NCBI GenBank assembly: GCA_038881895.1
Contig: JAVZOV010000004.1
Location: forward strand, 34,521 to 98,520
Length of the DNA: 64,000 nucleotides
Source: Thermoprotei archaeon
GTDB taxonomy: Archaea > Thermoproteota > Thermoprotei > Gearchaeales > WAQG01
Reading direction: 5' to 3'
The position numbers were made by a program, and so were the translations under genes. Shown piece by piece: positions 1 through 64,000 of the stretch. How positions within the stretch are numbered: the stretch's first letter is position 1; every line of letters starts with the position of its first letter. Under the pieces are notes generated by a model. That model ran no database searches, had not been told where the DNA came from, and saw nothing but the letters and a program-made list of their open reading frames with translations.

Positions 1-441
1 TACTCATTAGGCTTAGCAATAAAAAATAACAACGCACAATGGGCTGGTGATGAGGATGGCGGATACATTACTAGTAATACCATACTAGGCTTTGATGCAA
101 TAAGCTCACTTCTTCATATAATTAGTTATATGGCTGAACACAGAATCAAATTGTCAGAAATCGTTGATTCGTTACCATCAATACAATTAATCAGTGATGA
201 ATTGTATTGTCCAGCAAACTTAAGAGGTTCAATTTTAGAGAAACTATATTACAATTACATGAACAATATGACAGATCTCATGAGAGGATTAAGAATAAAA
301 TTTGAAAACGGATGGGTGTTCATCGTCCCATCGTTAGATGAATCGATAATAAAAGTATATGCTGACGCAAAAGAACGAGAATATGCAAAGACATTACTTG
401 AAAAAATAAAGAATGATATACAACAATACATAAGAGAATGA
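1..441 (+). CDS. Phosphoglucomutase/phosphomannomutase family protein, C-terminal part (5' end lies outside the window; frame is open from position 1)
   Basis: C-terminal motif ENGWVFIVPSLDESIIKVYADAKE resembles the PGM/PMM C-terminal domain signature (GW.l.RPSgTEP.irvYaEa). No stop codon between position 1 and the listed ATG at 130 in this frame. Confidence 0.55.
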   Translation, partial: YSLGLAIKNNNAQWAGDEDGGYITSNTILGFDAISSLLHIISYMAEHRIKLSEIVDSLPSIQLISDELYCPANLRGSILEKLYYNYMNNMTDLMRGLRIKFENGWVFIVPSLDESIIKVYADAKEREYAKTLLEKIKNDIQQYIRE

Positions 442-449
442 CACACGTA

Positions 450-605
450 TAAACATAACCCATAGAGCTCATTACCCTGGGATTATAAAGTTATGAGCTA
501 CGCAAATCAGCAGATGAGGGAATGAACATGAAGCTCATCCTAAACGCTGGAAACTCATGACTTCAGTCGCGGAGTAGCGCACTTAGTCACGTTTAGCTAA
601 TAGAA
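450..605. repeat. Short divergent copy (copy C) of the interspersed repeat family, sharing the conserved 3' core ...gaaGyyCATCCTAAACGCTGG...
   Basis: Sequence catagagctcatt...atgaagctcatcctaaacgctggaaactcatgacttcagtcgcggag aligns with the 3' half of the copies at 8761-9012 and 20053-20295. Confidence 0.4.
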
Positions 606-611
606 ATTATA

Positions 612-1403
612 TTAGAGTGTTAAAAATCTTAGTTCATTATTATCCTTTACTAATAATGCTCCTGCATATCCACCATGATATCGACTTGAAAATACTGTTA
701 TTACTAATCCATTAAAATCAATTCTATAACCCTCAGGACAAACTTCATGCCCTCTAACTAGCATATACAGTTCATTTTTCTTTAAAAACTTTTCAGCAAC
801 ATCCATTCCAAAGAGATAGATGCCTGAGCCTCGCGGACTAGGCTCAAAGCCTCTAATATCTGGACTAGGATCATTCCAGAGAATCTGAAATGCTATAGGA
901 TCCCTTGGTTCTTCATCACCTTTTTGTATTTCTGTAATTCTAGAAAGATCCTCTACATCACGAGGAATACCACCATGTAATCCTAATACACCGTTCACCT
1001 TTATAGAATATGGCATCACAGAGAATAATTCTACAAACTGATTATAAAATCCAGAACCTAGTTTTGCCAAAATTTCCTCATAAAATCCATAGTAATAATT
1101 AGTAATCGGGCTTTCATGATTACCACGCAACACTATAATGTGTTCTGGATCTCTTAGTTTGGCTGTCAGTATAAGTCCAAGATTATCAAGTCCTGTATCA
1201 CTTCTATCCACATAATCGCCAAGAAATACTATTAAATCAACAACACCCCGATACTCCCGAAGAACTTTCTGTGTAACATCTACAGCGCCATGCGTATCAC
1301 CTACAAAGAGCGCAGATTTAGCAGTAGTCTCTATTAAACTAGGTTCATCCATAAAACGTTGTATTGATTCATGTATGAGATCATCTAAATTATTAAAAAC
1401 CAT
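612..1403 (-). CDS. Ser/Thr protein phosphatase, PPP-family metallophosphoesterase (archaeal PP1-like)
   Basis: GDTHG, GDYVDR and GNHE motifs in canonical order. Listed ORF starts at TTG (1412); an ATG three codons downstream (MVFNNLDD) is the more likely start. Confidence 0.8.
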   Translation of the reverse strand: MVFNNLDDLIHESIQRFMDEPSLIETTAKSALFVGDTHGAVDVTQKVLREYRGVVDLIVFLGDYVDRSDTGLDNLGLILTAKLRDPEHIIVLRGNHESPITNYYYGFYEEILAKLGSGFYNQFVELFSVMPYSIKVNGVLGLHGGIPRDVEDLSRITEIQKGDEEPRDPIAFQILWNDPSPDIRGFEPSPRGSGIYLFGMDVAEKFLKKNELYMLVRGHEVCPEGYRIDFNGLVITVFSSRYHGGYAGALLVKDNNELRFLTL

Positions 1404-1482
1404 TTCTCTCAATAAATAAAAAATAGGCAGCTATTTATTTCTGTATGTATAATTATCTAATGATACATGGTGTGATAATGAG

Positions 1483-2385
1483 ATGTATATGACACGTATA
1501 ACATTAGAATTTATACCCGAATCCACTATTACCATAGATGGTTTTACATCAACAGTATCGAAACTCATACTTAAAAATGTACAGAATTATGAAACTACAA
1601 TTTTAGATATTATTACTAACAATGCATTAAGCAACTTAACAGTATCACCTATCATGAGTAATAATAAGCCCATATATAAATTTCAGAATCCACGAAAAAA
1701 ATCATCGTTAGTTTCACTATATGAGAATAAAAAATATGTCTTTCATGTATCATTTTTATCTAAAAATCCTATTAACGAATTACAAGACTTTCTTGCAAAA
1801 AATATATCAAGCAGTTGGCGCATTTCACTTTATAATACTGACATCCTCTTGGCAGCATCGCAAGTTAAAAGCGTCAATATCAATGAATTGTTAATAAATA
1901 TTACAGGTGATTTCAGGGTAGACTTCATAACACCAACGCAATTTGTAATCAAAATACCAATGCCCACCACAAAATCATGGTTAAGACTATTTCCGCTTTC
2001 TCATACCCTAATATCAAGCATCACATCACACTGGAATAAACATGTTCCAAATGAAATGAAAATCGATGTGGAGAATATAAGTAAAATATCATACAGCTAC
2101 ATACATGAAGCTGGATATCATTTAAACCCAGTAACAATTGTGATACGAGATAACAGCCATAAACACGTGATACGAGGGTTCATAGGTTGGTGTGTATATA
2201 AAGTTGATGAAAGACTCAACCTCAAAACAAGAAACGTTATAGCAAGACTCTTAGCATATGCAGAATTTATCGGTGTTGGTAAAGGAAAAGAAATGGGACT
2301 AGGCATGATAAAAGTGAGACCAGGAAAAATCATACATGAAACACAGAGCGAACAACAAGAAGAAATCATAAAAAATATAGGTTAA
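1483..2385 (+). CDS. Cas6-like RAMP endoribonuclease candidate (orphan, no CRISPR array nearby)
   Basis: C-terminal glycine-rich loop GVGKGKEMGLGMIKV matches the Cas6 G-h-G-x5-G-h-G signature; central FITPTQF motif; length 300 aa. No repeat-spacer array anywhere in the window. Confidence 0.45.
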   Translation: MYMTRITLEFIPESTITIDGFTSTVSKLILKNVQNYETTILDIITNNALSNLTVSPIMSNNKPIYKFQNPRKKSSLVSLYENKKYVFHVSFLSKNPINELQDFLAKNISSSWRISLYNTDILLAASQVKSVNINELLINITGDFRVDFITPTQFVIKIPMPTTKSWLRLFPLSHTLISSITSHWNKHVPNEMKIDVENISKISYSYIHEAGYHLNPVTIVIRDNSHKHVIRGFIGWCVYKVDERLNLKTRNVIARLLAYAEFIGVGKGKEMGLGMIKVRPGKIIHETQSEQQEEIIKNIG

Positions 2386-2462
2386 AATAATCTAATAAAA
2401 GTCGTTATAACTAACATGCAATAAGTTAAATATGTAGTAAAACTATAATACTATGATATTCA

Positions 2463-3965
2463 ATGCCAGGTTTTACGGTCTATGGTAAGAACGGAATTGT
2501 TGTGTCACAAAATTATCATGCATCAATGGCTGGGATTAAAATACTTGAGAACGGAGGAAACGCATTCGATGCGGCAATTACAATAAGTTCAGTTCTTTCA
2601 GTAGTAATTCCTCACACTGGTGGATTAGGCGGTGATGGTTTTATACTCGCAATAACACCGGATAGTATTATAGGTTATAATGGTTCAGGTCCTGCTCCTT
2701 CAGGGTTCGATGAAAAGGAATACATAAACATTAAACCAATACGTGGACCACTAACCATTACAATACCAGGCTTAGTAGACTTATGGCGATGGATTTATGA
2801 CAAGTATTGCACAAAAGGTCTTGAAGAACTACTTTCACAAGCAATATCGTTAGCAGTTAACGGATTCCCAGTTAGTGATGAATTGGCGCGCGCTACGGAA
2901 GCTTCGAAAAATACTCTTGCCGCTTATCAAGGTTGGAATAGATTGTACGGAAATCTAAAATCTGGTGATTGGTTCATACAAAAAGATCTAGGTGAGGTAT
3001 TGAAAAAAATAGGTAAATTTGGACCTGAAGAATTTTACAAAGGAGAACTTGCAGGAGAATTAATTAGTGGTTTAAGAGCACAGGATGTGCCGATAGACAT
3101 TAGAGATTTGAGAGTTTATAAAGGCGAACAAGTCAGACCGTTAAGATCAGAATATAGAAATTATGACGTTTATGAATTACCACCCAATACCCAAGGCATT
3201 ACAACACTTGAAATTCTGTCTATGATAGAAGAATCTAATGTTGATAAGTTAGATTTTAACGATACACAAAGAATTGCATTGCAATTAAAAATCGCAGGAT
3301 TAGCGTATGAAGATCGCGATACGTTTTTAGGAGATCCAAGATTTTTCCAAATACCTGTCGAGAAACTTCTCTCTAAAAATTATCTAAGAAACAGAATACA
3401 AAAGAAACAAGGTAATATACTAAAAGATGCCGATACAACATTCTTTGCAGTTGCTGATAGGTTTGGTAACATGGTAGGATTCATTCAAAGTCTCTTTTAC
3501 CCATTTGGGTCAGGAATAGTAGTTAAAGGAATACCGTTTCAAAATAGAGGTGTAGGATTCGCTAAATCCCTCTCATCTCCAAATAGACCAGGTAAAGGCA
3601 GAAGACCCCTCCATACACTTTCAATACTTCTAGCAGAAAAAGGTGAACGAAAACTTATTATTGGATGTGCAGGTGGAGATTTACGACCTCAAATTCATTC
3701 TGAAATACTTGAAAATATTATTAGCTATAACATGAAAATTTCCAAAGCTGTAGACGCACCAAGGTTTATGTTAACTGAGTGGAATAAACACTTTACTGCA
3801 ATTATTGAAGGAAGGTTATCATTACCAAAAAGTAATGAGATAAAAATAGAAACATTACCATATTACAGTAGCAGTGTAGGGATAGCAAACGTAATCGAAT
3901 ATACACAAGGGATGTACGCTGCCACATCTGATCCAAGAAGTGAAGGAGTCGCTATGGCAATATAA
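2463..3965 (+). CDS. ggt: Gamma-glutamyltransferase (Ntn-hydrolase family)
   Basis: TGGLGGDGF motif and putative Thr nucleophile context DTTFFAVADRFGNMV; 500 aa. Confidence 0.8.
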   Translation: MPGFTVYGKNGIVVSQNYHASMAGIKILENGGNAFDAAITISSVLSVVIPHTGGLGGDGFILAITPDSIIGYNGSGPAPSGFDEKEYINIKPIRGPLTITIPGLVDLWRWIYDKYCTKGLEELLSQAISLAVNGFPVSDELARATEASKNTLAAYQGWNRLYGNLKSGDWFIQKDLGEVLKKIGKFGPEEFYKGELAGELISGLRAQDVPIDIRDLRVYKGEQVRPLRSEYRNYDVYELPPNTQGITTLEILSMIEESNVDKLDFNDTQRIALQLKIAGLAYEDRDTFLGDPRFFQIPVEKLLSKNYLRNRIQKKQGNILKDADTTFFAVADRFGNMVGFIQSLFYPFGSGIVVKGIPFQNRGVGFAKSLSSPNRPGKGRRPLHTLSILLAEKGERKLIIGCAGGDLRPQIHSEILENIISYNMKISKAVDAPRFMLTEWNKHFTAIIEGRLSLPKSNEIKIETLPYYSSSVGIANVIEYTQGMYAATSDPRSEGVAMAI

Positions 3966-5123
3966 TCATGTAACTTTCACCTCAATTTTTTGCAGTATTT
4001 TTCTTAGTATGTCGATGGTGTTTCTTATATCATCGTATGTTATCATGTATGGTGGTAAAAATCTAACAGTAGTTACTCCAGCTTTAAGCGATAAGATCTT
4101 TTCCTCTTGAAGTGTCTTTATGATACTTGATGGGTTTGTACGCATATCGATTCCTATCATAAATCCAATTCCTCTAATATCACGCACAATATCAAAATCT
4201 TTTAAATTAACCTTAAGTAGATTAATAAAATCCTTTCCCTTCTCTCTAACATTATTAGTTACATTATCGCTTTTTAAAACTCTTACTGATGCAGTAACAG
4301 CAGCCATAGCAAGAGGATTTCCACCGTATGTACTGCCGTGATCACCTTCATCCAGCTTACTGGCAATCCAATCTGGCATGAATACTGCACTCACTGGAAA
4401 ACCTCCGCCAATGGCCTTACCAGCAGCCATTATATCTGGTTTTGTATTAAAATGTTGATGCGCCCATATTTTTCCAGTCCTTCCAAATCCACTCTGAATT
4501 TCATCTACTATAAGAATACTACCAGTATCATCAGCAATATCCCTCAAAGCTTTCATAAAATCTGGCTGTGCGGGTATAACGCCTCCTTCACCTTGGACTG
4601 GTTCGACTATTATTCCTGCAACAGTATCGTTCACAACCTTTAATGATTCAATATTATTGAATTCAGCAAATATAACATCACTCATAAGGGGTTCGAAAGG
4701 TTCTCTATACTTTTTATTCCATGTAAGGGATAAAGCTGCAAAAGTCCTGCCGTGAAAAGAATTTTTAAAAGCAACAAATTTCTTTCTTTTTGTGACCTTT
4801 TTAGCAATTTTCACTGCCAATTCTATAGCTTCACTACCACTATTTAAAAGAAAAACATTATTAAGGTCATCAGGTTTCACGTATTCAAGTTCATTTAACA
4901 TTTCATCACGTATTGATGATGAGAAAGCTGTAGACAAAGTCATTATTTCGTTCATTTGTCTACTTAAATATTCAATAACAACTTTATTCCTATGACCAAG
5001 AAAAGCCACACCATGCCCAGTATGTAAATCAAGATATTTGACACCATTTTCATCCCATACGTACTGATCCTTACCCTTAACAATTTTAAGTCCTCTATTA
5101 CCAAAAAAACTAATTAATTTCAA
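3966..5123 (-). CDS. lysJ: Class-III aminotransferase, LysJ/ArgD type
   Basis: PLP-dependent aminotransferase fold with a lysine-containing motif ([13 protein letters not shown]); last gene of the lysWXJ unit. Confidence 0.8.
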
Positions 5124-5977
5124 CGTTTAACAGCCTCTACTATTTTTTCTAACAGTTTACCAGAAACGTTGAACCCGGTTACGCGTACAGTATTTTTATA
5201 CTCGGGAATTCCATTAACTTCATCAACTAAATATCCTCGTGATGGGTCTTCGAAAATATCAATACCCAAAAATAGACCACCCACACTTTCTTTAACTTTC
5301 AAAGATAAATCGATTAATTTATCATCAATCTTTAATGGCTCTGCCCTTGCGCCCAGCGCAGTATTTGTTCTCCAATCCTTTTCATTAACCCTGTATATAC
5401 CCACAGGAACTTCATCACCAATTACAAAAATCCTTATATCCCTATTAGGTTTTCTCACATATTCTTGGATGTAAAAGATATTTTTAAACAATGCGTTTGA
5501 ATATTCCTGGTATTCTAAAAGACTTTTTAATGAATTCTCGTCATCAGCTTTCGCAACCATCCGACCCCAACTGCCATTAACCGGCTTAATAACAACAGGA
5601 TATCCAATCTTTTGAGCCAATTTTATAGCTTCATCCCTATTATAAGCTATTCCAGTTCTAGGCACAGGTATATTATTTTTAGCTAATATTGCAGTAGTGT
5701 ATATTTTGTTCTCACATACTTCTAGTACACGGGATGGATTAACAACAAACAATAATTTTGATTCAAAAAGAATAGTAGAAGTGTACGCTCTGCTATGGCT
5801 AACTCCTCTTTGAATCACAGCATTAATATCTAAGTTTAATCCATCATTTATATTAACAAAAAAATCTTTTAGATAAATTGGTGTGATCTTAATTTGCCGA
5901 TTTTTTGCTTCATTGATTATATCATTTTCTTCCCATCGTAAAAAGTCGTATGCTATTCCTAATTTCACTCTCCCCAA
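5120..5977 (-). CDS. lysX: ATP-grasp ligase LysX (alpha-aminoadipate--LysW ligase, RimK-like)
   Basis: RimK/ATP-grasp architecture; TTG start overlapping the lysW stop; sits between lysW and lysJ. Confidence 0.8.
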
Positions 5978-6129
5978 TCCTCTCCAATCTCTGCTAGCTT
6001 CAGTACAAGACCACCATCATTTACATGCACTTCTAATACTGCACCACAACTGTGTTCTATGATTTCTCCTGGTAATGCATCATCTGGAACTTTTACATTT
6101 CCACCACATAATGGGCATCGAGTGATCAT
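5965..6129 (-). CDS. lysW: Amino-group carrier protein LysW (54 aa); below the ORF-track size cut-off
   Basis: Manual translation of complement(5965..6129): [54 protein letters not shown]. Zn-ribbon CPxCG...C.xG and the characteristic C-terminal EDWGE; GGAGGTG Shine-Dalgarno-like motif 7 nt upstream of the ATG. Confidence 0.8.
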
Positions 6130-6138
6130 TGCCGTTGT

Positions 6139-6180
6139 CACCTCCGAGCTCTAATATATTTTGGTACGATAAATAAAAGG
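6139..6180 (-). promoter_or_regulatory. Putative lysW promoter region (TATA-like ttttatttat about 45 nt upstream of the lysW ATG, plus SD-like GGAGGTG)
   Basis: AT-rich TATA-like element and SD-like sequence read on the minus strand upstream of lysW; position fits an internal promoter downstream of lysM. Confidence 0.3.
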
Positions 6181-6228
6181 ATTTTTATTAAAAATTGTTC
6201 GAAATAAAAATAATCCCGCATGTACATG

Positions 6229-6669
6229 TTACAACCACGTTCTTAAAACAATTATACTGTTCGTACCAGAAACTCCCTCAATACTTCTTATAGCATCGAT
6301 GCTTTTATTGACCATTGTAATGTTGTTTCCTCTTATTATAACTAATATGTCATAATCTCCAGTAGTTTCATAAACTGTCTCTACACCATCAATAGCTATG
6401 ATCTTCTTCGAAACCTCTGGTGTACTTATTGGAGGTGTTGTTTTCACCATCACAACTGCCCTTACCTCATTCTTTAGCTCATAATCGATCGTAAATCTTT
6501 TTATTACACCCATTCGTATTAACTTTTCTACTCTCTTTCTTACAGCAGCTTCGCTCACATTTAGCTCTCTTGCTATCACAGTATATGGTGTTCGCACATT
6601 CTTTCTCAAAATACTAAGTATTCTCAAATCCTTCTCATCAACCTTATTCAATAACAGTCCCCCCATCAT
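6229..6669 (-). CDS. lysM: Lrp/AsnC-family transcriptional regulator of the lysine operon (LysM-like)
   Basis: N-terminal HTH (RILSILRKNVRTPYTVIARELNVSEAAVRKRVEKL) plus RAM domain; located between lysZ and lysW as in Sulfolobales lys clusters. Confidence 0.75.
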   Translation of the reverse strand: MMGGLLLNKVDEKDLRILSILRKNVRTPYTVIARELNVSEAAVRKRVEKLIRMGVIKRFTIDYELKNEVRAVVMVKTTPPISTPEVSKKIIAIDGVETVYETTGDYDILVIIRGNNITMVNKSIDAIRSIEGVSGTNSIIVLRTWL

Positions 6670-7435
6670 TTAATGCATTATTTATAGGATCATCCACTAA
6701 ACCAGACGATATTACCACCTTACGCACCCCAGCATTAACAGCTTCAGACCCCATAAGAAGTTTTCTATTCATGCCAGGACTAATCTTAGAGGCCATTTCT
6801 ATTGCTTCATTAGCAGAAAAGTGCTTCACTATTTTATTGTTAAAAATCACACCATCAACGTCAGTAAGAAAAATCAGCTTTTCAACCTTACCGCTTATAG
6901 CTATAACTTTTGCTACTTGATCACCATCAACGTTAAGAGGAACACGTTCAGAAACATCTATAGCCACTGGAGAGATCACAACAACATCAACAAGACTAAG
7001 TAAAGCATTAAGTAAACTGAAATTCACATCATTGATCTTCCCAGTATAGCCACCATCGATGGCTCGCTTACGCCCACGCTCATCAATAATTATAACCTTT
7101 TTCTTTCGAACAGCAGTGAAAAGAGGACCATCAACACCAGTAACACCTATAACCTTTTTACCAAAACCAATTAACATTGACGTAATCATTTTGTTTATTA
7201 AACTCATCACCATAACATAAACATCTAACTCCTCACGAGACGTATAACGACTCACAACACCTTCAGGTGACATAATAAATTTAGGTTCAATACTCATCCT
7301 TTTACTATACTCAGTCACTTGATCTCCACCACCATGAACAAGAATTAGTTTTCCCTGATAAGATACAATACTCTTAACCAACTTATCCAAATTATTTTTA
7401 ATAACCCTACCGCCAACTTTCACAACAATAACCAT
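6644..7435 (-). CDS. lysZ: Amino-acid kinase family protein, LysZ/ArgB type (LysW-gamma-aminoadipate kinase)
   Basis: VVKVGG...VHGGG amino-acid kinase N-terminus; operon context. Confidence 0.8.
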   Translation of the reverse strand: MVIVVKVGGRVIKNNLDKLVKSIVSYQGKLILVHGGGDQVTEYSKRMSIEPKFIMSPEGVVSRYTSREELDVYVMVMSLINKMITSMLIGFGKKVIGVTGVDGPLFTAVRKKKVIIIDERGRKRAIDGGYTGKINDVNFSLLNALLSLVDVVVISPVAIDVSERVPLNVDGDQVAKVIAISGKVEKLIFLTDVDGVIFNNKIVKHFSANEAIEMASKISPGMNRKLLMGSEAVNAGVRKVVISSGLVDDPINNALNDGGTVIE

Positions 7436-7438
7436 TGT

Positions 7439-8482
7439 TCACACCGGCCTTAAAGGAGGCATCATGAGACCTTCCCCTTCATCAAAACCCATAGATATGT
7501 TAAACGCTTGAACCGCCTGTCCGGCACCACCCTTAATTAGATTATCTAACGCTGCAAACATGGTAACTCTGTTAACACGCTTCTCAAAGGCAAACCCAAT
7601 ATCAGCAAAATTACTCCCAACCACATACTTTGGATCTGGATACGGAGGAAAACCTTTAACAATACGAATAAACTTTTTATCTTTATAAAATCCTGAGACA
7701 ATTTTTAATAAATCCAAATTACTCAATGCATTTTTAACCCAAATATGTGCAGAAGCCAACACACCTCTCACACTGCCTACAGCATGAGGAATAAGGCTTA
7801 CCTTCACAACATTCTTAGAAAATCGATTTAATTCTTGTTCAACCTCAGCTACGTGCCTATGTCCCTCAGCTTCATAAGGTCTAATAGCATGTTCACGTTC
7901 CGGATGATGACTACCCATAGTAGGTTTAGAACCACTCTCGCTGCTGCCAGCTTTTATATCAACAATAACATTATCATAAATTAAACTATTAGCTGCGAGA
8001 GGTGCCAAGGCTAGTATAGAGGCAGTTGCATTACAACCCGGAGATGCTATCAAGCTAGCATTCCGCAACTCATCAAAATGTAATTCAGGTAGCCCATAAA
8101 CAGCCTTAGTCAGGAGATCAGGTTGAGGATGTTCGATTCCATACCAAATCTTATAGAGCTCAGGATCTTTAAGCCTATAATCAGCACTAAGATCAATCAC
8201 TCGCAAACCAACATTTAAAAGGTTTGGAACCAAAGTCATCGAGACACCATGTGGTACAGACAAAAACACTACATCCGATAGGTTCGTTAACTTATTTATA
8301 TCATATTCTGAAAACTTCAAAGAATAAAATCCTCTTAAGTTTGGATGCACAAAAGTTATAGGTTTTCCAACGTATTCTTTAGAAGTCACATAAGTCACTT
8401 CGACTTTCGAATGACTAGCTAAGATCCTTAATAACTCTCCTCCATTATAACCCGAACCACCAACTATGGAAACTCTAACCAT
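7439..8482 (-). CDS. lysY: N-acetyl-gamma-glutamyl-phosphate reductase-type enzyme, LysY/ArgC
   Basis: NAD(P)-binding VSIVGGSGYNGGEL N-terminus and catalytic Cys motif SPGCNATA; the likely start is the ATG at 8482 (MVRVSIVGG), inside the longer listed ORF. Confidence 0.8.
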   Translation of the reverse strand: MVRVSIVGGSGYNGGELLRILASHSKVEVTYVTSKEYVGKPITFVHPNLRGFYSLKFSEYDINKLTNLSDVVFLSVPHGVSMTLVPNLLNVGLRVIDLSADYRLKDPELYKIWYGIEHPQPDLLTKAVYGLPELHFDELRNASLIASPGCNATASILALAPLAANSLIYDNVIVDIKAGSSESGSKPTMGSHHPEREHAIRPYEAEGHRHVAEVEQELNRFSKNVVKVSLIPHAVGSVRGVLASAHIWVKNALSNLDLLKIVSGFYKDKKFIRIVKGFPPYPDPKYVVGSNFADIGFAFEKRVNRVTMFAALDNLIKGGAGQAVQAFNISMGFDEGEGLMMPPLRPV

Positions 8483-8760
8483 AAATACTAAAAATAACTC
8501 CAAAATAAAACATTTTTGTTACATTAAGAACAAAAAGAAAAAACAATAAAACAAATAAAACATTAAAAGCAAACATCACAAGTTTTACAAAAATGAATTA
8601 CACTACTAGCTTGTTATACTAAAGGAAGGAACTATAACCTCAAGTTGAATACCTCAATTATACTAACAATATTATCACGGAACTAAAGTTTAGTCTCTTG
8701 CTGAATTTCTGTAAAGGGGAAATAGGAAATAAAATTTTCTTAAAAATTTCATTTTTATAA

Positions 8761-9012
8761 TGATGAGTCCCAGAAAGCTTAGAGCTTTGCTGGGATGAAT
8801 GGGCAAAGTTTATGATGTTAACCCACTAATTTAAATGTTCCAGATGTGAATGGAAAGAATTTCGTCTGAATTGGAGCGAAAACATAGTCCATAGGATAAT
8901 AAGCTTTATGAGATAGTTGAGTTGTGAGACTCGCAAACCAGCAAATAAAGAAATGAGTGTGAAGTCCATCCTAAACGCTGGGAGTCCCTGCTTTAGCTGT
9001 GGAGAGGTTCGC
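8761..9012. repeat. Interspersed ~240-bp repeat, copy A (near-identical to copy B at 20053-20295)
   Basis: Shares a 5' palindrome (AAAGCTtagAGCTTT) followed by ctgggatgaatgggcaaag, and a 3' core gcaaaccagcaaataaagaaatgagtgtgaagtccatcctaaacgctgg, with copy B. Confidence 0.6.
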
Positions 9013-9310
9013 TACATTGACATTCTCCGTGGCTGAAGCCAGGAGATTCTCGGTTTGTCGTGGGGCCTCCACTCATCCTACCGAGTTCGGGCTGTGCCAA
9101 GGCAGCCCCTGCCATGAGCATATAGCCCATAGCCCGCTCGCTGGAACCCCCCCACCCGTCTTGGATGGGAGCCTTATTCCAGCTTTCGGACGTCCCATCC
9201 ACATCCGAGCGACACGCTCAAGGAGATGGTGGACTTGGATGAATATAAACTTAACGGCGATTCATCTCCACGACTGAAGTCGGAAGCCTTCTCGCCGAAA
9301 GAGTGGTAAC
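9013..9310 (-). pseudogene. tnpB: Decayed tnpB 3'-end remnant. The first ~125 bp is homologous to the 3' end and right end of the intact tnpB at 52797-52921; the rest is GC-rich with no intact ORF
   Basis: 9017-9137 aligns at high identity with 52801-52921, differing mainly in a ~22-nt central segment. The minus-strand frame encodes ...RAMGYMLMAGAALAQPELG, the same C-terminal peptide as the intact TnpB. No TnpB-like upstream reading frame. GC content is far above the flanks. Confidence 0.55.
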
Positions 9311-9347
9311 CTATTAATATTTAAGGTATTGATTTTAATTATAGAAT

Positions 9348-10268
9348 ATGATCGGATCTAGTTATGATTTGGTGGTTATGGGAGATTTATGCTTAGATAT
9401 TGATGTGTATTATTCTAAGAATACTGAAATTTTAGGTAATCAAAGAGAGGCCAAAAAAGTTGATATACTGCTTGGGGGGTCAGGAAGCAATGTTGCACGA
9501 ATTGCCAAAAGGCTTGGCTTATCTGTTATGTTGATCTCATCATTTAGTGATAATCCGATAGGTAATTTGTTAAAGTATTTCATAGAAAGTGCTATGGGAA
9601 AAGAAAACTTGTTATTGGCAGTTCATCATGATAATGAAGCGTATACGGTGATAAATATTGTTGGTAAGAATGGTGTGCGGAGAGCGATTTATCATATTGG
9701 ATCAAAAATTAATGGATATATTGGAAAGGTACAGAGTATTAATCTAAAGATATTTCATATATCAGGATACGCATTAGAACTTATCGATTATGATGAATTT
9801 ATAACACTACTTGATGTACTATCTAAAAAGAATGTCAAGATTGGTTTAGATTTATTTCCAAGAATAAAAAATGTACGGCAAGAATACCTTAACAACATGT
9901 TGGAAAAATTAACATTCTTATTTGGAAACGTTGAAGAATACATAACTCTAACCAATTCACGAAATATAAAGGAAGCAATTAATAAATTAGCTGGCATGAA
10001 GCCTTCTGTAAAAGTCATAAAACTTGGTTCAGGTGGTTCTCTTGCTATCCTTAAGAATAACATTATTAAAGAGAAAGCGTTCAAAGTAAAAGTATTATCA
10101 GTGAAGGGCGCAGGTGATGCATTTATAGCAGGTTTCTATGCTGCATATTTAAAGAATTTGCCATTATGGTTATGTCTTCGCTTTGGAAATTATGTTGCTT
10201 CGTTAGTAGTATCGGGAAATCAGGATATGATATCGGAAGAATTAATAACAAATATACAAACATTGTGA
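9348..10268 (+). CDS. PfkB-family carbohydrate kinase (ribokinase-like; substrate not assignable from sequence)
   Basis: N-terminal GG motif (LLGGSGSNVA) and C-terminal GAGDAF anion-hole motif. Confidence 0.75.
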   Translation: MIGSSYDLVVMGDLCLDIDVYYSKNTEILGNQREAKKVDILLGGSGSNVARIAKRLGLSVMLISSFSDNPIGNLLKYFIESAMGKENLLLAVHHDNEAYTVINIVGKNGVRRAIYHIGSKINGYIGKVQSINLKIFHISGYALELIDYDEFITLLDVLSKKNVKIGLDLFPRIKNVRQEYLNNMLEKLTFLFGNVEEYITLTNSRNIKEAINKLAGMKPSVKVIKLGSGGSLAILKNNIIKEKAFKVKVLSVKGAGDAFIAGFYAAYLKNLPLWLCLRFGNYVASLVVSGNQDMISEELITNIQTL

Positions 10269-10274
10269 GAAAAA

Positions 10275-11345
10275 TTATTCACTTAAAACTATGATAGAAG
10301 CTGCTTTTATTATAAGATAAATTATATCATTTTGTTTTAGTTCAAGCTCTTCAAAAAAACCTCGCGTTATCATAATTTTAATAGGTAAGTTATTAACATT
10401 AACAGTTATCATTATTGTAGGACCGGATGGTTCAATAGCTTCAATTGAACCTTTTAACACATTTCGTGATGTAGAGCGTTCAGGCATGGTTTTACTTATT
10501 AGTATATTTTCAGGTTTAATACCTATCATTATACGGCCATCATGTTTTCCAGGGATAGTGAGTTTAACATTATCAATAAATATTGTACTCATATTATCTT
10601 TACTACTCTTTGCAATACCAGTAAATATGTTCTGATACTGGAGAAATTCTGCAACAAATTTGCTCTTTGGCTTTGAAAATATCTGACCAGTTAATCCTTG
10701 TTCAATAATAGTTCCATTCTTCATTACAGCAAGCATCTCACCCAGATACATAGCTTCTTCCTGGTCGTGTGTTACATGCAGCACTGGTATTTCATAATAT
10801 TTTAATAATTTTTTGATCTCTTTCCAAAACTGTTTCCTTGTAACCAGGTCCAAGGAAGAAAATGGTTCATCCAGTAAGATAACCTTTGGTCTGACAGCTA
10901 AAGCCCTGGCTAATGCCACACGTTGTTTCTCACCACCACTTAAATTTGTCACATAACGGTTTTTCAAATGTTCTAATCCAAAAAGTTTAAGCATTTCACT
11001 AACTCTTTCTTCTCGAACATTTCTAGGAAAACCTCTGGCTAATAATCCATATTCGATATTCTCGTAAACTGTTAAATGAGGGAACAATGCAAGATTTTGA
11101 AATACCATCGAGATATTCCTTTTCTCAGGTGGTAAGTTAGTTATTTCAGTATCATCGATAAACACTTGACCCCCAATAATTTGTCTTAATCCAGCTATAC
11201 TTTCAAGCAATGTAGTTTTTCCAGAACCAGTAGGACCTAGTATCACCATCCATGAACCATTAGGTATTTTGAACGATATATTTCTCAACATAAAAGAACC
11301 CACTTTAACGCTCAAATCCTTAACCGTAAGAACCGTACACACCAC
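10275..11345 (-). CDS. ABC transporter ATP-binding protein with C-terminal TOBE-like domain (molybdate/tungstate/sulfate type)
   Basis: Walker A GPTGSGKTT, signature LSGGEKQRVALARAL, Walker B ILLDEPFSSLD; ~120-aa C-terminal extension. Confidence 0.8.
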   Translation of the reverse strand: MVCTVLTVKDLSVKVGSFMLRNISFKIPNGSWMVILGPTGSGKTTLLESIAGLRQIIGGQVFIDDTEITNLPPEKRNISMVFQNLALFPHLTVYENIEYGLLARGFPRNVREERVSEMLKLFGLEHLKNRYVTNLSGGEKQRVALARALAVRPKVILLDEPFSSLDLVTRKQFWKEIKKLLKYYEIPVLHVTHDQEEAMYLGEMLAVMKNGTIIEQGLTGQIFSKPKSKFVAEFLQYQNIFTGIAKSSKDNMSTIFIDNVKLTIPGKHDGRIMIGIKPENILISKTMPERSTSRNVLKGSIEAIEPSGPTIMITVNVNNLPIKIMITRGFFEELELKQNDIIYLIIKAASIIVLSE

Positions 11346-12153
11346 CTCTCCGTTGAATAATCTTAAGTGTTATAAACAGTATTAGACTCACCAGTACCAA
11401 TAGTGATGTTATCGGCAACGCATTATATAATCCCCTTGTTGTAAATTCATTATAAATAAGAACTGGTGCCGACATACTCCCAGAAAAAGGTCCATAAAGT
11501 ATTACATAAGTTAACACTATCACTGCACCAAATTCACTCATCCCACGAGCCCATGATACTATTAAACCAGTAAAGATAGCATTTTTTATGAGAGGCAATA
11601 TAACCTTATAGAAAGTGAAACCATGCGAAGCTCCTAATGTTCTGGATACCTTCTCTAACGATGGGTCAATAAGTCTGATGGCACTCTCAACTGATCGTAC
11701 ATAAAGCGGAAAACTAACAAATAGCTCTGCAATTACAATCCCCAAAAACGTATCAGTAACTCTAATGCCTTGAGATGATAAAACTGTTCCAAGTAACCCT
11801 CTTGGACCCCACACTATTAATAATGCTATTCCTGCTACCAAATGAGGAATTATCATGGGGAGATCAACAACAGAATCAATAATGTATTTGCCTGGAAAAT
11901 CATATCTAGCTAAAATATAAGCTAACGGTGTACCTAGAATAAAAGAAAGAACAGCAGCAAACGCAGCAGACAAAATCGTAACTAAAATAGCGGAAGTAAC
12001 TTGTGCATCAACAATATAATACATTAAAGTATACGGAGAACTACTTATCAAAAGAGAAAAAATAGGCAACAAAATAAAAAGAACACTAAACAGTGAAATC
12101 AATGAAAAAAACATCAATAAGAGTTTTAAATTGTGCATGATTCCCTCAACCAC
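11320..12153 (-). CDS. ABC transporter permease (ModB/WtpB-like)
   Basis: Polytopic membrane protein immediately upstream of, and overlapping, the ATPase gene. Confidence 0.7.
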   Translation of the reverse strand: MVEGIMHNLKLLLMFFSLISLFSVLFILLPIFSLLISSSPYTLMYYIVDAQVTSAILVTILSAAFAAVLSFILGTPLAYILARYDFPGKYIIDSVVDLPMIIPHLVAGIALLIVWGPRGLLGTVLSSQGIRVTDTFLGIVIAELFVSFPLYVRSVESAIRLIDPSLEKVSRTLGASHGFTFYKVILPLIKNAIFTGLIVSWARGMSEFGAVIVLTYVILYGPFSGSMSAPVLIYNEFTTRGLYNALPITSLLVLVSLILFITLKIIQRRGGVYGSYG

Positions 12154-13186
12154 TAATCGGTGTTATTAATCCAGTATATAAAAGATCTTTCAACTCACTT
12201 GGCAACCCCTCACTACCATAAACATAAGCTGGAGAGAAACTTTTCTGCCCGTTTTTCTCAATAATTTTCCTACCCTCTTCTGATAAAAGAATCTTAATGA
12301 ACTCTATTGCTAACCTCTTATTGGGGGCATTATAAGGTATTGTTAAAGCATACATTATTGGTTGACCACTCACAACTTTACCATTAACTGTAACTGACAC
12401 TTCAGAATATATTTCGGCATATCTTGGATCACCTAGATTTACCTGAGGGGGAAGTCTTACATAATTCAGATGATGCTGTACAGCTAGTGAATAATAAGAT
12501 ATTACATAATCAACTTGTCCAGACTCTAATGGTGCTAATAAATCAACTTCTTTAGGTTTTATTATAAGCTCACCATTAGAATACTTATTTTTATAAAGCA
12601 TATCGTATAGCGTGTGATTATCATGATAATAATACATACTGGCAAGCTTTGTAACCAATACTGCCCTATAACCACTAGGATCTCTATCTTTATCCGAAAC
12701 TCCCACGATAACTCCCGGACGTGCAATTATTTTATACCAATTATTCTCATCAATCTCTGAAGCATACTTACTCCTATTAGTATAAAGAACAACCATTTCA
12801 TTACCTGCAAAAACGATATACCAGCTTGTAAACCTAGGTAGCATGAGGTCACGTATTACATAATAATCAGCAACACCAACAATATCAAACTCGCGACCTA
12901 AATCCGTTACTTGACGAACCGCATCAACACTTCCAAAAGCTTCATCATCGATAACCAAATTAGGATACTTATTTTTTAGCATTCCCTCAATTTGTTGAAA
13001 GGGTATTGTAAGACTACCCGCATGAACCACTCTAAAAACGTTTAAAGAAGCTCCATAAAAACCAATGTTATATCCATCATTGTATCCATATATGTAACCT
13101 ACATAAAAACCGACAACAAGCATTATAACCATAGATATTATCATAATGAGCTTTCCATACTTATCCCACAACGCCACAAAGATCAC
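12146..13186 (-). CDS. Substrate-binding protein of the molybdate/tungstate-type ABC transporter (WtpA/ModA-like)
   Basis: N-terminal membrane anchor followed by a periplasmic-binding-protein-like body; first gene of the three-gene transporter operon. Confidence 0.6.
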   Translation of the reverse strand: MIFVALWDKYGKLIMIISMVIMLVVGFYVGYIYGYNDGYNIGFYGASLNVFRVVHAGSLTIPFQQIEGMLKNKYPNLVIDDEAFGSVDAVRQVTDLGREFDIVGVADYYVIRDLMLPRFTSWYIVFAGNEMVVLYTNRSKYASEIDENNWYKIIARPGVIVGVSDKDRDPSGYRAVLVTKLASMYYYHDNHTLYDMLYKNKYSNGELIIKPKEVDLLAPLESGQVDYVISYYSLAVQHHLNYVRLPPQVNLGDPRYAEIYSEVSVTVNGKVVSGQPIMYALTIPYNAPNKRLAIEFIKILLSEEGRKIIEKNGQKSFSPAYVYGSEGLPSELKDLLYTGLITPISG

Positions 13187-13513
13187 CGATATGTATAACA
13201 GTTCATATCGAATATAAACTTGACTGTGTTTATTCCACCTTGATGATAAACAGTCAACAGTGAAGAGAATCCAATAATATTCGTTAACGTTACTCCCAAC
13301 AAAATACTGACATCAAGGAGAATCGTAAAAAGAACAATACGCCATCATATTTTATAACCCTCTGAAGACGATGCTTTCAGTTGTAGAATGATATTAATCA
13401 TGAATAGAAAAAGTATGGAATTCGTGGCACCGCAAGGTTTATGAATTGCTAGGGAACTCAATCAATCTAAAAAGTTATTAGTGAGCTTGATAATGTTTTA
13501 ATAGTGTAAAAAT

Positions 13514-14593
13514 ATGTTACAGTTTAAACTTCAAACTAGATTTAGTTTCATTTCTAACAATACATTAATCGATGAAGAACTTATTGAATTGCTTAAAGAA
13601 ATAAAAAGAAGCAGTTCTTTAATTTTAGCTGCTAAAAAAATACGCGTATCATATAAGTATGCATGGAAAAAACTCAATGAGACTAGTAGAGCTTTAGGAA
13701 CACCATTAGTAATAACAACAAGAGGAGGAAAATTTGGTGGAAGGACAGAATTGACCATAACAGGTGAAGAATTGTTAAGAAGATATGGACTGTTTACAAA
13801 ATATGCGTCAATAGAATTGCAAAATACTTTTAAAAAATATGTTATTGATAGTGATATAAACATTGTTGGTAGTCATTGTCCAGGCATAGAATTAGCATTG
13901 AAAACAATGGCATCTAAAAACTCAGAATTGAGATTTCATGTAGAAAACACAGGGTCCTTAAATGGTTTAATAAGTATAGAGGAAGGGAAATCTGATATTG
14001 CAGGAATACACCTACTAGATCCAGAAAGTGAAAAGTACAATGAACCATATATAAAGAAGCTTAATCTGAAAAACGTAATACTTATAAAAGGATACAAGAG
14101 AGAACAGGGATTAATAGTAAGAAAAGGCAACCCCAAAGGAATAAGAGGCATGGCTGACATTATCACTAGAAAAGGAATCTTTGTAAATAGAAACATGGGC
14201 TCAGGAACAAGAATACTCTTTGAAAAATTACTCTACAAAACAGCAAAAGAGTTTCAAATTAATTTTGAAGATGCAAAAAATTCTATACGTTATTATCCTC
14301 ATGAAGTCAACTCACACGCTGAAGTAGCACAAATAATACTTAAAGGATATGCTGACGTAGGATTAGGAATAAGAACAGTCGCAGACCAATATGGCTTAGA
14401 CTTTATACCACTAACTCTGGAAGAATTTGACTTTATAACCAATAATCAATCAATTAAGAATCCAGTAGTAAAGAAATTTTTCGCACTACTATCCTCACAA
14501 ACATTCAAACAAAAACTAACAAAATCACTAACAGGGATACATCCAACAGAAAATACTGGAAAAATCGAGAAAATAGATGATCCTCTTCCCTGA
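13514..14593 (+). CDS. ModE-like winged-helix regulator fused to a PBP-like (oxyanion-binding) domain
   Basis: N-terminus (LILAAKKIRVSYKYAWKKLNETSRALGTPLVITTRGGKFGGRTELTITGEELL) matches the ModE N-terminal HTH with its GG..GG motif. The C-terminal domain is homologous to the C-terminal domain of the MoeA fusion at 61725-63701. Divergent to the transporter operon. Confidence 0.65.
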   Translation: MLQFKLQTRFSFISNNTLIDEELIELLKEIKRSSSLILAAKKIRVSYKYAWKKLNETSRALGTPLVITTRGGKFGGRTELTITGEELLRRYGLFTKYASIELQNTFKKYVIDSDINIVGSHCPGIELALKTMASKNSELRFHVENTGSLNGLISIEEGKSDIAGIHLLDPESEKYNEPYIKKLNLKNVILIKGYKREQGLIVRKGNPKGIRGMADIITRKGIFVNRNMGSGTRILFEKLLYKTAKEFQINFEDAKNSIRYYPHEVNSHAEVAQIILKGYADVGLGIRTVADQYGLDFIPLTLEEFDFITNNQSIKNPVVKKFFALLSSQTFKQKLTKSLTGIHPTENTGKIEKIDDPLP

Positions 14594-14641
14594 AAAGCAA
14601 GATCCTCAACTATAAGTTATAGTACACTCCTGATAGCAGAT

Positions 14642-15370
14642 TCATCTCTGATCCTCTTTAATAAAGTTATAAATCCACACATCAGATACTCTAGTTGGGA
14701 AAATAGGCCTCACATATTTTAATACACTGTATGCAGGTATAGTTGAGATCAAAACATGAACTACATTATAAATTCCTGTAAATACTAAAACCCAAAAAAG
14801 TACTGTGAAATCACCTTGTATCAATAAACCAAACTTACTTAATAAGTATTTAGCATAACTAAAGAAGCTAGTCCCATAGATAAGATATATGACAATTATA
14901 TTAGCCAAAGTCATAAGCACAACACGAATCAGTGAGCCAAAAATGATCATTGACACAATAAGACCATGTATCGATGAGCCATTGAATCTCTTGTATAATA
15001 TAGAACCAATCCAGAATCCCAACACCATGGAGAGAACAGCAATATATTTCATCAAAGGACCTATTATAGGCCATCCAGCACCAAAATTAAGTAACAACCA
15101 ATGTATCGTAGTTGTAGCAAGACCGACAACAGGTCCAAAAACCAAAAACGCAGAAACATCAATGATCTCTGCAAAATCAAACTCCAAATATGGAAGTATT
15201 GGAAACGGAATTTCTAATTTAAGAAGAGTAATGGCAGCTGCCAAGCTACCAAAGATTGCTGAGTAAACAATCATTGACGAACGCATACCGTTCACCACTA
15301 AAGGGTAACCGATATCAAAAAGATAAAAGTACTTACAAAATATTTGGTTAATCCGTATAAAGGTCAGCAC
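14642..15370 (-). CDS. Hypothetical polytopic membrane protein
   Basis: Multiple hydrophobic helices; no recognisable catalytic motif. Confidence 0.4.
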   Translation of the reverse strand: MLTFIRINQIFCKYFYLFDIGYPLVVNGMRSSMIVYSAIFGSLAAAITLLKLEIPFPILPYLEFDFAEIIDVSAFLVFGPVVGLATTTIHWLLLNFGAGWPIIGPLMKYIAVLSMVLGFWIGSILYKRFNGSSIHGLIVSMIIFGSLIRVVLMTLANIIVIYLIYGTSFFSYAKYLLSKFGLLIQGDFTVLFWVLVFTGIYNVVHVLISTIPAYSVLKYVRPIFPTRVSDVWIYNFIKEDQR

Positions 15371-15425
15371 ATCAGGATGCTGTCATATATTTTATTTATA
15401 TTTAGACTTTCGTGTATAAAAATCT

Positions 15426-16712
15426 ATGGTAAAATTTATAAGCTACGAATCTTATAAAATTCTGGTGAATTTTATGAATAGAGCAATTTCTCGTTTGACT
15501 GGAATCTCCATTATTATAATAGTAATAATTGCAATAATAGCTGCACTATTTATTTTTACAATGGCTCCCACTCCTACTGCTGGTGGGACGATTAAAATTG
15601 GGTTTACTACATCAGTAACAGGCTCACTTTCTGTAGAAGGGACACGCCAGTTGCATGGCATACAACTATGGCAGGAATGGGTAAATAGCCATGGAGGAAT
15701 AAAAATAGGAAATAAAATCTATAATGTATCGTTATTGTACTATGATGATCAGAGTTCTAAGGATAATGTTGTTGCACTTTATGAAAGATTAATAACTGCT
15801 GATAAGGTTGATTTTCTAATTTCTCCATACTCAAGTGGATTAACTTTTACTGCAGCAGCTATAGCTGAGAAATATCATAAGGTTATGGTCGCTACTGGTG
15901 CTGCCAGTGATAGTATTTTCCAACAGGGTTATAAATATACAGTTCAGCTTTACACTCCAGGTTCGCTATACTTAAAATCTACAATAGATCTACTATTAGC
16001 AAAAGATCCTACTGCTAAAAATATTGCAATAATTTATGAAGATGAAATTTTCGCTGCTTCAGTAGCTGATGGTGCTAAAAAATATGCTGAAAGTAAAGGG
16101 CTTAATGTTGTGTATTATGACAAATACCCATCAAAACCAACGGATTTATCTTCACTGTTAACTGTTATAAAAAGCAAAAATCCTGATGCTATAATAGGAG
16201 GAGGGCATTTTGCTGATGGTGTTCTCTTAATAAAACAGGCTAAACAGTTGAATGTCAATGCGAAGCTCTTTTCAATAGTTGTAGCTGCGCCCGAAGATAA
16301 GTTTAGAGATGCGCTTGGTGCAGATGCAAACTATATTATGGGGCCATCTCAATGGGAACCAGATGTCAAATATACAGTAAATTATGGTCCTTCTGTTAGT
16401 GAGTTTATAAATATGTATGTAAAGAGATTTAATGAGACACCTACATACCATTCTGCAGGAGGATTTGCAGCTGCATTAGTGTTACAAGCTGCTATTGAAA
16501 AGGCACAAAGTCTCGATAGTGATAAGGTGCGTGAAGCATTTAACTCATTAGATCTAAAGATTTTCTTTGGAGCATTTAAGATAGATCCTGCAACAGGGCT
16601 TCAAATAGCTCATCAAATGGTGCTCATACAATGGCAAGGTGGAAAGAAATACACAGTATGGCCTACTGAAGCAGCCTCAAAGGAACCAATATATCCTAAA
16701 CCATCATGGTAA
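15426..16712 (+). CDS. Branched-chain amino acid ABC transporter substrate-binding protein (LivJ/LivK family)
   Basis: N-terminal signal/anchor and Thr-rich linker followed by a type-I periplasmic-binding fold; first gene of a five-gene liv-type operon. Confidence 0.75.
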   Translation: MVKFISYESYKILVNFMNRAISRLTGISIIIIVIIAIIAALFIFTMAPTPTAGGTIKIGFTTSVTGSLSVEGTRQLHGIQLWQEWVNSHGGIKIGNKIYNVSLLYYDDQSSKDNVVALYERLITADKVDFLISPYSSGLTFTAAAIAEKYHKVMVATGAASDSIFQQGYKYTVQLYTPGSLYLKSTIDLLLAKDPTAKNIAIIYEDEIFAASVADGAKKYAESKGLNVVYYDKYPSKPTDLSSLLTVIKSKNPDAIIGGGHFADGVLLIKQAKQLNVNAKLFSIVVAAPEDKFRDALGADANYIMGPSQWEPDVKYTVNYGPSVSEFINMYVKRFNETPTYHSAGGFAAALVLQAAIEKAQSLDSDKVREAFNSLDLKIFFGAFKIDPATGLQIAHQMVLIQWQGGKKYTVWPTEAASKEPIYPKPSW

Positions 16713-16744
16713 ACAAAATTAACACCTTTTTTTGGTGATAAATA

Positions 16745-17611
16745 ATGGTTATTGATGTTGTTTTCCTTCAGACTTTAGTTAATGGTTTGTTGCAAGGAGC
16801 TATATATGGTTTGGTCGCTTTAGGTTTAACGTTGATTTGGGGAGTTATGCGTGTAATAAACTTAGCACATGGAGAATTTATAATTCTGGGCGCATACACA
16901 GCTTTCTGGATGTTTACACTTTATAATTTACAACCATTAGCTTCATTATTAATAGGTATACCATTAGGTTTTGTCATTGGAATGACCATTTATATAGGTT
17001 TAGTTAAAAGGGTTGTTAATGGTCCTGAGCTTTCGTCACTATTAGTATTCTTTGGGCTTTCAATGATAATTCAAAATCTCATGCTTACATATTGGACAGC
17101 TGACGTAAGAGGGTTACCAATTCTCTATTCATCAATAAATATTGGATCAATAACATTAGTTGGAGATAGATTAATTGCGTCAAGTGTCGCAGGCATTTTA
17201 TCGGTTTTTCTATTAGTATTACTCAAATATACATACTTTGGACGTGCTATAAGAGCTGTAGTACAAGATACTGATGCTGCCATGTTAATGGGTGTGAATG
17301 TAAACTACATTTATGCAATGAGTATGAGCATTGGTATTATACTCACATTTTTAGGGGGCATTCTTATAGCATTAACCACACCATTTACGCCTTATCAAAG
17401 TGGTATTTATACTCTTTATTCTTTTTTAGTTGTTGTACTTGGAGGGTTAGGAAATCCTTTAGGTTCTTTGTTTGGTGGTATATTAATAGGTATCATAGAG
17501 AGTTACACTGCAACATACTGGTCTTCAGGTTTAAGCCCAGCTGTTGCTTTTGTGCTCTTAATTTTAATTTTAATAGTAAAACCTGAAGGTATTTTCTCAC
17601 GGAGAAGATAA
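16745..17611 (+). CDS. livH: Branched-chain amino acid ABC transporter permease (LivH-like)
   Basis: Polytopic permease in operon with the binding protein and two ATPases. Confidence 0.8.
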   Translation: MVIDVVFLQTLVNGLLQGAIYGLVALGLTLIWGVMRVINLAHGEFIILGAYTAFWMFTLYNLQPLASLLIGIPLGFVIGMTIYIGLVKRVVNGPELSSLLVFFGLSMIIQNLMLTYWTADVRGLPILYSSINIGSITLVGDRLIASSVAGILSVFLLVLLKYTYFGRAIRAVVQDTDAAMLMGVNVNYIYAMSMSIGIILTFLGGILIALTTPFTPYQSGIYTLYSFLVVVLGGLGNPLGSLFGGILIGIIESYTATYWSSGLSPAVAFVLLILILIVKPEGIFSRRR

Positions 17612-17613
17612 GG

Positions 17614-18567
17614 ATGATCAAAGAAATATCATATAATCTAAGGAATTTAACCTTTTTATCAACTATAGGATTTCTAGTTATTTCAGTGTTAATACTTTTC
17701 TCAGGATCGCAAAGTTTAATTGCATTTTTCTTAACATTACTTGAACTTCTTATTCTTACCTATAGCATTAATATAATAACTGGGTTAACTGGTTATGTTG
17801 ATTTCGGTCATGCAGTCTTTTATGGCATAGGAGCATATACTGCTGCATTTTTAATAGTGAATGTTGGTACTGCAAATATTACACCATATTTATTTTCTTT
17901 AATAGGTGGTTTAGCAGCTGCATTTTTCGCTCTACTTATTGGTGCTCCAGTTCTCAGGTTAAAAGGTGCGTATTTTGCAATTGCAACTTTAAGTGTAAGT
18001 GAAGCAGTCAAAGTTATTATAAGTAATATCAGTGCTTTAGGTGGATCATATGGAATACCACTTGCACGATATGTCTCATATGATGTAGTCTCTGCTTACT
18101 TAGCTATGTGGTTAACTTTATTATTTGCTGTGATTCTCACAATATGGATTTCGAACTCAAAGTTTGGATATGGTTTAAGAGCTATAAGAGAAGATGAGAT
18201 TGCTGCTAATGTAATGGGTATTAATACGAGCCTTTATAAATTAATAGCATATGTGTTAAGCGCATTAGTTGCAGGTATAGTTGGTGGAATTTCTGGGATA
18301 CTTTATGTTTATGTGAGTACTGAATATTTCAAAGTCGACATTTCCGTAAAAATGCTAGTTTCTATGATGTTGGGAGGCCAGGGTACTATCTTAGGTCCTT
18401 TGATTGGGACTCTGTTATATTATGTTATTCAGTATACATTGGTGACTAGTTACCCATTTTTGCATTTATTAATATTCGGTGCAATACTAATTGTTGTAGT
18501 ACTTTTTATACCTGAAGGATTAATTGGTATTATTAAAAGGAAATTTAAGCAATTAAAAGTGAGGTGA
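17614..18567 (+). CDS. livM: Branched-chain amino acid ABC transporter permease (LivM-like)
   Basis: Second permease of the liv-type operon. Confidence 0.8.
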   Translation: MIKEISYNLRNLTFLSTIGFLVISVLILFSGSQSLIAFFLTLLELLILTYSINIITGLTGYVDFGHAVFYGIGAYTAAFLIVNVGTANITPYLFSLIGGLAAAFFALLIGAPVLRLKGAYFAIATLSVSEAVKVIISNISALGGSYGIPLARYVSYDVVSAYLAMWLTLLFAVILTIWISNSKFGYGLRAIREDEIAANVMGINTSLYKLIAYVLSALVAGIVGGISGILYVYVSTEYFKVDISVKMLVSMMLGGQGTILGPLIGTLLYYVIQYTLVTSYPFLHLLIFGAILIVVVLFIPEGLIGIIKRKFKQLKVR

Positions 18568-19310
18568 GAATAGTGATACTCGAGGCGAGGGGCATTGTAA
18601 AAAGATTTGGCGGTGTTATAGCACTTAATAAAGTTGACGTAAGTGTTGCAGAAGATGAAATATTAGGTATTATAGGACCTAACGGCTCGGGTAAAACTAC
18701 GTTTTTTAATGTAGTTAGCGGAGTATATAAGCCTGATGAAGGAAAAGTTATTTTTAATGACAAAGATATTACTGGAAAACCTCCTCACATTATCGCTAGA
18801 ATGGGAATAGCCAGAACATTTCAAATAGTTAGGCCATTCCCATCTATGACTGTTCGTGAGAATATATTAGTTGGGGCTTTCTTTAGCGGAAGAAAACATG
18901 AAGATTCAGAACATACTGATACATTAGTGAACAAGATATTAGAATTAACTGAACTGTCATCTAAGGCTGATTTACCTGCAAAAGCCTTAAATTTGCCTGA
19001 AAAAAGACGTTTAGAGATTGCAAGAGCTTTAGCATTAGAACCAAAAGTTCTTCTTCTTGATGAGACTCTGGCTGGCCTCACTCCAGCCGAAATTGATCAC
19101 GCATTAGACATGATTAGAAAGGTTAAAAGCGAGATGGGATTAACTATAATAATTGTTGAACATATAATGCGTGCTATAATGAAAATCTCAGATCGTATTG
19201 TAGTATTTAGTAATGGTGTAAAGATAGCTGAAGGAACACCATCTCAAGTAGCAAATGATATTAAAGTTATTGAAGCATATCTTGGAAAACCCATTCAAGG
19301 TGAGAGCTAA
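18564..19310 (+). CDS. livG: Branched-chain amino acid ABC transporter ATP-binding protein (LivG-like)
   Basis: Walker A GPNGSGKTT and Walker B LLLDE; 4-nt overlap with the upstream permease. Confidence 0.8.
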   Translation: MRIVILEARGIVKRFGGVIALNKVDVSVAEDEILGIIGPNGSGKTTFFNVVSGVYKPDEGKVIFNDKDITGKPPHIIARMGIARTFQIVRPFPSMTVRENILVGAFFSGRKHEDSEHTDTLVNKILELTELSSKADLPAKALNLPEKRRLEIARALALEPKVLLLDETLAGLTPAEIDHALDMIRKVKSEMGLTIIIVEHIMRAIMKISDRIVVFSNGVKIAEGTPSQVANDIKVIEAYLGKPIQGES

Positions 19311-20017
19311 TGTTAGAAGTTAAGAATTTAAGAGCAGGCTATGGGGAGATCACAATATTATGGGATATTAATTTAAAAGTTGATAAGGGTACCATAACTG
19401 CAGTTCTTGGTTCGAATGGAATGGGCAAAACAACTTTGATTAAGTGTATTGCTGGACTTCAAAAGGTAATTTCTGGCACTATAATGTTTGAGAAGAAAGA
19501 TATTACATATATGCCATCGCATAAAAGGGTTGAAATTGGTTTATCTTTAATCCCAGAGGGTCGTAGAATTTTCCCTGAAATGAACGTATATGAAAACTTA
19601 TTAATTGGCGCATATACTAAAGAATCACGTAAACATATTTCTGAATCAATTGAGATTGTTTATAATTTATTTCCAATATTAAAGGAGCGAAGGAATCAAT
19701 TGGCAGGTACTTTAAGTGGAGGTGAGCAGCAAATGCTGGCAATTGCCAGAGGGTTGATGTCTCGACCTAAACTTCTCATGTTAGATGAACCATCAGCTGG
19801 ATTAGCACCAAAGATTGTGTTTCAGATCATGGATTTAATTCAGAAGTTAAACAAGGAATATGGTGTTACTATAATGCTTATTGAGCAGCATGTTGAAAAT
19901 GCTTTAAGAATAGCTGACCTAGCCTATATAATAGAAAATGGACGAATCATCCTAAGCGGAAATGGTAAAGAACTTTTAGCTAATCCGAAAGTAAAAGAAA
20001 GTTATTTAGGTATTTGA
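19310..20017 (+). CDS. livF: Branched-chain amino acid ABC transporter ATP-binding protein (LivF-like)
   Basis: Walker A GSNGMGKTT, signature LSGGEQQMLAIARGL, Walker B LMLDEPSAGL. Confidence 0.8.
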   Translation: MLEVKNLRAGYGEITILWDINLKVDKGTITAVLGSNGMGKTTLIKCIAGLQKVISGTIMFEKKDITYMPSHKRVEIGLSLIPEGRRIFPEMNVYENLLIGAYTKESRKHISESIEIVYNLFPILKERRNQLAGTLSGGEQQMLAIARGLMSRPKLLMLDEPSAGLAPKIVFQIMDLIQKLNKEYGVTIMLIEQHVENALRIADLAYIIENGRIILSGNGKELLANPKVKESYLGI

Positions 20018-20052
20018 TCTATTTATTGGCTTCATATTTTTATATAGATGGG

Positions 20053-20295
20053 TGTCAAGAAAGCTTAAAGCTTTGCTGGGATGAATGAGCAAAAGTTTAG
20101 ACACGAAGCTAGCTCACTAAATTCTAGATGTTCCAGATGCAATGGAATAACATCTGAATTGGAGTGAAAACATAGCCCATAGGTTAACGAGATCTATGAG
20201 ATAGCGGAGCTGTGAGCACTGCAAACCAGCAAATAAAGAAATGAGTGTGAAGTCCATCCTAAACGCTGGAAGTCCTTGCTTTAGCTGTGGAGTGG
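20053..20295. repeat. Interspersed ~240-bp repeat, copy B
   Basis: Near-identical ends to copy A (8761-9012) with a more divergent middle; 5' perfect palindrome AAAGCTTaAAGCTTT. Confidence 0.6.
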
Positions 20296-20348
20296 CTCAC
20301 AATAGCTATCTTTATATTTTTAAAAAAAGAAGATCTATTGATGATAAT

Positions 20349-20768
20349 ATGCCGGTCGCATTAAAAGTTCGTGATATCATGGAAGGAGGAGTTGTAGTAC
20401 TTGATGGCAATTTACCTGCTATTGAAGCTTTAAAAGCCATGCTTGAAAATCAAGTATGGTCAGTGGTCATTTCTATTAATGATGTGCCATCTGGCGTGGT
20501 GACTGAGCGTGATTTGTTAAGAAGAGTTATTGCTAAAGGTTTTGACATTAATAGAATATTATTAAAGGAAATAATGACATCTCCTTTAATAACAATTAGT
20601 TCTGATGCAACATTAGCTGAAGCTTGGAAACTAATGACAGAAAAAAATATTAGACGTTTATATGTTGTTGAAAAAGGTAAAATCATAGGCAGAGTAACGC
20701 AAACTGGATTATTTAATAAATTATTAGAGGTTATGATTGCAATAAGCTCTATAAAATACTTAATGTAA
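20349..20768 (+). CDS. CBS-domain pair protein
   Basis: Two CBS motifs. The listed ORF start (20241) runs through the repeat and is probably an artefact; ATG at 20349 (MPVALKVRDIMEGG) preferred. Confidence 0.65.
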   Translation: MPVALKVRDIMEGGVVVLDGNLPAIEALKAMLENQVWSVVISINDVPSGVVTERDLLRRVIAKGFDINRILLKEIMTSPLITISSDATLAEAWKLMTEKNIRRLYVVEKGKIIGRVTQTGLFNKLLEVMIAISSIKYLM

Positions 20769-20778
20769 AATTAGAAGA

Positions 20779-22818
20779 TTATTTTGTTTCCTTTTTTGTT
20801 TCTTGTAACGAATTACCTAAAAGTTCTGCTACATCCATTACTTCCATATTGAATTCTGAGGCTTCGCTGCGCAACATTACATTACAAAACGGGCACGCGA
20901 CTACCACCTTATTTACATTAGTTGATGAAGCTTCTCTCATTCTAACTTTGCTTATTCTCTCACCTTTCTTTATATCGAAAAATGCATGTCCTCCTCCGCC
21001 GCCACAGCAAAATGTATTTCGTTTGATTCTATTCATCTCTTTAATTTCAGCAACATTTTTTATGATGTCTCTTGGTTCATTGTAAATGTTATTCCATCTT
21101 GCTAAGTAGCATGGATCATGATAGGTAACACTTTCTTTTGTTTTATTAATGCTTAATTTACCTTCTTTTATGAGCCTTTGTAGTAATATAGTATGGTGTT
21201 CAACCTCTATTTTTACTCCATACTGAACATATTCATGCTTGAAATTATTATAACCATGCGGACAATTAACTAATAATTTCTTGAATTTATATTTTTTAAG
21301 TATGTTTGAATTCTTTTGCACGATGTCCCTAAATAAGTACTCATCCCCTATTCTTCTTGCTGGCTCACCACAACAAACTTCTTCTAGCAAAACTGCAAAA
21401 TTTATATCAGCTTTTTTAAGAATCTTCATCAAATTATAGGCTACACTCCTAATGTTTGGATCGTAACTTGCATTACAACCTAACCAGTATATATAATCAT
21501 ACTCTATTTCTTCACGAGCTATCTCAACATTAAGTTCTGACGTCACAGATTTTAACCATGCCTCTCTATCCGCAGGATTATAACCATAAGGATTACCAGT
21601 TCTCATTATGTTATACGAGACTTGCTGTAATTCAGATGGTGTGTTTTCTCCAGAGGAATATATTCCACGTCTAAGATCTATTATAGTCTCAACCTGATTT
21701 ATTAAGACGGGACATACTTCAACACATGCACCGCATGTTACACAAGACCATATAACATCTGGGTTTATAGAATCTGGCACTAACTTTTTATTAAAATTCC
21801 TTTTATGCATTTCCTTTTTAGTATCAAGCATTACCATCATCGGACTTAATGGCTTCCCAGTGAGATTTGCTGGACATGCATTATGGCATCTCGCACATTG
21901 AGTGCACGCATCAAAATCCATTCGTTGCTTCCAAGACAAATCTGAAAGCATTACAGCCCCTATAGGCTTACCTTCCTCTACCAGCTTGTCCATGTTAGTT
22001 ATTGGTTTGTTAGCTGCAACAACTGGTTCTTCTAGTCTAGAAAAGAACGTATTTAGAATACCACTAACGAACATATGATAGAACTTTGTAAAAGGTATGA
22101 GGGCAATACTAGCAAGTGCTAGTGTTAAATGAAACACCCAAAGTATTCTATAAAACTCAATATAATTATTACCAAAGAGACTTCTAATAGAAAAAGCAAG
22201 AGGATAACCTATTACGTCCCAATCGTCAATCCATTGTAATCTGTAATTTAAAGTATTGATAGCATCCAGTATGAAACCTGTTACTATTATTATTAATAAG
22301 TCGATTAAAATTAGATAATCTTCTCGAGACGTAGGCAAATCTCTGTACGTTTTAAACACTCGTCTAATCAATGCTAATACTATGCCTATAATAGCCAAAA
22401 CACCTGAAATGTTAACCATAAGCTTAAACATTAAATACGCTGAGTCAACAAGAAATCTTGAACCGAAAAATCGTAAATATACATCATACTCTATTCCACG
22501 AAGTATCGTACCTATAAAAAGACCGATCATACCAATATAAATAAACACATGCACTGTGCCTCCTTGTTTCTGTCTTATAACCTTTGCTTGGAGTATGCCA
22601 TATTTGATAAGTCGTGATAATCGTTTTCCAAAATGATCAAAACTTATCCTTTGTCCTCCATAACTCCATAATTTAAAACTTCTGTAAACACCGTAAAGTA
22701 ATATTATAGCTACAATTATAGTATATATGTACACAAGAGATTCTAGATCCTCAACAAGGTTAAAATGTTTAATACCTTCAAATACATATAGAATATTTTG
22801 AACAAAAAACATGTACAT
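20779..22818 (-). CDS. Membrane-bound Fe-S oxidoreductase, fused HdrE-like (membrane, His-containing) + 2x[4Fe-4S] ferredoxin + HdrD-like double CCG domain; candidate ETF-linked quinone reductase (EtfD-like)
   Basis: Five or six N-terminal TM helices with conserved His; CTQCARCHNACP and CVTCGACVEVCP ferredoxin motifs; CCG-domain cysteine clusters (VCCGEP..., CCGGGGGHAFF, ACPFC); directly downstream of etfB-etfA on the same strand. Confidence 0.65.
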   Translation of the reverse strand: MYMFFVQNILYVFEGIKHFNLVEDLESLVYIYTIIVAIILLYGVYRSFKLWSYGGQRISFDHFGKRLSRLIKYGILQAKVIRQKQGGTVHVFIYIGMIGLFIGTILRGIEYDVYLRFFGSRFLVDSAYLMFKLMVNISGVLAIIGIVLALIRRVFKTYRDLPTSREDYLILIDLLIIIVTGFILDAINTLNYRLQWIDDWDVIGYPLAFSIRSLFGNNYIEFYRILWVFHLTLALASIALIPFTKFYHMFVSGILNTFFSRLEEPVVAANKPITNMDKLVEEGKPIGAVMLSDLSWKQRMDFDACTQCARCHNACPANLTGKPLSPMMVMLDTKKEMHKRNFNKKLVPDSINPDVIWSCVTCGACVEVCPVLINQVETIIDLRRGIYSSGENTPSELQQVSYNIMRTGNPYGYNPADREAWLKSVTSELNVEIAREEIEYDYIYWLGCNASYDPNIRSVAYNLMKILKKADINFAVLLEEVCCGEPARRIGDEYLFRDIVQKNSNILKKYKFKKLLVNCPHGYNNFKHEYVQYGVKIEVEHHTILLQRLIKEGKLSINKTKESVTYHDPCYLARWNNIYNEPRDIIKNVAEIKEMNRIKRNTFCCGGGGGHAFFDIKKGERISKVRMREASSTNVNKVVVACPFCNVMLRSEASEFNMEVMDVAELLGNSLQETKKETK

Positions 22819-22824
22819 TTTTTT

Positions 22825-23760
22825 TCACTTGATTGTTTTTTCTTTAAGCTTTTTAATAAATACTGGGAGAAATTGGTATAAATCAGCGATAACACTGTAA
22901 TCCGAATATTTAAATATTGGAGCATTTTTATCCTTATTTATAGAAACTATTACCTTCGCATCTACTGCAGAGATATGTTGGGGAGCACCAGATATCCCTA
23001 TTGCTACATAAAGTTTCGGTCGTATCTTCTTACTAGAAATTCCAATCCACACATCCTCAGGCAACCATTTAAGATCTGCAGCAATAGGCCTACTACATCC
23101 AACTTGAGCATCTATGATTGATGCCAAATCAAAAGCCAACTTTAAATCATCCTTCGACTTAAACCCTCTACCAACACCAACAACGGTATCTGCAGCCTCA
23201 ATATTCACCTCACTCTTCTTCTTCTCTTCAAAACTTACCAGCCTAACATTAGATACTGGAGGTGAGACTTTCTCAATGGCAGCAATTTTCTGAGATATTT
23301 CAAAAGGCTTAAATTTCTTAATTGGTACAGTAACAGCCGCATGTTTTGATGTCACCTCTCTACTTATAGCTCTTCCTCCTAGAATATTTCGTTCAAAAAT
23401 AATATTATTACCATCCAGTGAAACTGAAAGAACTTCTGTTAGCATTGGTAAATTATGCTTGGCTGAAACGCGAGCAAGAATATCATTACCAGTTTTTGTT
23501 GCAGATCCGATCAATAACCTCGGTTTCACCTCATTAAAAATCTTAGAAATAACTTCAGACACCTGATCAGGCAGAACTGCCCCTTCAATAACATATAGTT
23601 TATCAAAACCATAACGTGCTGCCTCGTTTACATCTCCATTGCTAACTGTAATACCTATCATACTGGTGCTGAATCCATTTCGTAACAATTCTGCAACAAG
23701 GCCTGAAGCATCTACTAATAATGAAGGTCTCTCTCCAAAAACTATAACAGTTTCAACCAT
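22825..23760 (-). CDS. etfA: Electron transfer flavoprotein alpha subunit
   Basis: C-terminal FAD-binding region (AVGISGAPQHISAV-type motif) and N-terminal Rossmann-like domain. Confidence 0.8.
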   Translation of the reverse strand: MVETVIVFGERPSLLVDASGLVAELLRNGFSTSMIGITVSNGDVNEAARYGFDKLYVIEGAVLPDQVSEVISKIFNEVKPRLLIGSATKTGNDILARVSAKHNLPMLTEVLSVSLDGNNIIFERNILGGRAISREVTSKHAAVTVPIKKFKPFEISQKIAAIEKVSPPVSNVRLVSFEEKKKSEVNIEAADTVVGVGRGFKSKDDLKLAFDLASIIDAQVGCSRPIAADLKWLPEDVWIGISSKKIRPKLYVAIGISGAPQHISAVDAKVIVSINKDKNAPIFKYSDYSVIADLYQFLPVFIKKLKEKTIK

Positions 23761-23773
23761 TCATATCATCTCC

Positions 23774-24586
23774 TCATATTCTTGGTTTTATAACACCCTC
23801 CTCTATCAGTTTAGAAATTAACTTTTCAGATACTTCATCAAAAGTACTTGCTTCTATTATTATGTTTTTCCTAGAAACCATTAACAACCTCACTGATTCA
23901 CGCCTATGCCCAACGTCAAGTAATTGTATGTTTAAATCGTTCAAAGTAAATTTTTTAAGTGGTTTTGCAAACGCCCTCCGTATTTGCAAGAGCATTGGCA
24001 ACCTAGCCCTATTAATCTCACCAGTCACGCTGATTACTGCAGGTAATGACGCCTCGATCCATTGCAATGAATCCTCTAAGTCACGAAGAACTTTAACTTT
24101 CTTATTCTCTATGTCAAGTTCTATAGCTCGCGCAAATGTTACTGTTGGAAGATTTAAGATCGTTCCAATTCTGGAAGCAATCTGCGCAGAAATAACATCC
24201 ATCGAAGCTTCGCCTGTGAGGTAAAGATCATAATTGCCTGTTTTTTTAACCGCTGATGCAAGTGCTATTGCTGTTTGGAGTGGATTAGCATTTATTAATC
24301 TCTCATCTGTAACCATGTATGCCTCATCAGCTCCCATGGCCAATGCCTCTCTTAATACTGATTCAGTATCATTAATACGTTTTGCAAGCGGTCCCCAAGT
24401 CACAACTGAAAAGACCGCAATTTTTCCACCAAATTTTTCCTTTATTCTTACGGCTTCTTCAACAGCATTCCTATCATATTCACTGATTACAAGAGGTATT
24501 TCCTCGATAAGAAGCTTACCGGAACTGTCAACTCTGATCATGTTAGCATCTAGTGATGCTTTAACCATTACAGCCACATCAACCAT
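23774..24586 (-). CDS. etfB: Electron transfer flavoprotein beta subunit
   Basis: ETF-beta fold with adjacent etfA. Confidence 0.8.
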   Translation of the reverse strand: MVDVAVMVKASLDANMIRVDSSGKLLIEEIPLVISEYDRNAVEEAVRIKEKFGGKIAVFSVVTWGPLAKRINDTESVLREALAMGADEAYMVTDERLINANPLQTAIALASAVKKTGNYDLYLTGEASMDVISAQIASRIGTILNLPTVTFARAIELDIENKKVKVLRDLEDSLQWIEASLPAVISVTGEINRARLPMLLQIRRAFAKPLKKFTLNDLNIQLLDVGHRRESVRLLMVSRKNIIIEASTFDEVSEKLISKLIEEGVIKPRI

Positions 24587-24766
24587 AATACCTCAGTATT
24601 ACATGCAAATCTAGAATTATAAAGTTTTTTATTATGTATTAATAATTTTAAGAAGAAATAATGAAATGCTGTCTTGTATTAAATGTATTGATTTTTGAAT
24701 TAAAATTATTATTATTAGAATAACAAATTTTGTATGAACACTTAATCTAAAGCGATAAAAAATAAA

Positions 24767-25114
24767 TTATGATTTTGCTGCCTCTATCATTTTTCTTAAC
24801 GATGTAGTCTCTATCACATTTCCTGTAATTTTCATTTGACCTCTAATAAATGCAGCCATAGAATCTAATTCGCCTTTCAATATTTTGATAAGAGTTTCCT
24901 TACTCATTGTAAGTGTTGCTGTAGGAGAATTGTGAGAACCCTGAACAACATTCGCACTTCCTTGTTTGAACTCTATATAAAATGGTTCTCCACCTTCTAT
25001 ATTAAACTGAAATATTTTATTCCAACCTGCCATTTCATTCCCCATCTTTAACTTAGCCTTTTCATACACCGCTTGTATTAAAGACTTAATATCTTCGGAC
25101 ATGCTCAACACCAT
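24767..25114 (-). CDS. SCP2 (sterol carrier protein-2-like) lipid-binding domain protein
   Basis: 115-aa alpha/beta protein with an SCP2-like pattern; beta-oxidation cluster context. Confidence 0.6.
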   Translation of the reverse strand: MVLSMSEDIKSLIQAVYEKAKLKMGNEMAGWNKIFQFNIEGGEPFYIEFKQGSANVVQGSHNSPTATLTMSKETLIKILKGELDSMAAFIRGQMKITGNVIETTSLRKMIEAAKS

Positions 25115-25201
25115 TTAAAATATTACCTTATCATCTTATTATATTTAACCATCGATTTTATGTGGCCGATAGCATATAACTGGGTTTTGCGTTATGCGCA
25201 T

Positions 25202-25216
25202 CTTCATAATATGAAG
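25202..25216. promoter_or_regulatory. Candidate operator: 7-bp inverted repeat CTTCATAaTATGAAG upstream of a TATA-like box (tttataa, ~25230-25241) in the divergent SCP2/thiolase intergenic region
   Basis: Palindrome read directly from sequence, about 47-61 bp upstream of the thiolase start; no similar site seen at other promoters in the cluster. Confidence 0.25.
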
Positions 25217-25262
25217 TGGAATTCCAGAATAACTTTATAACGTATTTAATGTATCATTTATA

Positions 25263-26465
25263 GTGGTGTTCTTCTTGGGTAGGAATGTGGCTATAATAGG
25301 TGTTGGGCATTCTAAATTTGGAATACGAACCGACGTAAATGTTGCAGAACTTGCATGGGAAAGCACAAAACAAGCAATGGAAAACGCCGGCGTTGATCAA
25401 AAAGACATAGATTATTATGTTACATCAAACGTTGGTGCATGGAGCAGTGAACCATTACCTGCTGTAGTTGTTGGAGAGTATAGCGACCTTGTACCCAAGG
25501 GCACTGTTAGAGTTGAAGCTGCGTGCGCATCAGGTAGCGCAGCCCTAAAACTTGGACATGATATGATAGCTAGTGGAGAAGCAAATATAGCATTGGTTGT
25601 AGGTGTAGAAAAAATGAACGAATCTCCAACACCAACTGTAGTAGAGTTCATTGGTAGGGCTGGAAATTATTTTTGGGAATTTGAAAACTTTGGTCTTACT
25701 TTTCCTGGATATTATGCTCTTTATGCAACAGCGTACATGTCTAAATATGGAGCCACCGAGGAAGATCTGTGCCAAGTTGCAGTTAAAAACCATTACTACG
25801 GTGCAAGGAATCCTAAGGCACAATTTCAAAAAGAAATCACCGTAGAGGAATGCATGAGATCTAGATATATCGCATGGCCTTTAAAATTACTTGATTGTTC
25901 ACCTATAACTGATGGTTCGGCTGCAATAATACTTGCAAGCGAGGAAATTGCCAAAAAAGTTACAGATACTCCTGTCTGGATTAAAGCTATTGGTTACGCA
26001 AATGATACTGCCAATTTAAGCAGACGTGATAATTTCCTTAGCTTAAGAGCTGCTGTTGAAGCAGCTAAGATGGCTTACAAAAAAGCTGGCATAGATGAGA
26101 CTGATCTTGTTAAGAACTTCGATGTAGCAGAAGTCCACGACTGTTTCACTATAGCTGAGTTACTTGCATACGAGGATCTAGGTTTTGTGAAAAAAGGTGA
26201 GGCAGTAAAATTGATCAGGGAAAAACAGACTTACATCGGGGGTATCATACCAGTCAATCTTAGTGGTGGTTTAAAAGCAAAGGGTCATCCTATAGCTGCA
26301 ACAGGAGTCAGCATGGCTGTAGAACTCACAAAACAGTTGAGACAGGAAGTAGAAAGAGAGCGTCAAGCACCTATTAAAAAAGGTATGGCGATAGCCCATA
26401 ATGTAGGCGGCACAGGTCATTATGCATATGTTACAATCTTCTCTCTTGATAAACCAAGGAGGTGA
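25263..26465 (+). CDS. Thiolase-family protein (acetyl-CoA C-acyltransferase / archaeal-type thiolase)
   Basis: N-terminal VAIIGVGHSKFG and active-site Cys region (EAACASGSAA); 4-nt overlap with the downstream DUF35 partner gene. Confidence 0.8.
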   Translation: MVFFLGRNVAIIGVGHSKFGIRTDVNVAELAWESTKQAMENAGVDQKDIDYYVTSNVGAWSSEPLPAVVVGEYSDLVPKGTVRVEAACASGSAALKLGHDMIASGEANIALVVGVEKMNESPTPTVVEFIGRAGNYFWEFENFGLTFPGYYALYATAYMSKYGATEEDLCQVAVKNHYYGARNPKAQFQKEITVEECMRSRYIAWPLKLLDCSPITDGSAAIILASEEIAKKVTDTPVWIKAIGYANDTANLSRRDNFLSLRAAVEAAKMAYKKAGIDETDLVKNFDVAEVHDCFTIAELLAYEDLGFVKKGEAVKLIREKQTYIGGIIPVNLSGGLKAKGHPIAATGVSMAVELTKQLRQEVERERQAPIKKGMAIAHNVGGTGHYAYVTIFSLDKPRR

Positions 26466-27040
26466 GTGCTATGAGTGCTCAACAGAAGGTTGAGAAAAAG
26501 AAGACACAAAAAGAGCAGACTGAAGAAGTCACAAAGCAATTTAATGAGTTTGTTGAAAGCATAAAGAAATCAACAGGACTACCAATAGTACCAGACATGA
26601 AAAGCGGAGCCGCACAATGGATAGACCAGCGAGAATTAACATTGAAATATGTAATAAGTGTTGACAAAATCAGAAAATTCTTCGATGGATTAATTGACGG
26701 CAAACTTTATGCGACAAAATGTAAACAATGCGGAACACTTTATTTTCCACCACAGGTCGATTGTCCTAAATGTAGGAAATCGGACATGGAATGGATCGAA
26801 TTAAGTAACGAAGGAGAACTGCTCACATACACAATAATAAACGTAAAACCGAACAGCTTTTCACATTATGATGATTACACAGTAGGTATTGCTAGACTAA
26901 AAGAAGGAATTAATATCACAGCATGGGTACGAGAAACTGATCCTAAAAAATTAAGAGTAGGAATGAAAGTTAAGGTTATAGTAACAAAACGTGAACCTGA
27001 AGGATATTTAACTTATGAATTAGAACCACTAACATCCTAA
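26462..27040 (+). CDS. DUF35-type Zn-ribbon/OB-fold protein (thiolase partner subunit)
   Basis: CKQCGTLYFPP...CPKC rubredoxin-like zinc ribbon followed by an OB-fold; conserved pairing with archaeal thiolases. Confidence 0.7.
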   Translation: MSAMSAQQKVEKKKTQKEQTEEVTKQFNEFVESIKKSTGLPIVPDMKSGAAQWIDQRELTLKYVISVDKIRKFFDGLIDGKLYATKCKQCGTLYFPPQVDCPKCRKSDMEWIELSNEGELLTYTIINVKPNSFSHYDDYTVGIARLKEGINITAWVRETDPKKLRVGMKVKVIVTKREPEGYLTYELEPLTS

Positions 27041-27113
27041 AGAATGGGGCTTGATTGTAAACGAATAGTTTTTAAACATGTATAAACAAGTATTTATGTG
27101 GAGGAGATAATAT

Positions 27114-28322
27114 TTGTTTCCCTTCAACAGTATTTTAGATTTTAAAGTAGAATTAACAAATGAACATGAAATGTTCAGAAAAATGATAAGACAATTTGCC
27201 GAAAACGAAATAGCACCAAAAGTTATGGAAATAGAAAAAACAAACACAATACCAGAAGAACTCATCAACAGAGCAAAAGAACTAGGACTAATGGGCGTTG
27301 GAATACCACCAGAATATGATGGACAAGGTGGAGGGGCTATGATGCTTGTCATACTCATGGAAGAACTTTCAAGAATTTCACCAGCATTCGCAACAAAAAT
27401 CGCAGTAAACCATCTATTTACAACACCAGTACTCATTTTTGGCACAGATGAGCAAAAAAAGAAATATATACCACCAATTGCCAGAGGTGAAGCTTTCGCA
27501 GCTCACGCAAATACAGAACCTGCAGCAGGTAGCGATGTTGCAGGCATACAAGCAACAGCTAGAAAAGAAGGAAATTACTGGATAATTAATGGTAGAAAAA
27601 TTTTCATAACAGGTGCAGATAGAGCTAAATATTTAGTAGTTTCCGCAAGAACAAGTCCACCACCAAGCAGAAAAGAAAGATGGAAAGGTTTAACATTCTT
27701 CATAGTAGAAGCTAACTGGCCTGGTATAAAAATTGGGTCAAAATTCAATGTAATAGGATTAAAAGGCGAACAACCTAACGAAGTGATACTTGATGATGTA
27801 AAAGTGCCTGAAGAAAACGTTCTAGGCAGAGAGGGAGAGGGATTCAAAGTTGCCGTCACAACATACGATCATGGAAGACTTGGGATCGCTGCCCAAGGTG
27901 TAGGTATTGCACAAGCAGTGTTTGAAAAATCATTAAACTATGCGCTACAGAGATACGCATTTGAAAAACCACTAATCTCATTCGAAGGAATAGCTTTTAA
28001 ACTATCAGATATGTTAACAGAACTTGAGGCAGCCCGCATGCTTACTTACTGGGCAGCCACACTAACAGATGCACAGAGACCCGAAGCCATAATGGCAGCA
28101 TCGCTGGCTAAAATGTATGCTACCGAAGTGGCGGAAAAAACCTCAGCACTAGCAATAAAGATTCACGGCGGTGTCGGTGTTGATCAAGAAGCAGGGATTG
28201 AGAGATACTTAAGAGATGCCCTCATAACAACAATTTATGAAGGAGCAAATGACATACAAAGAATAACAGTCATCAGAAGTCTATTAAGACAAGTATTTGG
28301 AACCAGCGTTGATATGATATAG
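27114..28322 (+). CDS. Acyl-CoA dehydrogenase
   Basis: ACAD N-terminal, middle and C-terminal domain pattern; TTG start preceded by a GGAGG Shine-Dalgarno-like motif. Confidence 0.8.
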   Translation: MFPFNSILDFKVELTNEHEMFRKMIRQFAENEIAPKVMEIEKTNTIPEELINRAKELGLMGVGIPPEYDGQGGGAMMLVILMEELSRISPAFATKIAVNHLFTTPVLIFGTDEQKKKYIPPIARGEAFAAHANTEPAAGSDVAGIQATARKEGNYWIINGRKIFITGADRAKYLVVSARTSPPPSRKERWKGLTFFIVEANWPGIKIGSKFNVIGLKGEQPNEVILDDVKVPEENVLGREGEGFKVAVTTYDHGRLGIAAQGVGIAQAVFEKSLNYALQRYAFEKPLISFEGIAFKLSDMLTELEAARMLTYWAATLTDAQRPEAIMAASLAKMYATEVAEKTSALAIKIHGGVGVDQEAGIERYLRDALITTIYEGANDIQRITVIRSLLRQVFGTSVDMI

Positions 28323-28335
28323 GAGGGGTAAAACA

Positions 28336-30324
28336 TTGAGTGTTGAACAAATTAAAAAAATCGCAGTAATAGGCGCTGGTACAATGGGACATGGAATAGC
28401 AGAAGTAATGGCATTAGCTGGGTATGAGGTTTGGATAACCGATATAGCCGAAGAATTTCTAAAAAACGCAATAGAGAAAATTAGATGGAGTGTTGGAAAA
28501 TTATATGAAAAAGGGCAAATCAAAGAAAATGTCGACACTGTACTCTCCAGAATACACGCTACACTATCGTTCGAAGAAACTGTTAGGAATGCGGACTTCA
28601 TGATAGAAGCAGTACCTGAGAAGCTGGATCTCAAAAAAGATGTATTCTCCAAAGCTGACAAAATTTTACCACCACATGCAATACTTGCTACAAATACAAG
28701 TAGTCTTCCTATAACGGAAATAGCTAATGTAACAAGCAGGCCTGAAAAAGTCATCGGCATGCACTTCTTTAACCCACCACCATTAATGCCATTAGTTGAA
28801 GTTGTTAAAGGTCAAAAAACTGATGATAACACAGTAAAAATAACGTATGAATTAACAAAGAAGATTGGAAAGCAGCCAGTCATAGTGAAAAAAGATGTAC
28901 CTGGATTCATAGTAAATAGAATACTGGGAAGATTACTTAACGCTGCGTGTTGGATAGTTGCAAATAAACAAGCCGATATTATTGAAGTTGACGCAACAGT
29001 ACGTTATAAATTAGGTTTTCCCATGGGAGCATTCGAGTTGGCCGATTATAGTGGGATAGATGTTTTCTATTTTGTGTTTAAAGCAATGAGCGAACGTGGG
29101 TATGTGGCTCACCCATGTCCATTATTTGAAGAGAAATTTAAAGCAAATGAATTAGGAATGAAAACAGGGAAAGGATTCTACACATATCCAGCACCAGGTA
29201 AATACGTACGACCAGAAATACCAAAAGAAAAAGCAGAAAAAGTAGACCCACTAATGATAATTGCTCCTGCAATAAATGAAGCATCATGGTTACTTAGAGA
29301 AGGAATAGCCAGCAGAGATGATATAGATAAAGCATGTAAACTAGGATTAGGATATCCAAAAGGCATTCTGGAATACGCCGATGAATATGGTATAGATCAC
29401 GTAGTAAGCACACTCGAAAGTCTCAAAAACATAACAGGATGGGAAGAACATAAGCCCGACCCATTACTTAAGCAAATGGTTAACGAGGGCAAACTCGGAA
29501 TGAGAACAGGAAAAGGATTCTATGAATACGGTGTCGTCGAAGAAAGAAAACTTTCCACAATTCTATTAAAACTCGAACCACCACTAGCATGGATAGTACT
29601 CAATAGACCAGAACGCTTAAATGCAATAAACATAGACATGTTAAAAGAATTAAACATAATATTAGATGAACTAGAAGAGGATGAAAGAATAAGAGTTATA
29701 ATACTAACAGGTTCTGGAAGAGCATTTAGTGCAGGAGCTGATGTAACAGGTTTCATGGGAATCACCCCAGTTAAAGCAGCAATATTCTCCAGAAAATTCC
29801 AAGAAATTCTAAATAAAATAGAATACTATACAAAACCAGTAATCATCGCTGTAAACGGATACGCACTAGGTGGAGGGCTCGAAATGGCAATGAGTGGTGA
29901 TATAAGAATAGCCTCCGAAACAGCACAATTAGGACAACCAGAAATAAACCTTGGTTTCATACCAGGTGCAGGAGGAACACAGAGACTATCAAGACTAACA
30001 GGGAGGAGCAAAGCTAAAGAAATAATCTTCACAGGCGATATGATATCAGCAAATGACGCACTAAAAATAGGGCTAGTTAACAACGTAGTACCACCAGAAA
30101 AACTCGAGGAAGAAACACGTAGGTTCGCATTAAAACTAGCAGAAAAACCACCACTAGCACTCATGGCAGCCAAGTATGCAATAAACTTTGGACTTGAATC
30201 AAACATATGGGCAGGCTTAGCATACGAAGCAAGCCTCTTTGGATTACTCTTCAGCACCGACGATGTAGTAGAAGGCGTGAGTGCATTCCTTGAAAAACGA
30301 AAACCAAAATTCAAAGGAAAATAA
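28336..30324 (+). CDS. Bifunctional 3-hydroxyacyl-CoA dehydrogenase (N-terminal) / enoyl-CoA hydratase (C-terminal) fusion
   Basis: NAD-binding IAVIGAGTMGHGIA at the N-terminus; crotonase-fold C-terminus (ALGGGLEMAMSGDIRIAS). Confidence 0.8.
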   Translation: MSVEQIKKIAVIGAGTMGHGIAEVMALAGYEVWITDIAEEFLKNAIEKIRWSVGKLYEKGQIKENVDTVLSRIHATLSFEETVRNADFMIEAVPEKLDLKKDVFSKADKILPPHAILATNTSSLPITEIANVTSRPEKVIGMHFFNPPPLMPLVEVVKGQKTDDNTVKITYELTKKIGKQPVIVKKDVPGFIVNRILGRLLNAACWIVANKQADIIEVDATVRYKLGFPMGAFELADYSGIDVFYFVFKAMSERGYVAHPCPLFEEKFKANELGMKTGKGFYTYPAPGKYVRPEIPKEKAEKVDPLMIIAPAINEASWLLREGIASRDDIDKACKLGLGYPKGILEYADEYGIDHVVSTLESLKNITGWEEHKPDPLLKQMVNEGKLGMRTGKGFYEYGVVEERKLSTILLKLEPPLAWIVLNRPERLNAINIDMLKELNIILDELEEDERIRVIILTGSGRAFSAGADVTGFMGITPVKAAIFSRKFQEILNKIEYYTKPVIIAVNGYALGGGLEMAMSGDIRIASETAQLGQPEINLGFIPGAGGTQRLSRLTGRSKAKEIIFTGDMISANDALKIGLVNNVVPPEKLEEETRRFALKLAEKPPLALMAAKYAINFGLESNIWAGLAYEASLFGLLFSTDDVVEGVSAFLEKRKPKFKGK

Positions 30325-30450
30325 ACCTCTTTTATTTTTTTATTTATAGACTACTAAAAACCACATTTAAGCATGATAGCTCATCATGCATCATATTACC
30401 CAAGATCTTAATAAAAGTTAAATACTATTACAGAATAAAATAATTTGGTT

Positions 30451-30574
30451 GGGGCCGTCGTTCAGCCTGGATTAGGATGCCAGCCTGGGGTGAATACCCC
30501 ACAGGGATTCCCGGAACGCTGGTGATCCGGGGTTCAAAACCCTGAAAAGGGTGAAAATCCCCGCGGCCCCACCA
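30451..30574 (+). tRNA. tRNA-Pro (anticodon GGG) with two predicted introns: 26 nt after position 37 and ~19 nt within the T-loop; genomically encoded CCA
   Basis: Manual folding: acceptor GGGGCCG/CGGCCCC, D-stem GTTC/GGAT, anticodon stem CCAGC/GCTGG with loop CUGGGG|intron|C, T-stem CGGGG/CCCCG enclosing 26 nt instead of 7. Confidence 0.65.
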
Positions 30575-30691
30575 TCTGTTTAAGAATTATGTTTAAATGA
30601 TTCCTTATTTCAAAAATAATAAAAAAGTTTATATTAATCATTTAAAGAAAAATTTATTCTTGTAAATAGATAGAACTACTGATGAACATGA

Positions 30692-30783
30692 TGGGGCCGG
30701 CCGGATTTGAACCGGCGATCCCCAGGGCCCGAGCCTGGTACTCTAGGTTTTTAGCTTCCTAGACCAAGCTAGACTACGGCCCC
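30692..30783 (-). tRNA. tRNA-Pro (anticodon CGG) with a ~16-nt insertion (probable non-canonical intron) in the D-arm; no encoded CCA
   Basis: Reverse complement folds as acceptor GGGGCCG/CGGCCCC, intact anticodon stem-loop CCAGG-CUCGGGC-CCUGG, T-arm GCCGG-UUCAAAU-CCGGC; the D-arm region is 38 nt instead of ~19. Confidence 0.6.
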
Positions 30784-30877
30784 GGATAAATATAAGGAGA
30801 ACAAATATAAATTTCTTTGTTGTATCACTATGTCCAAGCTTAAATAAGAGAGGGTTTATGTTTTAAGTTGATGCAAT

Positions 30878-31279
30878 GTGGGTATCATAGTAAAGGGTAT
30901 AATATTTAGCGGATTAGGTGAAGGTGCCTATTATTTGTCTCAAACAAATTATGTAAATCAAATACAAGAAAAATTAGGCTTCACACCATATCCAGGCACG
31001 CTCAATATTAAAATCGATAAGGATTTAGGTGTTCAGATTTTTAATGAACTCAAAGGATTTAAACATATACGACTAGATCCATTCTTTGATGGTAAACGTT
31101 TTTATGTTGGCGTCTCATGTTACAGAGCAAAAATTAATGGATCAATGTTTGGAGCAGTGATAAGAGCGGATAAAACATACTATGATGAAAGTGTTTTAGA
31201 GGTCATAGCACCTGTATATTTGCGCTCGCATTTTAATTTAAAAGATGGCGATCAGGTAATAGTAGAAATATTAGGGTAA
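30878..31279 (+). CDS. ribK: Archaeal CTP-dependent riboflavin kinase (RibK, MJ0056-like)
   Basis: Small ~130-aa protein with GxGEGAYY and PYPGTLN motifs typical of archaeal riboflavin kinase; GTG start. Confidence 0.65.
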   Translation: MGIIVKGIIFSGLGEGAYYLSQTNYVNQIQEKLGFTPYPGTLNIKIDKDLGVQIFNELKGFKHIRLDPFFDGKRFYVGVSCYRAKINGSMFGAVIRADKTYYDESVLEVIAPVYLRSHFNLKDGDQVIVEILG

Positions 31280-31433
31280 CCTTTTAGAGTGATCACATCA
31301 ATTAACTTGTTCATAAATCTCTTGTATTGATCTTGAACTGTTGTGATGATATTATATGCAGTTCTATACGTTCTTCAACGTTTTTTACTCCCTTTTATGC
31401 TTTAATAAAAATTCTTAATTTATAAGATTTCAG

Positions 31434-32315
31434 TTATTGTATAGAAGATGAGGGATTCCATTTTTTGTCGCATAGCTTTTTGTATACTTTAAAGTTGAGA
31501 TCCTTTAAAATTGGTGCAGCAGTTTTTTCTTGTACTTCTCTTAGACGCGTTATATCTATATCTGTAATAAGTACTGTGTCTTCTTCTTCGTTACCCTCTA
31601 CTATAAATCCATTTGGATTATAATCAGTCGTTGTAATGATTGCTGATTTTCCTCTCAGTTTGTATCCGAGCAGTTCGCCTGTAGGGTCTATTCCACTTGA
31701 GAGGGCAACAATACCTTGTGATTCTATTGCTCTTGCATGTGCAGAGAATCTTATCCAATTATATGCTCCTCTTCCAGGTGCTAGACTTGGCACTAAAAAT
31801 ATTTCGGCACCATCTAATCTCATTATTCTGAAGATTTCTGGAAATCCTACATCATAACATATTCCAGTTCCTATGATTATTCCATTATGTTTGAACGTTA
31901 ATACATTATCGCCTGTATAAAGTCCCATCTGCTTATCGAATAAGTGCAGATGTATTTTTCTATACTTTAATGCAGGTCCGTCAGGTCTAAAAATATGTGC
32001 TGTATTATAATAATTGTCATCATCCCCTAATGTTATCGTACTCCCAGCTAAAATTGTCATACCATATCTCTCTGTTAGTTCACTAAAAATTTCAACATAT
32101 CTGCCATAATAATCATAAAGAATTCTAGTTAAATCAAGAGATGGTTTTCCGAGCAATCTTTTATCCTCTACTAGTTCAAGGGATACTAATTCCGGAAAAA
32201 CGATAATATCAGCCTTTTCATGCCATGCTTTAACAGTATGCCTTGTTACGTGATCAGCAAATTCTTTGAATCCTCCACCAACACGAAACACATACTGAGA
32301 CACAGCAATCCTCAT
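31434..32315 (-). CDS. Carbon-nitrogen hydrolase (nitrilase superfamily)
   Basis: FPEL...(E), catalytic Cys context GTGICYDVGFPE; typical C-N hydrolase length. Confidence 0.75.
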   Translation of the reverse strand: MRIAVSQYVFRVGGGFKEFADHVTRHTVKAWHEKADIIVFPELVSLELVEDKRLLGKPSLDLTRILYDYYGRYVEIFSELTERYGMTILAGSTITLGDDDNYYNTAHIFRPDGPALKYRKIHLHLFDKQMGLYTGDNVLTFKHNGIIIGTGICYDVGFPEIFRIMRLDGAEIFLVPSLAPGRGAYNWIRFSAHARAIESQGIVALSSGIDPTGELLGYKLRGKSAIITTTDYNPNGFIVEGNEEEDTVLITDIDITRLREVQEKTAAPILKDLNFKVYKKLCDKKWNPSSSIQ

Positions 32316-32495
32316 AAATTAACCTCCAACTAATAACTATTTGATCATAAATATAAACTCTTAAGGAAAAGATATGCAGATTGTTATTTCTAAAGATTCG
32401 CTCTTTGAGATAAGATGATAATAGAAGTGATAAACCTTTTTCTAAGATAGGGTTTTTATAGAAAACTTTGTTTCTTCAGGATTGAAGAAAAACGT

Positions 32496-32885
32496 TCAGA
32501 TTATTTCGATTACGACTTTTTCAAACTTTTCATTCCATGCGCTAAATCGTCCTGTACGAGAATCTATTATAAGCCAGATTCCGGGCCAAGCTTTCATACC
32601 CTCATGATCTTTAGAACTAGGTTCTGGAGGTGCAGGATGCGTATGGTATATTCCAATAATTTCAAGCTTTTCAGATTCAGCTTGTTTAATCGCGTTGTAT
32701 GTATCGTTAGGTTTTATCTTAAAACTTACTTTAGTATTATCACTTGCATCTGCATCATATACATATTTTACTATGAAATCCTCTGATCCTCTGATTCCTA
32801 TTAGAAATCCTGCTAGTTCGACAGAGGACTTAACAGCTTTTTTTACTATCTTCTCGATATCATTCTTTTTTATTAATAGTCTCAT
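32496..32885 (-). CDS. JAMM/MPN+ metalloprotease (Mov34 family)
   Basis: JAMM motif IGIYHTHPAPPEPSSKD (H-x-H-x7-S-x2-D) with an upstream Glu; the likely start is the internal ATG (MRLLIKKND). Confidence 0.7.
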   Translation of the reverse strand: MRLLIKKNDIEKIVKKAVKSSVELAGFLIGIRGSEDFIVKYVYDADASDNTKVSFKIKPNDTYNAIKQAESEKLEIIGIYHTHPAPPEPSSKDHEGMKAWPGIWLIIDSRTGRFSAWNEKFEKVVIEII

Positions 32886-32990
32886 ACATGTATACCTATT
32901 CATAACCTATTAATAAATTTGACAACAGGACCTATGATTATGTGAAGAAGAAATTCTACAAAAGACAGCATAAATTATTTATATTTAAGC

Positions 32991-33650
32991 GTGTGTTTTC
33001 ATAATGTGAGTATTGATAATATCTTGCGTACAGCTTTAAGTAGTAAGGCGGTAGGACCTAAACCATCTTATGCATCAGTACATGTAATAAAATGTATAGA
33101 ACTTATAAGAGATCTAGGACCAATAGGCAGGCTTCGTCTTTCTAAGGAATTAAAACTCGGTGAGGGTTCAATGAAAACATTATTAGGAAAACTTAAGGAA
33201 TTAGGTCTGATCATTACAGAACGACAAGGATGCGCCTTAACTAATAAAGGTATTGAGGTAGGATTATGGCTTAAATCAAAAATACCCTCTCGTACATATT
33301 TAGGAAAAACAGTTCTAGCCATTGGTGATCACGCATATGCTCTACTAATAAGAAGTATCGACACGAAAAAACTAAAAACTGGGTTAGAACAACGTGATGC
33401 AGCACTTTTAGTTGGTGCACTGGGTGCATCAACGTTAATCGTGAGAAATAATCAAATAATACTACTACCTGATTTAAATGTTAACGAGAAATACCCTAAT
33501 GAGGCAGAAAGATTGCATGTATTATTAAATCCTCATGACGGAGATATAATAATAATCGGTAGCGGTGATAATCCACTGACAGCTGAGTTTGGCGCCCTTT
33601 CAGCATTTATTACGTTAATAAAAAATCCTGAAATCTTTAGAGTCGCATAA
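32991..33650 (+). CDS. Hypothetical protein with an N-terminal winged-helix-like segment
   Basis: ORF of 219 aa; no catalytic motif recognised. Confidence 0.35.
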   Translation: MCFHNVSIDNILRTALSSKAVGPKPSYASVHVIKCIELIRDLGPIGRLRLSKELKLGEGSMKTLLGKLKELGLIITERQGCALTNKGIEVGLWLKSKIPSRTYLGKTVLAIGDHAYALLIRSIDTKKLKTGLEQRDAALLVGALGASTLIVRNNQIILLPDLNVNEKYPNEAERLHVLLNPHDGDIIIIGSGDNPLTAEFGALSAFITLIKNPEIFRVA

Positions 33651-33682
33651 AGGTCATGATTACTTTAATTTTTATAAAACAA

Positions 33683-34756
33683 TTAAGACTTATTATTCTT
33701 AGTAGGATAAGATAATTTCTCCTCGGAAAATTCCCTGATTTTTTCCTCTTTTTGAATTAAATACTTTCCACTCTTAATAAATACAGATCCAGAAATCGTT
33801 ACATCAAACCATACCATTATGCCTCTAATCAATAATGTTGCGCTAGCAGCCACCGTTCTCGGAATCCCTATTATAATGAAAGATAATGTCATTCCGGTTT
33901 CAACAACCCCTAGTGCTGCCGGTATACCTATTGGCATTATTGTTAATGTAGAATAGATTGGGTATATGGAAAGGAGAATGATATAGTTTATGTTTTTATA
34001 TCCTAATGAGAGTAGCATGGAGTAAATCATTAGAGATCCAAAGATCCATTGGAGTGTCATCACCATTGTGGCTAAAAATATGAGATGCTTTCTATTTTTG
34101 CTTAACTGAATACCCTCGTTAATTCCTGATGCTAAATTGTCTATGTCGTACATTGTTTTATTTATGTTTCTAGGAATCTTGATGATCTTATGGAAGATGA
34201 TTATGAGCTTTTTAAGTATCATGCTAAATTTATTTGGATTCCTCACAAAGAAGACCAGCACTACTATGAGAAAAACCATTGATGCAATAAACCATAAAAT
34301 ATAACCAAGCAATAACGTTCTATTAGACTCATTCAAGAATATTCCTAGTATTATGAGGACTATAAGTAATACTGTATATATAAGGCGTTGGAAGGCGGCT
34401 GTTGCTATTAATTTGTCGGTTTGTCCATTATTTTTGTTTCGCACATAAAGTATTCTAAAAGTCTCCCCAGCTAATGATGCTGTGGGAATCATTATATCAC
34501 CAAAGATAGCAATCAGCGTTGCCTTCAAACTCTCAATATAATTAAGTTTCATACCCATAGCTCTGAGAAGTAAATGCCATCCGAGCGCACTAAGTAATAT
34601 AGCAAGTGATTCAAAAATTATTCCAAACAGAACGTATAACGGGTTTACATGAGAAATCGTGCTGTAAATCATAATAGGATTATTTAAGTAAATAAAAGTA
34701 ATAACTATTATGATACCTATTACCGTGAATAATACGACTCTTGTTTTGATGTTCAT
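33683..34756 (-). CDS. Polytopic membrane protein (flippase-like / UPF0104-like topology)
   Basis: Eight or more predicted TM helices; weak resemblance to the lysyl-PG-synthase-type transmembrane domain. Confidence 0.4.
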   Translation of the reverse strand: MNIKTRVVLFTVIGIIIVITFIYLNNPIMIYSTISHVNPLYVLFGIIFESLAILLSALGWHLLLRAMGMKLNYIESLKATLIAIFGDIMIPTASLAGETFRILYVRNKNNGQTDKLIATAAFQRLIYTVLLIVLIILGIFLNESNRTLLLGYILWFIASMVFLIVVLVFFVRNPNKFSMILKKLIIIFHKIIKIPRNINKTMYDIDNLASGINEGIQLSKNRKHLIFLATMVMTLQWIFGSLMIYSMLLSLGYKNINYIILLSIYPIYSTLTIMPIGIPAALGVVETGMTLSFIIIGIPRTVAASATLLIRGIMVWFDVTISGSVFIKSGKYLIQKEEKIREFSEEKLSYPTKNNKS

Positions 34757-34811
34757 TAAACAGTCTAATGAATACAGGTATATTAATATTTTGCAATTTA
34801 CTTAGTATGCC

Positions 34812-35360
34812 GTGAGCAAAATTCGAGTAAGATACTCAGAAGGACATATAATAGCATATGACCCGAAGGAAGCTCCTAAATTATTCAAGGAAGGCTTTTA
34901 TGGAAGACCTATTGGAATTGGCAAACCCAAAACATTTAATTTCGAAGCACCTCTTCAATTAAGTCTTTACGAAGCACTATATTTATTAGAAAATGGTGTT
35001 ATAGAGGTAGTAGACACTAACAATAATCCAGTATCCTTTGAGAAACTTTTTTTGGATGCGAAAAAGAATTATGAGGATTTTGATTTAGTATATTCAGTTT
35101 ATAAAGATCTCAGGAAGAAAGGTTTTGTGGTGAGACCAGGAATGAAATTTGGTACAACTTTTGCAGTTTACGAATATGGTCCAGGAATCGATCATGCACC
35201 GTTCCTAGTAGAAATAATGAAAAAGGACAGTAAGTTGAAAACTATTGATATAGTAGGTGCAGGAAGATTAACACATACTGTTAGAAAAAAGTTATTATTA
35301 GCAGTAGTTAATGAAGATAATAGTGTTAACTATTACATGTTCAGATGGATTAAATTTTAA
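34812..35360 (+). CDS. endA: tRNA-splicing endonuclease catalytic subunit
   Basis: Conserved EndA core ...DLRKKGFVVRPGMKFGTTFAVYEYGPGIDHAPFLV... (catalytic Tyr/His/Lys context); 182 aa, as in Sulfolobales catalytic subunits; GTG start. Confidence 0.8.
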   Translation: MSKIRVRYSEGHIIAYDPKEAPKLFKEGFYGRPIGIGKPKTFNFEAPLQLSLYEALYLLENGVIEVVDTNNNPVSFEKLFLDAKKNYEDFDLVYSVYKDLRKKGFVVRPGMKFGTTFAVYEYGPGIDHAPFLVEIMKKDSKLKTIDIVGAGRLTHTVRKKLLLAVVNEDNSVNYYMFRWIKF

Positions 35361-35444
35361 AATTAATGAAAAATAATCATGATTTTTCTCATATTCAAGT
35401 TAAATTAATATACAATAATCTTCATATTCTTCTATTGAGAAGTT

Positions 35445-35813
35445 ATGAAAACAGTAGGCATCATCGGGATGTTATTATTCCTTGGAATAATAATCCAAAT
35501 CGTTTTAGGACATGTTGCAGCCAATGATGTTTTCAGGAGTACAATAATACCTGTGCATATAGTAATAGGAGTGTTAGGATTGATACTAATAGGTTATGAA
35601 ACATTTTATGCACTAAAACACAGTAAGAATTATATTAAAATACTTACCATGCTTGCATTAGTTTTAGTTATAATACAAGTAGGGATAGGAGCAAGTATGA
35701 TGGAAAGCGACATAGAAAATTTAACAATTGCGCATCAAATAAACGCATATGCTCTCCTTATTCTGTTAGCTGGTATAGGATACTTAACGTTTAAAGGTTC
35801 TAAAGTAGAATAG
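35445..35813 (+). CDS. Small hypothetical membrane protein (4 TM)
   Basis: Hydrophobic 122-aa ORF. Confidence 0.35.
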   Translation: MKTVGIIGMLLFLGIIIQIVLGHVAANDVFRSTIIPVHIVIGVLGLILIGYETFYALKHSKNYIKILTMLALVLVIIQVGIGASMMESDIENLTIAHQINAYALLILLAGIGYLTFKGSKVE

Positions 35814-35847
35814 ATAAGAAAATAACGTTCTTATTTTTTTAATAAAG

Positions 35848-36579
35848 ATGATAAATATGAATATGAATGAAAAGGCCAAAACCATATTCAGAATCTTAAA
35901 AAGTACGTACAAAATTGATCTCAATGATTTTGCTGTTATGCATGTATTTAAAAAGAATGTTGATGTTTTTAAAGTCCTTGTCATTACAATTCTCACCCAA
36001 AATTCTACTGATAAAGCAGCTTATAGAGCATATCAAAAATTAGCAGATATGATCAATATAACACCAAGCGACATTGTTAATTTGGATATAAGAAAATTAA
36101 AAGATGCTATACGTGAAGCAGGCTTATATAACACAAAGGCTAATGCGCTGAAAAAACTTTCTAAGATAGTCCTAGAGAAATATAACGGATCTTTAGATTT
36201 TTTACTGAACATAGACTTAAATGAAGCTAGAAAAATACTAACATCTTTGCCTAAAGTTGGGCCTAAAACCGCTGATGTAGTCTTACTTATGTTAGGCAAG
36301 AGATCGACAATACCAATTGATACTCATATAAATAGAGTTTCAAAGAGATTGGGGCTTGTTTCTCAAAAAAGTGGTTATGAAGAAATACGTTTAATGCTCA
36401 TGAAACTCTATGATCCTAGCGAATATCTCGATGTTCACTTATTATTAATACAACATGGTAGAAAAACATGCAAAGCCATTCGTCCTAGATGCTCCGAGTG
36501 CCCAATCAACATATTATGTGATTATTATGATAGAGCAAAACAAACAAGCAATCCCAGCTTACTTACAAAAATGTTTTAA
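35848..36579 (+). CDS. nth: Endonuclease III (HhH-GPD DNA glycosylase with [4Fe-4S] cluster loop)
   Basis: LTQNSTD, helix-hairpin-helix GPKTADVVL, catalytic D in PIDTH, C-terminal C-x6-C-x2-C-x5-C cluster. Confidence 0.8.
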   Translation: MINMNMNEKAKTIFRILKSTYKIDLNDFAVMHVFKKNVDVFKVLVITILTQNSTDKAAYRAYQKLADMINITPSDIVNLDIRKLKDAIREAGLYNTKANALKKLSKIVLEKYNGSLDFLLNIDLNEARKILTSLPKVGPKTADVVLLMLGKRSTIPIDTHINRVSKRLGLVSQKSGYEEIRLMLMKLYDPSEYLDVHLLLIQHGRKTCKAIRPRCSECPINILCDYYDRAKQTSNPSLLTKMF

Positions 36580-36620
36580 GTAATAGGAAATATAAATAAT
36601 TTGAGTGTAGGATAATAGGG

Positions 36621-37988
36621 ATGGAAATGAAACTTTATTATGACAAAGGCACGATAGTATTAGTTAGCAGGGATCGTATTCCATTACAACTGGTAAAATT
36701 CTTTAAATTTGACCCTAGAATCAATGCGTATAGAAGCTTAGCAATGTATTATCCTGTTATCACATCAATACTTCGAAATTTAAAGATTAGTTTTCTAGAT
36801 AATGTCTTTTATCCTATGGGTTGCCTAAAATTTAATAAACGATTTGATGTGAAATTAAGAGGTTATCAGAGTAGAGCACTAAGCAACTGGATGAATACTG
36901 ATAAACGTGGAATAATTGTGCTACCTACAGGTTCAGGTAAGACACTTATAGGAATTATGGCGATTCTAGAGTTAAAAGAACCAACATTAGTAATCACACC
37001 AACAATAGAGTTGATGGATCAATGGGCTTTGCTTATTCAAAAATATCTTGATGTGGATGTAGGATTATATGGTGGTGGTGATAAAGAATTAAAGTGTATC
37101 ACTGTAACTACATACAGTTCTGCATACCTTAATGCTGAATTAATTGGCAATAGGTTTAAGTTAATAATATTCGATGAAGTACACCATTTACCTAGTGAAG
37201 GTTATAGACAGATTGCTGAACTTTCAGCCGCTCCGTATAGAATGGGCCTTACAGCCACACCAGAGAGAGAGGATGAGGCGCATAAAGATTTAGATCAATT
37301 AGTTGGCCCGATAGTATATAGAAGTGGTGTGAAAGATCTCGCAGGCTCATATTTAGCGAATTTTGAAATTAAAAGGATCTACGTGCCATTGACTAAAGAA
37401 GAATATGCAGAATATAAAAAGCTGAGTAGTATATATGAGGAATATTTCAAGAAACGTGGCTGGACCTTACGGTCATTAAGGGATTTCGAGAAATTTATAA
37501 TGAGAACGGGTAATGATATGAAAGCACGTAAAGCACTTCTAGCATGGAGTAGGGCTAGGTCTATTGCACTAAACTCTTCCACTAAAATGGAAAAATTACG
37601 TGAACTATTACGTTATCACAGAGGCGAACGCATTATCATATTCACTGAACATAATGAACTTGTTAAGCATATTTCTAATGAATTATTAATACCAATCATA
37701 ACACATAAAACTAGCGATGATGAAAGAAAAGCTGTCATGAATGGTTTCCGAACAGGAATATTCAGTACTATAGCAACTAGTAAGGTTCTCGAAGAAGGCA
37801 TCGATGTACCAGATGCAAACATTGCTATAATTCTTAGCGGGTCAGGTAGCAAACGAGAGTTCATACAAAGGCTTGGCAGAATACTAAGACCTAAGGAAGG
37901 TAAAAAAGCAATACTCTATGAAATAATAAGCTCAGGAACAAAAGAAGTACGCGTATCAAAGAAACGATCAAAAGCATTAGGTGAATAA
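36621..37988 (+). CDS. xpb: XPB/Rad25-type SF2 helicase
   Basis: Walker A PTGSGKT, Walker B DEVHH, RED motif (TATPEREDEAH); 455 aa. Confidence 0.75.
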   Translation: MEMKLYYDKGTIVLVSRDRIPLQLVKFFKFDPRINAYRSLAMYYPVITSILRNLKISFLDNVFYPMGCLKFNKRFDVKLRGYQSRALSNWMNTDKRGIIVLPTGSGKTLIGIMAILELKEPTLVITPTIELMDQWALLIQKYLDVDVGLYGGGDKELKCITVTTYSSAYLNAELIGNRFKLIIFDEVHHLPSEGYRQIAELSAAPYRMGLTATPEREDEAHKDLDQLVGPIVYRSGVKDLAGSYLANFEIKRIYVPLTKEEYAEYKKLSSIYEEYFKKRGWTLRSLRDFEKFIMRTGNDMKARKALLAWSRARSIALNSSTKMEKLRELLRYHRGERIIIFTEHNELVKHISNELLIPIITHKTSDDERKAVMNGFRTGIFSTIATSKVLEEGIDVPDANIAIILSGSGSKREFIQRLGRILRPKEGKKAILYEIISSGTKEVRVSKKRSKALGE

Positions 37989-39429
37989 AATGCTTCCAAC
38001 ACAACTACTACGTGTACAAATACGCGGAGGATACATTAAACCAGTTTATGCCGAACTATCCCATGAGAATTTATATCTTGCAGAAAAATTAATCAATATA
38101 TTTAAAAGTTTTATTAATAAAAAACTTAAAGAACTAGAAGATGAACTTAACGAAGCTGAAACAATAGCTGAAAGTGAAGGATATAATTATAAATTCATTA
38201 AAGGATTGATAACCTTGCTAAAACGCAGACTAACTATTAAGGAGACAACTCTCTCCTATGATCCCTTATTTATAAGGCTAGAAATCTTTAAAACAGTAAA
38301 TCAGCTTTATAGAGGATTTGCTTTAACACAAGAAGAACGTAAAAACGTAATAGATCTAGTAGCACAAAAGCTTAACATAAACCATGATGATGTAGAAAAC
38401 GGTTTCAGAGCAGTTTATGAAGAAGAAAACACGATCGATAACTTTCAAGAGATATCACCAGAAGAACTCATAAAACTTTACAATCTATCATTGACACAAA
38501 CATTACTTTTTAAATGCACAAATCTTGTTGCAGATATAAAAACAACAGGTCATAAAACCAGGCAAATCTTATGGAGTATAAAAAGAAATGGTCTACTTTA
38601 CATGGCTGAGAAAATTAATGAATCTGTACGCATAACAATAGATGGGCCTGCATCGATAATAAAGCAAACTGAACGCTATGGAACAAACTTAGCTAAAACG
38701 TTACCATTAATAATTTCTGCAGACCATTGGAACATTGAGGCATCAATAATTAGGAAAACCAGATATAAAAATAAACACTTAACTTACAAATTTATAACTA
38801 ATGATACAAACAAACACCTATATCCAGTTCAATTACTAGAAGGCACTGTGATATATGACAGTTCTCTAGAAGAAGATTTTCATAAAAGATTTAACACATT
38901 AAAAAGCGATTGGACTATTATTAGAGAGCCAGAACCATTAGTGGTCGGGACAAAAATATTCATACCAGACTTTGTTTTTATCAGAAATAATGAGAAAATA
39001 TATCTCGAGATCGTAGGATTTTGGACAAAAGAATACATAAAAAGAAAGATAGAGAAAATGAGAGATTTGAAAAATGTAAAAATGATAATAGCAATAGACG
39101 AAAGTATTGACGAATTCAAAACAGAAGAATTACCTCACACAATAATAAAATTTAAACGTTCATTACCATCATACGAAGTACTCAAAACACTTAACTCTTT
39201 ATCTCCAAAAAACATTACCAAAGAAATGACAGAACTAAAAATAACAGGTGAATCGCAATTAATTAATGTTAACTTAGATGGTATGACGCTTTCAGATGCA
39301 ATTGAAGTATTTAAAACACACAACATAAGTGACGCTAATCTTGAAATAATATTAGAGAAACTTGGCTATAAAGTAGAATGGAATACTCTTGACCCTAACA
39401 AGACAATAATACGAAAAATCAAAAAATAA
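37981..39429 (+). CDS. bax1: Bax1-like nuclease partner of XPB (DUF790)
   Basis: Translationally coupled to xpb (8-nt overlap); size and conserved position fit archaeal XPB-Bax1 pairs. Confidence 0.6.
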   Translation: MNKMLPTQLLRVQIRGGYIKPVYAELSHENLYLAEKLINIFKSFINKKLKELEDELNEAETIAESEGYNYKFIKGLITLLKRRLTIKETTLSYDPLFIRLEIFKTVNQLYRGFALTQEERKNVIDLVAQKLNINHDDVENGFRAVYEEENTIDNFQEISPEELIKLYNLSLTQTLLFKCTNLVADIKTTGHKTRQILWSIKRNGLLYMAEKINESVRITIDGPASIIKQTERYGTNLAKTLPLIISADHWNIEASIIRKTRYKNKHLTYKFITNDTNKHLYPVQLLEGTVIYDSSLEEDFHKRFNTLKSDWTIIREPEPLVVGTKIFIPDFVFIRNNEKIYLEIVGFWTKEYIKRKIEKMRDLKNVKMIIAIDESIDEFKTEELPHTIIKFKRSLPSYEVLKTLNSLSPKNITKEMTELKITGESQLINVNLDGMTLSDAIEVFKTHNISDANLEIILEKLGYKVEWNTLDPNKTIIRKIKK

Positions 39430-39492
39430 CTAATATTTCTTTTCTAAATTTTAACTAAATAATTTAGTAACAGATAAGAATATTTTGTATAA

Positions 39493-40287
39493 ATGAAAAT
39501 AATACATGGAATGCTAAAATGTCCATACCTACAACAATTATCATTGGATGATAGCACATGCGTCATCACAAAAACTAAAATAGCTAAAGAGTACCTTGAA
39601 AAATTCTGTTCAAATAATTATGTAAATTGCAAATATTATGAGACCATTAAACTAAACCAAACAGAAAATACCCCAAAGAACACACAATTACGTGAACCTT
39701 TACGTGTAAGAATAATTGACAATTCACGTTCAAAAGAACTCATAAAAAAAGAATCTACAAACATACAGATAGTACCACAAAATCAATCATTAAACATTAA
39801 TATCAACAACATGCTAAATGAGCTCAATAGTGCATGGCATCAATACGAGACAAAAGTAAAAGAAATCATTGAACGTTGGAACACTGAAAAAGAAAAAATT
39901 CTTTCCAGAATATTAAACGAGCGTTCCGGGCTAAATTCAATGTTGGTAAGAGAAGAAGAATTAGAAGGACGAAAAATAATTGGCCTAATAACTGATGAAG
40001 AATACAATACTCTTAAAGCAAAAATTAATGAAGAAAAGAAAATAATAGAAAATAAAATTAAAGAACTCACTGAACATATAATATCTTTTGAAAAAGAATT
40101 AAGCTTACACAGAAAACGTTTAAATTTACCAATAAAACAGGAGGATCTTAATACGTTAAATAAAAAATTAGCTGATCTAGAAAATGCAAAAGAAAAGGGC
40201 ATGATATCTAATACAACTTACGAAAAATTAAAACAAGAAATTACTTTTCGAATAGATTTACTTAAAGAAATATACAAGATGCTTTAG
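39493..40287 (+). CDS. Hypothetical protein: N-terminal Cys-rich segment plus long C-terminal coiled coil
   Basis: CPYLQQ...C...C..NC cysteine pattern followed by a K/E-rich heptad-like region. Confidence 0.4.
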   Translation: MKIIHGMLKCPYLQQLSLDDSTCVITKTKIAKEYLEKFCSNNYVNCKYYETIKLNQTENTPKNTQLREPLRVRIIDNSRSKELIKKESTNIQIVPQNQSLNININNMLNELNSAWHQYETKVKEIIERWNTEKEKILSRILNERSGLNSMLVREEELEGRKIIGLITDEEYNTLKAKINEEKKIIENKIKELTEHIISFEKELSLHRKRLNLPIKQEDLNTLNKKLADLENAKEKGMISNTTYEKLKQEITFRIDLLKEIYKML

Positions 40288-40579
40288 TCAATGGTTTCGG
40301 ATAAATTGGCTTAAATGGATGAGTGCCATACTCTTTTTTGAAAAAACTCTGCTTAGTCGCTTAAGACCTATGGATAATGCCAGCTTCAGATGTGGTAATT
40401 TCCCAAAAGGAATTCCCAATGAAATAATCGAAAAAGAAGAGTTAAGTAGAGACGTAAGAATACACTCTTACAATTGAAAGTCTCCCTTTTAAGGGTGAGA
40501 GGAGGTAGCTTATCAGCAATTCTCAGAGTTCTAGGTTTTCTTGTCAAGCCTTTATAAAAATGAAATGATTTTTTAATAT

Positions 40580-41497
40580 TTAAACATAGTCTAACCATGA
40601 TTCGTACTCTTTAATTTTACCTCTTACTATGTCAAAGTATAATGATTGTAGTTTCTTTGTTATCGAACCTGGTTTTCCTGACCCTATTATTATTCCATCA
40701 ACATTTACTACAGGAGTTATCTCCGCAGCTGTCCCTGTAAGGAAGACCTCATCAGCCATGTAGACATCTGCTAATGTGATTTCACTTTCTGTAGCTTTAT
40801 ATCCTAAGTCAGCTGCAAGTTTCATAACTGTTTTTCTAGTAATTCCAGGAAGCACGCTGGAGTACAATGGTGGGGTAATAATCTCGTCATCACGCACTAT
40901 AAAAATATTCTCGCCAGTACCTTCAGAAATTACACCTCTATAATCAAGCATCAATGCCTCATCGAAACCTACTTCCTTTGCCTCGATCTTAGCTAACACA
41001 GAATTCAAATATTGTCCGGTCGCTTTCGCTTCTAAGGGAAGACTTTGAGGAGGTATTCGTCTCCATGTGGATGTTTTAAGTTTTATACCATTTTCCAATG
41101 CATTTTTTCCTAGATATGCACCCCATTCCCAAGCAGCGACCATAAAAGATACAGGAACATCTGTAGGATCAACTCCCAATTGTTTATATCCACGGAATAC
41201 TAATGGTCTGATATAACATTCTTTTAGTTCATTAATTCTCACAACCTCTTTAATGATATCAAGTATCTGATCACTGCTATATGAAATGTTCATTCTGTAG
41301 ATCTTTGATGAATGTAATAAACGTTTAACGTGATCTTTTCCACGAAATATGGCGGTTTTTCCAGAAACAGTTTCATATGCTCTTATACCCTCAAATACTC
41401 CAGTCCCGTAATGAAGTGCGTGCGTAAGAACATGAATTTTTGCATCGGCCCATGGAATAAACTTACCATCAAGCCAAATATATTTACTTTCCTTCAT
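40580..41497 (-). CDS. ilvE: Branched-chain amino acid aminotransferase (fold-type IV PLP enzyme)
   Basis: Class-IV aminotransferase pattern (GTGVFEGIRAY... EVFLTGTAAEITPV); the likely start is the internal ATG (MKESKYIWLDG). Confidence 0.8.
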   Translation of the reverse strand: MKESKYIWLDGKFIPWADAKIHVLTHALHYGTGVFEGIRAYETVSGKTAIFRGKDHVKRLLHSSKIYRMNISYSSDQILDIIKEVVRINELKECYIRPLVFRGYKQLGVDPTDVPVSFMVAAWEWGAYLGKNALENGIKLKTSTWRRIPPQSLPLEAKATGQYLNSVLAKIEAKEVGFDEALMLDYRGVISEGTGENIFIVRDDEIITPPLYSSVLPGITRKTVMKLAADLGYKATESEITLADVYMADEVFLTGTAAEITPVVNVDGIIIGSGKPGSITKKLQSLYFDIVRGKIKEYESWLDYV

Positions 41498-41597
41498 AAT
41501 GCTTTCACCACAATAAACGTGAAAAATCTTCTTATTAAGTTTGTTTATTAAAAAGAATAACAGAATCATGATAAAAAGACAAGAATCAGTCAACTTA

Positions 41598-42407
41598 TTA
41601 GTTTTTTTCTAATAATTGCTTTACCTCTTCTATGAGTCCGCTGTCTTTTATTGCGAAAAACACGCACTTCGGTATTCCCGTTTTAGGAATCAATTCAGGA
41701 CAGCGTTCTGATATCAATTTATTTTCATCAGAATTAATTAACTCCTTGAGGTCAATGGGTTCTTTTCTGACTTGGTTCTCTGCAAGGAGACATCTTGGTC
41801 CTGCATATTTAAAAAGTCTGGGATGTACCTTCATAACTTCTATCCACATCATCCATGCGACTTGTCTAATTTCCCATTGAGCCTTTGTGCATAATCTCAA
41901 TCCAAAGAAGTTTAGTAATTCTCTTGCATTCATTGTAACGACAATTTTTGAAACAATAGCCTGAGGCAACACATATCTGGCATCTTCTGGTTGAACACCT
42001 AGAGATAAGAGCTTTTCATAAACCTTTCTAGAATACTCTATTGCGTCCTTGTATATTTGCTCTATGTTAGGATCACGCTTTATGAGGGGGGGTGTTATAT
42101 AGTTAAAATATTCACCTTTCATTTCAGCATAGCGCTGGCTTAATTGAGTATAGCTAGCTAATCTATGTCTTACCAATTGATGCGTTAATACTCTGCTCAC
42201 GTTTTCTATATCAAATGTATAGATTGAGTGTTCCCATGGTGACAGATGGCCTCTGATTAATGTTTCTTTGATCCATGTTTCAACTTCTTCATCACTCATT
42301 TTTTGCCACTGATAATCAAAAGGTTTTCTTGATAAACTCTGTTTTGATGCGACTGCAACCAACTTTTCACCATTGTTGGTATAAGAAACTAACTTCACAC
42401 TCACCAT
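41598..42407 (-). CDS. thyX: Flavin-dependent thymidylate synthase
   Basis: ThyX signature RHRLASYTQLSQRY (RHR-x7-S-x-R). Confidence 0.8.
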   Translation of the reverse strand: MVSVKLVSYTNNGEKLVAVASKQSLSRKPFDYQWQKMSDEEVETWIKETLIRGHLSPWEHSIYTFDIENVSRVLTHQLVRHRLASYTQLSQRYAEMKGEYFNYITPPLIKRDPNIEQIYKDAIEYSRKVYEKLLSLGVQPEDARYVLPQAIVSKIVVTMNARELLNFFGLRLCTKAQWEIRQVAWMMWIEVMKVHPRLFKYAGPRCLLAENQVRKEPIDLKELINSDENKLISERCPELIPKTGIPKCVFFAIKDSGLIEEVKQLLEKN

Positions 42408-42499
42408 TCATATTCAATAATATACTCTTCATCTAATATTAAAATTTATATCTATTTTAGAGGAATACATGAAATATTCGAAATAAAGCTAGAAATAGC

Positions 42500-44722
42500 T
42501 CAAACCAGCATCCTCTCAAATGTTGATGGTAATGGTTCTAGTACTTTTAGTTTCTTGGAAGCCACTCCTTCAAGCACCTTTAGCGCATTTTTCCTAGATA
42601 AAATATGATTATTATTTCCACAATAAGGAGAGTATACACAACGTGGACAACCATCTTCACAATCACACGTTGAGATTATTTGAAACGTACGTTGAAAGAC
42701 CAAATCAAATCTTTTCATTAATAATTTTGAAAGCCCTGATCCGCCTTGTACACCATCATAAATCACTATTAATCCATCAGGATTACTTATTCCACCTAGC
42801 TCTCCTGATCCAGCTCCGATAATCATTTGGGCAGAAGATATAAGAGTATGTTCTATTGCATGAAACGCTTCACCATTCATTAGATCACTCCAGTCATTAT
42901 AGCCTTGCAACCTTAATATTAGACCCTTTGTTTTAAACCTGTAGTTAACTGGATGTTCAAGAATTTTTTCATTTATAATTTCATTGGTTACCATGCGTTT
43001 TATTACATATCCATGAACATTATTCTCTATCTCCATTTTTCCATAAAGTATCTTTCCATCCAAAAATGTGCTTTCATCTAGAGGTTTGAAATTAACTGGA
43101 AAACTTGATTTTAAAGGAAGAGTATAAAAACTAAAATCGTATGGAAGCTGTGTGACTAATGCCCTGTATGGTTTACTAGATATATTAAGTTCAATAACCT
43201 TGTAAATACGGCCACCATGAAAATATACAGCCTCTGGATGAAGCTCCCCCAATGCCATCGGTAATTCTCTATCTCCAATTTCTTGATTATTTTCATTAAT
43301 TATAATTACCCTATCACCTGCACCCCTAATACTAGTTTTATAAAATATCCTCTTACCATCAGGTGTTGGATAATAATTCTTGCCTCGTTTTATTAACAGA
43401 CCATCACTGACTAGACTATCAACTATTTCTTTATTAAATAGTCTATCATCTTCTCTCAATGACTTATCAATAGAGGCAGAGAGAATTTGATGTCTCTGGA
43501 CATCCTCATTGGTGAGATCCAATGGTAATTCATCAGGAGCTTGATAATAATACTCGTGAGGTTTACGAGCATAATAGGAACTAATAGGATCCTCACCAAG
43601 AACCATTATTACATATCCCTCATCATGCCTTCCACATCTTCCAGCTCTATGTATATATCTGGTGTAAGTTGGCGGTATGCCATCTAAGACTACAGCATCG
43701 AGATCACCAATATCTATACCAAGCTCCAATGTAGGAGTAGATATGACAGCCATTAACTCACCAGTCCTTAACATACGCTCAACTTTACTCCTCTCAATCC
43801 TTGATAGTCCTGCCCTATGCACACCAACGTTAATACCGTACTTTCTTGACAAAAAAGCAAGGTATTCAACAGTTCTATGACTATCACCAAAAACCAACGT
43901 CTTTAAACCAAGGTTAACAAGATTTTTTACAATACGCAAAACCTCAATATGCTTAGAAACCTCATCAGACTTTACCATCACATGCATAAGCCTCCCTTTC
44001 CTTCCATAACTCTCCACAACAGAAATAGAGCGATCAAATAACATTGATGCAAATGACTGCGCATTACCTATAGTTGCTGTAGAACCTATAAACTGTATCT
44101 CATTAAACAAACGAGCTAGTCGACGAATCAAATACGCTACATGAGCACCAAACACTCCATTATAGACGTGCATCTCATCAAAGACAACAAACTTCAAATT
44201 AGAAATAATCTCCCTAAACCTAGGTATCGATAAGGAAAAATGTATCATGTCAGGATTAGAAAGTAATACTTTCGGAGGCTTAGCAAATAACTTTTTTCTC
44301 TCAGATTCTGTAGTATCGCCATCATAGATCCCAACATTAAGACCTAACGATCTTGATGTATAAAACTGAACTCTATGTAACTGGTCAGCAGTTAACGCCT
44401 TGGTAGGATAAAGTATAAGAGCGTTCACACCTGGCTCACTCTCTCTTATCACTCTGTTTAGGATAGGTATAAGAAAAGCCTCTGTCTTACCCATACCAGT
44501 ACCACTCACTATCACTACATCATGACCCCTATCAATTAACTGCATACTTCGCAATTGAAACTCATAAAGATGTTTAATACCTTTAACTCTTAACGCAACC
44601 TTTAACGATTCATCTATATCAATATCATCTATAGAAGGCCCTAGTTCAGGGCCTTTTGGCTCCTCAATCCACGAATATATCACACTTTTGTTGAGCCTAA
44701 GCTCTTTAATTATATCAAACAT
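42500..44722 (-). CDS. DEAD/DEAH-box helicase with C-terminal DUF1998 zinc-binding domain (YprA/MrfA-like)
   Basis: Walker A SGTGMGKTEAF, DEAD-type Walker B FDEMH, helicase C-domain HRAGRCGR, C-terminal CDCEDGCPRCV...C cluster. Confidence 0.75.
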   Translation of the reverse strand: MFDIIKELRLNKSVIYSWIEEPKGPELGPSIDDIDIDESLKVALRVKGIKHLYEFQLRSMQLIDRGHDVVIVSGTGMGKTEAFLIPILNRVIRESEPGVNALILYPTKALTADQLHRVQFYTSRSLGLNVGIYDGDTTESERKKLFAKPPKVLLSNPDMIHFSLSIPRFREIISNLKFVVFDEMHVYNGVFGAHVAYLIRRLARLFNEIQFIGSTATIGNAQSFASMLFDRSISVVESYGRKGRLMHVMVKSDEVSKHIEVLRIVKNLVNLGLKTLVFGDSHRTVEYLAFLSRKYGINVGVHRAGLSRIERSKVERMLRTGELMAVISTPTLELGIDIGDLDAVVLDGIPPTYTRYIHRAGRCGRHDEGYVIMVLGEDPISSYYARKPHEYYYQAPDELPLDLTNEDVQRHQILSASIDKSLREDDRLFNKEIVDSLVSDGLLIKRGKNYYPTPDGKRIFYKTSIRGAGDRVIIINENNQEIGDRELPMALGELHPEAVYFHGGRIYKVIELNISSKPYRALVTQLPYDFSFYTLPLKSSFPVNFKPLDESTFLDGKILYGKMEIENNVHGYVIKRMVTNEIINEKILEHPVNYRFKTKGLILRLQGYNDWSDLMNGEAFHAIEHTLISSAQMIIGAGSGELGGISNPDGLIVIYDGVQGGSGLSKLLMKRFDLVFQRTFQIISTCDCEDGCPRCVYSPYCGNNNHILSRKNALKVLEGVASKKLKVLEPLPSTFERMLV

Positions 44723-44902
44723 GTACCACTATTAATACTATAAAACACCTAAATAACTATTATTCATGATCCATTACTCATAAACAATTAATGTTCTATA
44801 AAATTAGAAGTTCTAGGTTCTATTTTCCTAAAACAATAGTTCTAGAATCCTGTAACAATGTGAATTTAAACATGAAAATCTAAATAATAGTGGTGCAGAA
44901 AA

Positions 44903-46624
44903 ATGAAAAACCTTATGTATAAAATATCGGCATTAATAATGTTAATAATAATATTAGCGCCAATAACATTCGCTGCAACCACTACAACAACACAACCAAC
45001 CGTTACTCAACAAAAATACTACTTTGAAAAATATGGCTGGAAAATATTCACGAATGGCATAATAACTATTCTCATAGTGGGGAATGGCACAAAGCCTATG
45101 TTTATATGGTGGTACAATAAAGACAATTCAACGGCCTATGTATTCAAATATAATGGACTAGCAGAAGTTTGGCTACCTGTATCGAAATTCAAGCACACAC
45201 TCATCTTCAACGATAACGAAGACTACCAAAAACAATTAGATAACCTATTAAGAAATTCTACAAAAGAGGGCAAATCATTAAAGGATCAGTTCAAAGATAT
45301 AATTGACAAATTAAAAGAAGTGCTGAACCTTAAATTAGTGGAAGACGGAAAAGTAAACCTCGATGAAGTGGACAAAGCCATCTCAATCATCAAGGAACTT
45401 AAAAATGACATCAATAATCTAACTTTCGATGAAACAAAGACTCAAATAATAGAAAAACTCAATAGTATCGAACAGCAATTACAGGATCTAAAGAATAATC
45501 CGCAGGTACAAAACGCAATGAAGATAAAAACAGGCATCGTGCAAGTCTTTAATGATCTATTAAAGATGTTTACTGAATATCTTAGTAGAACAATAAGAGC
45601 CTTTGAAATGATCATGCGCGCTATTAAGCATCCGTTCTACCTTCCATTTGATAGTACAGGATGGTCTCTCATAGGACCCCGAAACATTACAGATAATAAA
45701 GGAAACGTAATAGGTGTGCAGTTCACCTTCAATCTAACAAAAGTTCATAACGAACGTTTTAAGTTTGCAGAGGGAAACATCCTCATAAGAAACACGCTCT
45801 ATTTTGTTCCAGTTCAAGTGAAAATTAATAACACAACTATGAACATGACAAGAGCAGAGATGAAAAGCGATATAATAATAAAGCATTGGAACTGGAATTT
45901 CTACGATGCATTGAAAGGAGGACATGAGAATAAGACAATAGAACCTTTTATAATAAGTATTCTGAGCAACCTTTCTCCAAGGTTAGTGCTTATAGCACAT
46001 TTCACAGCACCAAACATGACAAAAGACCCTTATGAAGCCTTCAGGGTGTTATTAAAGGCCGGTGGGGAAGATGAATTAGAGATCGAGAATGGAGAAGTTG
46101 AAACTCATGGTGTTCATGGTTTAAAGCTTGGTGTGAATATGGAGGACGATACAGAAATTAATGAACATGAAATTAACCGTGTTGAAATGCCAGGATTAGT
46201 TATTAAAAGTAGTGAAGGATTAATCGGTGGTTTCTTTAGATTTGTTCCTAATGCGACTGTAACTTACCTGAATGGTACTAAAGAAACAGTACCAGTAAAA
46301 GGATATTTCATATTACATGGAAAACACGTAACAACGTTCTTAGTGTATCCATACTTTAATAATGGCACTTTAGAGCATGATCCATCAATAGGTATCACGG
46401 CCCCAGACATAACACAGGAACAACCAGTGTATCAGGTAAGTGTGTCAACAGGAGGACAGACAACAATAACACCAATATCAACCTCAAGTACATCTTCTAC
46501 TGTCAGCACCTCTAGTGCGGTAACATTAATGCCTCAACAGAATTATTTTACTATGGCATTAGTAATAACAATAGCACTATTAATTGTGATATTTCTAGTA
46601 TTGCGTAAAAGGAATAATGTTTAA
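44903..46624 (+). CDS. Putative extracellular glycoprotein with signal peptide, Thr/Ser-rich stalk and C-terminal membrane anchor
   Basis: N-terminal hydrophobic signal, many N-x-S/T sequons, TSSTSSTVSTSS linker and C-terminal TM helix + basic tail. Confidence 0.5.
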   Translation: MKNLMYKISALIMLIIILAPITFAATTTTTQPTVTQQKYYFEKYGWKIFTNGIITILIVGNGTKPMFIWWYNKDNSTAYVFKYNGLAEVWLPVSKFKHTLIFNDNEDYQKQLDNLLRNSTKEGKSLKDQFKDIIDKLKEVLNLKLVEDGKVNLDEVDKAISIIKELKNDINNLTFDETKTQIIEKLNSIEQQLQDLKNNPQVQNAMKIKTGIVQVFNDLLKMFTEYLSRTIRAFEMIMRAIKHPFYLPFDSTGWSLIGPRNITDNKGNVIGVQFTFNLTKVHNERFKFAEGNILIRNTLYFVPVQVKINNTTMNMTRAEMKSDIIIKHWNWNFYDALKGGHENKTIEPFIISILSNLSPRLVLIAHFTAPNMTKDPYEAFRVLLKAGGEDELEIENGEVETHGVHGLKLGVNMEDDTEINEHEINRVEMPGLVIKSSEGLIGGFFRFVPNATVTYLNGTKETVPVKGYFILHGKHVTTFLVYPYFNNGTLEHDPSIGITAPDITQEQPVYQVSVSTGGQTTITPISTSSTSSTVSTSSAVTLMPQQNYFTMALVITIALLIVIFLVLRKRNNV

Positions 46625-46634
46625 ATAAAAAAAT

Positions 46635-47498
46635 TTATTTTTTTATTCCTAACACTCCTTGTATTTCATACAATTTTTTGATTGAAAATCCGATTGATTT
46701 TAAACGTTCTGATATGCCTTTAATTAAGTTGACTCCTCGCTTTTCACCAGGAGCTCCTATATAATGAAAAATGACACCTCTTGGTTTTAGAACTCTATAA
46801 AATTCTTTATATAGTTCTTTGCTGTAAAGTTCTCCCGCTAACTTCATGCGTGGCGGATCATGAATTATTCTATCAAAATATCCATCTTTTAGGTAACTGA
46901 TAGCGTTTTTCGCATCATCTAGTATTATGGTAATTTTTTTGTCGGTCAGTTTCCATGACCATGGATTGTATTCGGCAATTTTAAGTACTGAAGGATTTTT
47001 TTCTATTGTTATAACTTTCGATGCTCCAAAGTTAAGTGCATGTATTGCTGTATATCCTAATCCTGTGCACACATCAAGCACCGTTTTATTTTTTAATGGC
47101 AGTATTGACATCACTTTTGATGTACTATCTCTCCACGGTGTTGTATCTTTTATCCTATGCATATGTATACCATTTATTTCTAAAGTAGGAGCTGTATTAG
47201 GTGAAACATTCCTTAACTTTAGATACATATTATCATCAAACCATGCAATTTTCACTAGTTTATTATTAGCTATCATGTATATTTCAGTAGTCTTATTTAC
47301 TATTCTTTTTAGTTCATCCTTGCTTAAAATCTGGGAATTGGGAAATTGTACATGAGCATCACCTACGATGACTTCTGTGGTCGTTAAGCCTATATCTAGC
47401 GACACTCTAGTTTTACGATTTTTAGATTCTAACAGATGCTTTGCAGTGTGAGAGGTTATTAATGGATAATATTTGGGTTTAAAAAGGTAGATCCTCAT
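46635..47498 (-). CDS. Class I SAM-dependent methyltransferase (putative RNA methyltransferase, DPPR motif)
   Basis: Motif I VLDVCTGLGYTAI and motif IV IIHDPPR in a Rossmann-fold arrangement, with an N-terminal extension domain. Confidence 0.5.
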   Translation of the reverse strand: MRIYLFKPKYYPLITSHTAKHLLESKNRKTRVSLDIGLTTTEVIVGDAHVQFPNSQILSKDELKRIVNKTTEIYMIANNKLVKIAWFDDNMYLKLRNVSPNTAPTLEINGIHMHRIKDTTPWRDSTSKVMSILPLKNKTVLDVCTGLGYTAIHALNFGASKVITIEKNPSVLKIAEYNPWSWKLTDKKITIILDDAKNAISYLKDGYFDRIIHDPPRMKLAGELYSKELYKEFYRVLKPRGVIFHYIGAPGEKRGVNLIKGISERLKSIGFSIKKLYEIQGVLGIKK

Positions 47499-47499
47499 T

Positions 47500-48750
47500 T
47501 CATATACTATCTACTGATTCCATCAGTATAGCATAAACTTTAGTCATATTTATTACGTCATCTATATAAACATACTCATTAACAGTATGAACAGTTTCAG
47601 ATCCAGGACCGAGCAAAATAGTAGGTATGCCTGCTTTTCTTAAATAGTGAGCATCACTTGAAGTATGAGTAACCAAAGGACTAGGTTCATAATTATATAC
47701 CTTATTAAACGCTTCTGATGCTATTTTTACTATCGGTGAATCGGAATTGGTCATACTAGGTTCTGCAATCCCAACTATATGATATTTTGCATTGTATTTT
47801 TTCAGAACATTCAAAATAACATCAACAGACAATCCTATTGGTATTCTTATATCTAAACCAACCATGCATTCATCCGGAACTATGTTTATGGAACTACCTC
47901 CTTTTATAAAACCTATGTTAAGAGTTGTATTAAGTATTGATTCTATAAGAGCTTCGCGTGATATACCTAAAGCATTAGCGTAATTTTCAAGAAATGAAGT
48001 GGACGATTTTAATAACTCATTAACACTCCTATTCACTTCATGAATCTCACCTAATTGTTCTCTCAAATCATAAATGATCGTTATAACCTCTTCTATTGCG
48101 TTAAGACCAGCTATAGGTAAGCTTCCATGAACAGCTTTTCCTTTAACTGCTAAATGTAGCCAAATAAAGCCTTTCTCACCCACTACTATTGAGAAACCAG
48201 TTTTCTGAGAACCAGTCGGTTCACCAACTATAGCATACTTGCCCTTCAATAACCCATTTGAAACCAAATAACCAGTACCATTAGTACCACCAGCTTCTTT
48301 ATCCGATGTTAACGCTATGGTAATACCGCTTTTTGGCTTAAATCCATTCTCTATTAAAGCATACAAAGCATAGAGAAATGCAGAAACAGCACCTTTCATG
48401 TCAGCAGCACCCCGTCCATAAAGCTTATCATCAGATCTTGTTGCAGAGAATGGTCCATATTTCCATTGAGACTGATCACCTACTGAAAACACATCGAGAT
48501 GCCCGAGAAAAATAAGCCCGTTCTCAGGCTTCTCACCATACGATATAATAATATTATTAAACTTATCCTTAGAAAAATTCACATCATAATCAAGACCACG
48601 TTCCTTTAACCACTTCTCTATAACCTGAATAACTTTTAATGTACTGCCACGGGGATCATCACCAGATTTTATAAGCTTAGCCGCAAGACCGTGAATATTT
48701 TCACGTTCCTTACTAATCATTTTTAAAGTTTTTGAAATTACACCAGTCAT
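47500..48750 (-). CDS. M20-family metallopeptidase/deacylase (ArgE/DapE/LysK-type)
   Basis: GHLDVF...GRGAADMKG metal-binding motifs; dimerisation-domain insertion. Confidence 0.75.
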   Translation of the reverse strand: MTGVISKTLKMISKERENIHGLAAKLIKSGDDPRGSTLKVIQVIEKWLKERGLDYDVNFSKDKFNNIIISYGEKPENGLIFLGHLDVFSVGDQSQWKYGPFSATRSDDKLYGRGAADMKGAVSAFLYALYALIENGFKPKSGITIALTSDKEAGGTNGTGYLVSNGLLKGKYAIVGEPTGSQKTGFSIVVGEKGFIWLHLAVKGKAVHGSLPIAGLNAIEEVITIIYDLREQLGEIHEVNRSVNELLKSSTSFLENYANALGISREALIESILNTTLNIGFIKGGSSINIVPDECMVGLDIRIPIGLSVDVILNVLKKYNAKYHIVGIAEPSMTNSDSPIVKIASEAFNKVYNYEPSPLVTHTSSDAHYLRKAGIPTILLGPGSETVHTVNEYVYIDDVINMTKVYAILMESVDSI

Positions 48751-48895
48751 CTCGCTTTATTTATAAATATCGTTAATATAAGTTTAATGATTAAAAACGA
48801 GTAACAATATACAGCATACTGTCAGAAGAATATTAGGAAATAAATATACCTGTTTCTTAATTCAAAGTGAATCAGGAACTCAGAGTGACCAGATA

Positions 48896-50419
48896 ATGAG
48901 TAACATAAGATTACAACGCGCAGGCCTAATAGGTTTTACAGTCCAGTTAATCAGCGCTTTTACTGGGTTTCTTTTTGTAATCATAGTTAGTAGACGTTTG
49001 ACACCAGAGGATTTAGGTACGTGGCAATTAGTAATTTCTACAGCCATGTTCTTTTCATTTCCTTCTCCTATAATAACATATTGGATAGTAAGATTTTTTG
49101 CTAGAAAAATAGACGTAGCGAAAACAGGTTTTATATTAACATTTGTTCTATTATTAATGATAACACCAATTTATTTAATCTCCAGCTTTCTTATAAGCAT
49201 AAAAACTAATACTCCCTTTGTATATTTCCTCTTCGGAATTTTTCTCCTCATATCCTATTATCTAAGAGATAATCTAAATAGTCTCATATTCAGCGTCGAT
49301 CCAGAAAAGGGGTCATTAGCTTTTTTGTTTTCGGAGATCAGTAAAGTAATTATAGCCATCATGGTAGTATTTTTTGTCGGATTAAGTATAATAAATGCAC
49401 TTTCTATAGTGTTTATAGCACTTATTGTGCAAAATTCTGGACTATTTCTCTACACAAAGAGGTACATAATGAAAAGTTCCTTTAATAAGTCTGTAGCATT
49501 GAAGATAATAAAAAATTCGTGGATTCCGCTTTATAGTTCTATAAGCGGATTCTTAGGAATGTTAGATGGAATAATCATAGCTACCATCACAGGTTCCACA
49601 GAATTCATAGCATATTATAAAAATGCTGCAGCAGTAGCATCATTAATAAGCTATGCATCACCCATAGTAGGTGTATTGTATCCCAAAATTTTAGGAAGCG
49701 AACAAGAAACACACGAAATACACATTAGAAATGTTTTGAACTTACTTTTTATGATAATAATACCATCATCGTTAGGAATATTCATACTTGCTAGGCCAAT
49801 ACTCTATATATTGAGACCCGATTACATGAAGGTCACAGAAATTGCACAAATTCTCATTATATCTCAGATAATATATTTAATAGGCTACGTGGCGCAATCA
49901 GCATTACTTGGAATGGAAACAGCAGACCTTAATAATCACTCCTTTAAAGAATTAAGAAAAAGCCTACTAATAAAAATACCAACAATAAACATATTATCGA
50001 ATGTGCTCTACATAACCGGAGTAACACTTGCATCACTCTTTTTCTTCTTAATAAAAGATTTGATTAATTACATGATTATCTTATCATTAATTAATATCAT
50101 AGCTCAAGCAATCAGTTTATACATTTTATGGGCTATGTTGAGTAGAAGAATCAAAAATACATTAAACTATAAATTATCCATTAAATATTTCATAGCATCG
50201 TTACTAATGGGTATAACCATATATTACATGCAACGAGTAATAAAGTTTACCTCAGTATATGAGACTGCACCAGAACTTTTCTTGGTAATAGGAACAGGAG
50301 CACTAACATATTTTATAACACTTTATATAATATCAAAAGAATTCAGAACACTCATCAGAGCAATAATAAATGAGATTAAAAAATCTTTAATAAAAAAATT
50401 CATTCACCTCTATCACTAG
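48896..50419 (+). CDS. Polysaccharide biosynthesis/oligosaccharide flippase (MOP superfamily, Wzx-like)
   Basis: ~14 TM helices with the MOP-flippase N-terminal pattern. Confidence 0.65.
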   Translation: MSNIRLQRAGLIGFTVQLISAFTGFLFVIIVSRRLTPEDLGTWQLVISTAMFFSFPSPIITYWIVRFFARKIDVAKTGFILTFVLLLMITPIYLISSFLISIKTNTPFVYFLFGIFLLISYYLRDNLNSLIFSVDPEKGSLAFLFSEISKVIIAIMVVFFVGLSIINALSIVFIALIVQNSGLFLYTKRYIMKSSFNKSVALKIIKNSWIPLYSSISGFLGMLDGIIIATITGSTEFIAYYKNAAAVASLISYASPIVGVLYPKILGSEQETHEIHIRNVLNLLFMIIIPSSLGIFILARPILYILRPDYMKVTEIAQILIISQIIYLIGYVAQSALLGMETADLNNHSFKELRKSLLIKIPTINILSNVLYITGVTLASLFFFLIKDLINYMIILSLINIIAQAISLYILWAMLSRRIKNTLNYKLSIKYFIASLLMGITIYYMQRVIKFTSVYETAPELFLVIGTGALTYFITLYIISKEFRTLIRAIINEIKKSLIKKFIHLYH

Positions 50420-50702
50420 TTGATTTAGAAAAAATCTTTAATAAATTCCTGAAAGGCGCACTAAGAATTATCTCATTTTTATGTAACGCCATATTTAAGT
50501 AATACACACCAAATACAAACCCTACGATGCCTATTATGAATGCCCAATTCGTAGGTGATAAACCTGTTTTGTCGATGAGATTACGAAATGCATTTACATG
50601 AGAATACAATATCCTAAACCCAAATGATAGAAATCCAGGCAACAAAACTAACACCACACTTAACAACAATTTCCATGTAGAGATGCCCTTACTCTCTTCC
50701 AT
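50400..50702 (-). CDS. Small hypothetical membrane protein
   Basis: 100-aa ORF with two hydrophobic helices; weak evidence only. Confidence 0.3.
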   Translation of the reverse strand: MEESKGISTWKLLLSVVLVLLPGFLSFGFRILYSHVNAFRNLIDKTGLSPTNWAFIIGIVGFVFGVYYLNMALHKNEIILSAPFRNLLKIFSKSTSDRGE

Positions 50703-50740
50703 ACGACCTCAATACTAAATCACACAACTTAAAAATATAC

Positions 50741-50800
50741 TTTTACCAGAACTCCGACAAGAGAGTTCAGAACTTTAGTTCTGGGATGAATTGCCGAAAG
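50741..50800. repeat. Partial, divergent copy (copy D) of the 5' module of the interspersed repeat: palindrome CAGAACTttAGTTCTG + gggatgaattgccgaaaggtttgatg
   Basis: Same architecture as the 5' ends of copies A and B (palindrome followed by ctgggatgaatgNgcNaaRgtttRtgatg), but the palindrome arms have a different sequence. Confidence 0.4.
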
Positions 50801-50940
50801 GTTTGATGCTCGTTAAGGATTCTAATTCTTGGGTAGTTCAGCGGCATCCAGAAGATCTTAGAACTCTAACCCTCTACAGCTAGAGGAAGTTATTGTTCCT
50901 TTAGGGGTCAGGTTTATTTATACTGAATCTTATTTTGTAA

Positions 50941-52200
50941 ATGATAATTATGGACTTCAGTTTTAGTGAAGATGAGAATGTTTTTAGAGAAATGGTTAAA
51001 GAGTTAGCATCAAAATATATTGCACCTCGAGTAAAAGAAATTGAAGAAAAGGGACGAATACCCAAAGAGATTATTAACGCTTTGGCTGGTCAAGGTTTGC
51101 TCGGACTAACAATATCTTCCAGCTACGGTGGAGCCGGGGCATCAATAACAATGGCTGCTATAGCAGCTGAAGAAATTGCTTATGCAGATATAAGTGTGGC
51201 AACAGCAGTCTATTATCTTCTTAATGCTGGGTGGCCTATGATACTTGAGCGATATGCTTCTGAGGAAGTTAAAGAAGAAATACTTCCCAATATTCCACGT
51301 GGTGAGACATTTTTTGGTATAGCGGTTACCGAACCTTCAGGCGGCTCTGATGTAGCTGGAATAAAAACTAGTGCGACAAAGAAAGGTAATAGATGGATAG
51401 TAAATGGAGAAAAGGTCTATATCAGTGGAGTAAGAGAAAGTTTAGAATTACCTAAAGGAGGAGGCATGTTGTTGTTGACTAGAACTGGTGGTAATGAACT
51501 TGGTTATAAGGCATTCACATCTTTTTCATTTCTCTTAAAGAAAACTGATGGTGGTATAACTAATGGTGTAACTCCAACGTTTTTTGAAGATATTGGCAGA
51601 AGAGGAATTTCTACAGGTGGTTTTGTTCTTAAAGACGTTGAAATAGATGATAAATATAGGGTTGGTGATGAAGGTAGAGGTTTTTATATTATAATGGAAG
51701 GTTTTAACGTTGCTAGAACATTAGTTGCTGCAGCATGTATTGGTGCCGCAAGGAGAGCTCTTGATATTGGAATGGATTATATTAAACAGAGAATTCTCTT
51801 TGAACAACCCATTGCAAAATTTGAGGCAATACAATTTGAGTTAGTTGATGATTATGCTAAGCTGGAAGCAGCTAAACTTTTTACTTATAAGGCTGCATGG
51901 CTCCTTGATAGATTCTATAAAGGTGATAAGAGTGTTTCGGTTTCTGACATTAATAAACACGTAGCTATGGCTAAAATGACTGCGCCACAAGTTGCTTATG
52001 ATATCTTTACGCACGTGATGTTATGGCACGGAGCTTATGCATATACTAAAGAGTCAGAACTCGGAATAGGACTGACTGGTGTGTTATCCTATCTTATAGG
52101 CGCTGAAGGAACCATGAATATAATGAAAACTATTGTAGGCCGCGAACTATTAGGTAGGGAATACTCAGTCACAACACGATGGGCTGGTAAAAAAGGATAA
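50941..52200 (+). CDS. Acyl-CoA dehydrogenase (second paralogue)
   Basis: ACAD domain pattern; 419 aa. Confidence 0.8.
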   Translation: MIIMDFSFSEDENVFREMVKELASKYIAPRVKEIEEKGRIPKEIINALAGQGLLGLTISSSYGGAGASITMAAIAAEEIAYADISVATAVYYLLNAGWPMILERYASEEVKEEILPNIPRGETFFGIAVTEPSGGSDVAGIKTSATKKGNRWIVNGEKVYISGVRESLELPKGGGMLLLTRTGGNELGYKAFTSFSFLLKKTDGGITNGVTPTFFEDIGRRGISTGGFVLKDVEIDDKYRVGDEGRGFYIIMEGFNVARTLVAAACIGAARRALDIGMDYIKQRILFEQPIAKFEAIQFELVDDYAKLEAAKLFTYKAAWLLDRFYKGDKSVSVSDINKHVAMAKMTAPQVAYDIFTHVMLWHGAYAYTKESELGIGLTGVLSYLIGAEGTMNIMKTIVGRELLGREYSVTTRWAGKKG

Positions 52201-52205
52201 CACTT

Positions 52206-52754
52206 TTAGAGTACTTGAACCTCCCTGCCCTTTAATTCTTTTTTCTGCTTTTTCATTCTAACTTCTAGGACACCATTATTGTATGTTGCTTTTGTTTCAT
52301 CGGGATTAACTTCGGATGGAAGCTCTACCTTTTTGTAGAATTTATCACCAGCTTTAATCTCTAACTCCTTTTCAGTAGCATGGACCTTGATTTCCTCTTT
52401 CTTTACACCAGGCGTTTCTGCCGTAACTATTATTTCATCGTTTGTTTCATTAATATCAACTAAAGGTTCTCTTTCGATGATGGGTTTTTCACCAATCTTC
52501 TTTGGCACAGTCCCAAATTCTCTAATCGTAGGCTTTCCATCAGGACCAATTGTTATAGAATAACCATATATTATTGGACCAAAACGCTGCTCACCAAAAG
52601 GTCTAGTTCTCATGCGCTCTAAATCTTTGAAAAACTCTCTCTGCATCTCCTCAAAAACTCTATCAAAATACTCCATTAAATCCCAAGGATCAGTAATATC
52701 AAACTCTCTCTTCTTCCTTCTGAATGACATAAATAACCACCCATATAAAAACAT
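52206..52754 (-). CDS. Small heat-shock protein (Hsp20/alpha-crystallin family)
   Basis: Alpha-crystallin domain with the conserved ...ATYNNGVLEV... segment. Confidence 0.8.
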   Translation of the reverse strand: MFLYGWLFMSFRRKKREFDITDPWDLMEYFDRVFEEMQREFFKDLERMRTRPFGEQRFGPIIYGYSITIGPDGKPTIREFGTVPKKIGEKPIIEREPLVDINETNDEIIVTAETPGVKKEEIKVHATEKELEIKAGDKFYKKVELPSEVNPDETKATYNNGVLEVRMKKQKKELKGREVQVL

Positions 52755-52796
52755 TTGAAAGCACTTAATAAAGTTTACTTAAAACAAGACTTTGAA

Positions 52797-52960
52797 AATT
52801 GACATTCTCCGCGGCTGAAGCCGGGAGATTCTCGGTTCCTCAGGCTCAAGCCTTCATCGTACCGAGTTCGGGCTGTGTCAAGGCAGCCCCTGCCATGAGC
52901 ATGTAGCCCATAGCCCGCTTAAGGATGTTCGTTGCTCCATTATAGTCTGCGTTGCATTGG
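52797..52960 (-). ncRNA. Predicted omega-RNA (reRNA) scaffold overlapping the tnpB 3' end and right end
   Basis: Inference from the TnpB family's known architecture; the same ~125-bp segment is what survives in the remnant at 9013-9137. Extent not determinable from sequence alone. Confidence 0.35.
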
Positions 52961-53922
52961 ATTCCGCAGTTTTGGCATTTGAAGAGGCCTCCGACTCGAA
53001 GCCCCCTATGCCCGCATTTATGGCACAGCTTTGAAGTGTTTCTCTCGCTTATCTTAACAACTTTGATTCCGCGCCATCTCGCCTTATACTCTATGAATTG
53101 GCTTAGCCTATGGTATGGGAATCCGTTGTTGAGCTTTCTTTTGAAAGTCCTACCTCTGCCGTTTCGTCTTATGCCCTTGAGTTTTCCAAGAATTATCATG
53201 GAGTCGTTCGCCAAAGCTTCGTTGACTATGGCTCTGCTAATCTTATGCAGGATGTCGCTAACAACTCTTCTCTCTTTACGCCCAATCTTCTTTATGGTTC
53301 TGTAGGCCCTCTTTAAAGCTAAAGACCTTCTAAGGTAGAAGTAGTGCCCCTTAACCCTTCTAAGCTCCCTCCCATAGAACTTCGGTCTCGGATTGGTTGA
53401 GTTGACTGTTGTGGCTATCCAGCGTATCCCCATATCTATAGCTAAAGTCGACTTAGGATTTCTCTCCTCGACTTCTTTTTCAACAGTTATGTGGACGAAC
53501 CACTCATTACCTTTCTTTACGATTTTTGCCTCTCTGCAAATCATGTCATCAGTTATTGGTTCATGGGTCTTTATAGGGACGTTTATTCCGCCTCTAACCC
53601 CATAAATTGGAATCTTGAGCCAATAAGGCGTCAGCTTGGTGTCCGCTCTGTACATGTCCCTTCTAAGGATTAGCGGGTATTCCTTGTTAGGCTTAACATT
53701 TCCAAGCCTCTTTAGAAGTCTGTCAGCCTGTTGCTTTGTAGCGGAATAAAGTGGAACAGACTTGTCTCCATGCAAATAGCGTTGCCAATTCTCGTATTCC
53801 CTTCTAAGAAGCTCTTCCTTGCCTTTGCGAAGTTCAAGAACCTTTGCCTTAATGGTTTTCTTAGCCTTCATGAGCGACTCGCCCATAGAAAAATTAACTG
53901 ACAAGTATTTAAACGCATTCAT
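52846..53922 (-). CDS. tnpB: TnpB (IS200/IS605 OrfB; RuvC-like RNA-guided nuclease family)
   Basis: RuvC-I LAIDMGIRW, RuvC-II Glu region, zinc finger CHKCGHRG...CQNCGIQC, RuvC-III NADYNGATNI; GC content clearly above flanking genes. An internal Met (MKAKK...) may be the true start. Confidence 0.85.
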   Translation of the reverse strand: MNAFKYLSVNFSMGESLMKAKKTIKAKVLELRKGKEELLRREYENWQRYLHGDKSVPLYSATKQQADRLLKRLGNVKPNKEYPLILRRDMYRADTKLTPYWLKIPIYGVRGGINVPIKTHEPITDDMICREAKIVKKGNEWFVHITVEKEVEERNPKSTLAIDMGIRWIATTVNSTNPRPKFYGRELRRVKGHYFYLRRSLALKRAYRTIKKIGRKERRVVSDILHKISRAIVNEALANDSMIILGKLKGIRRNGRGRTFKRKLNNGFPYHRLSQFIEYKARWRGIKVVKISERNTSKLCHKCGHRGLRVGGLFKCQNCGIQCNADYNGATNILKRAMGYMLMAGAALTQPELGTMKA

Positions 53923-54185
53923 CCCATGATTAAAATCATGGGCTTTCTGCTACGTCTCTGTAAAATTACGTAAGAGAGCGTCCCTTTACGAAGGGTTTAA
54001 CGCAGAAGAGAGAGATTAAGTATAGATATGGAATCCATACTTAGTCCAGAACCATTAATAGGTTTTAAGACATCTCATTTAAAATCTCGTCCATTCATTC
54101 CAGGACTAAAGTTCTAAGTTTTTTGGACGTCCAATAGTATAAATAAATTTTTATTAAAGAAAAGAAACATAAAAATGTGGTACTT

Positions 54186-54797
54186 ATGAAGATTGTTCTT
54201 GTAGCAGTCCCAGGCGGTGGAAAAACAACAATAATGAACATTGTTAAGAGTTTAGTTCCCGATGTAAAAATAGTTAATTATGGTGATGTGATGCTTGAAA
54301 TTGCTAAAGAGAGACGTGGGATAATGGATCGCGATATGATGCGAAAAATTTTAAGCGTGAATGAGTATAGAGAACTTCAATTAGATGCAGCTAAAAAAAT
54401 TGGCGAAATCAAAGGGGATGTAATAATCGATACGCATGTTACCATAAAAATGAAAGGCGGGTATTACCCGGGTTTACCATTTGATGTAGTAAGATTGATG
54501 AGACCTGACATGATAGTGCTTTTAGAATTCGATCCTCATGATGTTATTGAAAGACGTATGAAAGATATTACGTCATCATCGCAAAAAAGAGCAGGCCGTG
54601 ATATAGAAACGCCTGAAGACATAGAATTACAACAAGAAATGAATAAATACTTTGCAGTTGCAGCAGCTAATGCTGCAGAATGCATAGTAAAAATAATAAA
54701 CTTACGATTTAGACAATCTCGTCCATTTGAACAAGCCGAAAAAGCTGCCCGAATAATTGCCGAAATAATATCTACCGAAAAATCATCTAGATACTAA
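54186..54797 (+). CDS. adkA: Archaeal-type adenylate kinase
   Basis: P-loop VPGGGKTT and overall similarity to archaeal adenylate kinases (IVNYGDVMLE..., IIDTH..., GGYYPGLP); TATA-like tataaata about 45 nt upstream of the ATG at 54186. Confidence 0.75.
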   Translation: MKIVLVAVPGGGKTTIMNIVKSLVPDVKIVNYGDVMLEIAKERRGIMDRDMMRKILSVNEYRELQLDAAKKIGEIKGDVIIDTHVTIKMKGGYYPGLPFDVVRLMRPDMIVLLEFDPHDVIERRMKDITSSSQKRAGRDIETPEDIELQQEMNKYFAVAAANAAECIVKIINLRFRQSRPFEQAEKAARIIAEIISTEKSSRY

Positions 54798-56369
54798 TTT
54801 TTTAAAATATAGCAATATCAATAAAATAATAGACACTAAAACTATGTAAGGTAACAAAACAACATACATATAAATTATTAATGCCACACTTGCATAAAAT
54901 CCAGCCAAAAGCAATCTACCTTTCTCTAAATTATCCCTAGCCATATTAATGAATATCTCAGTAATCCATCTAATAGATTGCATCCACCATGGTAAAGATT
55001 CAGCATTGTGAGCAACGTTTTCTATGAATGTTCTTAAGCTTAACACATCATTACGCTGTAGGGGAGTAAATCCCCATTTTATAAACAAAGGTGTCACATC
55101 AGTATTCCATGCATCATTTAAAGCTTCAATAATATCTTGAGTCGATGAAACTCTTCTTCCTGACAACACTCTAAAGAATTTAGAATAACCATCTAAACCA
55201 CCATACAGTTCACTCAACTTTTCAAAAATAGCATAGGAAGCAGCATAATACACAAGAATATCGCTCACCTGTTCGCTTGGTTTCCAATTCTCTATAAATC
55301 CATAACCACTTAAATTCCTGGCTAAATTATTAAGCAACCTAATTCTATTAATACTAGCAGGTAAATCCTTTATTAGCGATGTGCTAATGAACTCAGCAAG
55401 CCCTTCATGAACCCAGAGCAGTTCATACGGGTTAATATTCAATTTAAAAAGAAATCTATGTACCAATTCATGAAGTATTATGAGTGAAATCTCACCATCA
55501 ACACCACGATAATAAATTAAATTCACATGAATATCACCAACATTACCCCCAGAGTAAGGAACATAACCACCAACACTAAAATCACTCTGCGATTCAGGAA
55601 CATAAAATGTAATCACAGTTTCCTCGAGAGAAAAACCAAAAAGCTTTGTCATATTATTATAACGAGTATAAACTTGATCCAATAAATCACGCGCTAAGGA
55701 ATAATAACGCTCAGGTGTTCTAATTACTAAATCACCCTTTGAAATATTGACAAAACTTTCATAATTATTCACGGTCAAGAATAAACTAACACGATTAAAA
55801 CTACTACCCTCAAATATAGCTCTTAAACCATTCTCATCGATTATTATTTTAGCCGGAGATGGAGAAACACTTCTTATCTCCCTAAAACTTACGTTTCTTA
55901 TATCCAAAACATAAGTTCTCCTCAACCACAATGAATGCCCAAGTAAAGGTGAAAAATAGGCAGCGTTAGGCTCAACGATCAATAGCGTATAAGGATGCTT
56001 ATAAGTTATAGAAAGGGAAACGGGACCATGATAATTAATCGTCAAATTAACATAAAATGGATTCTCCTCATTGTTTAAATATAAAACGTGCCTTTCAACA
56101 TTTAATGGTAAATTATTAGACGATATGATATTCCCATTCCAATTCTTGGGCACTATTAACCACAATGAATTAGGGGCACTCTTATAAATTGTTATGTTTA
56201 TATATACCATAGAAGTAGTTAAATTCGCACCATCAATATAATTATAATATTCTATAGACCCATAATATTGCTGAGCCCAAACAACATCACTAACGTTCAT
56301 TAACATTACTATATAAGTATTAATGACCAAAATAAACATGAAAATAATCGATAAACATTGCTTCTTCAT
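54783..56369 (-). CDS. Putative membrane-anchored extracellular gluzincin-type metallopeptidase
   Basis: HELVH followed ~18 residues later by a Glu in WVHEGLAEF (HExxH...E); N-terminal signal, many N-glycosylation sequons, C-terminal TM anchor. Confidence 0.45.
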   Translation of the reverse strand: MKKQCLSIIFMFILVINTYIVMLMNVSDVVWAQQYYGSIEYYNYIDGANLTTSMVYINITIYKSAPNSLWLIVPKNWNGNIISSNNLPLNVERHVLYLNNEENPFYVNLTINYHGPVSLSITYKHPYTLLIVEPNAAYFSPLLGHSLWLRRTYVLDIRNVSFREIRSVSPSPAKIIIDENGLRAIFEGSSFNRVSLFLTVNNYESFVNISKGDLVIRTPERYYSLARDLLDQVYTRYNNMTKLFGFSLEETVITFYVPESQSDFSVGGYVPYSGGNVGDIHVNLIYYRGVDGEISLIILHELVHRFLFKLNINPYELLWVHEGLAEFISTSLIKDLPASINRIRLLNNLARNLSGYGFIENWKPSEQVSDILVYYAASYAIFEKLSELYGGLDGYSKFFRVLSGRRVSSTQDIIEALNDAWNTDVTPLFIKWGFTPLQRNDVLSLRTFIENVAHNAESLPWWMQSIRWITEIFINMARDNLEKGRLLLAGFYASVALIIYMYVVLLPYIVLVSIILLILLYFKKLVSR

Positions 56370-56692
56370 ACATCTAAATTTTTTATTAACTCATATATTA
56401 AGCTATTCAAATCTATACTCTGCCAACGAATCATTTAAACTGCATTATTCCGCTCATTTATTGACATCTTATTCAAAATAACTTAAATAATACTATAACC
56501 TAACATTCAAGTATTTATGTTTTACGATTGAACGCATCAACACTTCAAGGCAAGGTGTTTAAAGTAAGTAGTCCTGTGAATTGTCGTAATGATAATATAA
56601 ATATATTAAAACCGCATGACAATCAGATTATAATAAATTTAAAATATGCTCAAAATAAATAGAAGCAAAAAAGGATAAATACTTTAAATCTT

Positions 56693-57742
56693 GTGAAAAA
56701 ATTGGTGAGAATTTTGGTTGTAAGAGTGGGTGTTGTAGGTTATGGAACTATAGGAAAGCGCGTTGCTGATGCTGTTCTTCGTCAAAATGATATGAAACTC
56801 GTAGGTATCGTTGTGAGAAGAGCAGATTGGAGGACAATGTTGGCTATTGAGCGTGGGATTAATATTTACACATCTAATGATGTAGATTCAAAGAGTTTTT
56901 CAGAAAAAAAGATTACGCCAGCAGGTAACATGGAAGACTTGCTTAATTCCGTTGATGTAATTGTAGATGCGACGCCAGATGGTGTTGGTGAGAGGAATAA
57001 ACCTCTCTATGAGAAACATAATGTAAAGGCGGTGTTTGAAGGAGGAGAAGATCATGAACTTACTGGGGTTAGTTTTGTTGCTACGCGTAATTATGCTGAA
57101 AGTGTTGGAAAACAATTTACTAGGGTTGTGAGTTGTAATACGACTGCAATTAGCAGAGTAGTCGGAGGAATACATGAAAAAATTGGTTTAAAAAAGGCTA
57201 GGGTGGCAATATATAGGCGTGCAGCTGATCCATGGGAATCTCATTTAAAAGGTGTGATGAATACTGTGGTTCCTGAATTAAAAATACCATCACACCATGG
57301 CCCTGATGTACAGACTGTAGTACATGATTTAGACATTGTTACTATAGCTGCAAAGGGTAGTCATAATCTATTTCATTTGCATGTGGGATTTCTTGAAGCG
57401 CAAAATCAGATTACAAGGAATGAAGTAATTAGAGTATTAGAAGAAGAACCTAGAGTTGTTTTAGTTAGAGGGGCGGATGGCATTGTAGCATTAAATTCTA
57501 TCTTCGAGCTTGGTAGAGATCTAGGACGACCTAGAGGTGATCTTTATGAAATACCCGTATGGGAAGAGAGCGTGAAAGTAAATGGGAACGAGATCTATCT
57601 GATATGGGCCACGCCCAATGAGAGTAATGTTATACCAGATAATATAGATGCTATTAGAGCCTTAACTATGATTGAAAAGGATGGTAAAAAATCTGTGGAA
57701 AAGACAGATAAGGCATTAAATATTCTGAAAAAGTTGTATTGA
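56693..57742 (+). CDS. gap: Glyceraldehyde-3-phosphate dehydrogenase, archaeal type
   Basis: NAD(P)-binding GVVGYGTIGKRVA and active-site SCNTT; start codon uncertain (several in-frame GTG/TTG). Confidence 0.8.
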   Translation: MKKLVRILVVRVGVVGYGTIGKRVADAVLRQNDMKLVGIVVRRADWRTMLAIERGINIYTSNDVDSKSFSEKKITPAGNMEDLLNSVDVIVDATPDGVGERNKPLYEKHNVKAVFEGGEDHELTGVSFVATRNYAESVGKQFTRVVSCNTTAISRVVGGIHEKIGLKKARVAIYRRAADPWESHLKGVMNTVVPELKIPSHHGPDVQTVVHDLDIVTIAAKGSHNLFHLHVGFLEAQNQITRNEVIRVLEEEPRVVLVRGADGIVALNSIFELGRDLGRPRGDLYEIPVWEESVKVNGNEIYLIWATPNESNVIPDNIDAIRALTMIEKDGKKSVEKTDKALNILKKLY

Positions 57743-57745
57743 GAG

Positions 57746-59050
57746 TTGATTAAAATGGCTGGAGCATTAGGTGGTAGGGTACCTGAAGAGATAGAAAGCG
57801 CAATGTTAAAAATAGATATTGGTTTTAAGACAATGGACGATATTGATTTTGAAGATAAAGTAGTGTTGCTTCGTACCGACATGAATTTACCGCTAAATCC
57901 TAAGACTAGCATGCCGATTGATCTTACTCGCATGAAGGTACTTGCAGAAACAACATTAAAAGAACTATTAGTTAGAGGAGCAAGAGTTGCTATACTCACA
58001 CACCAAGGTAGGCCTGGTGATCCTGAATTCACAACAACAGATTTACATGCAAAATTATTAGCAAAAATGTTAAAAACACGAGTACACTATGTACCAGACC
58101 TCTATGGTCCACTGGCAATAGAGGCAATGAAAAAATTAAGAAAAGGCGAATATAGAATAGTAATGCTTGAGAACGTAAGGACCGACCCCGATGAAATGAT
58201 CAAAAGACCCCCCGAAGAGCAAGCTAAAACTAAACAAGTTCAAACATTATCAATGTTAGCGGACATATATGTTAATGATGCTTTTGCAGCATGCCACAGA
58301 AGTAACGTATCATTAACAGGATATCCAGTAGTGATGCCAGCTGTAGGAGGTAGAGTACTCGAATGGGAAATGAGAGCACTTACTTGGGTACTTCGCTATA
58401 GTGAAGCACCTAGAATTTTTATTTTAGGTGGTGCAAAATTAGAGGATGCAACAGCCATAACTGACCATGTCCTCTCTACTAAGAAAGCCGATTTTGTTGC
58501 TATGGCAGGTCTAATCGCCAACCTTTTCTTAGCAGCAAAAGGAGTTGATCTAGGAGAAATAAATATGAAATTCTTAGAACGTAAAGGAGGATTACTTCTC
58601 ATGGAAGATGTGAAAAAAGTACTCGAAAAATACAAAGACTCCATAATACTACCTACAGATGTAGCTGTAGAAACTGGTAATGGAATACGAGCCGATATTC
58701 CTATAGGATTACTTCCAATCAACTCCCCTATAAAAGATATTGGCATGTTAACCGCTGAAACTCTTGAACAAATAATTTTCAAAAGCAGAACTGTAGTAAT
58801 TAGCGGTCCAGCCGGAGTCTATGAGGAACCCGCGTTTATTTATGCTACAAAAAGAATATTCAAAGCAGCAGTCGAATCAAATGCTTTCTCCGTAGTGGGA
58901 GGAGGGCACACAGTCGCTGCATTGAACATGATGGGATTAGCAAGCAAATTTAGTCATGTCAGCACTGGTGGTGGAGCATTGATAGAAATGTTAATGGAAA
59001 GACCACTACCCGGTGTAGAAGCTTTAAAATTAGGCGCAAAAAATATTTAA
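57746..59050 (+). CDS. pgk: Phosphoglycerate kinase
   Basis: PGK N-terminal pattern (...DKVVLLRTDMNLP...) and C-terminal GGGA motif region; conserved gap-pgk arrangement; true start may be an internal Met. Confidence 0.8.
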   Translation: MIKMAGALGGRVPEEIESAMLKIDIGFKTMDDIDFEDKVVLLRTDMNLPLNPKTSMPIDLTRMKVLAETTLKELLVRGARVAILTHQGRPGDPEFTTTDLHAKLLAKMLKTRVHYVPDLYGPLAIEAMKKLRKGEYRIVMLENVRTDPDEMIKRPPEEQAKTKQVQTLSMLADIYVNDAFAACHRSNVSLTGYPVVMPAVGGRVLEWEMRALTWVLRYSEAPRIFILGGAKLEDATAITDHVLSTKKADFVAMAGLIANLFLAAKGVDLGEINMKFLERKGGLLLMEDVKKVLEKYKDSIILPTDVAVETGNGIRADIPIGLLPINSPIKDIGMLTAETLEQIIFKSRTVVISGPAGVYEEPAFIYATKRIFKAAVESNAFSVVGGGHTVAALNMMGLASKFSHVSTGGGALIEMLMERPLPGVEALKLGAKNI

Positions 59051-59090
59051 TTTTTATTAATTTTAAGAATATTATAAAAACTATTAATAA

Positions 59091-60068
59091 TTATCTATTT
59101 AATTGTTTAGACCACTGTAATAATGTTTTCACTCGTCTTACTGGATGCGGGTGTGTGCTGAGAAATTCTGCAAGCCTTTCAGAAAATGTTAACTCTCTCC
59201 TAGCTAAGTCATAAACTATTACCTCATCTCCACTAATCGTCATTGGTTTCGCAGCTTCAGGATCCGAAATAAGCAGTGCTCTAAACTTTGATGAGGAACT
59301 TATCGCATCTGGATTTCTCTCTCTTATTTCTGACGTAGAGTTACTTATTTTAACTAAAGCTACTGCTAACTTCATTGCACCACCATCGACAACTGTTGCA
59401 CCGTTATAATCTGCGTACGTCTCACGTTGTCTACTAAAAGCAAGTAACAGTAAGTTTAGTATAAAGTACACTATAAATCCTATGATGCCAATCAACACTA
59501 AAATAAAACCAGAATTTCCATTATTCCTTCTGCCACCACTAATTGATGAAAACCATCCTGAATAATACAAGGCTTGTGAAATCGCATACACTATAGCTGG
59601 AAGAACACTAAGCAAAGTTATAACTTGCACATCATGATGCCTTAAATGTCCAACCTCATGACCTATCACAGCTTCAAGTTCATCAGGTTTTAGCACTTTT
59701 AAAATACCCTTTGTCACTGCTATTCTTGGACCCGTAAGCCAACTACCATAAGCGAATGCATTAGGCACTGGTATATCAGCTATCATAAGTTTTGGAATCT
59801 TCCTTAACTTACTTCTCTGTGCAACTCTCTCGACTACATCATAAAGCCACTTATATGACTCATCAGCAGGTTTAACCTTATAACTCCATTCTATTACATA
59901 AGGACCAATGAGCCATTCAATAAAAACCCACAGTGCTACTAGTATTGCTAAGGCTAACGGTGTCAATCCACCTATTAACGCTAGAATTGGCATCAGAAAG
60001 AGTGCTGTAACACCTACGATAACTAAGAACGTGATAGTCATAATGATCCACAGTCTCCATGGCATCAT
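59091..60068 (-). CDS. htpX: M48-family zinc metalloprotease (HtpX-like)
   Basis: HEVGH zinc motif (IGHEVGHLRHHD) with flanking TM helices. Confidence 0.75.
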   Translation of the reverse strand: MMPWRLWIIMTITFLVIVGVTALFLMPILALIGGLTPLALAILVALWVFIEWLIGPYVIEWSYKVKPADESYKWLYDVVERVAQRSKLRKIPKLMIADIPVPNAFAYGSWLTGPRIAVTKGILKVLKPDELEAVIGHEVGHLRHHDVQVITLLSVLPAIVYAISQALYYSGWFSSISGGRRNNGNSGFILVLIGIIGFIVYFILNLLLLAFSRQRETYADYNGATVVDGGAMKLAVALVKISNSTSEIRERNPDAISSSSKFRALLISDPEAAKPMTISGDEVIVYDLARRELTFSERLAEFLSTHPHPVRRVKTLLQWSKQLNR

Positions 60069-60252
60069 TTATACTCACCTAGCATATAGTAAAACAAAAC
60101 TTTCTTATAAATCTAGTTCACACACAGTCTATCTTTTTCTCTACTTTTTAAGAGAATTATTCAGAATCACTCACAAATCACCATTACCTGCCGTGGTCAA
60201 CAGTTTTGGAATAGATAGGTTTAAATATTTGTTCAACTCTATTAACTCTTTG

Positions 60253-60438
60253 ATGGAAGAAGAACTGCTTAGACCAAAGGATGTTGCAAAGATATTCAAC
60301 ATCTCAGTTAAAACGCTCTGGAAGTGGCAGAGGAAAGGCATTATTAGAGCAGTTAAACTTCCAACTGGCAAGCTCCGCTACCCGAGGAGCGAAGTTGAGA
60401 GGCTATGGAAGCAGTTAAAAGCTACAGGATCCCAATAG
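60253..60438 (+). CDS. Small MerR/excisionase-type HTH protein (61 aa), resembling only the DNA-binding N-terminus of an IS607-type TnpA
   Basis: MEEELLRPKDVAKIFNISVKTLWKWQRKGIIRAVKLPTGKLRYPRSEVERLW; overlaps the tnpB start. The listed 176-aa ORF is a spurious upstream extension overlapping htpX. Confidence 0.55.
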   Translation: MEEELLRPKDVAKIFNISVKTLWKWQRKGIIRAVKLPTGKLRYPRSEVERLWKQLKATGSQ

Positions 60439-61592
60439 AGGCTCCAAAAGATTTAATCGAAGAATACTTCAAAGCTAAGCGGAAGGCTTTAGACGCAATA
60501 TTCTCACACGTTAAAATTTCCAAGAAGGCTCACCTTAACTTGAAAGCTGAGGATAGGAGAGAGCTTAGAGATGAACTGCTGAAAGACTGGAGGTTTTCAA
60601 AGCATTACGTTGATTCAGCAATGAACTCCGTTATCGGATTGGTTAAGGGCTGGATAACACTATATAACAAGGGGAAAGCTGAAGGTAAGCCTGAGATAAC
60701 TAAAAAAACCGTTTACATTAAGAGCACGCTCTTCAGCTTTAGAAATGGTATACTGAGGATAAGCGTAGAGCCTAGTAAGCGGTATCTTGAGGTTGACTTA
60801 AGAAAGTGTTCGTGGATTCCGAGAGACTTTGATAAAGTCGGTGGACTACTTATGACTGAAAGTGAGCTGATAATTACAGTTAAGAAGAGGGTTGAGCCCA
60901 AAGCTGATAAGTGGGCTTCCTTCGATGTGAACTTAACGAACGTGACGGCGTTCATAGGTGGCGAGATCAAGCGCTATGACTTAAGAGAGCTCTACCACAT
61001 TCACAGAGTTTATGAGGTTAAAAGACAGAGGATACAAAAGTTATCTAAGATTAAGCCTCTAACCTCAAAGAGACTATTAGAGAAGTACTCTAAGCGTGAG
61101 GAGAATAGGGCTAAAGACTTCATGCATAAGTTAACCACGCAGGTTGCGAGGGAGCTCAAGGAGAAGGACTGCGGAGCGATACTTGAAAACCTGAAAGGTA
61201 TAAAGGGGCGAATTCTTAATGGCTCAAGGAAAAATAACAGAAAGCTCTCAAAGTGGAACGCAAGAACATTCCAACTCATGCTCGAATACAAGCTGAAATG
61301 GCTTAACCTACCAACAAAATACGTTAGCCCAGCCAACTCATCTAAAACTTGCCCAGCCTGCTCAGGAAGCATGGCTTCCTATCTGGGCAGGATAATGAAG
61401 TGCGAAGAATGCGGGTTAACGATGGATAGGGATGTTGTAGCGGTGTTGAACCTTCAGATGCGGGGAGAAGGGTTCACCCAGAGAGCCCTCAATGAAATAA
61501 TTGAGGGGGAAGGGTTAAGTAGGAATAAAAGCAACAATTCACTATGCATTCCTACTCAACTCAGAACCCATTACATAAAGCTAACCGTTTGA
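60405..61592 (+). CDS. tnpB: TnpB (second, distinct family member; RuvC-like nuclease with zinc finger)
   Basis: RuvC-I ASFDVNLTNV, RuvC-II Glu (AILENLKG), zinc finger CPACSGS...CEECG, RuvC-III DRDVVAVLNL; GC-rich relative to flanks. Confidence 0.85.
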   Translation: MEAVKSYRIPIEAPKDLIEEYFKAKRKALDAIFSHVKISKKAHLNLKAEDRRELRDELLKDWRFSKHYVDSAMNSVIGLVKGWITLYNKGKAEGKPEITKKTVYIKSTLFSFRNGILRISVEPSKRYLEVDLRKCSWIPRDFDKVGGLLMTESELIITVKKRVEPKADKWASFDVNLTNVTAFIGGEIKRYDLRELYHIHRVYEVKRQRIQKLSKIKPLTSKRLLEKYSKREENRAKDFMHKLTTQVARELKEKDCGAILENLKGIKGRILNGSRKNNRKLSKWNARTFQLMLEYKLKWLNLPTKYVSPANSSKTCPACSGSMASYLGRIMKCEECGLTMDRDVVAVLNLQMRGEGFTQRALNEIIEGEGLSRNKSNNSLCIPTQLRTHYIKLTV

Positions 61593-61724
61593 AAACTGCT
61601 GAAGAACCCTTAAAGAGTGAATGTTGTCCGTTGTCAGATAATATGGAATCAGTATCGTTACATTAAAAAGTTAAACCATAATAAATCAAAAACACACCAT
61701 CGGTTTTTAATAAAATACTTTGTG

Positions 61725-63701
61725 TTATTTGGATATTATTTGACCGGTATCTTTGTGTATTTTATATCCGGATAAACGTTTTTGAAGGGCATCAGCAAAT
61801 TCTTGCGATTTTAATACGTTGACAAATTTCTTTACTGAATCTTTTTCTAAGCGATCTATTGGTATTAGAAAATCATAAAATTCTTCTCCAATAGGTATAA
61901 AATCTAAATCATAAGCGTCAGCAACACTCTTGATTGCAACACCTACATCAGCTCGGCCTTGAGCAATAGCAGCCGCAACACCAGAATGTGTTTTTGCCTC
62001 AGTATAATACCCGCGTATCATGCTTATTAGTTCTTGAAAACTAATATTTTTTGTAAATGCTAATTCTCTTAATTTCATATCTATTAATGCGCGTGTGCCA
62101 GAACCTTTATTCCTATTTATAAATCTTATATTGGGTTTTAATAAATCTTCGAAACTTTTTATATTTAACGGATTACCTTTCTCAACGATAAATCCTTGCA
62201 GTCGTACATATCCTCTAATTAACACAGCTTTACCCCTTAATCCATATGTATCCATGAATGGTATATTGTACTCATTCGTCTGTTCATCAAATAAATGTGT
62301 GCCTGCAATATCAGCCTCTCCTCTTTTTACTGCAAGCCAGCCACCTACAGACCCAATGTTTATAACTTTTATGTATTCAAAGTCGCCCAGCTCAGTAATT
62401 AAATCTACACCTGGACAGTGGCTCCCTATGATTATGAGATCGGCTGGCCTAAAATATCGTGAGATTAATTTTACTTCCACACTCTCATTTTCCTCTAGAA
62501 ATTCATGAGACTCGGGTATCTCTATAAACCCGTCTGCAAATGCTAAAACAGTAGCTGAACCTGAACTAGCAAGCAATGGGTATGCTTTATAACGATCCTG
62601 AACTTGGACTATATTTACTGGCAGATACTCTCTCTTACCTTTACCGGTTTGAACTTTAAAAGCCATTTCTGCTTGGATTTTTGCTTCGCTCTGTTTTGGT
62701 GAAAGTCCAATAATCTTAGCAAGTATAGGTCGAACAAAGACTAGAAATGCTACCATTGAAGATAGAGGAAATCCAGGCAATCCAAATAATAATTTATTAT
62801 TAACAACAGCAGCTATTGTTGGTTTTCCAGGCTTAATCTTGAGACCGTGAACTATTAAACCTGGTTTACCTAAATTATTGAAAACCCTATATATAGTGTC
62901 TCTAATACCAGCTGATGTACCACCCGAAGTAATTACTACATCATAGTTCTCGTATGCTCTTGAAATAACATCCTCAATTAGCTTAGGATCATCCGGTAAT
63001 ACACCTAGATAACTTGGTTGTGCGCCCATTTCAGCAACCATGCTGCTTAACGAGAAACCATTAACATCGTATACTTTGGCTGGCCCCAATTTGGAACCCG
63101 GCATCACAATTTCGTCGCCAGTAGAGATAATAGCGATACGTGGTTTCACATACACCCTGACCATGTGTATGCCTAAGCCTGCTAATACTGCTATTTCTCT
63201 TGCGTTAAGTAGTGTACCTTTTCTCAACGCTCTTTCTCCAATCCTAATATCGGAGCCAGTTTGTGCAACGTTCTCACCTGGATGAACAGATTTATAAATA
63301 AGAACTCTTTTTTCATTAATTTTTTTGGTATGTTCAACCATAACTACAGCATCAGCACCTCTAGGTAAAGGAGCGCCAGTATCTATCTCTACAGCCTCAT
63401 TAAGATTTACCTCAACACCTGGTATTTTTCCAACAATTGAAGTACCTACAATTTTTAACTCAACAGGCTTATCTTCATCGGCTTCAAAAGTACTACGAGA
63501 ATCTACAGCATAACCATCGACCTCTGAACGATCAAAAGGAGGTAAATCAATTGTTGCATAAACATTTTCTGCTAATACACGTCCTAGTGCGCGTTCTAAT
63601 GGTATTATTTCTACTCCAAGGGGTTTAAGCCCGCCAAGAGCATTTTCAACAGCTTGGATCGCTTCTTCAACAGTTAAAAGCTTATGAAATATTATTGCCA
63701 T
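61725..63701 (-). CDS. moeA: Molybdopterin molybdotransferase MoeA fused to a C-terminal PBP-like domain
   Basis: MoeA N-terminal and MPT-binding domains, plus a ~250-aa C-terminal domain homologous to the C-terminus of the ModE-like protein at 13514-14593. Confidence 0.75.
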   Translation of the reverse strand: MAIIFHKLLTVEEAIQAVENALGGLKPLGVEIIPLERALGRVLAENVYATIDLPPFDRSEVDGYAVDSRSTFEADEDKPVELKIVGTSIVGKIPGVEVNLNEAVEIDTGAPLPRGADAVVMVEHTKKINEKRVLIYKSVHPGENVAQTGSDIRIGERALRKGTLLNAREIAVLAGLGIHMVRVYVKPRIAIISTGDEIVMPGSKLGPAKVYDVNGFSLSSMVAEMGAQPSYLGVLPDDPKLIEDVISRAYENYDVVITSGGTSAGIRDTIYRVFNNLGKPGLIVHGLKIKPGKPTIAAVVNNKLLFGLPGFPLSSMVAFLVFVRPILAKIIGLSPKQSEAKIQAEMAFKVQTGKGKREYLPVNIVQVQDRYKAYPLLASSGSATVLAFADGFIEIPESHEFLEENESVEVKLISRYFRPADLIIIGSHCPGVDLITELGDFEYIKVINIGSVGGWLAVKRGEADIAGTHLFDEQTNEYNIPFMDTYGLRGKAVLIRGYVRLQGFIVEKGNPLNIKSFEDLLKPNIRFINRNKGSGTRALIDMKLRELAFTKNISFQELISMIRGYYTEAKTHSGVAAAIAQGRADVGVAIKSVADAYDLDFIPIGEEFYDFLIPIDRLEKDSVKKFVNVLKSQEFADALQKRLSGYKIHKDTGQIISK

Positions 63702-63704
63702 CTT

Positions 63705-64000
63705 TCATTCCTCCTCATAAATAGGTTGGGTTAAGATTATTTCAACTTCATCACCCTCATCATATCCCTCGATGTTCTCAGGTATTACCAGTAAACCATT
63801 AGCCTTTGTTAATGTTGAAAGAATGCCCGAACCTGTTAAACGTAATGGTTCTGCAATGTATCCTTCTTTACTTTTCCTAACTTTTACTCTCATGAAAGAT
63901 CTAAACCCAACTGGTGCAGCAATCCTTCTGAATAATCTAGCCCTAATCTTTGGCATAGGTTCTTCGGGCTGATTGAGAAGCATCTTAAGTACTGGTCTCA
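63705..64000 (-). CDS. MoeA-family protein, C-terminal domain (N-terminus outside the window)
   Basis: Frame stays open to the window edge; sequence resembles the MoeA C-terminal beta-barrel domain (...GILSTLTKANGLLVIPENIEGYDEGDEVEIIL). Confidence 0.5.
   Translation of the reverse strand, partial: RPVLKMLLNQPEEPMPKIRARLFRRIAAPVGFRSFMRVKVRKSKEGYIAEPLRLTGSGILSTLTKANGLLVIPENIEGYDEGDEVEIILTQPIYEEE

Follow-up and report, generated by a model that had tools for sequence, protein, structure and literature searches.

The EtfD/EMO family of membrane partners of ETF was characterised in function and structure between 2021 and 2026. Work with M. tuberculosis revealed that knockout of etfD blocks the acyl-CoA dehydrogenase (ACAD) step and that EtfD pulls down EtfB (PMC8593149), and the EtfD of M. 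smegmatis (Msm) was found to drive proton pumping from butyryl-CoA (PMC13083937). [quoted passage not shown] The D1 cluster of Msm EtfD is a linear [3Fe-4S] whose ligands are C503, C538-T539, C581 and C584, whereas the distal site of SaEMO, with H534 and G535, shows a [4Fe:5S] cluster in the structure (bioRxiv 10.64898/2026.08.18.745454). In the membrane part of SaEMO, the proximal heme is held by H87 and H251, a third conserved His is found at H233, and a distal twin heme b goes together with an outer-face MMK site comprising E22, H109 and E187; the third His is also kept in Msm EtfD, which is without a distal heme (bioRxiv 10.64898/2026.08.18.745454).

We describe here a locus of a Thermoprotei archaeon in a window of 64 kb, the whole stretch of DNA that was analysed. 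It is very probably an etfB-etfA-etfD operon, whose last gene encodes an EtfD/EMO-family membrane-bound ETF:(mena)quinone oxidoreductase of 679 aa. Its most likely role is to carry electrons released by fatty-acid oxidation into the quinone pool of this archaeon, which is of the hot-spring type.

Organisation of the Locus

As the first-pass annotation had read from the ORFs, three genes follow each other on one strand, etfB and etfA and then the gene of the 679-aa protein; they lie on the minus strand (Table 1), separated by gaps of only 13 nt (etfB/etfA) and 6 nt (etfA/679-aa gene). The AT-rich stretch upstream of etfB may represent the operon's own putative promoter, as its sequence suggests. 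A complete and divergent beta-oxidation cluster, which begins with a thiolase and DUF35/ChsH2-type pair, faces the operon, and its 402-aa acyl-CoA dehydrogenase is the presumed electron donor to ETF. The HCDH-ECH fusion of the cluster has the same domain order as Saci_1109 of S. acidocaldarius. Pfam scans detected no ETF_QO (PF05187), FixC-like or FixX sequence in 55 of the 60 window ORFs of at least 90 aa, the 679-aa protein included; the claim that canonical ETF-QO is missing thus stands for the 64-kb window, which is what the data cover, and not for the whole genome.

Table 1. Features of the etfBAD locus and its surroundings in the window.
Feature	Positions	Strand	Basis
Second acyl-CoA dehydrogenase, 419 aa	50941-52200	+	Pfam Acyl-CoA_dh_1/N/M
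[quoted passage not shown]
Acyl-CoA dehydrogenase, 402 aa	27114-28322	+	Pfam Acyl-CoA_dh_N/M/1
Thiolase (400 aa) and DUF35/ChsH2-type OB-fold partner (192 aa)	25263-27040	+	Pfam Thiolase_N/C_1, zf-ChsH2/OB_ChsH2_C
SCP2 sterol/lipid-carrier-like protein, upstream of etfB on the same strand	24767-25114	-	Pfam SCP2 8.9e-16
AT-rich stretch upstream of etfB, with TTTATAA-like box and GAGG ribosome-binding site	24587-24766	-	Sequence reading
etfB, ETF small/beta subunit, 270 aa	24586-23774	-	ORF and Pfam ETF 3.5e-31
etfA, ETF large/alpha subunit with FAD-binding domain, 311 aa	23760-22825	-	Pfam ETF_alpha 2.7e-27, ETF 1.7e-16
Very probable etfD/EMO-type membrane ETF:quinone oxidoreductase, 679 aa	22818-20779	-	phmmer, AF2 model, Foldseek
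N-terminal NarI-like cytochrome b domain, aa 1-262	22033-22818	-	Pfam PF02665, hydropathy, ligand mapping, conservation
Two 4Fe-4S cluster motifs	21694-21933	-	Pfam Fer4_9/10/8, mapping onto Msm clusters D4 and D3
First CCG motif, aa 440-525 (C448, C482-C483-G484, C519-P520-H521-G522), distal site	21244-21501	-	Mapping to Msm EtfD
Second CCG motif, aa 564-650 (C570, C604-C605-G606, C642, C645)	20869-21129	-	Pfam CCG 564-650

Assignment of the 679-aa Protein

The 679-aa protein is identical to NCBI P0001, which is annotated merely as a 'heterodisulfide reductase-related iron-sulfur binding cluster' protein. A phmmer search matched it over its full length, membrane and soluble parts alike, with M. 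smegmatis EtfD (PDB 9OJN, 9ojn_A; E=1.2e-81, residues 34-338 and 351-675, 28% identity), while the other solved proteins in the PDB match one domain only, with E about 1e-5. In this line, Foldseek aligned its AF2 model (pLDDT 89.3, pTM 0.86) with 9ojn at E=4e-35 (TMq 0.83, TMt 0.76), with the next matches showing a TMq of at most 0.3. The family thus found is a large one, with 1,646 clusters at E<=1e-30, and has already been characterised, which makes the 679-aa protein a new archaeal representative of a known family. Both the CCG and the NarI-like (PF02665) domains were matched in the profile searches that the first-pass annotation had proposed, and its description of a membrane domain with conserved His, two ferredoxin motifs and two CCG domains is borne out by Pfam, hydropathy and conservation among 24 archaeal homologues alike. 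The resemblance that it saw to mycobacterial EtfD, the fused HdrE/HdrD-like partner of ETF, also holds overall, as indicated by full-length homology, Foldseek, ligands and synteny, but not for the distal non-cubane domain, which follows the pattern of Syntrophus EMO.

Iron-Sulfur Cluster Sites

All the heme and iron-sulfur ligands of Msm EtfD are conserved in the 679-aa protein, except at the distal cluster. Families of 4Fe-4S diclusters match residues 300-371 in Pfam (E down to 9.5e-11), where two CX2CX2CX3CP motifs place C305/308/311/315/359/362/365/369 one-to-one with the Cys residues of Msm clusters D3 and D4, and these eight cubane Cys are invariant in the 24 archaeal homologues. The CCG family matches two stretches of the protein (5.4e-28). 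C570, C604, C605, C642 and C645 of the second motif, together with H521, correspond to Msm C637/672/673/709/712 and H583, so that all six D2 ligands are conserved, and they are again invariant in the 24 homologues; the second CCG motif and H521 are predicted to form the proximal non-cubane [4Fe-4S] site.

The distal site does not fit the linear [3Fe-4S] pattern of mycobacterial D1, since Msm C584 is replaced by Gly522 and Msm T539 by Cys483. Its CCG and CPHG pattern is common to 20 of the 24 archaeal homologues, and all nine loci of the C/CCG/CPHG type among those sampled carry it and are archaeal. By analogy with Syntrophus EMO, the site formed by C448, C482, C483 and C519 is predicted to be [4Fe:5S]-like.

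Membrane Cytochrome b Domain

The Nitrate_red_gam family (PF02665) matches residues 128-252 (5.6e-9, 36.4 bits against a gathering cut-off of 22.9). Hydropathy detects five transmembrane segments at about 27-45, 88-106, 133-151, 169-187 and 225-243, and the AF2 model has helices at 23-51, 84-118, 125-155, 165-193 and 204-239. His90 and His248 map onto H78 and H241 of Msm EtfD, the ligands of its proximal heme b, and His230 aligns in phmmer with Msm H223, at the position of a distal-heme ligand; the three residues are invariant among the 24 archaeal homologues. Two of the three heme-propionate Arg of Msm EtfD are not conserved, and its menaquinone-stacking Phe85 and Phe230 read Met97 and Ser237. 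On the outer face, a motif H18-x4-E23-D24 is conserved (H18 in 19 and D24 in 17 of the 24 homologues), and E/D110 is present in 22 of them.

The 679-aa enzyme could work mainly in the opposite direction, with quinol feeding ETF and ETF then reducing enoyl-CoA ('enoyl-CoA respiration'), or it could be a reverse redox loop driven by the pmf, like that of Syntrophus, with the quinone chemistry then at a distal outer-face heme site. The SaEMO-type cluster pattern, the invariant H230 and the conserved outer-face H18, D24 and E/D110 would all suit such an operation, but Msm EtfD keeps the third His as well, despite its lack of a distal heme, the ACAD/ETF pair of S. acidocaldarius could not be run reductively, and no formate dehydrogenase or hydrogenase of the syntrophy type was found in the window by Pfam scans of ORFs, so that a reductive role seems very improbable.

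Proposed Electron Path

In the preferred forward direction, acyl-CoA dehydrogenases, either that of the beta-oxidation cluster or the second one at 50.9 kb, would reduce the FAD of EtfA. ETF would then use EtfB to dock on the part of the 679-aa protein that carries the non-cubane clusters and faces the cytoplasm. Electrons might cross the two CCG-domain clusters, the distal one at C448/C482/C483/C519 and the proximal one at C570/C604/C605/C642/C645/H521, and next the two cubane [4Fe-4S] clusters. Heme b at His90/His248 would follow, perhaps with a distal heme at His230, before a quinone in the membrane is reached. Cofactor occupancy, the direction in which electrons flow, how many hemes are present, and which quinone is used and where it binds are all inferred here. 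Several observations count against this reading: the atypical ETF, the changed menaquinone-stacking Phe and heme-propionate Arg, the CPHG-type relatives with neither etfBA nor beta-oxidation genes nearby, and the other contexts in which CPHC-motif relatives are placed.

The ETF Subunits

EtfB is of a divergent archaeal type. Starting at K9, it reads KASLDAN in place of KQVPDT or KRVIDY, the former being a motif reportedly defined by Garcia Costas in 2017, and residues 129-138 read MDVISAQIAS in place of the Bf-FAD motif DGDTAQVGP. Moreover, Asp93', which is 100% conserved in group-II Bf-ETFs, corresponds to Asn101. With both DGDTAQVGP and Asp93' replaced, EtfB does not have the sequence marks of the group-II bifurcating ETFs.

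In the PDB, EtfA matches human ETF-alpha (8.6e-33) as well as C. difficile EtfA (3.7e-34). Among solved proteins, EtfB is most closely related to bifurcating ETFs (CarD, 2e-29; C. difficile EtfB, 7e-26; T. maritima EtfABCX, 1.5e-22; A. fermentans, 1.2e-21), with the Paracoccus (2e-20) and human (6e-15) proteins behind them. These EtfB matches, together with the observation that the S. acidocaldarius ETF Saci_0315 takes electrons from NADH, might suggest that EtfAB bifurcates or oxidises NADH, in which case EtfAB-EtfD would correspond in function to EtfABCX/FixABCX, EtfD would serve as the quinone branch of high potential, and the system would not be a simple ACAD-to-quinone shuttle. The three altered positions of EtfB stand against this reading, as do an EtfA that lacks an N-terminal ferredoxin domain in Pfam and the plain beta-oxidation set that adjoins etfBAD, and we regard it as improbable.

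A tentative and rather unlikely extension of the family assignment is that the Thermoprotei clade of the 679-aa protein represents a distinct EMO subtype. Such a subtype would combine a [4Fe:5S] distal site of the Syntrophus type, a conserved His18/Glu23/Asp24 motif on the outer face with a potential part in ligating or assisting a distal heme and quinone site, and a clade-specific ETF with an EtfB nucleotide pocket that departs from both the AMP-type and the bifurcating-FAD-type motif. If this were true, thermophilic archaea would couple beta-oxidation to quinones via an outer-face site sensitive to membrane potential, or via an ETF of unusual cofactor content.

Gene Context in Archaeal Relatives

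The arrangement of etfB-etfA-etfD with SCP2, thiolase, DUF35, ACAD and HCDH-ECH genes recurs in relatives whose etfD product is 83% (L081), 54% (L001) and 52% (L082) identical. A beta-oxidation cluster directly adjoins the etfD homologue in three others (L084, L087, L088), and etfBA lies 2 kb from it in a further one (L090); the position of the SCP2 gene is kept in L081, L082, L084, L087 and L088. The co-occurrence with etfAB across archaea that had been proposed as a check was thus found, with seven of the ten other CPHG-type loci adjoining etfBA and/or beta-oxidation genes, and the remaining three (L009, L085, L086) having neither within the 8-10 kb examined. On the other hand, CPHC-motif relatives with 45-46% identity are found beside hdrCBA-like genes (L083) or DAO/sarcosine-oxidase-like genes (L089), and the EtfD/EMO family is therefore not mono-functional. 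In this small archaeal sample, the C-P-H-G, C-P-H-C or C-T-G type of the distal cluster tracks gene context, and annotators could use the motif as a simple, low-cost criterion to tell ETF-linked members from other paralogues.

Some of these data might be read in favour of a HdrDE-like (hetero)disulfide/thiol reductase or another CCG-domain partner (GlpC, LutA, GlcF, DsrMK-like) placed beside etfBA by chance: the protein has domain-level homology to HdrB/HdrC and NarI, its best NCBIfam match is TfrB, and a relative at 46% identity adjoins hdrC/hdrB/hdrA-like genes. The NCBIfam matches are all far under cut-off, though (177 bits vs 385 for TfrB, 52 vs 278 for GlpC), His521 is located where the CoM site is blocked in EMO, and the bridging Cys81 of HdrB is replaced by Gly522. 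Moreover, Pfam scans found no GlpAB, LutBC, GlcDE or Dsr genes in the window, and the recurring placement beside etfBA and beta-oxidation genes also counts against a HdrDE-like function, which makes such a partner extremely improbable. In this regard, the first-pass annotation would have yielded to an assignment to GlpC or lactate-utilisation proteins lacking ETF co-occurrence; the protein falls outside both families and co-occurs with ETF.

Comparison with Known Systems

Altogether, the EtfD/EMO assignment allows a more specific annotation of the NCBI protein, and this archaeal group most likely re-oxidises the ETF of beta-oxidation with an EtfD/EMO-type enzyme rather than with ETF-QO or the fused-ETF solution of S. 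acidocaldarius, in which the alpha and beta parts form one ETF (Saci_0315). Canonical ETF-QO (ETFDH, PF05187) and FixCX/EtfCX share the proposed role, the re-oxidation of ETF by quinone, but they are non-homologous, monotopic enzymes with FAD and a single [4Fe-4S]. The HdrDE of methanogens has the same three modules (NarI-like cytochrome b, HdrC-like dicluster and HdrB-like double-CCG), although in two subunits and not in one fused polypeptide, and the window offers no methanogenic context. Membership in HdrDE was rejected on the nine CCG-domain Cys instead of ten, on His521/Gly522 in the substrate-site pattern and on the single fused ORF.

With mycobacterial EtfD (MSMEG_0690 of M. smegmatis, Rv0338c of M. 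tuberculosis), the protein shares the heme bP ligands, the cubane clusters, the D2 cluster including its His and, most likely, the role as oxidant of ETF in beta-oxidation. They differ at the distal site, which is C-T-G and C-P-H-C in Msm but C-C-G and C-P-H-G in the window, in the length of the chain (1042 aa with a roughly 30-kDa disordered C-terminal region in Msm, against 679 aa ending 4 residues past the aligned core) and in the mycobacterial etfD not being in an operon with etfBA. SaEMO (SYN_02638, ETF:methylmenaquinone oxidoreductase, solved by cryo-EM) was compared through its published description. Both proteins are single polypeptides of ~700 aa (706 vs 679) that span the membrane with five helices and have three conserved His; each has a pair of cubane clusters, and a His takes part in ligating the proximal non-cubane cluster. 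Both keep the distal CCG with Cys changed to Gly in C-P-H-G (SaEMO H534/G535, window H521/G522), both are free of a long disordered tail at the C-terminus, and both adjoin and partner EtfAB. The hosts differ, a syntrophic deltaproteobacterium in one case and an archaeon known from a Thermoprotei MAG in the other, and the physiological direction and the quinone probably differ too. The locus leaves the current understanding of the EtfD/EMO family unchanged, and adds to it an ordinary new member.

Gene organization and identity of EtfD

A first-pass annotation had proposed, as a candidate substitute for a canonical ETF:quinone oxidoreductase (ETF-QO), a fused HdrE-HdrD-like membrane Fe-S protein that resembles EtfD and is encoded after etfB and etfA. 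ORF coordinates, Pfam and hydropathy returned the three genes, their sizes and their shared strand exactly as claimed, with intergenic gaps of only 13 and 6 nt; etfB is preceded by a box resembling TTTATAA and by a GAGG motif. The domains expected from the profile search suggested there were also found, since Pfam matched a NarI-like domain (Nitrate_red_gam, residues 128-252), 4Fe-4S dicluster families (residues 300-371) and two CCG stretches (5.4e-28) in a protein with five transmembrane segments by hydropathy. In a genome of ~34% GC, a 679-codon ORF with such E-values is no chance feature.

Features of the window
Feature	Positions	Strand or orientation	Remarks
Cas6 gene	1483-2385	+	stand-alone
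LysW-type lysine/arginine biosynthesis cluster	3966-8503	-	class-III aminotransferase, LysX/RimK ATP-grasp, amino-acid kinase, semialdehyde dehydrogenase
Lrp/AsnC regulator	6229-6669		inside LysW-type cluster
Tandem-CBS-domain protein	20241-20768	+	convergent with 3' end of etfD, gap 10 nt; neighbour kept in relative L081
etfD	22818..20779	minus	679 aa
etfA	23760..22825	minus	311 aa; Pfam ETF and ETF_alpha (2.7e-27)
etfB	24586..23774	minus	270 aa; Pfam ETF 3.5e-31
Thiolase	25263-26465	divergent from etfBAD	Pfam
DUF35/ChsH2-type partner	26462-27040	divergent from etfBAD	Pfam
Acyl-CoA dehydrogenase (ACAD)	27114-28322	divergent from etfBAD	Pfam
HCDH-ECH fusion	28336-30324	divergent from etfBAD	Pfam
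CTP-dependent riboflavin kinase (archaeal FMN synthesis)	30878-31279	+	Pfam 3.2e-39; ~550 bp downstream of beta-oxidation cluster, beside several flavoenzyme genes
XPB helicase and DUF790 (Bax1-type) gene pair	36621-39429	+	
ORF, 573 aa	44903-46624		no Pfam match at E ≤ 1e-5
ORF, 507 aa	48896-50419		no Pfam match at E ≤ 1e-5
Second ACAD	50941-52200		Pfam
TnpB/IS605 OrfB-like ORF	52846-53922	-	Cas12f1-like TNB domain; local GC peak 0.42 vs ~0.34 background
ORF, 528 aa	54783-56369		no Pfam match at E ≤ 1e-5
TnpB/IS605 OrfB-like ORF	60405-61592	+	Cas12f1-like TNB domain

Searched with phmmer against the whole set of PDB sequences, the 679-aa protein had one strong match, 9ojn_A (E=1.2e-81). This chain is the EtfD of Mycobacterium smegmatis (Msm EtfD; PMC13083937) and aligned in the membrane part over query residues 34-338 and in the soluble part over 351-675, the next-best sequences (FrdB, NarI, HdrC and HdrB) covering one domain each at ~1e-5. 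Moreover, a confident AlphaFold2 model built from 24 homologues (pLDDT 89.3, pTM 0.86) retrieved 9ojn with Foldseek over the whole chain (E=4e-35, TMq 0.83, TMt 0.76), while all other PDB matches were restricted to at most one domain (TMq ≤0.3). NCBIfam scores for TfrB, LdhH, DsrK, GlpC and NarI fell far under their curated cut-offs, and GlpC, LutA and TfrB identities were dropped on these grounds. Altogether, the full-length match, the conserved ligands and the synteny bear out the EtfD-like identity, with the refinements described below.

Cofactor ligands and the distal cluster

Ligands were mapped through a HMMER alignment and the residue numbers reported for Msm EtfD (PMC13083937).

Cofactor ligands in Msm EtfD and their counterparts in the window protein
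Site	Msm EtfD	Window EtfD
Heme b	His78/His241	His90/His248
Cubane D4	Cys301/304/307/422	Cys305/308/311/369
Cubane D3	Cys311/412/415/418	Cys315/359/362/365
Non-cubane D2 (proximal)	Cys637/672/673/709/712 + His583	Cys570/604/605/642/645 + His521

All these residues of the window protein, which would bind the corresponding cofactors, show no variation across 24 aligned archaeal homologues (43-85% identity), nor does a third histidine, His230. The latter pairs in the phmmer alignment with Msm His223, whose position is that of His233, a distal-heme ligand in the EtfD/EMO-family enzyme of Syntrophus aciditrophicus (SaEMO; bioRxiv 10.64898/2026.08.18.745454). Since Msm EtfD retains the third histidine without a distal heme (bioRxiv 10.64898/2026.08.18.745454), the three-His pattern cannot tell mono- from multi-heme enzymes. 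SaEMO and HdrDE are reported to hold stacked distal hemes besides a proximal one, and the M. smegmatis enzyme just the proximal heme. On the outer face, an N-terminal motif is conserved in the archaeal clade (His18 in 19/24 homologues, Asp24 in 17/24, Glu23 in 13/24), and position 110 is acidic in 22 of the 24, which hints at a possible functional site there.

The sole systematic ligand difference from Msm EtfD lies at D1, the distal non-cubane site, where Msm Cys584 corresponds to Gly522 and Msm Thr539 to Cys483, so that the site reads C448 / C482-C483-G484 / C519-P520-H521-G522. In this regard, SaEMO retains CCG, carries His534-Gly535 at the position of HdrB Cys81 and shows a non-cubane [4Fe:5S] cluster in its structure (bioRxiv 10.64898/2026.08.18.745454). 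The window protein has the same combination of CCG with His-Gly in place of HdrB Cys81, a comparison of the first CCG motif with Hdr that rests on the equivalences stated in the papers, because the PDB search with the C-terminal domain aligned HdrB over the second motif only. This match argues, by sequence, for the Syntrophus EMO subtype rather than the mycobacterial linear-[3Fe-4S] one. Three 706-aa representatives (P0151, P0174 and P0238) considered as the SaEMO sequence were rejected, as they belong to other subtypes.

The electron-transfer flavoprotein

Among solved structures, EtfB is nearest to bifurcating ETFs, as would suit a bifurcating role for the window ETF. Such a role is nevertheless unlikely, given that EtfB reads MDVISAQIAS in place of the Bf-FAD motif DGDTAQVGP, that it reads KASLDAN at the N-terminal motif KQVPDT (or KRVIDY), reportedly the definition of Garcia Costas in 2017, and that it has Asn101 at the Asp93' position of group-II Bf-ETFs. 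Asp93' is conserved in that group (PMC10279923). Typing relied on motifs read from alignments to PDB entries, on a statistic given in PMC10279923 and on the N-terminal motif. On this footing the nucleotide-pocket motifs of EtfB differ from the AMP-type consensus as well as from the bifurcating-FAD-type one, and the pocket may hold AMP, FAD or nothing. EtfB is of a clade-specific type (residues 9-15, 63-75 and 125-138) that includes a 5-residue insertion (TWGPLAKRINDTE) and that, outside the window, only the syntenic archaeal loci L001, L081 and L082 have.

Beta-oxidation genes and co-occurrence across relatives

Pfam annotation of the window revealed a complete beta-oxidation set, divergent from SCP2-etfB-etfA-etfD. 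The claim that no canonical ETF-QO is present stands for the window, not genome-wide, as none of the 55 ORFs scanned within the 64 kb matched ETF_QO, FixC or FixX.

The etfB-etfA-etfD plus beta-oxidation arrangement recurs in L081 (EtfD 83% identical), L001 (54%) and L082 (52%, on a 1.58-Mb contig). In L084, L087 and L088 (53-55%) the etfD homologue adjoins a beta-oxidation cluster and has no ETF gene up to 8 kb away, in L090 (46%) etfBA lie 2 kb upstream of it, and in L009, L085 and L086 neither etfBA nor beta-oxidation genes were found in the 8-10 kb examined. In the co-occurrence check outlined in the first-pass annotation, 7/10 archaeal C-P-H-G loci are thus linked to ETF and/or beta-oxidation genes. 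On the other hand, no such link was seen in any of the three archaeal loci that keep a complete Hdr-like C-P-H-C motif. Two of them hold archaeal paralogues of 45-46% identity: that of L083 (8001-9992) is flanked by two hdrC/hdrB-like pairs together with a molybdopterin oxidoreductase gene and one resembling hdrA (neighbour genes at 143-3530 and 10031-13690), and that of L089 (4730-6727) among DAO/sarcosine-oxidase-like flavoenzyme genes; L003 has no relevant gene nearby. Across these few archaeal loci, gene context goes with the motif at the distal cluster, as an indication only. Sequences with C/CCG/CPHG were archaeal in 9/9 cases. In a genome scan, 13/75 mostly bacterial loci had etfAB within 10 kb, and nearly all the bacterial ones carried the mycobacterial-type C-[T/N/S]-G / C-P-H-C; bacterial ORFs were trimmed at the best-HSP start, and the dashes in the His and cubane columns of many rows are an artefact of this, not split genes. 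All these archaeal and bacterial proportions are indicative only, as they come from few loci picked via two D2-region peptides.

Proposed electron path and comparison with known systems

Most likely, electrons would flow from acyl-CoA through the FAD of ACAD to that of EtfA, then through the two clusters of the CCG domain, at about residues 406-679, and the two cubane clusters of the window EtfD to heme b (His90/His248), and finally to quinone at a putative site. Conserved ligands, fold and synteny are observations, while the cofactors actually bound, the direction of flow, the number of hemes and the quinone site are inferences. The ETF would dock through EtfB, as taken from the Syntrophus complex and a pull-down in M. 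tuberculosis (PMC8593149).

The function of this family is established. Work on M. tuberculosis contributed genetic and co-immunoprecipitation evidence (PMC8593149), work on M. smegmatis a structure together with an assay of proton pumping (PMC13083937), and work on S. aciditrophicus biochemical data as well as structures of EMO alone and bound to ETF (bioRxiv 10.64898/2026.08.18.745454). An exhaustive HMMER scan gave 1,646 50%-identity clusters of the EtfD/EMO family at E ≤ 1e-30 and >150 full-length relatives at E ≤ 1e-99. EMOs were already described as broadly distributed in bacteria and archaea, with Haloferax HVO_0215 and Archaeoglobus AF_0755 in the published alignments (bioRxiv 10.64898/2026.08.18.745454), and the window EtfD, correctly identified, therefore adds one more archaeal protein, itself uncharacterised, to a family already known. 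In comparison with the mycobacterial enzymes, it lacks the disordered C-terminal tail, and it does not keep the Phe residues that stack on menaquinone in Msm EtfD. The beta-oxidation genes of the window encode the same enzyme types shown to perform this pathway in Sulfolobus acidocaldarius, whose ETF is a fused alpha-beta protein, whereas that of the window is encoded by separate etfB and etfA genes.

Follow-up and report, generated by a model that had tools for sequence, protein, structure and literature searches.

The stretch of DNA studied here, a 64-kb window from the MAG of an uncultured Thermoprotei lineage, very probably carries an ordinary archaeal fatty-acid β-oxidation module and, between two back-to-back promoters, a palindrome that is a lineage-specific product of chance. 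A preliminary description of this DNA had reported a compact β-oxidation cluster adjoining etfAB, and Pfam and NCBIfam domain searches and synteny in relatives agree with that report. It had also proposed the palindrome as the operator of a trans-encoded TetR-type regulator, which our analysis does not bear out.

Gene content and order of the β-oxidation cluster

Domain searches assigned the following genes:

20779–22818, minus strand: membrane Fe-S oxidoreductase, candidate EMO-type ETF:quinone oxidoreductase (Pfam Nitrate_red_gam 128–252, Fer4_9 304–371, CCG twice)
22825–23760, minus strand: etfA, electron transfer flavoprotein (ETF) alpha (Pfam ETF_alpha and ETF)
23774–24586, minus strand: etfB, electron transfer flavoprotein beta (Pfam ETF)
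24767–25114, minus strand: stand-alone SCP2 (sterol/lipid carrier), divergent from thiolase (Pfam SCP2, 8.9e-16)
25263–26465, plus strand: archaeal thiolase related to SCP2-type thiolases (Pfam Thiolase_N and Thiolase_C_1)
26462–27040, plus strand: DUF35 protein with zinc ribbon and OB fold (Pfam zf-ChsH2 and OB_ChsH2_C)
27114–28322, plus strand: acyl-CoA dehydrogenase, ACAD (Pfam Acyl-CoA_dh_N/M/1)
28336–30324, plus strand: bifunctional 3-hydroxyacyl-CoA dehydrogenase (N-terminal)/enoyl-CoA hydratase (C-terminal), HCDH/ECH (Pfam 3HCDH_N 8–187, 3HCDH 190–284, ECH_1 418–661)
50941–52200, plus strand: second acyl-CoA dehydrogenase, unlinked to the cluster (Pfam Acyl-CoA_dh_N/M/1)

The genes for thiolase, DUF35, ACAD and HCDH/ECH would form a four-gene operon transcribed rightwards. 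Translation of the thiolase starts at GTG 25263 or TTG 25275; in its 396-aa form it matches NCBI MEM3833466.1, from a MAG of a Thermoprotei archaeon, with 100% identity, and against NCBIfam PRK06064 it scores 593.7 bits, above the cut-off. The start of the DUF35 gene overlaps the thiolase stop by 4 nt (26462–26465), and a GGAGG Shine-Dalgarno-like motif is found 5′ of the ACAD gene. By Pfam domain architecture, the operon provides the enzymes that mark a β-oxidation module, namely an ACAD, an (S)-type HCDH/ECH with the HCDH domain at the N-terminus, and a thiolase.

SCP2 would be transcribed leftwards from the 148-bp spacer that separates it from the thiolase gene. Beyond it, a predicted operon of etfB, etfA and the EMO-like oxidoreductase gene would hand ACAD electrons to the quinone pool, so that both an ETF acceptor and a route to quinone are probably encoded next to the dehydrogenase. 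The etfA product scores below the cut-offs of the NCBIfam ETF alpha families. The gene at 20779–22818 comes immediately after etfA in the same orientation and is kept in the related loci L001, L081 and L082. In its product, Pfam detected a membrane domain of the NarI (haem b) type at the N-terminus, followed by a 4Fe-4S dicluster domain and a pair of CCG domains; a membrane haem-b part and a cytoplasmic Fe-S/CCG domain, encoded with etfAB, are the features by which EMO is described.

The closest relatives (L001, L081, L082 and L163–L172) share the order of all eight genes, with the EMO-like gene, etfA, etfB and SCP2 reading leftwards and thiolase, DUF35, ACAD and HCDH/ECH rightwards. In 149 of 160 related loci, thiolase is followed by DUF35 on the same strand. 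The locus is one further tidy example of archaeal β-oxidation genes, from an uncultured Thermoprotei lineage, and its gene set is of a kind usual in heat-loving archaea. The cluster itself holds no regulator gene, as the preliminary description had stated, and the second acyl-CoA dehydrogenase that it placed at 50941 was confirmed by Pfam. Rfam gave no match in the segment 50650–50960. Two intron-bearing tRNA-Pro genes, missed by ARAGORN, are also present in the window.

Comparison with known systems and direction of the pathway

The β-oxidation enzymes of Sulfolobus acidocaldarius are ACAD Saci_1123, HCDH/ECH Saci_1109, ketothiolase Saci_1114 and ETF Saci_0315 (bioRxiv 10.1101/2024.07.05.601840). 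The same enzyme set is present here, and Saci_1109 has the same inverted order, with HCDH at the N-terminus and ECH at the C-terminus. The arrangement differs: the S. acidocaldarius genes are spread over a 30-kb cluster of 23 ORFs, whereas here they would make up one compact operon, in which, unlike in the S. acidocaldarius β-oxidation set, the thiolase gene is paired with a DUF35 gene. The ETF here is split into alpha and beta subunits, in contrast to the fused Saci_0315, and the genes of the two subunits are followed by that of the EMO-type membrane oxidoreductase. In contrast to the S. acidocaldarius system, no FadR gene is found nearby.

The membrane protein was likened by description to EMO, the ETF:methylmenaquinone oxidoreductase of Syntrophus aciditrophicus, a membrane-bound dihaem/Fe-S protein encoded next to etfAB (PMC8805022). 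That enzyme is bacterial, whereas the candidate described here is archaeal. Coupling of ETF to an EMO-like membrane protein, as opposed to the fused ETF of S. acidocaldarius, may be of use to those working on archaeal lipid metabolism.

Adjacent, overlapping genes for a thiolase and a zinc-ribbon/OB-fold DUF35 protein are likewise known for the thiolase-HMGCS-DUF35 complex of Methanothermococcus thermolithotrophicus (PDB 6esq/6et9) and for the KT/DUF35 pair Saci_1121/1120 of S. acidocaldarius, and the neighbouring thiolase and DUF35 genes of the window conform to this pattern. PDB relatives of the thiolase include 6esq, to chain A of which it is homologous with E = 1.5e-73, and the SCP2-thiolase 6hsj. 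In contrast to these complexes, the neighbours here are the degradative ACAD and HCDH/ECH genes, with no HMG-CoA synthase, SDR, MaoC or MDR gene nearby. Neither the cluster nor the set of frequent neighbours in related loci includes a gene for an HMGCS partner, and the score against NCBIfam AcCoTHIOL_METTL, the M. thermolithotrophicus thiolase family, is 363 bits, below the 600-bit cut-off. The locus thus does not have the make-up of the mevalonate-pathway thiolase/HMGCS/DUF35 complex.

A divergent SCP2 gene was observed upstream of the thiolase gene in 62 of 146 related loci. We regard it as possible, rather than probable, that the trio of divergent SCP2, thiolase and DUF35, which occurs in many Thermoproteota orders and relatives, is a split archaeal counterpart of eukaryotic SCPx, in which SCP2 passes acyl-CoA to the DUF35-scaffolded thiolase; here ACAD, HCDH/ECH, ETF and the EMO-type quinone reductase would have been recruited to give a self-contained acyl-CoA-to-quinone module. 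The likeness lies in the association of SCP2 with a thiolase, here one akin to the SCP2-thiolase subfamily (6hsj, E = 4.7e-46). SCPx is a fusion of thiolase to SCP2, whereas the putative archaeal counterparts are separate divergent genes, with DUF35 as an extra partner.

In Sulfolobales, HCDH/ECH fusions and thiolases have a role in the 3-hydroxypropionate/4-hydroxybutyrate cycle as well. The cluster might be used for something other than degradation, either running backwards for biosynthesis, with DUF35 as scaffold of the thiolase, or for the steps from crotonyl-CoA to acetyl-CoA in that cycle. We consider this improbable. The ACAD is encoded together with ETF and with a membrane Fe-S protein that would oxidise ETF, and in S. 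acidocaldarius ACAD/ETF are unable to run reductively (bioRxiv 10.1101/2024.07.05.601840). The synthesis-specific SDR ketoreductase, MaoC dehydratase and MDR enoyl reductase, moreover, are absent from the cluster. Degradation is the probable direction of the pathway.

The divergent spacer and its palindrome

Three features were placed in the 148-bp spacer between SCP2 and thiolase:

25139–25148, minus strand: SCP2 TATA-like box TTAAATATAA (minus-strand reading), 25–34 nt before ATG 25114
25202–25216, no strand: perfect 7+1+7 inverted repeat CTTCATAaTATGAAG, taken to be a lineage-specific product of chance
25233–25240, plus strand: putative TATA box of the thiolase operon, CTTTATAA, 23–30 nt before GTG 25263

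The spacer probably contains two back-to-back BRE/TATA core promoters, each 23–34 nt from its own start codon. This spacing suggests that the SCP2 and thiolase transcripts are leaderless or near-leaderless. A purine-rich, BRE-like AGAATAA precedes the thiolase TATA box, which is invariant at 8/8 positions in all five related lineages used for footprinting (thiolase 91–97% identical). Both core promoters are well preserved in these lineages. On the SCP2 side, L001 and L161 show high conservation of the block 25105–25150, and L081 retains most of it. The predicted etfB promoter has the same TATA-like sequence on the minus strand (24617–24624) and has AACTTTATAA in common with the thiolase promoter. 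A 13-nt direct repeat, GTATTAAATGTAT (24676) and GTATTTAATGTAT (25242), which joins the upstream regions of etfB and thiolase, was rejected as it is not conserved in relatives.

The inverted repeat of the preliminary description is present as given there, and it does lie just upstream of the thiolase TATA-like box, which begins 16 nt past the end of the repeat. Such repeats are frequent in the window. Perfect inverted repeats with 7-bp arms and a spacer of 0–10 number 97; those with a spacer of 1 number 11, against 6.5 ± 2.2 expected from a first-order Markov model. Intergenic DNA, which amounts to 6,408 bases, holds nine perfect repeats with spacers of 0–3, about one per 700 bp. When the palindrome was searched for with up to 2 mismatches, the window gave one match versus 0.59 expected, and 46 of 100 shuffled sequences gave at least one. 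The palindrome is thus neither commoner nor more perfect than composition predicts. No second copy exists in the 64 kb, including the regions upstream of etfB, of the ACAD gene inside the cluster and of the second acyl-CoA dehydrogenase gene (50941–52200), and allowing 3 mismatches added just two matches, both within coding sequence. A reading of the repeat as an RNA hairpin or terminator was rejected, since its stability is not unusual (MFE −5.0 kcal/mol, z = 0.03) and the site is upstream of both divergent start sites.

The palindrome is lost from the orthologous spacer in all five close lineages, each of which retains the gene order and CTTTATAA. Eight of its 15 columns are identical in spacers of the L001 type and six in those of the L081 type, where there is an indel as well. 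It sits in the middle of the spacer, in the fastest-evolving, indel-rich segment, outside both core promoters. It would have arisen as a chance inverted repeat through a few substitutions in one lineage.

Candidate regulatory elements

As an alternative, the palindrome could be an operator gained recently in this lineage and bound by a dimeric transcription factor, TetR-like or other, whose gene lies elsewhere in the genome and which regulates one or both divergent promoters in response to acyl-CoA. In favour of this are the perfect dyad symmetry of a sequence set between divergent promoters next to β-oxidation genes, and its placement, which is where the site of an upstream activator would be. 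There is also an archaeal precedent in FadR_Sa, a TetR-family protein of S. acidocaldarius, whose sites are 16-bp semi-palindromes of the type TTGACCnnnnGGTCAA or YTGA-N8-TCAR found at several places in the S. acidocaldarius cluster (PMC6449355). FadR_Sa reportedly works at distances of over 130 bp from promoters, so that position alone is no strong argument against binding at the palindrome. Its loss from the five lineages is compatible with recent gain. The likeness to FadR_Sa operators (PMC6449355) goes as far as the general idea of a dyad-symmetric site that controls archaeal β-oxidation genes: those operators are multi-site, whereas the repeat found here is unrelated, has a single copy in the window and shares no half-site with them. 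With up to 3 mismatches, the FadR-type pattern was found 16 times in the window versus 20 expected, with none in the spacer, and is not enriched.

A Pfam scan of 59 of the window's ORFs, covering those of 70 aa or more with the exception of four large ones, found no TetR_N domain. The scan yielded these potential regulators:

6229–6669: Lrp/AsnC regulator
13514–14593: PBP_like protein with a weak HTH_1
32991–33650: DUF4443 protein with a PH0730-like HTH

A repeat at chance frequency, single in 64 kb, absent from all five close lineages, unlike the FadR_Sa motif and with no TetR gene among the ORFs scanned is very unlikely to be the operator that had been proposed. Its regulatory significance is probably small, and since the proposed operator fails the tests of frequency, of recurrence within the 64 kb and of conservation, the palindrome should not be taken as the starting point of a regulon search.

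A 10-bp palindrome, TGGAATTCCA (25218–25227), abuts the BRE on its upstream side, where archaeal regulators typically bind. That this palindrome, in place of the 7+1+7 repeat, is the functional element, an activator or repressor site for the thiolase promoter, strains belief. The homologous TAGAATTCTA in L001/L173/L174 and L161/L162 is also perfect, through two substitutions in symmetrical positions (G>A and C>T), but one such change is weak evidence. The symmetry is lost in L175 (TAAAAATCTA) and the L081 group (TAAATTTTAA), and an estimate from base composition puts the number of perfect 10-bp palindromes that chance would give in 64 kb at about 100.

A search for the 7+1+7 repeat in 1.45 Mb from 160 related loci with up to 2 mismatches gave eight matches, none of them a true palindrome, and homology was rejected. 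Those in Caldisphaera (cATAATAATATGAAG at −49) share just ATAATATGAAG, which in Caldisphaera lies right against the TATA box and looks BRE-like. Among the SCP2-thiolase spacers of 56 distinct loci, no pan-clade operator was found. The palindromes shared by these spacers are clade-restricted repeats of near-identical sequences, such as ATCCTGaCAGGAT in Acidilobus loci and TCCACG-N7-CGTGGA in L049, L052, L121 and L128.

The beta-oxidation cluster and its likely direction

Pfam and NCBIfam domain searches bore out all gene calls of the preliminary description, which had recognized a fatty-acid beta-oxidation cluster adjacent to etfAB and a second acyl-CoA dehydrogenase (ACAD) gene at 50941. The window is AT-rich (30–42% G+C in 2-kb steps).

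Genes of the cluster and the second ACAD (Pfam and NCBIfam; Pfam for the first and last entries)
20779-22818, minus strand: membrane protein of 679 aa, similar in domain architecture to ETF:methylmenaquinone oxidoreductase (EMO), downstream of etfA
22825-23760, minus strand: etfA
23774-24586, minus strand: etfB
24767-25114, minus strand: SCP2
25263-26465, plus strand: thiolase
26462-27040, plus strand: DUF35 protein, zinc ribbon and OB fold
27114-28322, plus strand: ACAD
28336-30324, plus strand: fusion of 662 aa, hydroxyacyl-CoA dehydrogenase (HCDH, N-terminus) and enoyl-CoA hydratase (ECH, C-terminus)
50941-52200, plus strand: second ACAD

The thiolase and DUF35 genes share 4 nt at their junction. 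Two starts come into question for the thiolase: GTG 25263, which opens the longest ORF (400 aa) and corresponds to the JGI calls in relatives, and TTG 25275, from which NCBI annotates the protein. The latter 396-aa form is 100% identical to MEM3833466.1 ('MAG: Thermoprotei archaeon'). In the EMO-like protein, a NarI-like membrane domain occurs with a 4Fe-4S dicluster domain and two CCG domains, an architecture that matches, by description, EMO of syntrophic bacteria (PMC8805022); its sole PDB relative is 9ojn, 'Iron-sulfur-binding reductase'.

The gene set corresponds to the reconstituted beta-oxidation of Sulfolobus acidocaldarius, with an ACAD and ETF, an HCDH/ECH fusion of the same 'inverted' domain order and a ketothiolase (bioRxiv 10.1101/2024.07.05.601840). 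Four features set the window genes apart from those of S. acidocaldarius: their compact operon layout, the DUF35 partner of the thiolase, separate alpha and beta subunits of ETF (that of S. acidocaldarius is described as fused), and the gene for the EMO-like protein that follows the ETF genes. Thiolase/DUF35 pairs have been assigned to fatty-acid synthesis (Saci_1121/1120; bioRxiv 10.1101/2024.07.05.601840) and, in methanogens, to the mevalonate pathway (PDB 6esq). Domain scans of the cluster found neither the synthesis partners SDR, MaoC and MDR nor HMG-CoA synthase. Their absence, together with the co-location of ACAD, ETF and EMO-like genes, favours the degradative direction.

The thiolase-DUF35 gene pair is nearly universal in related loci (149 of 160), and the complete thiolase-DUF35-ACAD-HCDH/ECH operon is found in 14 of them, with etfBA-EMO genes beside it in the closest relatives only. 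Where enough upstream sequence was available (146 loci), a divergent stand-alone SCP2 gene lies immediately upstream of the thiolase in 62; the spacer between the two is fairly constant in length (median 192 bp). This divergent pairing spans many Thermoproteota lineages, and a literature search found no paper on it. The thiolase is related to SCP2-type thiolases, and with SCP2 beside it the arrangement recalls eukaryotic SCPx. Genes often found nearby in the 160 loci also code for an acyl-CoA synthetase-like protein and for unrelated housekeeping functions; the TetR family is missing among them.

Predicted promoters and palindromes in the SCP2-thiolase spacer

The spacer in the window is 148 bp long. 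Its elements, as read from the sequence, are:

25139-25148, minus strand: putative SCP2 TATA-like element TTAAATATAA, 25-34 nt before the SCP2 ATG
25202-25216: palindrome CTTCATAaTATGAAG, a perfect inverted repeat, its 7-bp arms 1 nt apart
25233-25240, plus strand: putative thiolase TATA box CTTTATAA, 23-30 nt before GTG 25263

The purine-rich AGAATAA precedes the thiolase CTTTATAA, and AACTTTATAA is common to the putative etfB and thiolase promoters. TATA-to-start spacing of this size is typical for leaderless archaeal transcripts; given the box at 25233-25240, a leaderless thiolase start at 25263-25266 is plausible. The palindrome, present exactly as the preliminary description had it, stops 16 nt short of the thiolase TATA box. 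Its centre is ~54 nt away from the thiolase start and ~65 nt away from the SCP2 TATA box, which places it outside both predicted core promoters.

The palindrome is real but unremarkable, and its occurrence is not beyond chance. A count of perfect inverted repeats with 7-bp arms gave 97 in the window at spacers of 0–10 nt; those with a 1-nt spacer number 11, against 6.5 ± 2.2 expected under a first-order Markov model. Nine (spacer 0–3) are intergenic, which in 6,408 bases amounts to ~one per 700 bp, and thus any 148-bp spacer has about a one-in-five chance of holding one. At ≤2 mismatches the CTTCATAaTATGAAG pattern gave one match in the window (0.59 expected), and at least one turned up in 46 of 100 shuffles; three mismatches added just two, both within coding sequence. 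As RNA, the segment folded no better than shuffles (z = 0.03).

Conservation was assessed in five independent close lineages (thiolase 91–97% identical) obtained from genome and metagenome scans and exact-protein look-ups. Their loci are L001/L173/L174, L161/L162, L175, L081/L163-L172 and L082. All with enough sequence have the gene order of the window, from EMO, etfA, etfB and SCP2 on one strand to thiolase, DUF35, ACAD and HCDH/ECH on the other. In the spacer alignment CTTTATAA is invariant (5/5 lineages), and conservation is also good around the start codon and in the promoter block on the SCP2 side. Indels are frequent in the middle of the spacer, where the palindrome falls, and no aligned type has a palindrome at the homologous columns:

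L001 type: TTTCTTTG-ATGATA, 8/15 identical
L161 type: TTTCTTTG-GTTGTA
L175: TTTTGTTT-TTAAGA
L081 type: TTTCTCTTAT-TAAG, 6/15 identical

The 15-bp palindrome would have arisen by a handful of substitutions, in the window's lineage alone. A second perfect palindrome, of 10 bp (TGGAATTCCA, 25218-25227), abuts a BRE-like element. Its counterpart in L001/L173/L174 and L161/L162, TAGAATTCTA, differs by a symmetrical pair of substitutions (G>A / C>T) and is again perfect, and L175 and the L081 group have lost the palindrome; it is probably due to chance.

The operator question

The palindrome had been proposed as a possible operator of a trans-encoded regulator, for example of the TetR type. An archaeal precedent for such control is FadR_Sa of S. 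acidocaldarius, a TetR-family repressor whose four binding sites within a 30-kb cluster are 16-bp semi-palindromes; published sites are of the TTGATGCAATGGTCAA, CTGACCCTTTGGTCAA and TTGATTCTAGGTTCAA type (PMC6449355). The window palindrome has no half-site in common with these. Scanned for the FadR-type pattern, the window gave 16 matches at ≤3 mismatches against 20 expected and thus no enrichment, and none of the matches lies in the spacer. Since FadR_Sa acts mostly from sites >130 bp away from promoters, the unusual place of the palindrome does not by itself decide the matter. Pfam scans of 59 of the window's ORFs revealed no TetR-family protein; the only DNA-binding regulators among these were:

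6229-6669: Lrp/AsnC regulator, in a lysine or arginine biosynthesis cluster
13514-14593: PBP_like protein with a weak HTH_1 match, adjoining an ABC transporter
32991-33650: DUF4443 protein with a PH0730-like HTH

Spacers of other clades have palindromes of their own, common only to near-identical sequences, and no joint operator was found; an Acidilobaceae group has GGAATT-N7-AATTCC at −50. With its frequency at chance, its absence from the five close lineages and its unlikeness to FadR_Sa sites, the palindrome does not support the operator reading. That it is a binding site peculiar to this lineage we consider very improbable.

Other features of the window

The region upstream of the second ACAD (50703-50940) contains a perfect palindrome, CAGAACTTTAGTTCTG, at 50768-50783 and a G+C-richer, structured-looking stretch (~50780-50910) with no Rfam match. 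Two divergent tRNA-Pro-like genes, 30451-30571 (+) and 30690-30782 (−), with anticodons GGG and CGG, apparently hold two and one intervening sequences, respectively, at non-canonical positions. ARAGORN found no tRNAs in the window as is and called tRNA-Pro for both once the inserts were removed on trial; Rfam gave a partial tRNA match only (30699-30758, minus strand, 31 bits). At 34812-35360 the window encodes a tRNA-splicing endonuclease.

Two TnpB/OrfB_IS605-type genes, each with a Cas12f1-like TNB domain, are located at 52846-53922 (−), in the G+C-richest 2-kb step (0.418), and at 60405-61592 (+). A Cas6 gene is found at 1483-2385. The LysX/amino-acid-kinase lysine or arginine biosynthesis cluster that includes the Lrp/AsnC regulator spans, as far as the domain scan covered it, 5120-7435, between flanking ORFs 3966-5123 and 7439-8503. 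An XPB helicase gene followed by that of a DUF790 protein occupies 36621-39429.

Follow-up and report, generated by a model that had tools for sequence, protein, structure and literature searches.

Can a tRNA gene that carries an insert in its anticodon loop and another in its T-loop be read as intact? The question is raised by positions 30451-30574 (+) of the window, by which we mean the whole stretch of 64,000 nt that was analysed, and where an earlier note had read a tRNA-Pro(GGG) gene with two introns, one of them in the T-loop. The observation is confirmed: the segment is a real tRNA-Pro(GGG) gene with two short introns. According to the reading that we favor (with a probability of about 0.88) it is a functional gene of an uncultured hot-spring archaeon of the Thermoprotei, the transcript of which would carry two protein-spliced introns. 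The parts of the gene, and the box that precedes it, are these:

30418-30424, + strand: TATA-like box TTAAATA, 27-33 nt upstream of the tRNA-Pro(GGG) 5' end (read from the sequence)
30451-30490, + strand: exon 1, tRNA positions 1-37 (acceptor 5' strand, D-arm, anticodon-stem 5' strand, and loop CUGGGG with the anticodon GGG and G37)
30491-30516, + strand: intron 1, 26 nt, canonical 37/38 site, TGAATACCCCACAGGGATTCCCGGAA
30517-30538, + strand: exon 2, tRNA positions 38-59 (C38, anticodon-stem 3' strand, variable loop TGATC, T-stem 5' strand, T-loop UUCAAA)
30539-30557, + strand: intron 2, 19 nt, T-loop site 59/60, ACCCTGAAAAGGGTGAAAA
30558-30571, + strand: exon 3, from tRNA position 60 (U) through the T-stem 3' strand CCCCG and the acceptor 3' strand CGGCCCC to the discriminator A73 (30571), followed by CCA (30572-30574)

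The acceptor stem (GGGGCCG/CGGCCCC), which is identical to that of the neighboring tRNA-Pro(CGG) gene, is followed by TC, by the D-arm GTTC-AGCCTGGATTA-GGAT and by G. The anticodon stem (CCAGC/GCTGG) encloses 33 nt, that is, seven loop nucleotides plus a 26-nt insert, and the T-stem (CGGGG/CCCCG) encloses 26 nt, that is, seven plus a 19-nt insert. Features expected of the identity are present: the anticodon GGG at 34-36, G37, the discriminator A73 and a body like that of other archaeal tRNA-Pro(GGG). The gene as a whole forms a 124-nt G+C-rich island in a genome of approximately 35% G+C.

Standard tRNA finders pass the gene over, as the earlier note had expected. One ARAGORN run over the raw window gives no tRNA at all, and its runs with and without intron options give none at 30451-30574; the Rfam tRNA model at gathering score does not report the locus, and at permissive thresholds Rfam places over it just spurious tmRNA-like and other weak matches. 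In its no-intron mode ARAGORN finds nothing in the raw gene, nor in the gene freed of one insert; when both are taken out, it reports a tRNA-Pro(GGG) of 79 nt (CCA included). The tRNA-Pro(GGG) call, for which an ARAGORN check had been proposed, is thus obtained only once both inserts are gone.

Three other interpretations of the inserts were tried and rejected. When only the T-loop insert is removed, the intron mode of ARAGORN reports a tRNA with a 26-nt intron and shifted boundaries, which it names Ser(GGA): this identity, the outcome of an alternative intron placement, conflicts with the geometry of the bulge-helix-bulge (BHB) motifs and with the orthologues, both described below. A self-splicing intron is excluded by its length, 19-26 nt being much too little. 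A split or permuted tRNA is excluded by order, all parts being collinear within one 124-nt stretch.

Rejection by standard finders is also a point in favor of a pseudogene, that is, a copy of tRNA-Pro(GGG) inactivated by a 19-nt insertion in its T-loop, with another copy doing the work; so is the scope of the search for a second copy, which covers the window only. The product of excision can, in turn, be compared with orthologues. The predicted mature tRNA of 76 nt differs at four of 76 positions from the intronless orthologue L027, which, together with the ARAGORN call on the doubly spliced sequence, bears out the tRNA-Pro(GGG) identity first proposed. It also regains the T-loop TTCAAAT. This is the T-loop of nearly all of the approximately 88 complete orthologues sampled, the sole other variant (TTCGAAT) occurring once. 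The panel comprises at least 120 tRNA-Pro(GGG) loci across Thermoproteota, obtained by a pattern scan of a genome collection (the source genome and its close relatives are not among the matches listed); about a dozen copies are truncated where their locus ends. Among the matches listed, complete orthologues are either intronless or have one canonical 37/38 intron (about 20).

If the 19 nt in the T-loop were retained rather than removed, then the mature tRNA would have an enlarged T-loop with an extra hairpin. Against this stands the panel, in which, among the matches listed, no T-loop insert, and hence no enlarged T-loop, is found in any of the approximately 118 sampled Thermoproteota tRNA-Pro(GGG) genes. 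A T-loop of 26 nt would, moreover, abolish the contact between T-loop and D-loop that sets the L-shape of a tRNA.

Every splice-site pair in the 124 nt was scanned for a BHB motif, consisting of a 4-bp helix, two flanking 3-nt bulges and an outer and inner helix, with the cut placed after the second bulge base. The two strongest strict motifs lie at gene positions 40|67 and 88|108, and these are the two inserts; the search at both junctions that had been recommended therefore gives a strict motif at each. At intron 1 (40|67, 26 nt) the motif is a strict hBHBh' with central helix CUGG/CCGG, bulges GGU and AAC, h=7 and h'=4, in agreement with the 26-nt intron at 37/38 (33 nt enclosed) that had been proposed. 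Intron 2 (88|108) had been put at approximately 19 nt around 59/60, with 26 nt enclosed: its length is 19 nt exactly and it, too, has a strict hBHBh' motif at 59/60, in which the 5-bp T-stem is the outer helix (h=5, h'=4), the bulges are AAA and AAU, and T-loop bases 54-57 (UUCA) form the central helix with UGAA of the intron. The internal CCCT/AGGG hairpin noted earlier is present in the form CCC(T)/(A)GGG: the scan scores it as h'=4 (three C-G pairs and a U-A pair), it was modelled as CCC/GGG, and it is seen in the minimum-energy fold. All pairs in both motifs were checked and are standard. The T-arm imitates the anticodon arm, with a 5-bp stem, a 7-nt loop and an intron after the sixth loop base (59/60 like 37/38). 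If the 19 nt belonged to the mature tRNA, they would nevertheless supply precisely the 4-bp helix and the pair of 3-nt bulges required by the splicing endonuclease EndA, in the register of a canonical intron.

The T-loop contains a run of A, and sites from 56/57 through 59/60 all yield the same mature T-loop and cannot be separated by sequence alone. The assignment to 59/60 is made because BHB geometry, and this alone, fixes the site within the run.

The strength of the motifs was gauged by shuffling each insert with the exons kept. Of 200000 trials per insert, 10 rebuild a strict BHB at the exact splice sites in the case of the T-loop, and 145 in that of the anticodon loop. The same strict definition (outer helix of at least 5 bp, inner helix of at least 3 bp) gives 71 matches on both strands of the AT-rich window: in themselves, BHB-like motifs are no rarity here. 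Their significance lies in placement, because both sit exactly where excision restores a canonical tRNA.

Thermodynamic prediction counts against the splicing-competent fold. At 37 C the cloverleaf with two BHB motifs has an energy of -39.4 kcal/mol, as opposed to -59.5 kcal/mol for the minimum-energy fold, in which the T-loop region becomes a 6x6 internal loop plus a hairpin and the two BHB motifs are not reproduced. The central helix of intron 2 (UUCA/UGAA) is weak. Since the BHB-containing fold is not that of minimum energy, thermodynamic prediction alone lends no support to it, and the discrepancy is a point for the pseudogene. The hairpin seen in the minimum-energy fold is, in addition, of the kind that a retained insert would form.

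A further line of evidence concerns evolutionary processes affecting exons vs. introns. Relatives were found by scanning metagenomes for a T-arm with an insert and for homologues of the 662-aa protein encoded upstream. The same two-intron gene was recovered from five loci (L159, L160, L178, L182 and L183), and five distinct versions were compared: those of the window, L182, L159 (=L160), L178 and L183. Relatives occur in the metagenomes that underlie Ga0080004, Ga0272445, ERR6412195, SRR28178316 and SRR11582167. In the relatives the neighboring 662-aa protein is 88-92% identical and its coding DNA approximately 80% identical, and intergenic DNA is unalignable. Among the five versions none of the 76 exon columns varies, as opposed to 12 of the 48 in the introns (Fisher p=4e-6). 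In 11 of these the position is unpaired within the motif, either in a hairpin loop or at the last base of a bulge; the remaining one belongs to the inner helix of intron 1, where A, G or U stands opposite U. Intron 1 (26 or 27 nt) varies at six of 27 alignment columns, including a 1-nt indel; intron 2 (19 or 20 nt) varies only at loop positions and at the last bulge base. The pattern of drift is plain: loops and bulge bases change, stems do not. Pair counting found no compensatory changes or co-varying pairs among the five versions, because the relatives are too close.

These data bear most directly on the pseudogene. Its exon positions would have had to remain identical (76/76) in five versions despite flanks that have diverged beyond alignment, and its insert would have had to keep every paired position of a perfect BHB. 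Change in the insert is confined to loops and one bulge base, the signature of selection on a splicing substrate. All five gene-carrying loci, furthermore, keep the gene beside the same protein gene. The pattern of conservation thus argues against a pseudogene and for selection on the splicing substrate, and we consider inactivation by the T-loop insert very unlikely. A conserved stem with a variable loop would also fit a hairpin that is retained; against this it can be argued that this genome splices one or more introns out of that very transcript. Together with the panel of orthologues and the register of the motif, this makes retention of the 19 nt highly improbable. We infer that the T-loop insert is removed in vivo.

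Conservation extends a short distance beyond the gene. Relatives have a TTAATATA box at a distance similar to that of TTAAATA in flanks that are otherwise unalignable, and TTAAATA may be the archaeal promoter of the gene. The trinucleotide after the discriminator is CCA in the window, L182 and L178, and CTA in L159, L160 and L183: because of the latter, the genomically encoded CCA is not conserved and is probably coincidental. Synteny is kept only for close relatives (92%, 90% and 89% protein identity). Where protein identity falls to 81% or 76%, different genes occupy the site, and the comparison that bears on the age of the T-loop intron is confined to the close relatives.

A second intron-bearing tRNA gene lies next to the first, in convergent orientation:

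30692-30783, - strand: tRNA-Pro(CGG), with one 16-nt BHB intron (30741-30756) in the D-stem 3' strand (about 24/25)

The motif of this intron has the central helix CUAG/CUAG (h=8, h'=1), with an outer helix drawn from D-loop and anticodon-stem bases. In its raw form the gene gives a partial match to the Rfam tRNA model (31 bits, model positions 7-64) and is misread by ARAGORN as Phe(AAA); the spliced form is read by the same program as tRNA-Pro(CGG). The gene is kept in L159, L160, L178 and L183, with an intron of 15-17 nt. A contig from a second public assembly of this lineage (L001/L122; GCA_038883275.1, JAVZML010000328.1, 2915 nt) matches window positions 30789-33700 with identical proteins and ends 5 nt before the tRNA-Pro(CGG) gene, which suggests that the pair of tRNA-Pro genes, with their shared acceptor-stem sequence, breaks short-read assemblies at this point.

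Such a break raises the possibility that the inserts are artefacts of assembly or binning, or else what is left of a site where a mobile element integrated. The sequence comes from a metagenome-assembled genome, and a second assembly does break beside these tRNAs (L001). The same architecture is nevertheless present, independently, in assemblies of two JGI metagenomes and of three Logan sequencing runs, and neither an integrase gene nor a direct repeat flanks tRNA-Pro(GGG). An artefactual origin is thus scarcely credible, and the reading as a functional gene with two spliced introns is the one that we carry forward.

If the two inserts are introns spliced by protein, then the host should possess a suitable endonuclease. 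The window encodes the catalytic subunit of one, 4 kb downstream of tRNA-Pro(GGG) and near both intron-bearing tRNA genes:

34812-35360, + strand: EndA catalytic (alpha) subunit, 182 aa, Pfam PF01974 (4.6e-29) and PF02778 (7.3e-17)

Among solved structures, the best relatives of this protein are EndA alpha chains from A. pernix, S. tokodaii and P. aerophilum, the closest being that of A. pernix (3P1Z_B, E=1e-45). The alignment with 3P1Z_B runs through the crenarchaeal-specific loop without a gap, and places K38 at A. pernix K44 and K40 at R46. Crenarchaeal enzymes owe their broad substrate range to this loop, and it is the loop, together with K44, that lets the enzyme cut introns at non-standard positions (Hirata et al., PMC3241643). 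Neither the structural beta subunit of EndA nor the ligase was found within the window; a phmmer search of its 143 ORFs gave no beta-subunit paralogue.

The proteins also inform on the host, which is a crenarchaeote: the EndA and 662-aa proteins of the window have identical (100%) counterparts at NCBI under the label 'Thermoprotei archaeon'. Next in line for EndA is a clade of approximately 80% identity, beyond which no homologue exceeds 64%. The 662-aa protein has homologues of 80-81% identity that carry the label 'Sulfolobales archaeon'; its best match from a cultured organism is Pyrodictium delaneyi (71%). Because of these labels and identities, the host would appear to be an uncultured lineage outside the Thermoproteales.

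The gene would work as follows. It would be transcribed with both introns. In the anticodon loop, the extended anticodon stem would serve as outer helix and loop bases 32-35 would pair with CCGG near the intron 3' end; in the T-loop, the T-stem would be the outer helix and bases 54-57 (UUCA) would pair with UGAA near the 3' end of that intron. Being in different arms, the two motifs could form independently. EndA would cleave each 3-nt bulge behind its second base and an RNA ligase would join the three exons, to give a 76-nt tRNA with the T-loop UUCAAAU that would receive or keep CCA and read CCU and CCC. From transcription through cleavage and ligation to use in translation, these steps are what we infer for tRNA-Pro(GGG); observed are the anatomy of the gene, its two motifs, the cloverleaf that excision restores, the pattern of conservation and the subunit of the endonuclease.

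In archaea the codons CCU and CCC are read by the anticodon GGG. Together the two account for 279 of the 615 proline codons (45%) in 41 long ORFs of the window. Without annotation of this gene the genome would seem to lack its only tRNA for CCU and CCC, and, given that ARAGORN and the Rfam tRNA model miss it, correct estimates of completeness and codon capacity for this uncultured lineage require an archaeal search that takes introns into account.

With more than one intron, one of them outside 37/38 (37/38 plus 59/60), the gene belongs to the multi-intron class. That multiple and non-canonical introns are known in Crenarchaeota, as the earlier note had said, is borne out by the literature (PMC4090602) and limits novelty: 59/60 is listed among the known non-canonical intron sites of archaea (PMC4090602), archaeal tRNAs with two or three introns have been described (PMC4090602; PMC4033280), and tRNAscan-SE 2.0, which has a routine built for multi-intron tRNAs, gives three introns as the maximum (PMC8450103). 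The closest parallel is tRNA-Pro(UGG) of Pyrobaculum islandicum, with introns at 25/26, 37/38 and 56/57 (Sugahara et al. 2007, summarised in PMC4090602). Both are tRNA-Pro genes with a canonical intron and a T-loop BHB intron, in the setting of a broad-specificity crenarchaeal endonuclease; the window gene differs in having two introns, not three, and in the T-loop site (59/60, not 56/57). It differs from the relaxed forms common in the Thermoproteales in that both motifs are strict hBHBh', and in that the host is apparently not a member of that order.

An enzymatic parallel is the pre-tRNA-Thr(UGU) of A. pernix, the D-loop BHB intron of which is cut by an alpha2-beta2 EndA: this cleavage has been verified and requires the specific loop and its lysine (PMC3241643). 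The EndA alpha subunit of the window keeps the loop and both basic residues, and the neighboring tRNA-Pro(CGG) gene has an intron in the D-arm. The T-loop intron, on the other hand, occurs in a different tRNA and a different arm. A similar arrangement exists in a eukaryotic nuclear tRNA gene, where a T-arm intron and a canonical intron are both removed before the T-loop forms; the splicing enzyme complex is different and the two are not related by descent.

The layout of the gene is thus already known in related archaea. The finding is correct, useful for annotation and unsurprising to a specialist, and leaves knowledge of the mechanism unchanged. It adds a multi-intron T-loop case in a lineage whose labels point away from the Thermoproteales, where such genes concentrate, and the small comparative series shows how such introns drift.

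T-loop introns are found in other tRNA-Pro genes as well, which counts in favor of the reading given above. The metagenome scan for T-arms recovered three with unrelated intron sequences and the same kind of BHB motif, each of which ARAGORN calls tRNA-Pro after splicing:

L123 (Ga0180007_10005377): tRNA-Pro(CGG) of an uncultured archaeon, 16-nt intron at 59/60, strict BHB
L131 (Ga0190361_1053099): tRNA-Pro(UGG) of an uncultured archaeon, 31-nt intron at 58/59, strict BHB
L132 (Ga0180302_10068333, 1655 nt), - strand of the locus: candidate tRNA-Pro(GGG), 170 nt, 32-nt T-loop intron at 58/59

Is the T-loop intron of the window gene kept by selection in its lineage, beyond being a neutral passenger? 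Two variants of this idea can be formulated. The intron could break the segment from T-arm to 3' end that serves viruses and plasmids as an attachment site for integration; or else it could keep the pre-tRNA in a shape other than the L, such that T-loop modification and end-processing wait for splicing. The invariant intron stems in the five versions, and the T-loop introns in three other, unrelated tRNA-Pro genes, bear on the idea. Selection for spliceability would by itself lead one to expect this same pattern, and we regard a benefit through a blocked attachment site or ordered processing as unlikely.

The L132 candidate contains, in all, four BHB-type inserts: at 7/8 (15 nt), 37/38 (23 nt), 45/46 (24 nt) and 58/59 (32 nt). 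Its spliced product of 76 nt is tRNA-Pro(GGG) by ARAGORN; the outer helix of the 45/46 motif is just 1 bp and the contig is short. Published work gives three introns per archaeal tRNA as the maximum (PMC8450103, PMC4033280). Four, if real, could be a record, one above that maximum.

A separate observation concerns a TnpB-type gene elsewhere in the window:

52846-53922, - strand: TnpB-type gene (Pfam OrfB_IS605 and a Cas12f-like TNB domain)
52798-52935: G+C-rich element overlapping the 3' end of the TnpB gene, with a weak match to the HgcC family (26 bits, below threshold)
within 9018-9241: second, nearly identical copy of the 3' element (~120 nt), between semialdehyde dehydrogenase and PfkB kinase genes

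The copy within 9018-9241 is an orphan, with no TnpB ORF beside it. The G+C-rich element at the 3' end of the TnpB gene is probably a guide (omega) RNA.

Follow-up and report, generated by a model that had tools for sequence, protein, structure and literature searches.

A predicted bulge-helix-bulge intron in the D-arm of a tRNA-Pro(CGG) gene from an uncultured Thermoprotei archaeon

In an uncultured, heat-loving archaeon of the Thermoprotei, a gene for tRNA-Pro(CGG) is very probably functional and interrupted in its D-arm by a bulge-helix-bulge (BHB) intron of 16 nt. The gene lies near the middle of a 64-kb stretch of DNA (the window). This reading is carried by the anatomy of the gene, by a BHB motif in the register that rebuilds the D-stem, by the conservation of both in relatives, and by the presence of a gene for a matching splicing endonuclease in the window. 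An earlier, sequence-only reading had named a D-arm segment of ~16 nt as a non-canonical intron, an assignment that very likely holds given the in-register motif and its retention in related genomes.

Gene anatomy and the bulge-helix-bulge motif

The gene occupies exactly the coordinates at which it had first been placed (Table 1), and its acceptor, anticodon and T arms are canonical. Along the minus strand, from 30783 to 30692, it reads GGGGCCG UA GUCU AGCUUGGUCUA GGA[AGCUAAAAACCUAGAG]U A CCAGG CUCGGGC CCUGG GGAUC GCCGG UUCAAAU CCGGC CGGCCCC A. The gene does not encode the terminal CCA; TCA comes next instead. The acceptor stem (nt 1-7) is separated from the anticodon stem (5' strand nt 46-50) by 38 nt, as the sequence-only reading had counted, but the spacing to be expected is 22 nt and not the ~19 nt that it had assumed, since the D-loop has 11 nt. 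When nt 28-43 are deleted, ARAGORN calls a canonical 76-nt tRNA-Pro(CGG) with the D-stem GUCU/GGAU. The restoration of this stem had been correctly foreseen; its supposed likeness to the D-stem of the neighbouring tRNA-Pro(GGG) did not stand, as the latter is GUUC/GGAU. The G+C content of both spliced tRNAs is 67-68%, and that of the window is 34-35%.

The unspliced gene is poorly recognized by standard tools. In its default mode, ARAGORN called no tRNA in the whole 64-kb window, and with the option -i the unspliced gene was miscalled as tRNA-Phe(aaa). The Rfam tRNA model gave a partial match of 31 bits (30699-30758) that was barely over threshold. Matches to tmRNA and HPnc0260 were rejected as sub-threshold and local, covering the T-arm and acceptor part. 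An intron-encoded C/D box RNA was rejected because 16 nt is too short, and a split or permuted tRNA because the gene is contiguous and its order normal.

Table 1. Features of the tRNA-Pro(CGG) gene, its motif, the convergent tRNA gene and the endonuclease gene (positions in the window; nt numbers refer to the unspliced RNA)
Feature	Coordinates	Strand	Details
tRNA-Pro(CGG) gene, whole	30692..30783	-	92 nt, G1 (30783) to discriminator A (30692)
5' exon	30757..30783	-	RNA nt 1-27: acceptor 5' strand, U8 A9, D-stem GUCU, D-loop AGCUUGGUCUA, G22 G23 A24
Predicted intron AGCUAAAAACCUAGAG	30741..30756	-	RNA nt 28-43, 16 nt, between tRNA positions 24 and 25
3' exon	30692..30740	-	RNA nt 44-92: U25, A26, anticodon arm, variable loop GGAUC, T arm, acceptor 3' strand, A73
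Anticodon CGG	30729..30731	-	RNA nt 53-55; ARAGORN on the spliced sequence
Putative archaeal promoter AAAGAAATTTATA (BRE + TATA box)	30806..30818	-	-35..-23 from the tRNA 5' end
Central helix H2, exon strand CUAG	30759..30762	-	nt 22-25 (D-loop end + G22), pairs with nt 38-41; invariant in 5/5 sequences
Central helix H2, intron strand CUAG	30743..30746	-	RNA nt 38-41
5' splice-site bulge G26 A27 A28	30756..30758	-	Predicted cut after A27 (between 30757 and 30756)
3' splice-site bulge A42 G43 U44	30740..30742	-	Predicted cut after G43 (between 30741 and 30740); invariant in orthologues
Outer helix H1, 5' strand, D-loop AGCUUGGU	30763..30770	-	nt 14-21, 8 bp with nt 45-52
Outer helix H1, 3' strand ACCAGGCU	30732..30739	-	nt 45-52: A26, anticodon-stem 5' strand, C32, U33
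tRNA-Pro(GGG)	30451..30574	+	Encoded CCA at end; two introns
tRNA-Pro(GGG) intron 1	30491-30516	+	26 nt, position 37/38
tRNA-Pro(GGG) intron 2	30539-30557	+	19 nt, position 59/60
tRNA splicing endonuclease (EndA), catalytic subunit	34812..35360	+	182 aa, 4 kb from the two tRNA-Pro genes

The boundaries of the insertion had been singled out as the place to look for a BHB motif, and folding together with sequence geometry places one there, in the register that restores the D-stem. The motif has a central helix of 4 bp (H2) and two 3-nt bulges on opposite strands. On the 5' strand, H2 continues uninterrupted into the outer helix (H1), and on the 3' strand the bulge A42 G43 U44 lies between the two helices. 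In archaeal BHB motifs, the borders of the intron fall between the second and third residue of each bulge (PMC4307357, PMC4090602). The cuts predicted by this rule, between nt 27 and 28 and between nt 43 and 44, are the exact borders that rebuild the D-stem strand GGA+U. The inner helix (h') of the window consists of a single pair, G29-C37, with a C.A mismatch where relatives have U-A. An h' of only 1 bp gives the window a motif of the relaxed type (hBH/BHL-like) at its 5' site.

The unconstrained MFE fold of the precursor has the same helices and a 3-nt bulge, at -45 kcal/mol and z = -3.4. When the acceptor and T arms were enforced, the BHB conformer was the more stable one, with -44.3 kcal/mol at 37 C versus -40.3 kcal/mol for the anticodon-stem conformer, and with -19.5 versus -17.8 kcal/mol at 70 C. 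Among shuffles of the 16-mer intron, only 0.55% gave a 4-bp central helix in register, which is therefore improbable as a product of chance. For the BHB conformer to form, both the D-stem and the anticodon stem must be open. H1 is an exon-exon pairing that the MFE fold shows for the spliced sequence too, and it is thus not intron-specific evidence.

The 8-bp complementarity between the D-loop and the strand made of A26 and the anticodon-stem 5' side (30732-30770, minus strand) is the dominant pairing in the MFE fold, also in that of the spliced tRNA, and a weaker version of this alternative helix is seen in the neighbouring tRNA-Pro(GGG). The complementarity may have made the site permissive for a BHB intron.

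The precursor can also form a 6-bp hairpin between nt 21-26 and nt 37-42, which involves D-loop nucleotides. Such a hairpin would be expected if the 16 nt were not removed and the mature tRNA kept an enlarged D-arm, an outcome that is extremely improbable. The hairpin consumes G25-G26 of the D-stem 3' strand, so that no normal D-stem could form, and to our knowledge no archaeal cytoplasmic tRNA has such an enlarged D-arm. The conserved succession of a 3-nt bulge, 4 bp and a 3-nt bulge, together with the h' of 3-4 bp in relatives, is instead the exact substrate of the splicing endonuclease.

Orthologues and conservation

An orthologous gene was found in the GTDB MAG Thermoprotei archaeon KM4324-16 (L002) and on the metagenome contigs L004, L005, L006 and L012, the metagenome orthologues by synteny walks from homologues of RibK and of 3HCDH/ECH. 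All five belong to relatives of at least ~84-90% protein identity, in which the tRNA is kept beside the RibK and 3HCDH/ECH genes. This synteny is absent in relatives of 81% identity or less (L007-L011 and L013-L015; RibK at most 79%, 3HCDH/ECH at most 81%). For the 3HCDH/ECH protein, the next relatives come from Sulfolobales-labelled MAGs (~80% identity), followed by those from Pyrodictium, Desulfurococcales and Acidilobus (~65-71%).

A contig of another MAG assembly (GCA_038883275.1, contig JAVZML010000328.1) corresponds to positions 33703-30789 of the window at 99.97% identity and stops 6 nt upstream of tRNA-Pro(CGG); the assembly thus breaks at the tRNA pair, and neither tRNA-Pro gene is on this contig. 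A single metagenome contig (L003) matched a pattern of D-loop, gap and anticodon arm, and it was rejected as not being a tRNA.

Comparison with orthologous tRNA-Pro genes, which the sequence-only reading had suggested, found the intron kept at a length of 16-18 nt. The introns of five sequences, from four or five populations, were compared: AGCUAAAAACCUAGAG in the window (16 nt, h' of 1 bp), UGUUAAAAACCUAGAG in L012 (16 nt, h' of 3 bp, derived by hand), AGUUUAAAAAACCUAGAG in both L002 and L004 (18 nt, h' of 4 bp) and GGUUGUGAAACCUAGAG in L006 (17 nt, h' of 3 bp with a GUGA loop). A strict hBHBh' motif is present in three of the four relatives. Variation within the intron is limited to nt 1, nt 3 and the loop, which changes in sequence and length. 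The first nucleotide, the third residue of the 5' bulge, is A, U or G, and the 3'-terminal 7 nt (C CUAG AG) are invariant in the five sequences. Both the range of lengths and the free variation of the first nucleotide fit a segment that is discarded, which speaks against its retention in the mature tRNA. In the five sequences, none of the BHB helices has a compensatory double change, and a shuffle control for covariation was uninformative. The motif is thus supported by its pattern of conservation and not by covariation.

The orthologues also bear on the register of splicing. The h' of 3-4 bp in the relatives begins at nt 29, so that the 5' bulge comprises nt 26-28 and the register (27,43) is fixed. 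A generic scan also gives an in-register solution at (26,44), with an outer helix of 7 bp, because U21-A42 and G26-C37 can lengthen the central helix. In the tRNA-Met of S. tokodaii, the experimental borders were shown to differ from those predicted from the BHB motif (PMC4307357), a point in favour of a different register here. It is nevertheless exceedingly unlikely that the intron is spliced in another register or position (e.g. after nt 26 and nt 44) or by a route other than EndA. With cuts at (26,44), A27 and U44 would be lost and the remaining 74 nt would lack a complete D-stem, and the start of h' at nt 29 in relatives stands against it as well. A canonical tRNA is obtained from (27,43) only.

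The poor recognition of the gene by standard tRNA finders, its marginal Rfam match, and an inner helix that is the weakest of the five sequences could all be read as signs of decay, in which case the insertion would have inactivated this copy of tRNA-Pro(CGG) and the gene would be out of use. The conservation of the locus makes such a pseudogene highly improbable. Across the five sequences, 74 of the 76 exon positions are invariant (the remaining two vary), while the flanking DNA of L002, the one relative compared in this respect, is only ~85-88% identical to that of the window. The core of the in-register BHB within the insertion is likewise invariant, and its loop drifts and changes in length. 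The promoter is also conserved: the 13-mer AAAGAAATTTATA is identical in L002, L004 and L006 at the same distance, give or take 1 nt, and the spacer around it diverges. Moreover, when the species representatives of GTDB were scanned with the 3' half of the gene, a narrow pattern, the sole match was the orthologous locus in L002, and this MAG therefore shows no second copy with the same 3' half. The preferred reading remains that of a tRNA-Pro(CGG) gene in use, from which the insertion would be spliced.

Neighbouring genes and the splicing endonuclease

The two tRNA-Pro genes had been described as convergent, and they do lie on opposite strands with their 3' ends 117 nt apart (30575-30691). The neighbour contains two introns and not one. 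When both segments are removed, ARAGORN calls a canonical tRNA-Pro(ggg), and both introns have strict BHB motifs, which were derived by hand. BHB introns are thus used elsewhere in this genome. As it stands in the DNA, tRNA-Pro(GGG) was detected neither by ARAGORN nor by Rfam at either threshold. Its CCA is encoded in the window and is not encoded in the L002 orthologue. Transposition of an intron between the two genes was rejected, as the intron of tRNA-Pro(CGG) and the two of the neighbour show no similarity by eye.

The sequence-only reading had also regarded the convergent pair as an unusual local arrangement, a view that the related contigs do not bear out. A tight convergent pair is common to the window and L012, where the spacer is 48 nt, whereas the pair is parted by a PNGaseA-like gene (called at 1.8 kb) in three related contigs (L002 4572-6899, L004 880-2706, L006 91-1869). 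The presence or absence of this gene amounts to an indel bounded by two tRNA genes. The convergent arrangement is incidental.

The endonuclease gene encodes a protein that matches Pfam PF01974 (4.6e-29), PF02778 (7.3e-17) and TIGR00324 endA. Its best solved relatives are the A. pernix subunit 3P1Z_B (1e-45), S. tokodaii 2CV8 and P. aerophilum 2ZYZ_B, all of them alpha (catalytic) subunits of crenarchaeal heterotetramers. Y120, H128 and K159 align with the catalytic triad of the A. pernix enzyme (Y125, H133 and K164). The M. jannaschii alpha4 enzyme aligns to the protein of the window only from residue 48 on. The Crenarchaea-specific loop is also present, as GRPIGIGKPKT versus GQPLDVEKPRG in A. 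pernix, with K38 at the position of K44 and K40 at that of R46. Hirata et al. showed that the loop and its lysine permit the cleavage of D-loop introns and of relaxed BHL motifs (PMC3241643). The genome thus has the right kind of endonuclease, one of broad substrate specificity as judged from the loop lysine, and the protein encoded in the window is the enzyme expected to cut the intron of tRNA-Pro(CGG). The proximity of this matching endonuclease gene is a further point against retention of the insertion. An EndA beta subunit and a ligase were not found among the ~40 larger ORFs of the window that were scanned.

Several other features of the window were recorded. A gene cluster of the beta-oxidation type (20779-30324) stops just upstream of tRNA-Pro(GGG) and comprises genes for an Fe-S/CCG oxidoreductase, ETF alpha and beta, a thiolase, a ChsH2-like OB/zinc-ribbon protein, an acyl-CoA dehydrogenase and a fused 3-hydroxyacyl-CoA dehydrogenase/enoyl-CoA hydratase. 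At 36621-39429 (+), the gene for an XPB helicase has a DUF790 (Bax1-like) gene behind it, as is usual for XPB and Bax1 in archaea. A Cas12f1-like TNB domain is present in each of two ORFs that resemble TnpB/IS605-OrfB, at 52786-53922 (-) and 60405-61592 (+). The 3' end of the first is overlapped by a sub-threshold Rfam match to HgcC (26 bits, 52786-52891), placed where an omega/reRNA would lie, and the local G+C there is 0.42 against a background of 0.34. No Pfam family was matched at E <= 1e-5 by the ORFs at 44903-46624 (+), 48896-50419 (+), 54783-56369 (-) and 39493-40287 (+), which encode 573, 507, 528 and 264 aa, respectively.

Proposed processing and comparison with known systems

Transcription, cleavage, ligation and refolding of tRNA-Pro(CGG) are inferred to proceed as follows. 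The BRE/TATA promoter ~25 nt upstream would drive transcription. In the precursor, the D-loop would pair with the 5' strand of the anticodon stem over 8 bp to give the outer helix, and the exon CUAG next to the 5' splice site would pair with the CUAG near the 3' end of the intron to give the central helix. The precursor must take a non-cloverleaf fold at this stage, because its outer helix is made of the D-loop and an anticodon-stem strand and is not the anticodon stem. The splice sites would be displayed in the 3-nt bulges on opposite strands, in a motif that is relaxed here and strict in most relatives; in the window, the 5' site would lie in a loop closed by one G-C pair. A crenarchaeal-type EndA would then cut each bulge behind its second nucleotide, A27 and G43, respectively, and an RtcB-type ligase would link the exons. 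The predicted spliced junction, formed by removal of the segment between the 27/28 and 43/44 cuts, reads ...GGUCUAGGA-UACCAGG.... The product would refold into a 76-nt cloverleaf with the D-stem GUCU/GGAU, and CCA would be added post-transcriptionally.

The locus has a practical bearing on annotation. Both tRNA-Pro genes are missed or miscalled by ARAGORN, and Rfam catches part of one. A genome annotated in this way would therefore seem to be without two proline isoacceptors. The non-canonical intron models of tRNAscan-SE 2.0 address tRNAs that are missed for such reasons (PMC8450103). The variants of the inner helix (1, 3 and 4 bp), together with the nearby EndA gene, could also offer a natural test set for strict versus relaxed recognition of the BHB motif.

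Non-canonical tRNA introns are common in Crenarchaeota, and 673 were counted in 217 archaeal genomes in the tRNAscan-SE 2.0 survey (PMC8450103). In the D-region, positions 20/21, 22/23 and 25/26 are given in reviews (PMC4090602). Position 24/25, that of the present intron, is absent from the positions given there, in reviews as distinct from primary intron tables. A wider reading would combine three elements: a position outside those given in reviews, a conserved and selected feature of a poorly sampled Thermoprotei family, and a role either as an obligatory refolding checkpoint or in protection of an integration target. If it were true, the BHB would form only in the non-cloverleaf precursor, and splicing would be an obligatory refolding checkpoint for tRNA-Pro(CGG). 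Alternatively, the intron may shield the gene as an integration target, a role that would fit the differences in gene content between the tRNA-Pro genes of relatives. This combined reading is unlikely. By sequence-level criteria, the intron of tRNA-Pro(CGG) is a further example of the well-documented class of D-arm introns; the locus adds one well-defined member to that class and raises no new question.

Cleavage of D-arm introns by recombinant EndA has been shown for tRNA-Glu of S. tokodaii and tRNA-Thr(UGU) of A. pernix (PMC4307357, PMC3241643). In S. tokodaii, tRNA-Glu(UUC) and tRNA-Glu(CUC) carry, as here, a ~16-nt intron that lies towards the 3' side of the D-arm and has a BHB-like motif, and in the precursor of tRNA-Glu(UUC) the exon ends at about nt 22-25 and resumes at about nt 38-42 (PMC4307357). 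The isoacceptor (Glu versus Pro) and the lineage differ. The S. tokodaii introns were cut in vitro by the heterotetrameric crenarchaeal EndA, whereas cleavage of the present intron is predicted; its borders are unambiguous from the sequence. The D-arm intron of A. pernix pre-tRNA-Thr(UGU) is removed by an alpha2beta2 EndA, and K44 of the loop is required (PMC3241643). This enzyme is the one to which the EndA of the window is most similar (1e-45), and its loop lysine has an equivalent there. In A. pernix, the intron begins at a distance of 22 nt from the 5' end, whereas the predicted cut in the window follows nt 27, within the D-stem 3' strand.

Among tRNA-Pro genes, that for tRNA-Pro(UGG) of Pyrobaculum islandicum has introns at 25/26, 37/38 and 56/57, as compared with 24/25 in the window (PMC4090602), and Thermofilum pendens tRNA-Pro, with two introns, has been given as an example of the multi-intron tRNAs of Thermoproteales (PMC4090602, PMC3241643). 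The tRNA-Pro genes of Thermoproteales and the present locus share a non-canonical intron at the boundary of the D-stem and position 26 or in the T-loop. The neighbouring tRNA-Pro(GGG) joins a canonical intron to one in the T-loop, like the multi-intron tRNA-Pro of Thermoproteales, although the lineage here is not Thermoproteales. Finally, the canonical 37/38 intron with a strict hBHBh' motif has the same architecture as the D-arm intron of the window. In both, the 5' strand runs unbroken from the outer helix into a 4-bp central helix, the 5' bulge comes before the intron helix, the 3' bulge lies directly against the outer helix, and the cut follows, or is predicted to follow, the second bulge nucleotide. 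The outer helix is the anticodon stem in the canonical case, and in the window it is formed by the D-loop and the 5' strand of the anticodon stem.
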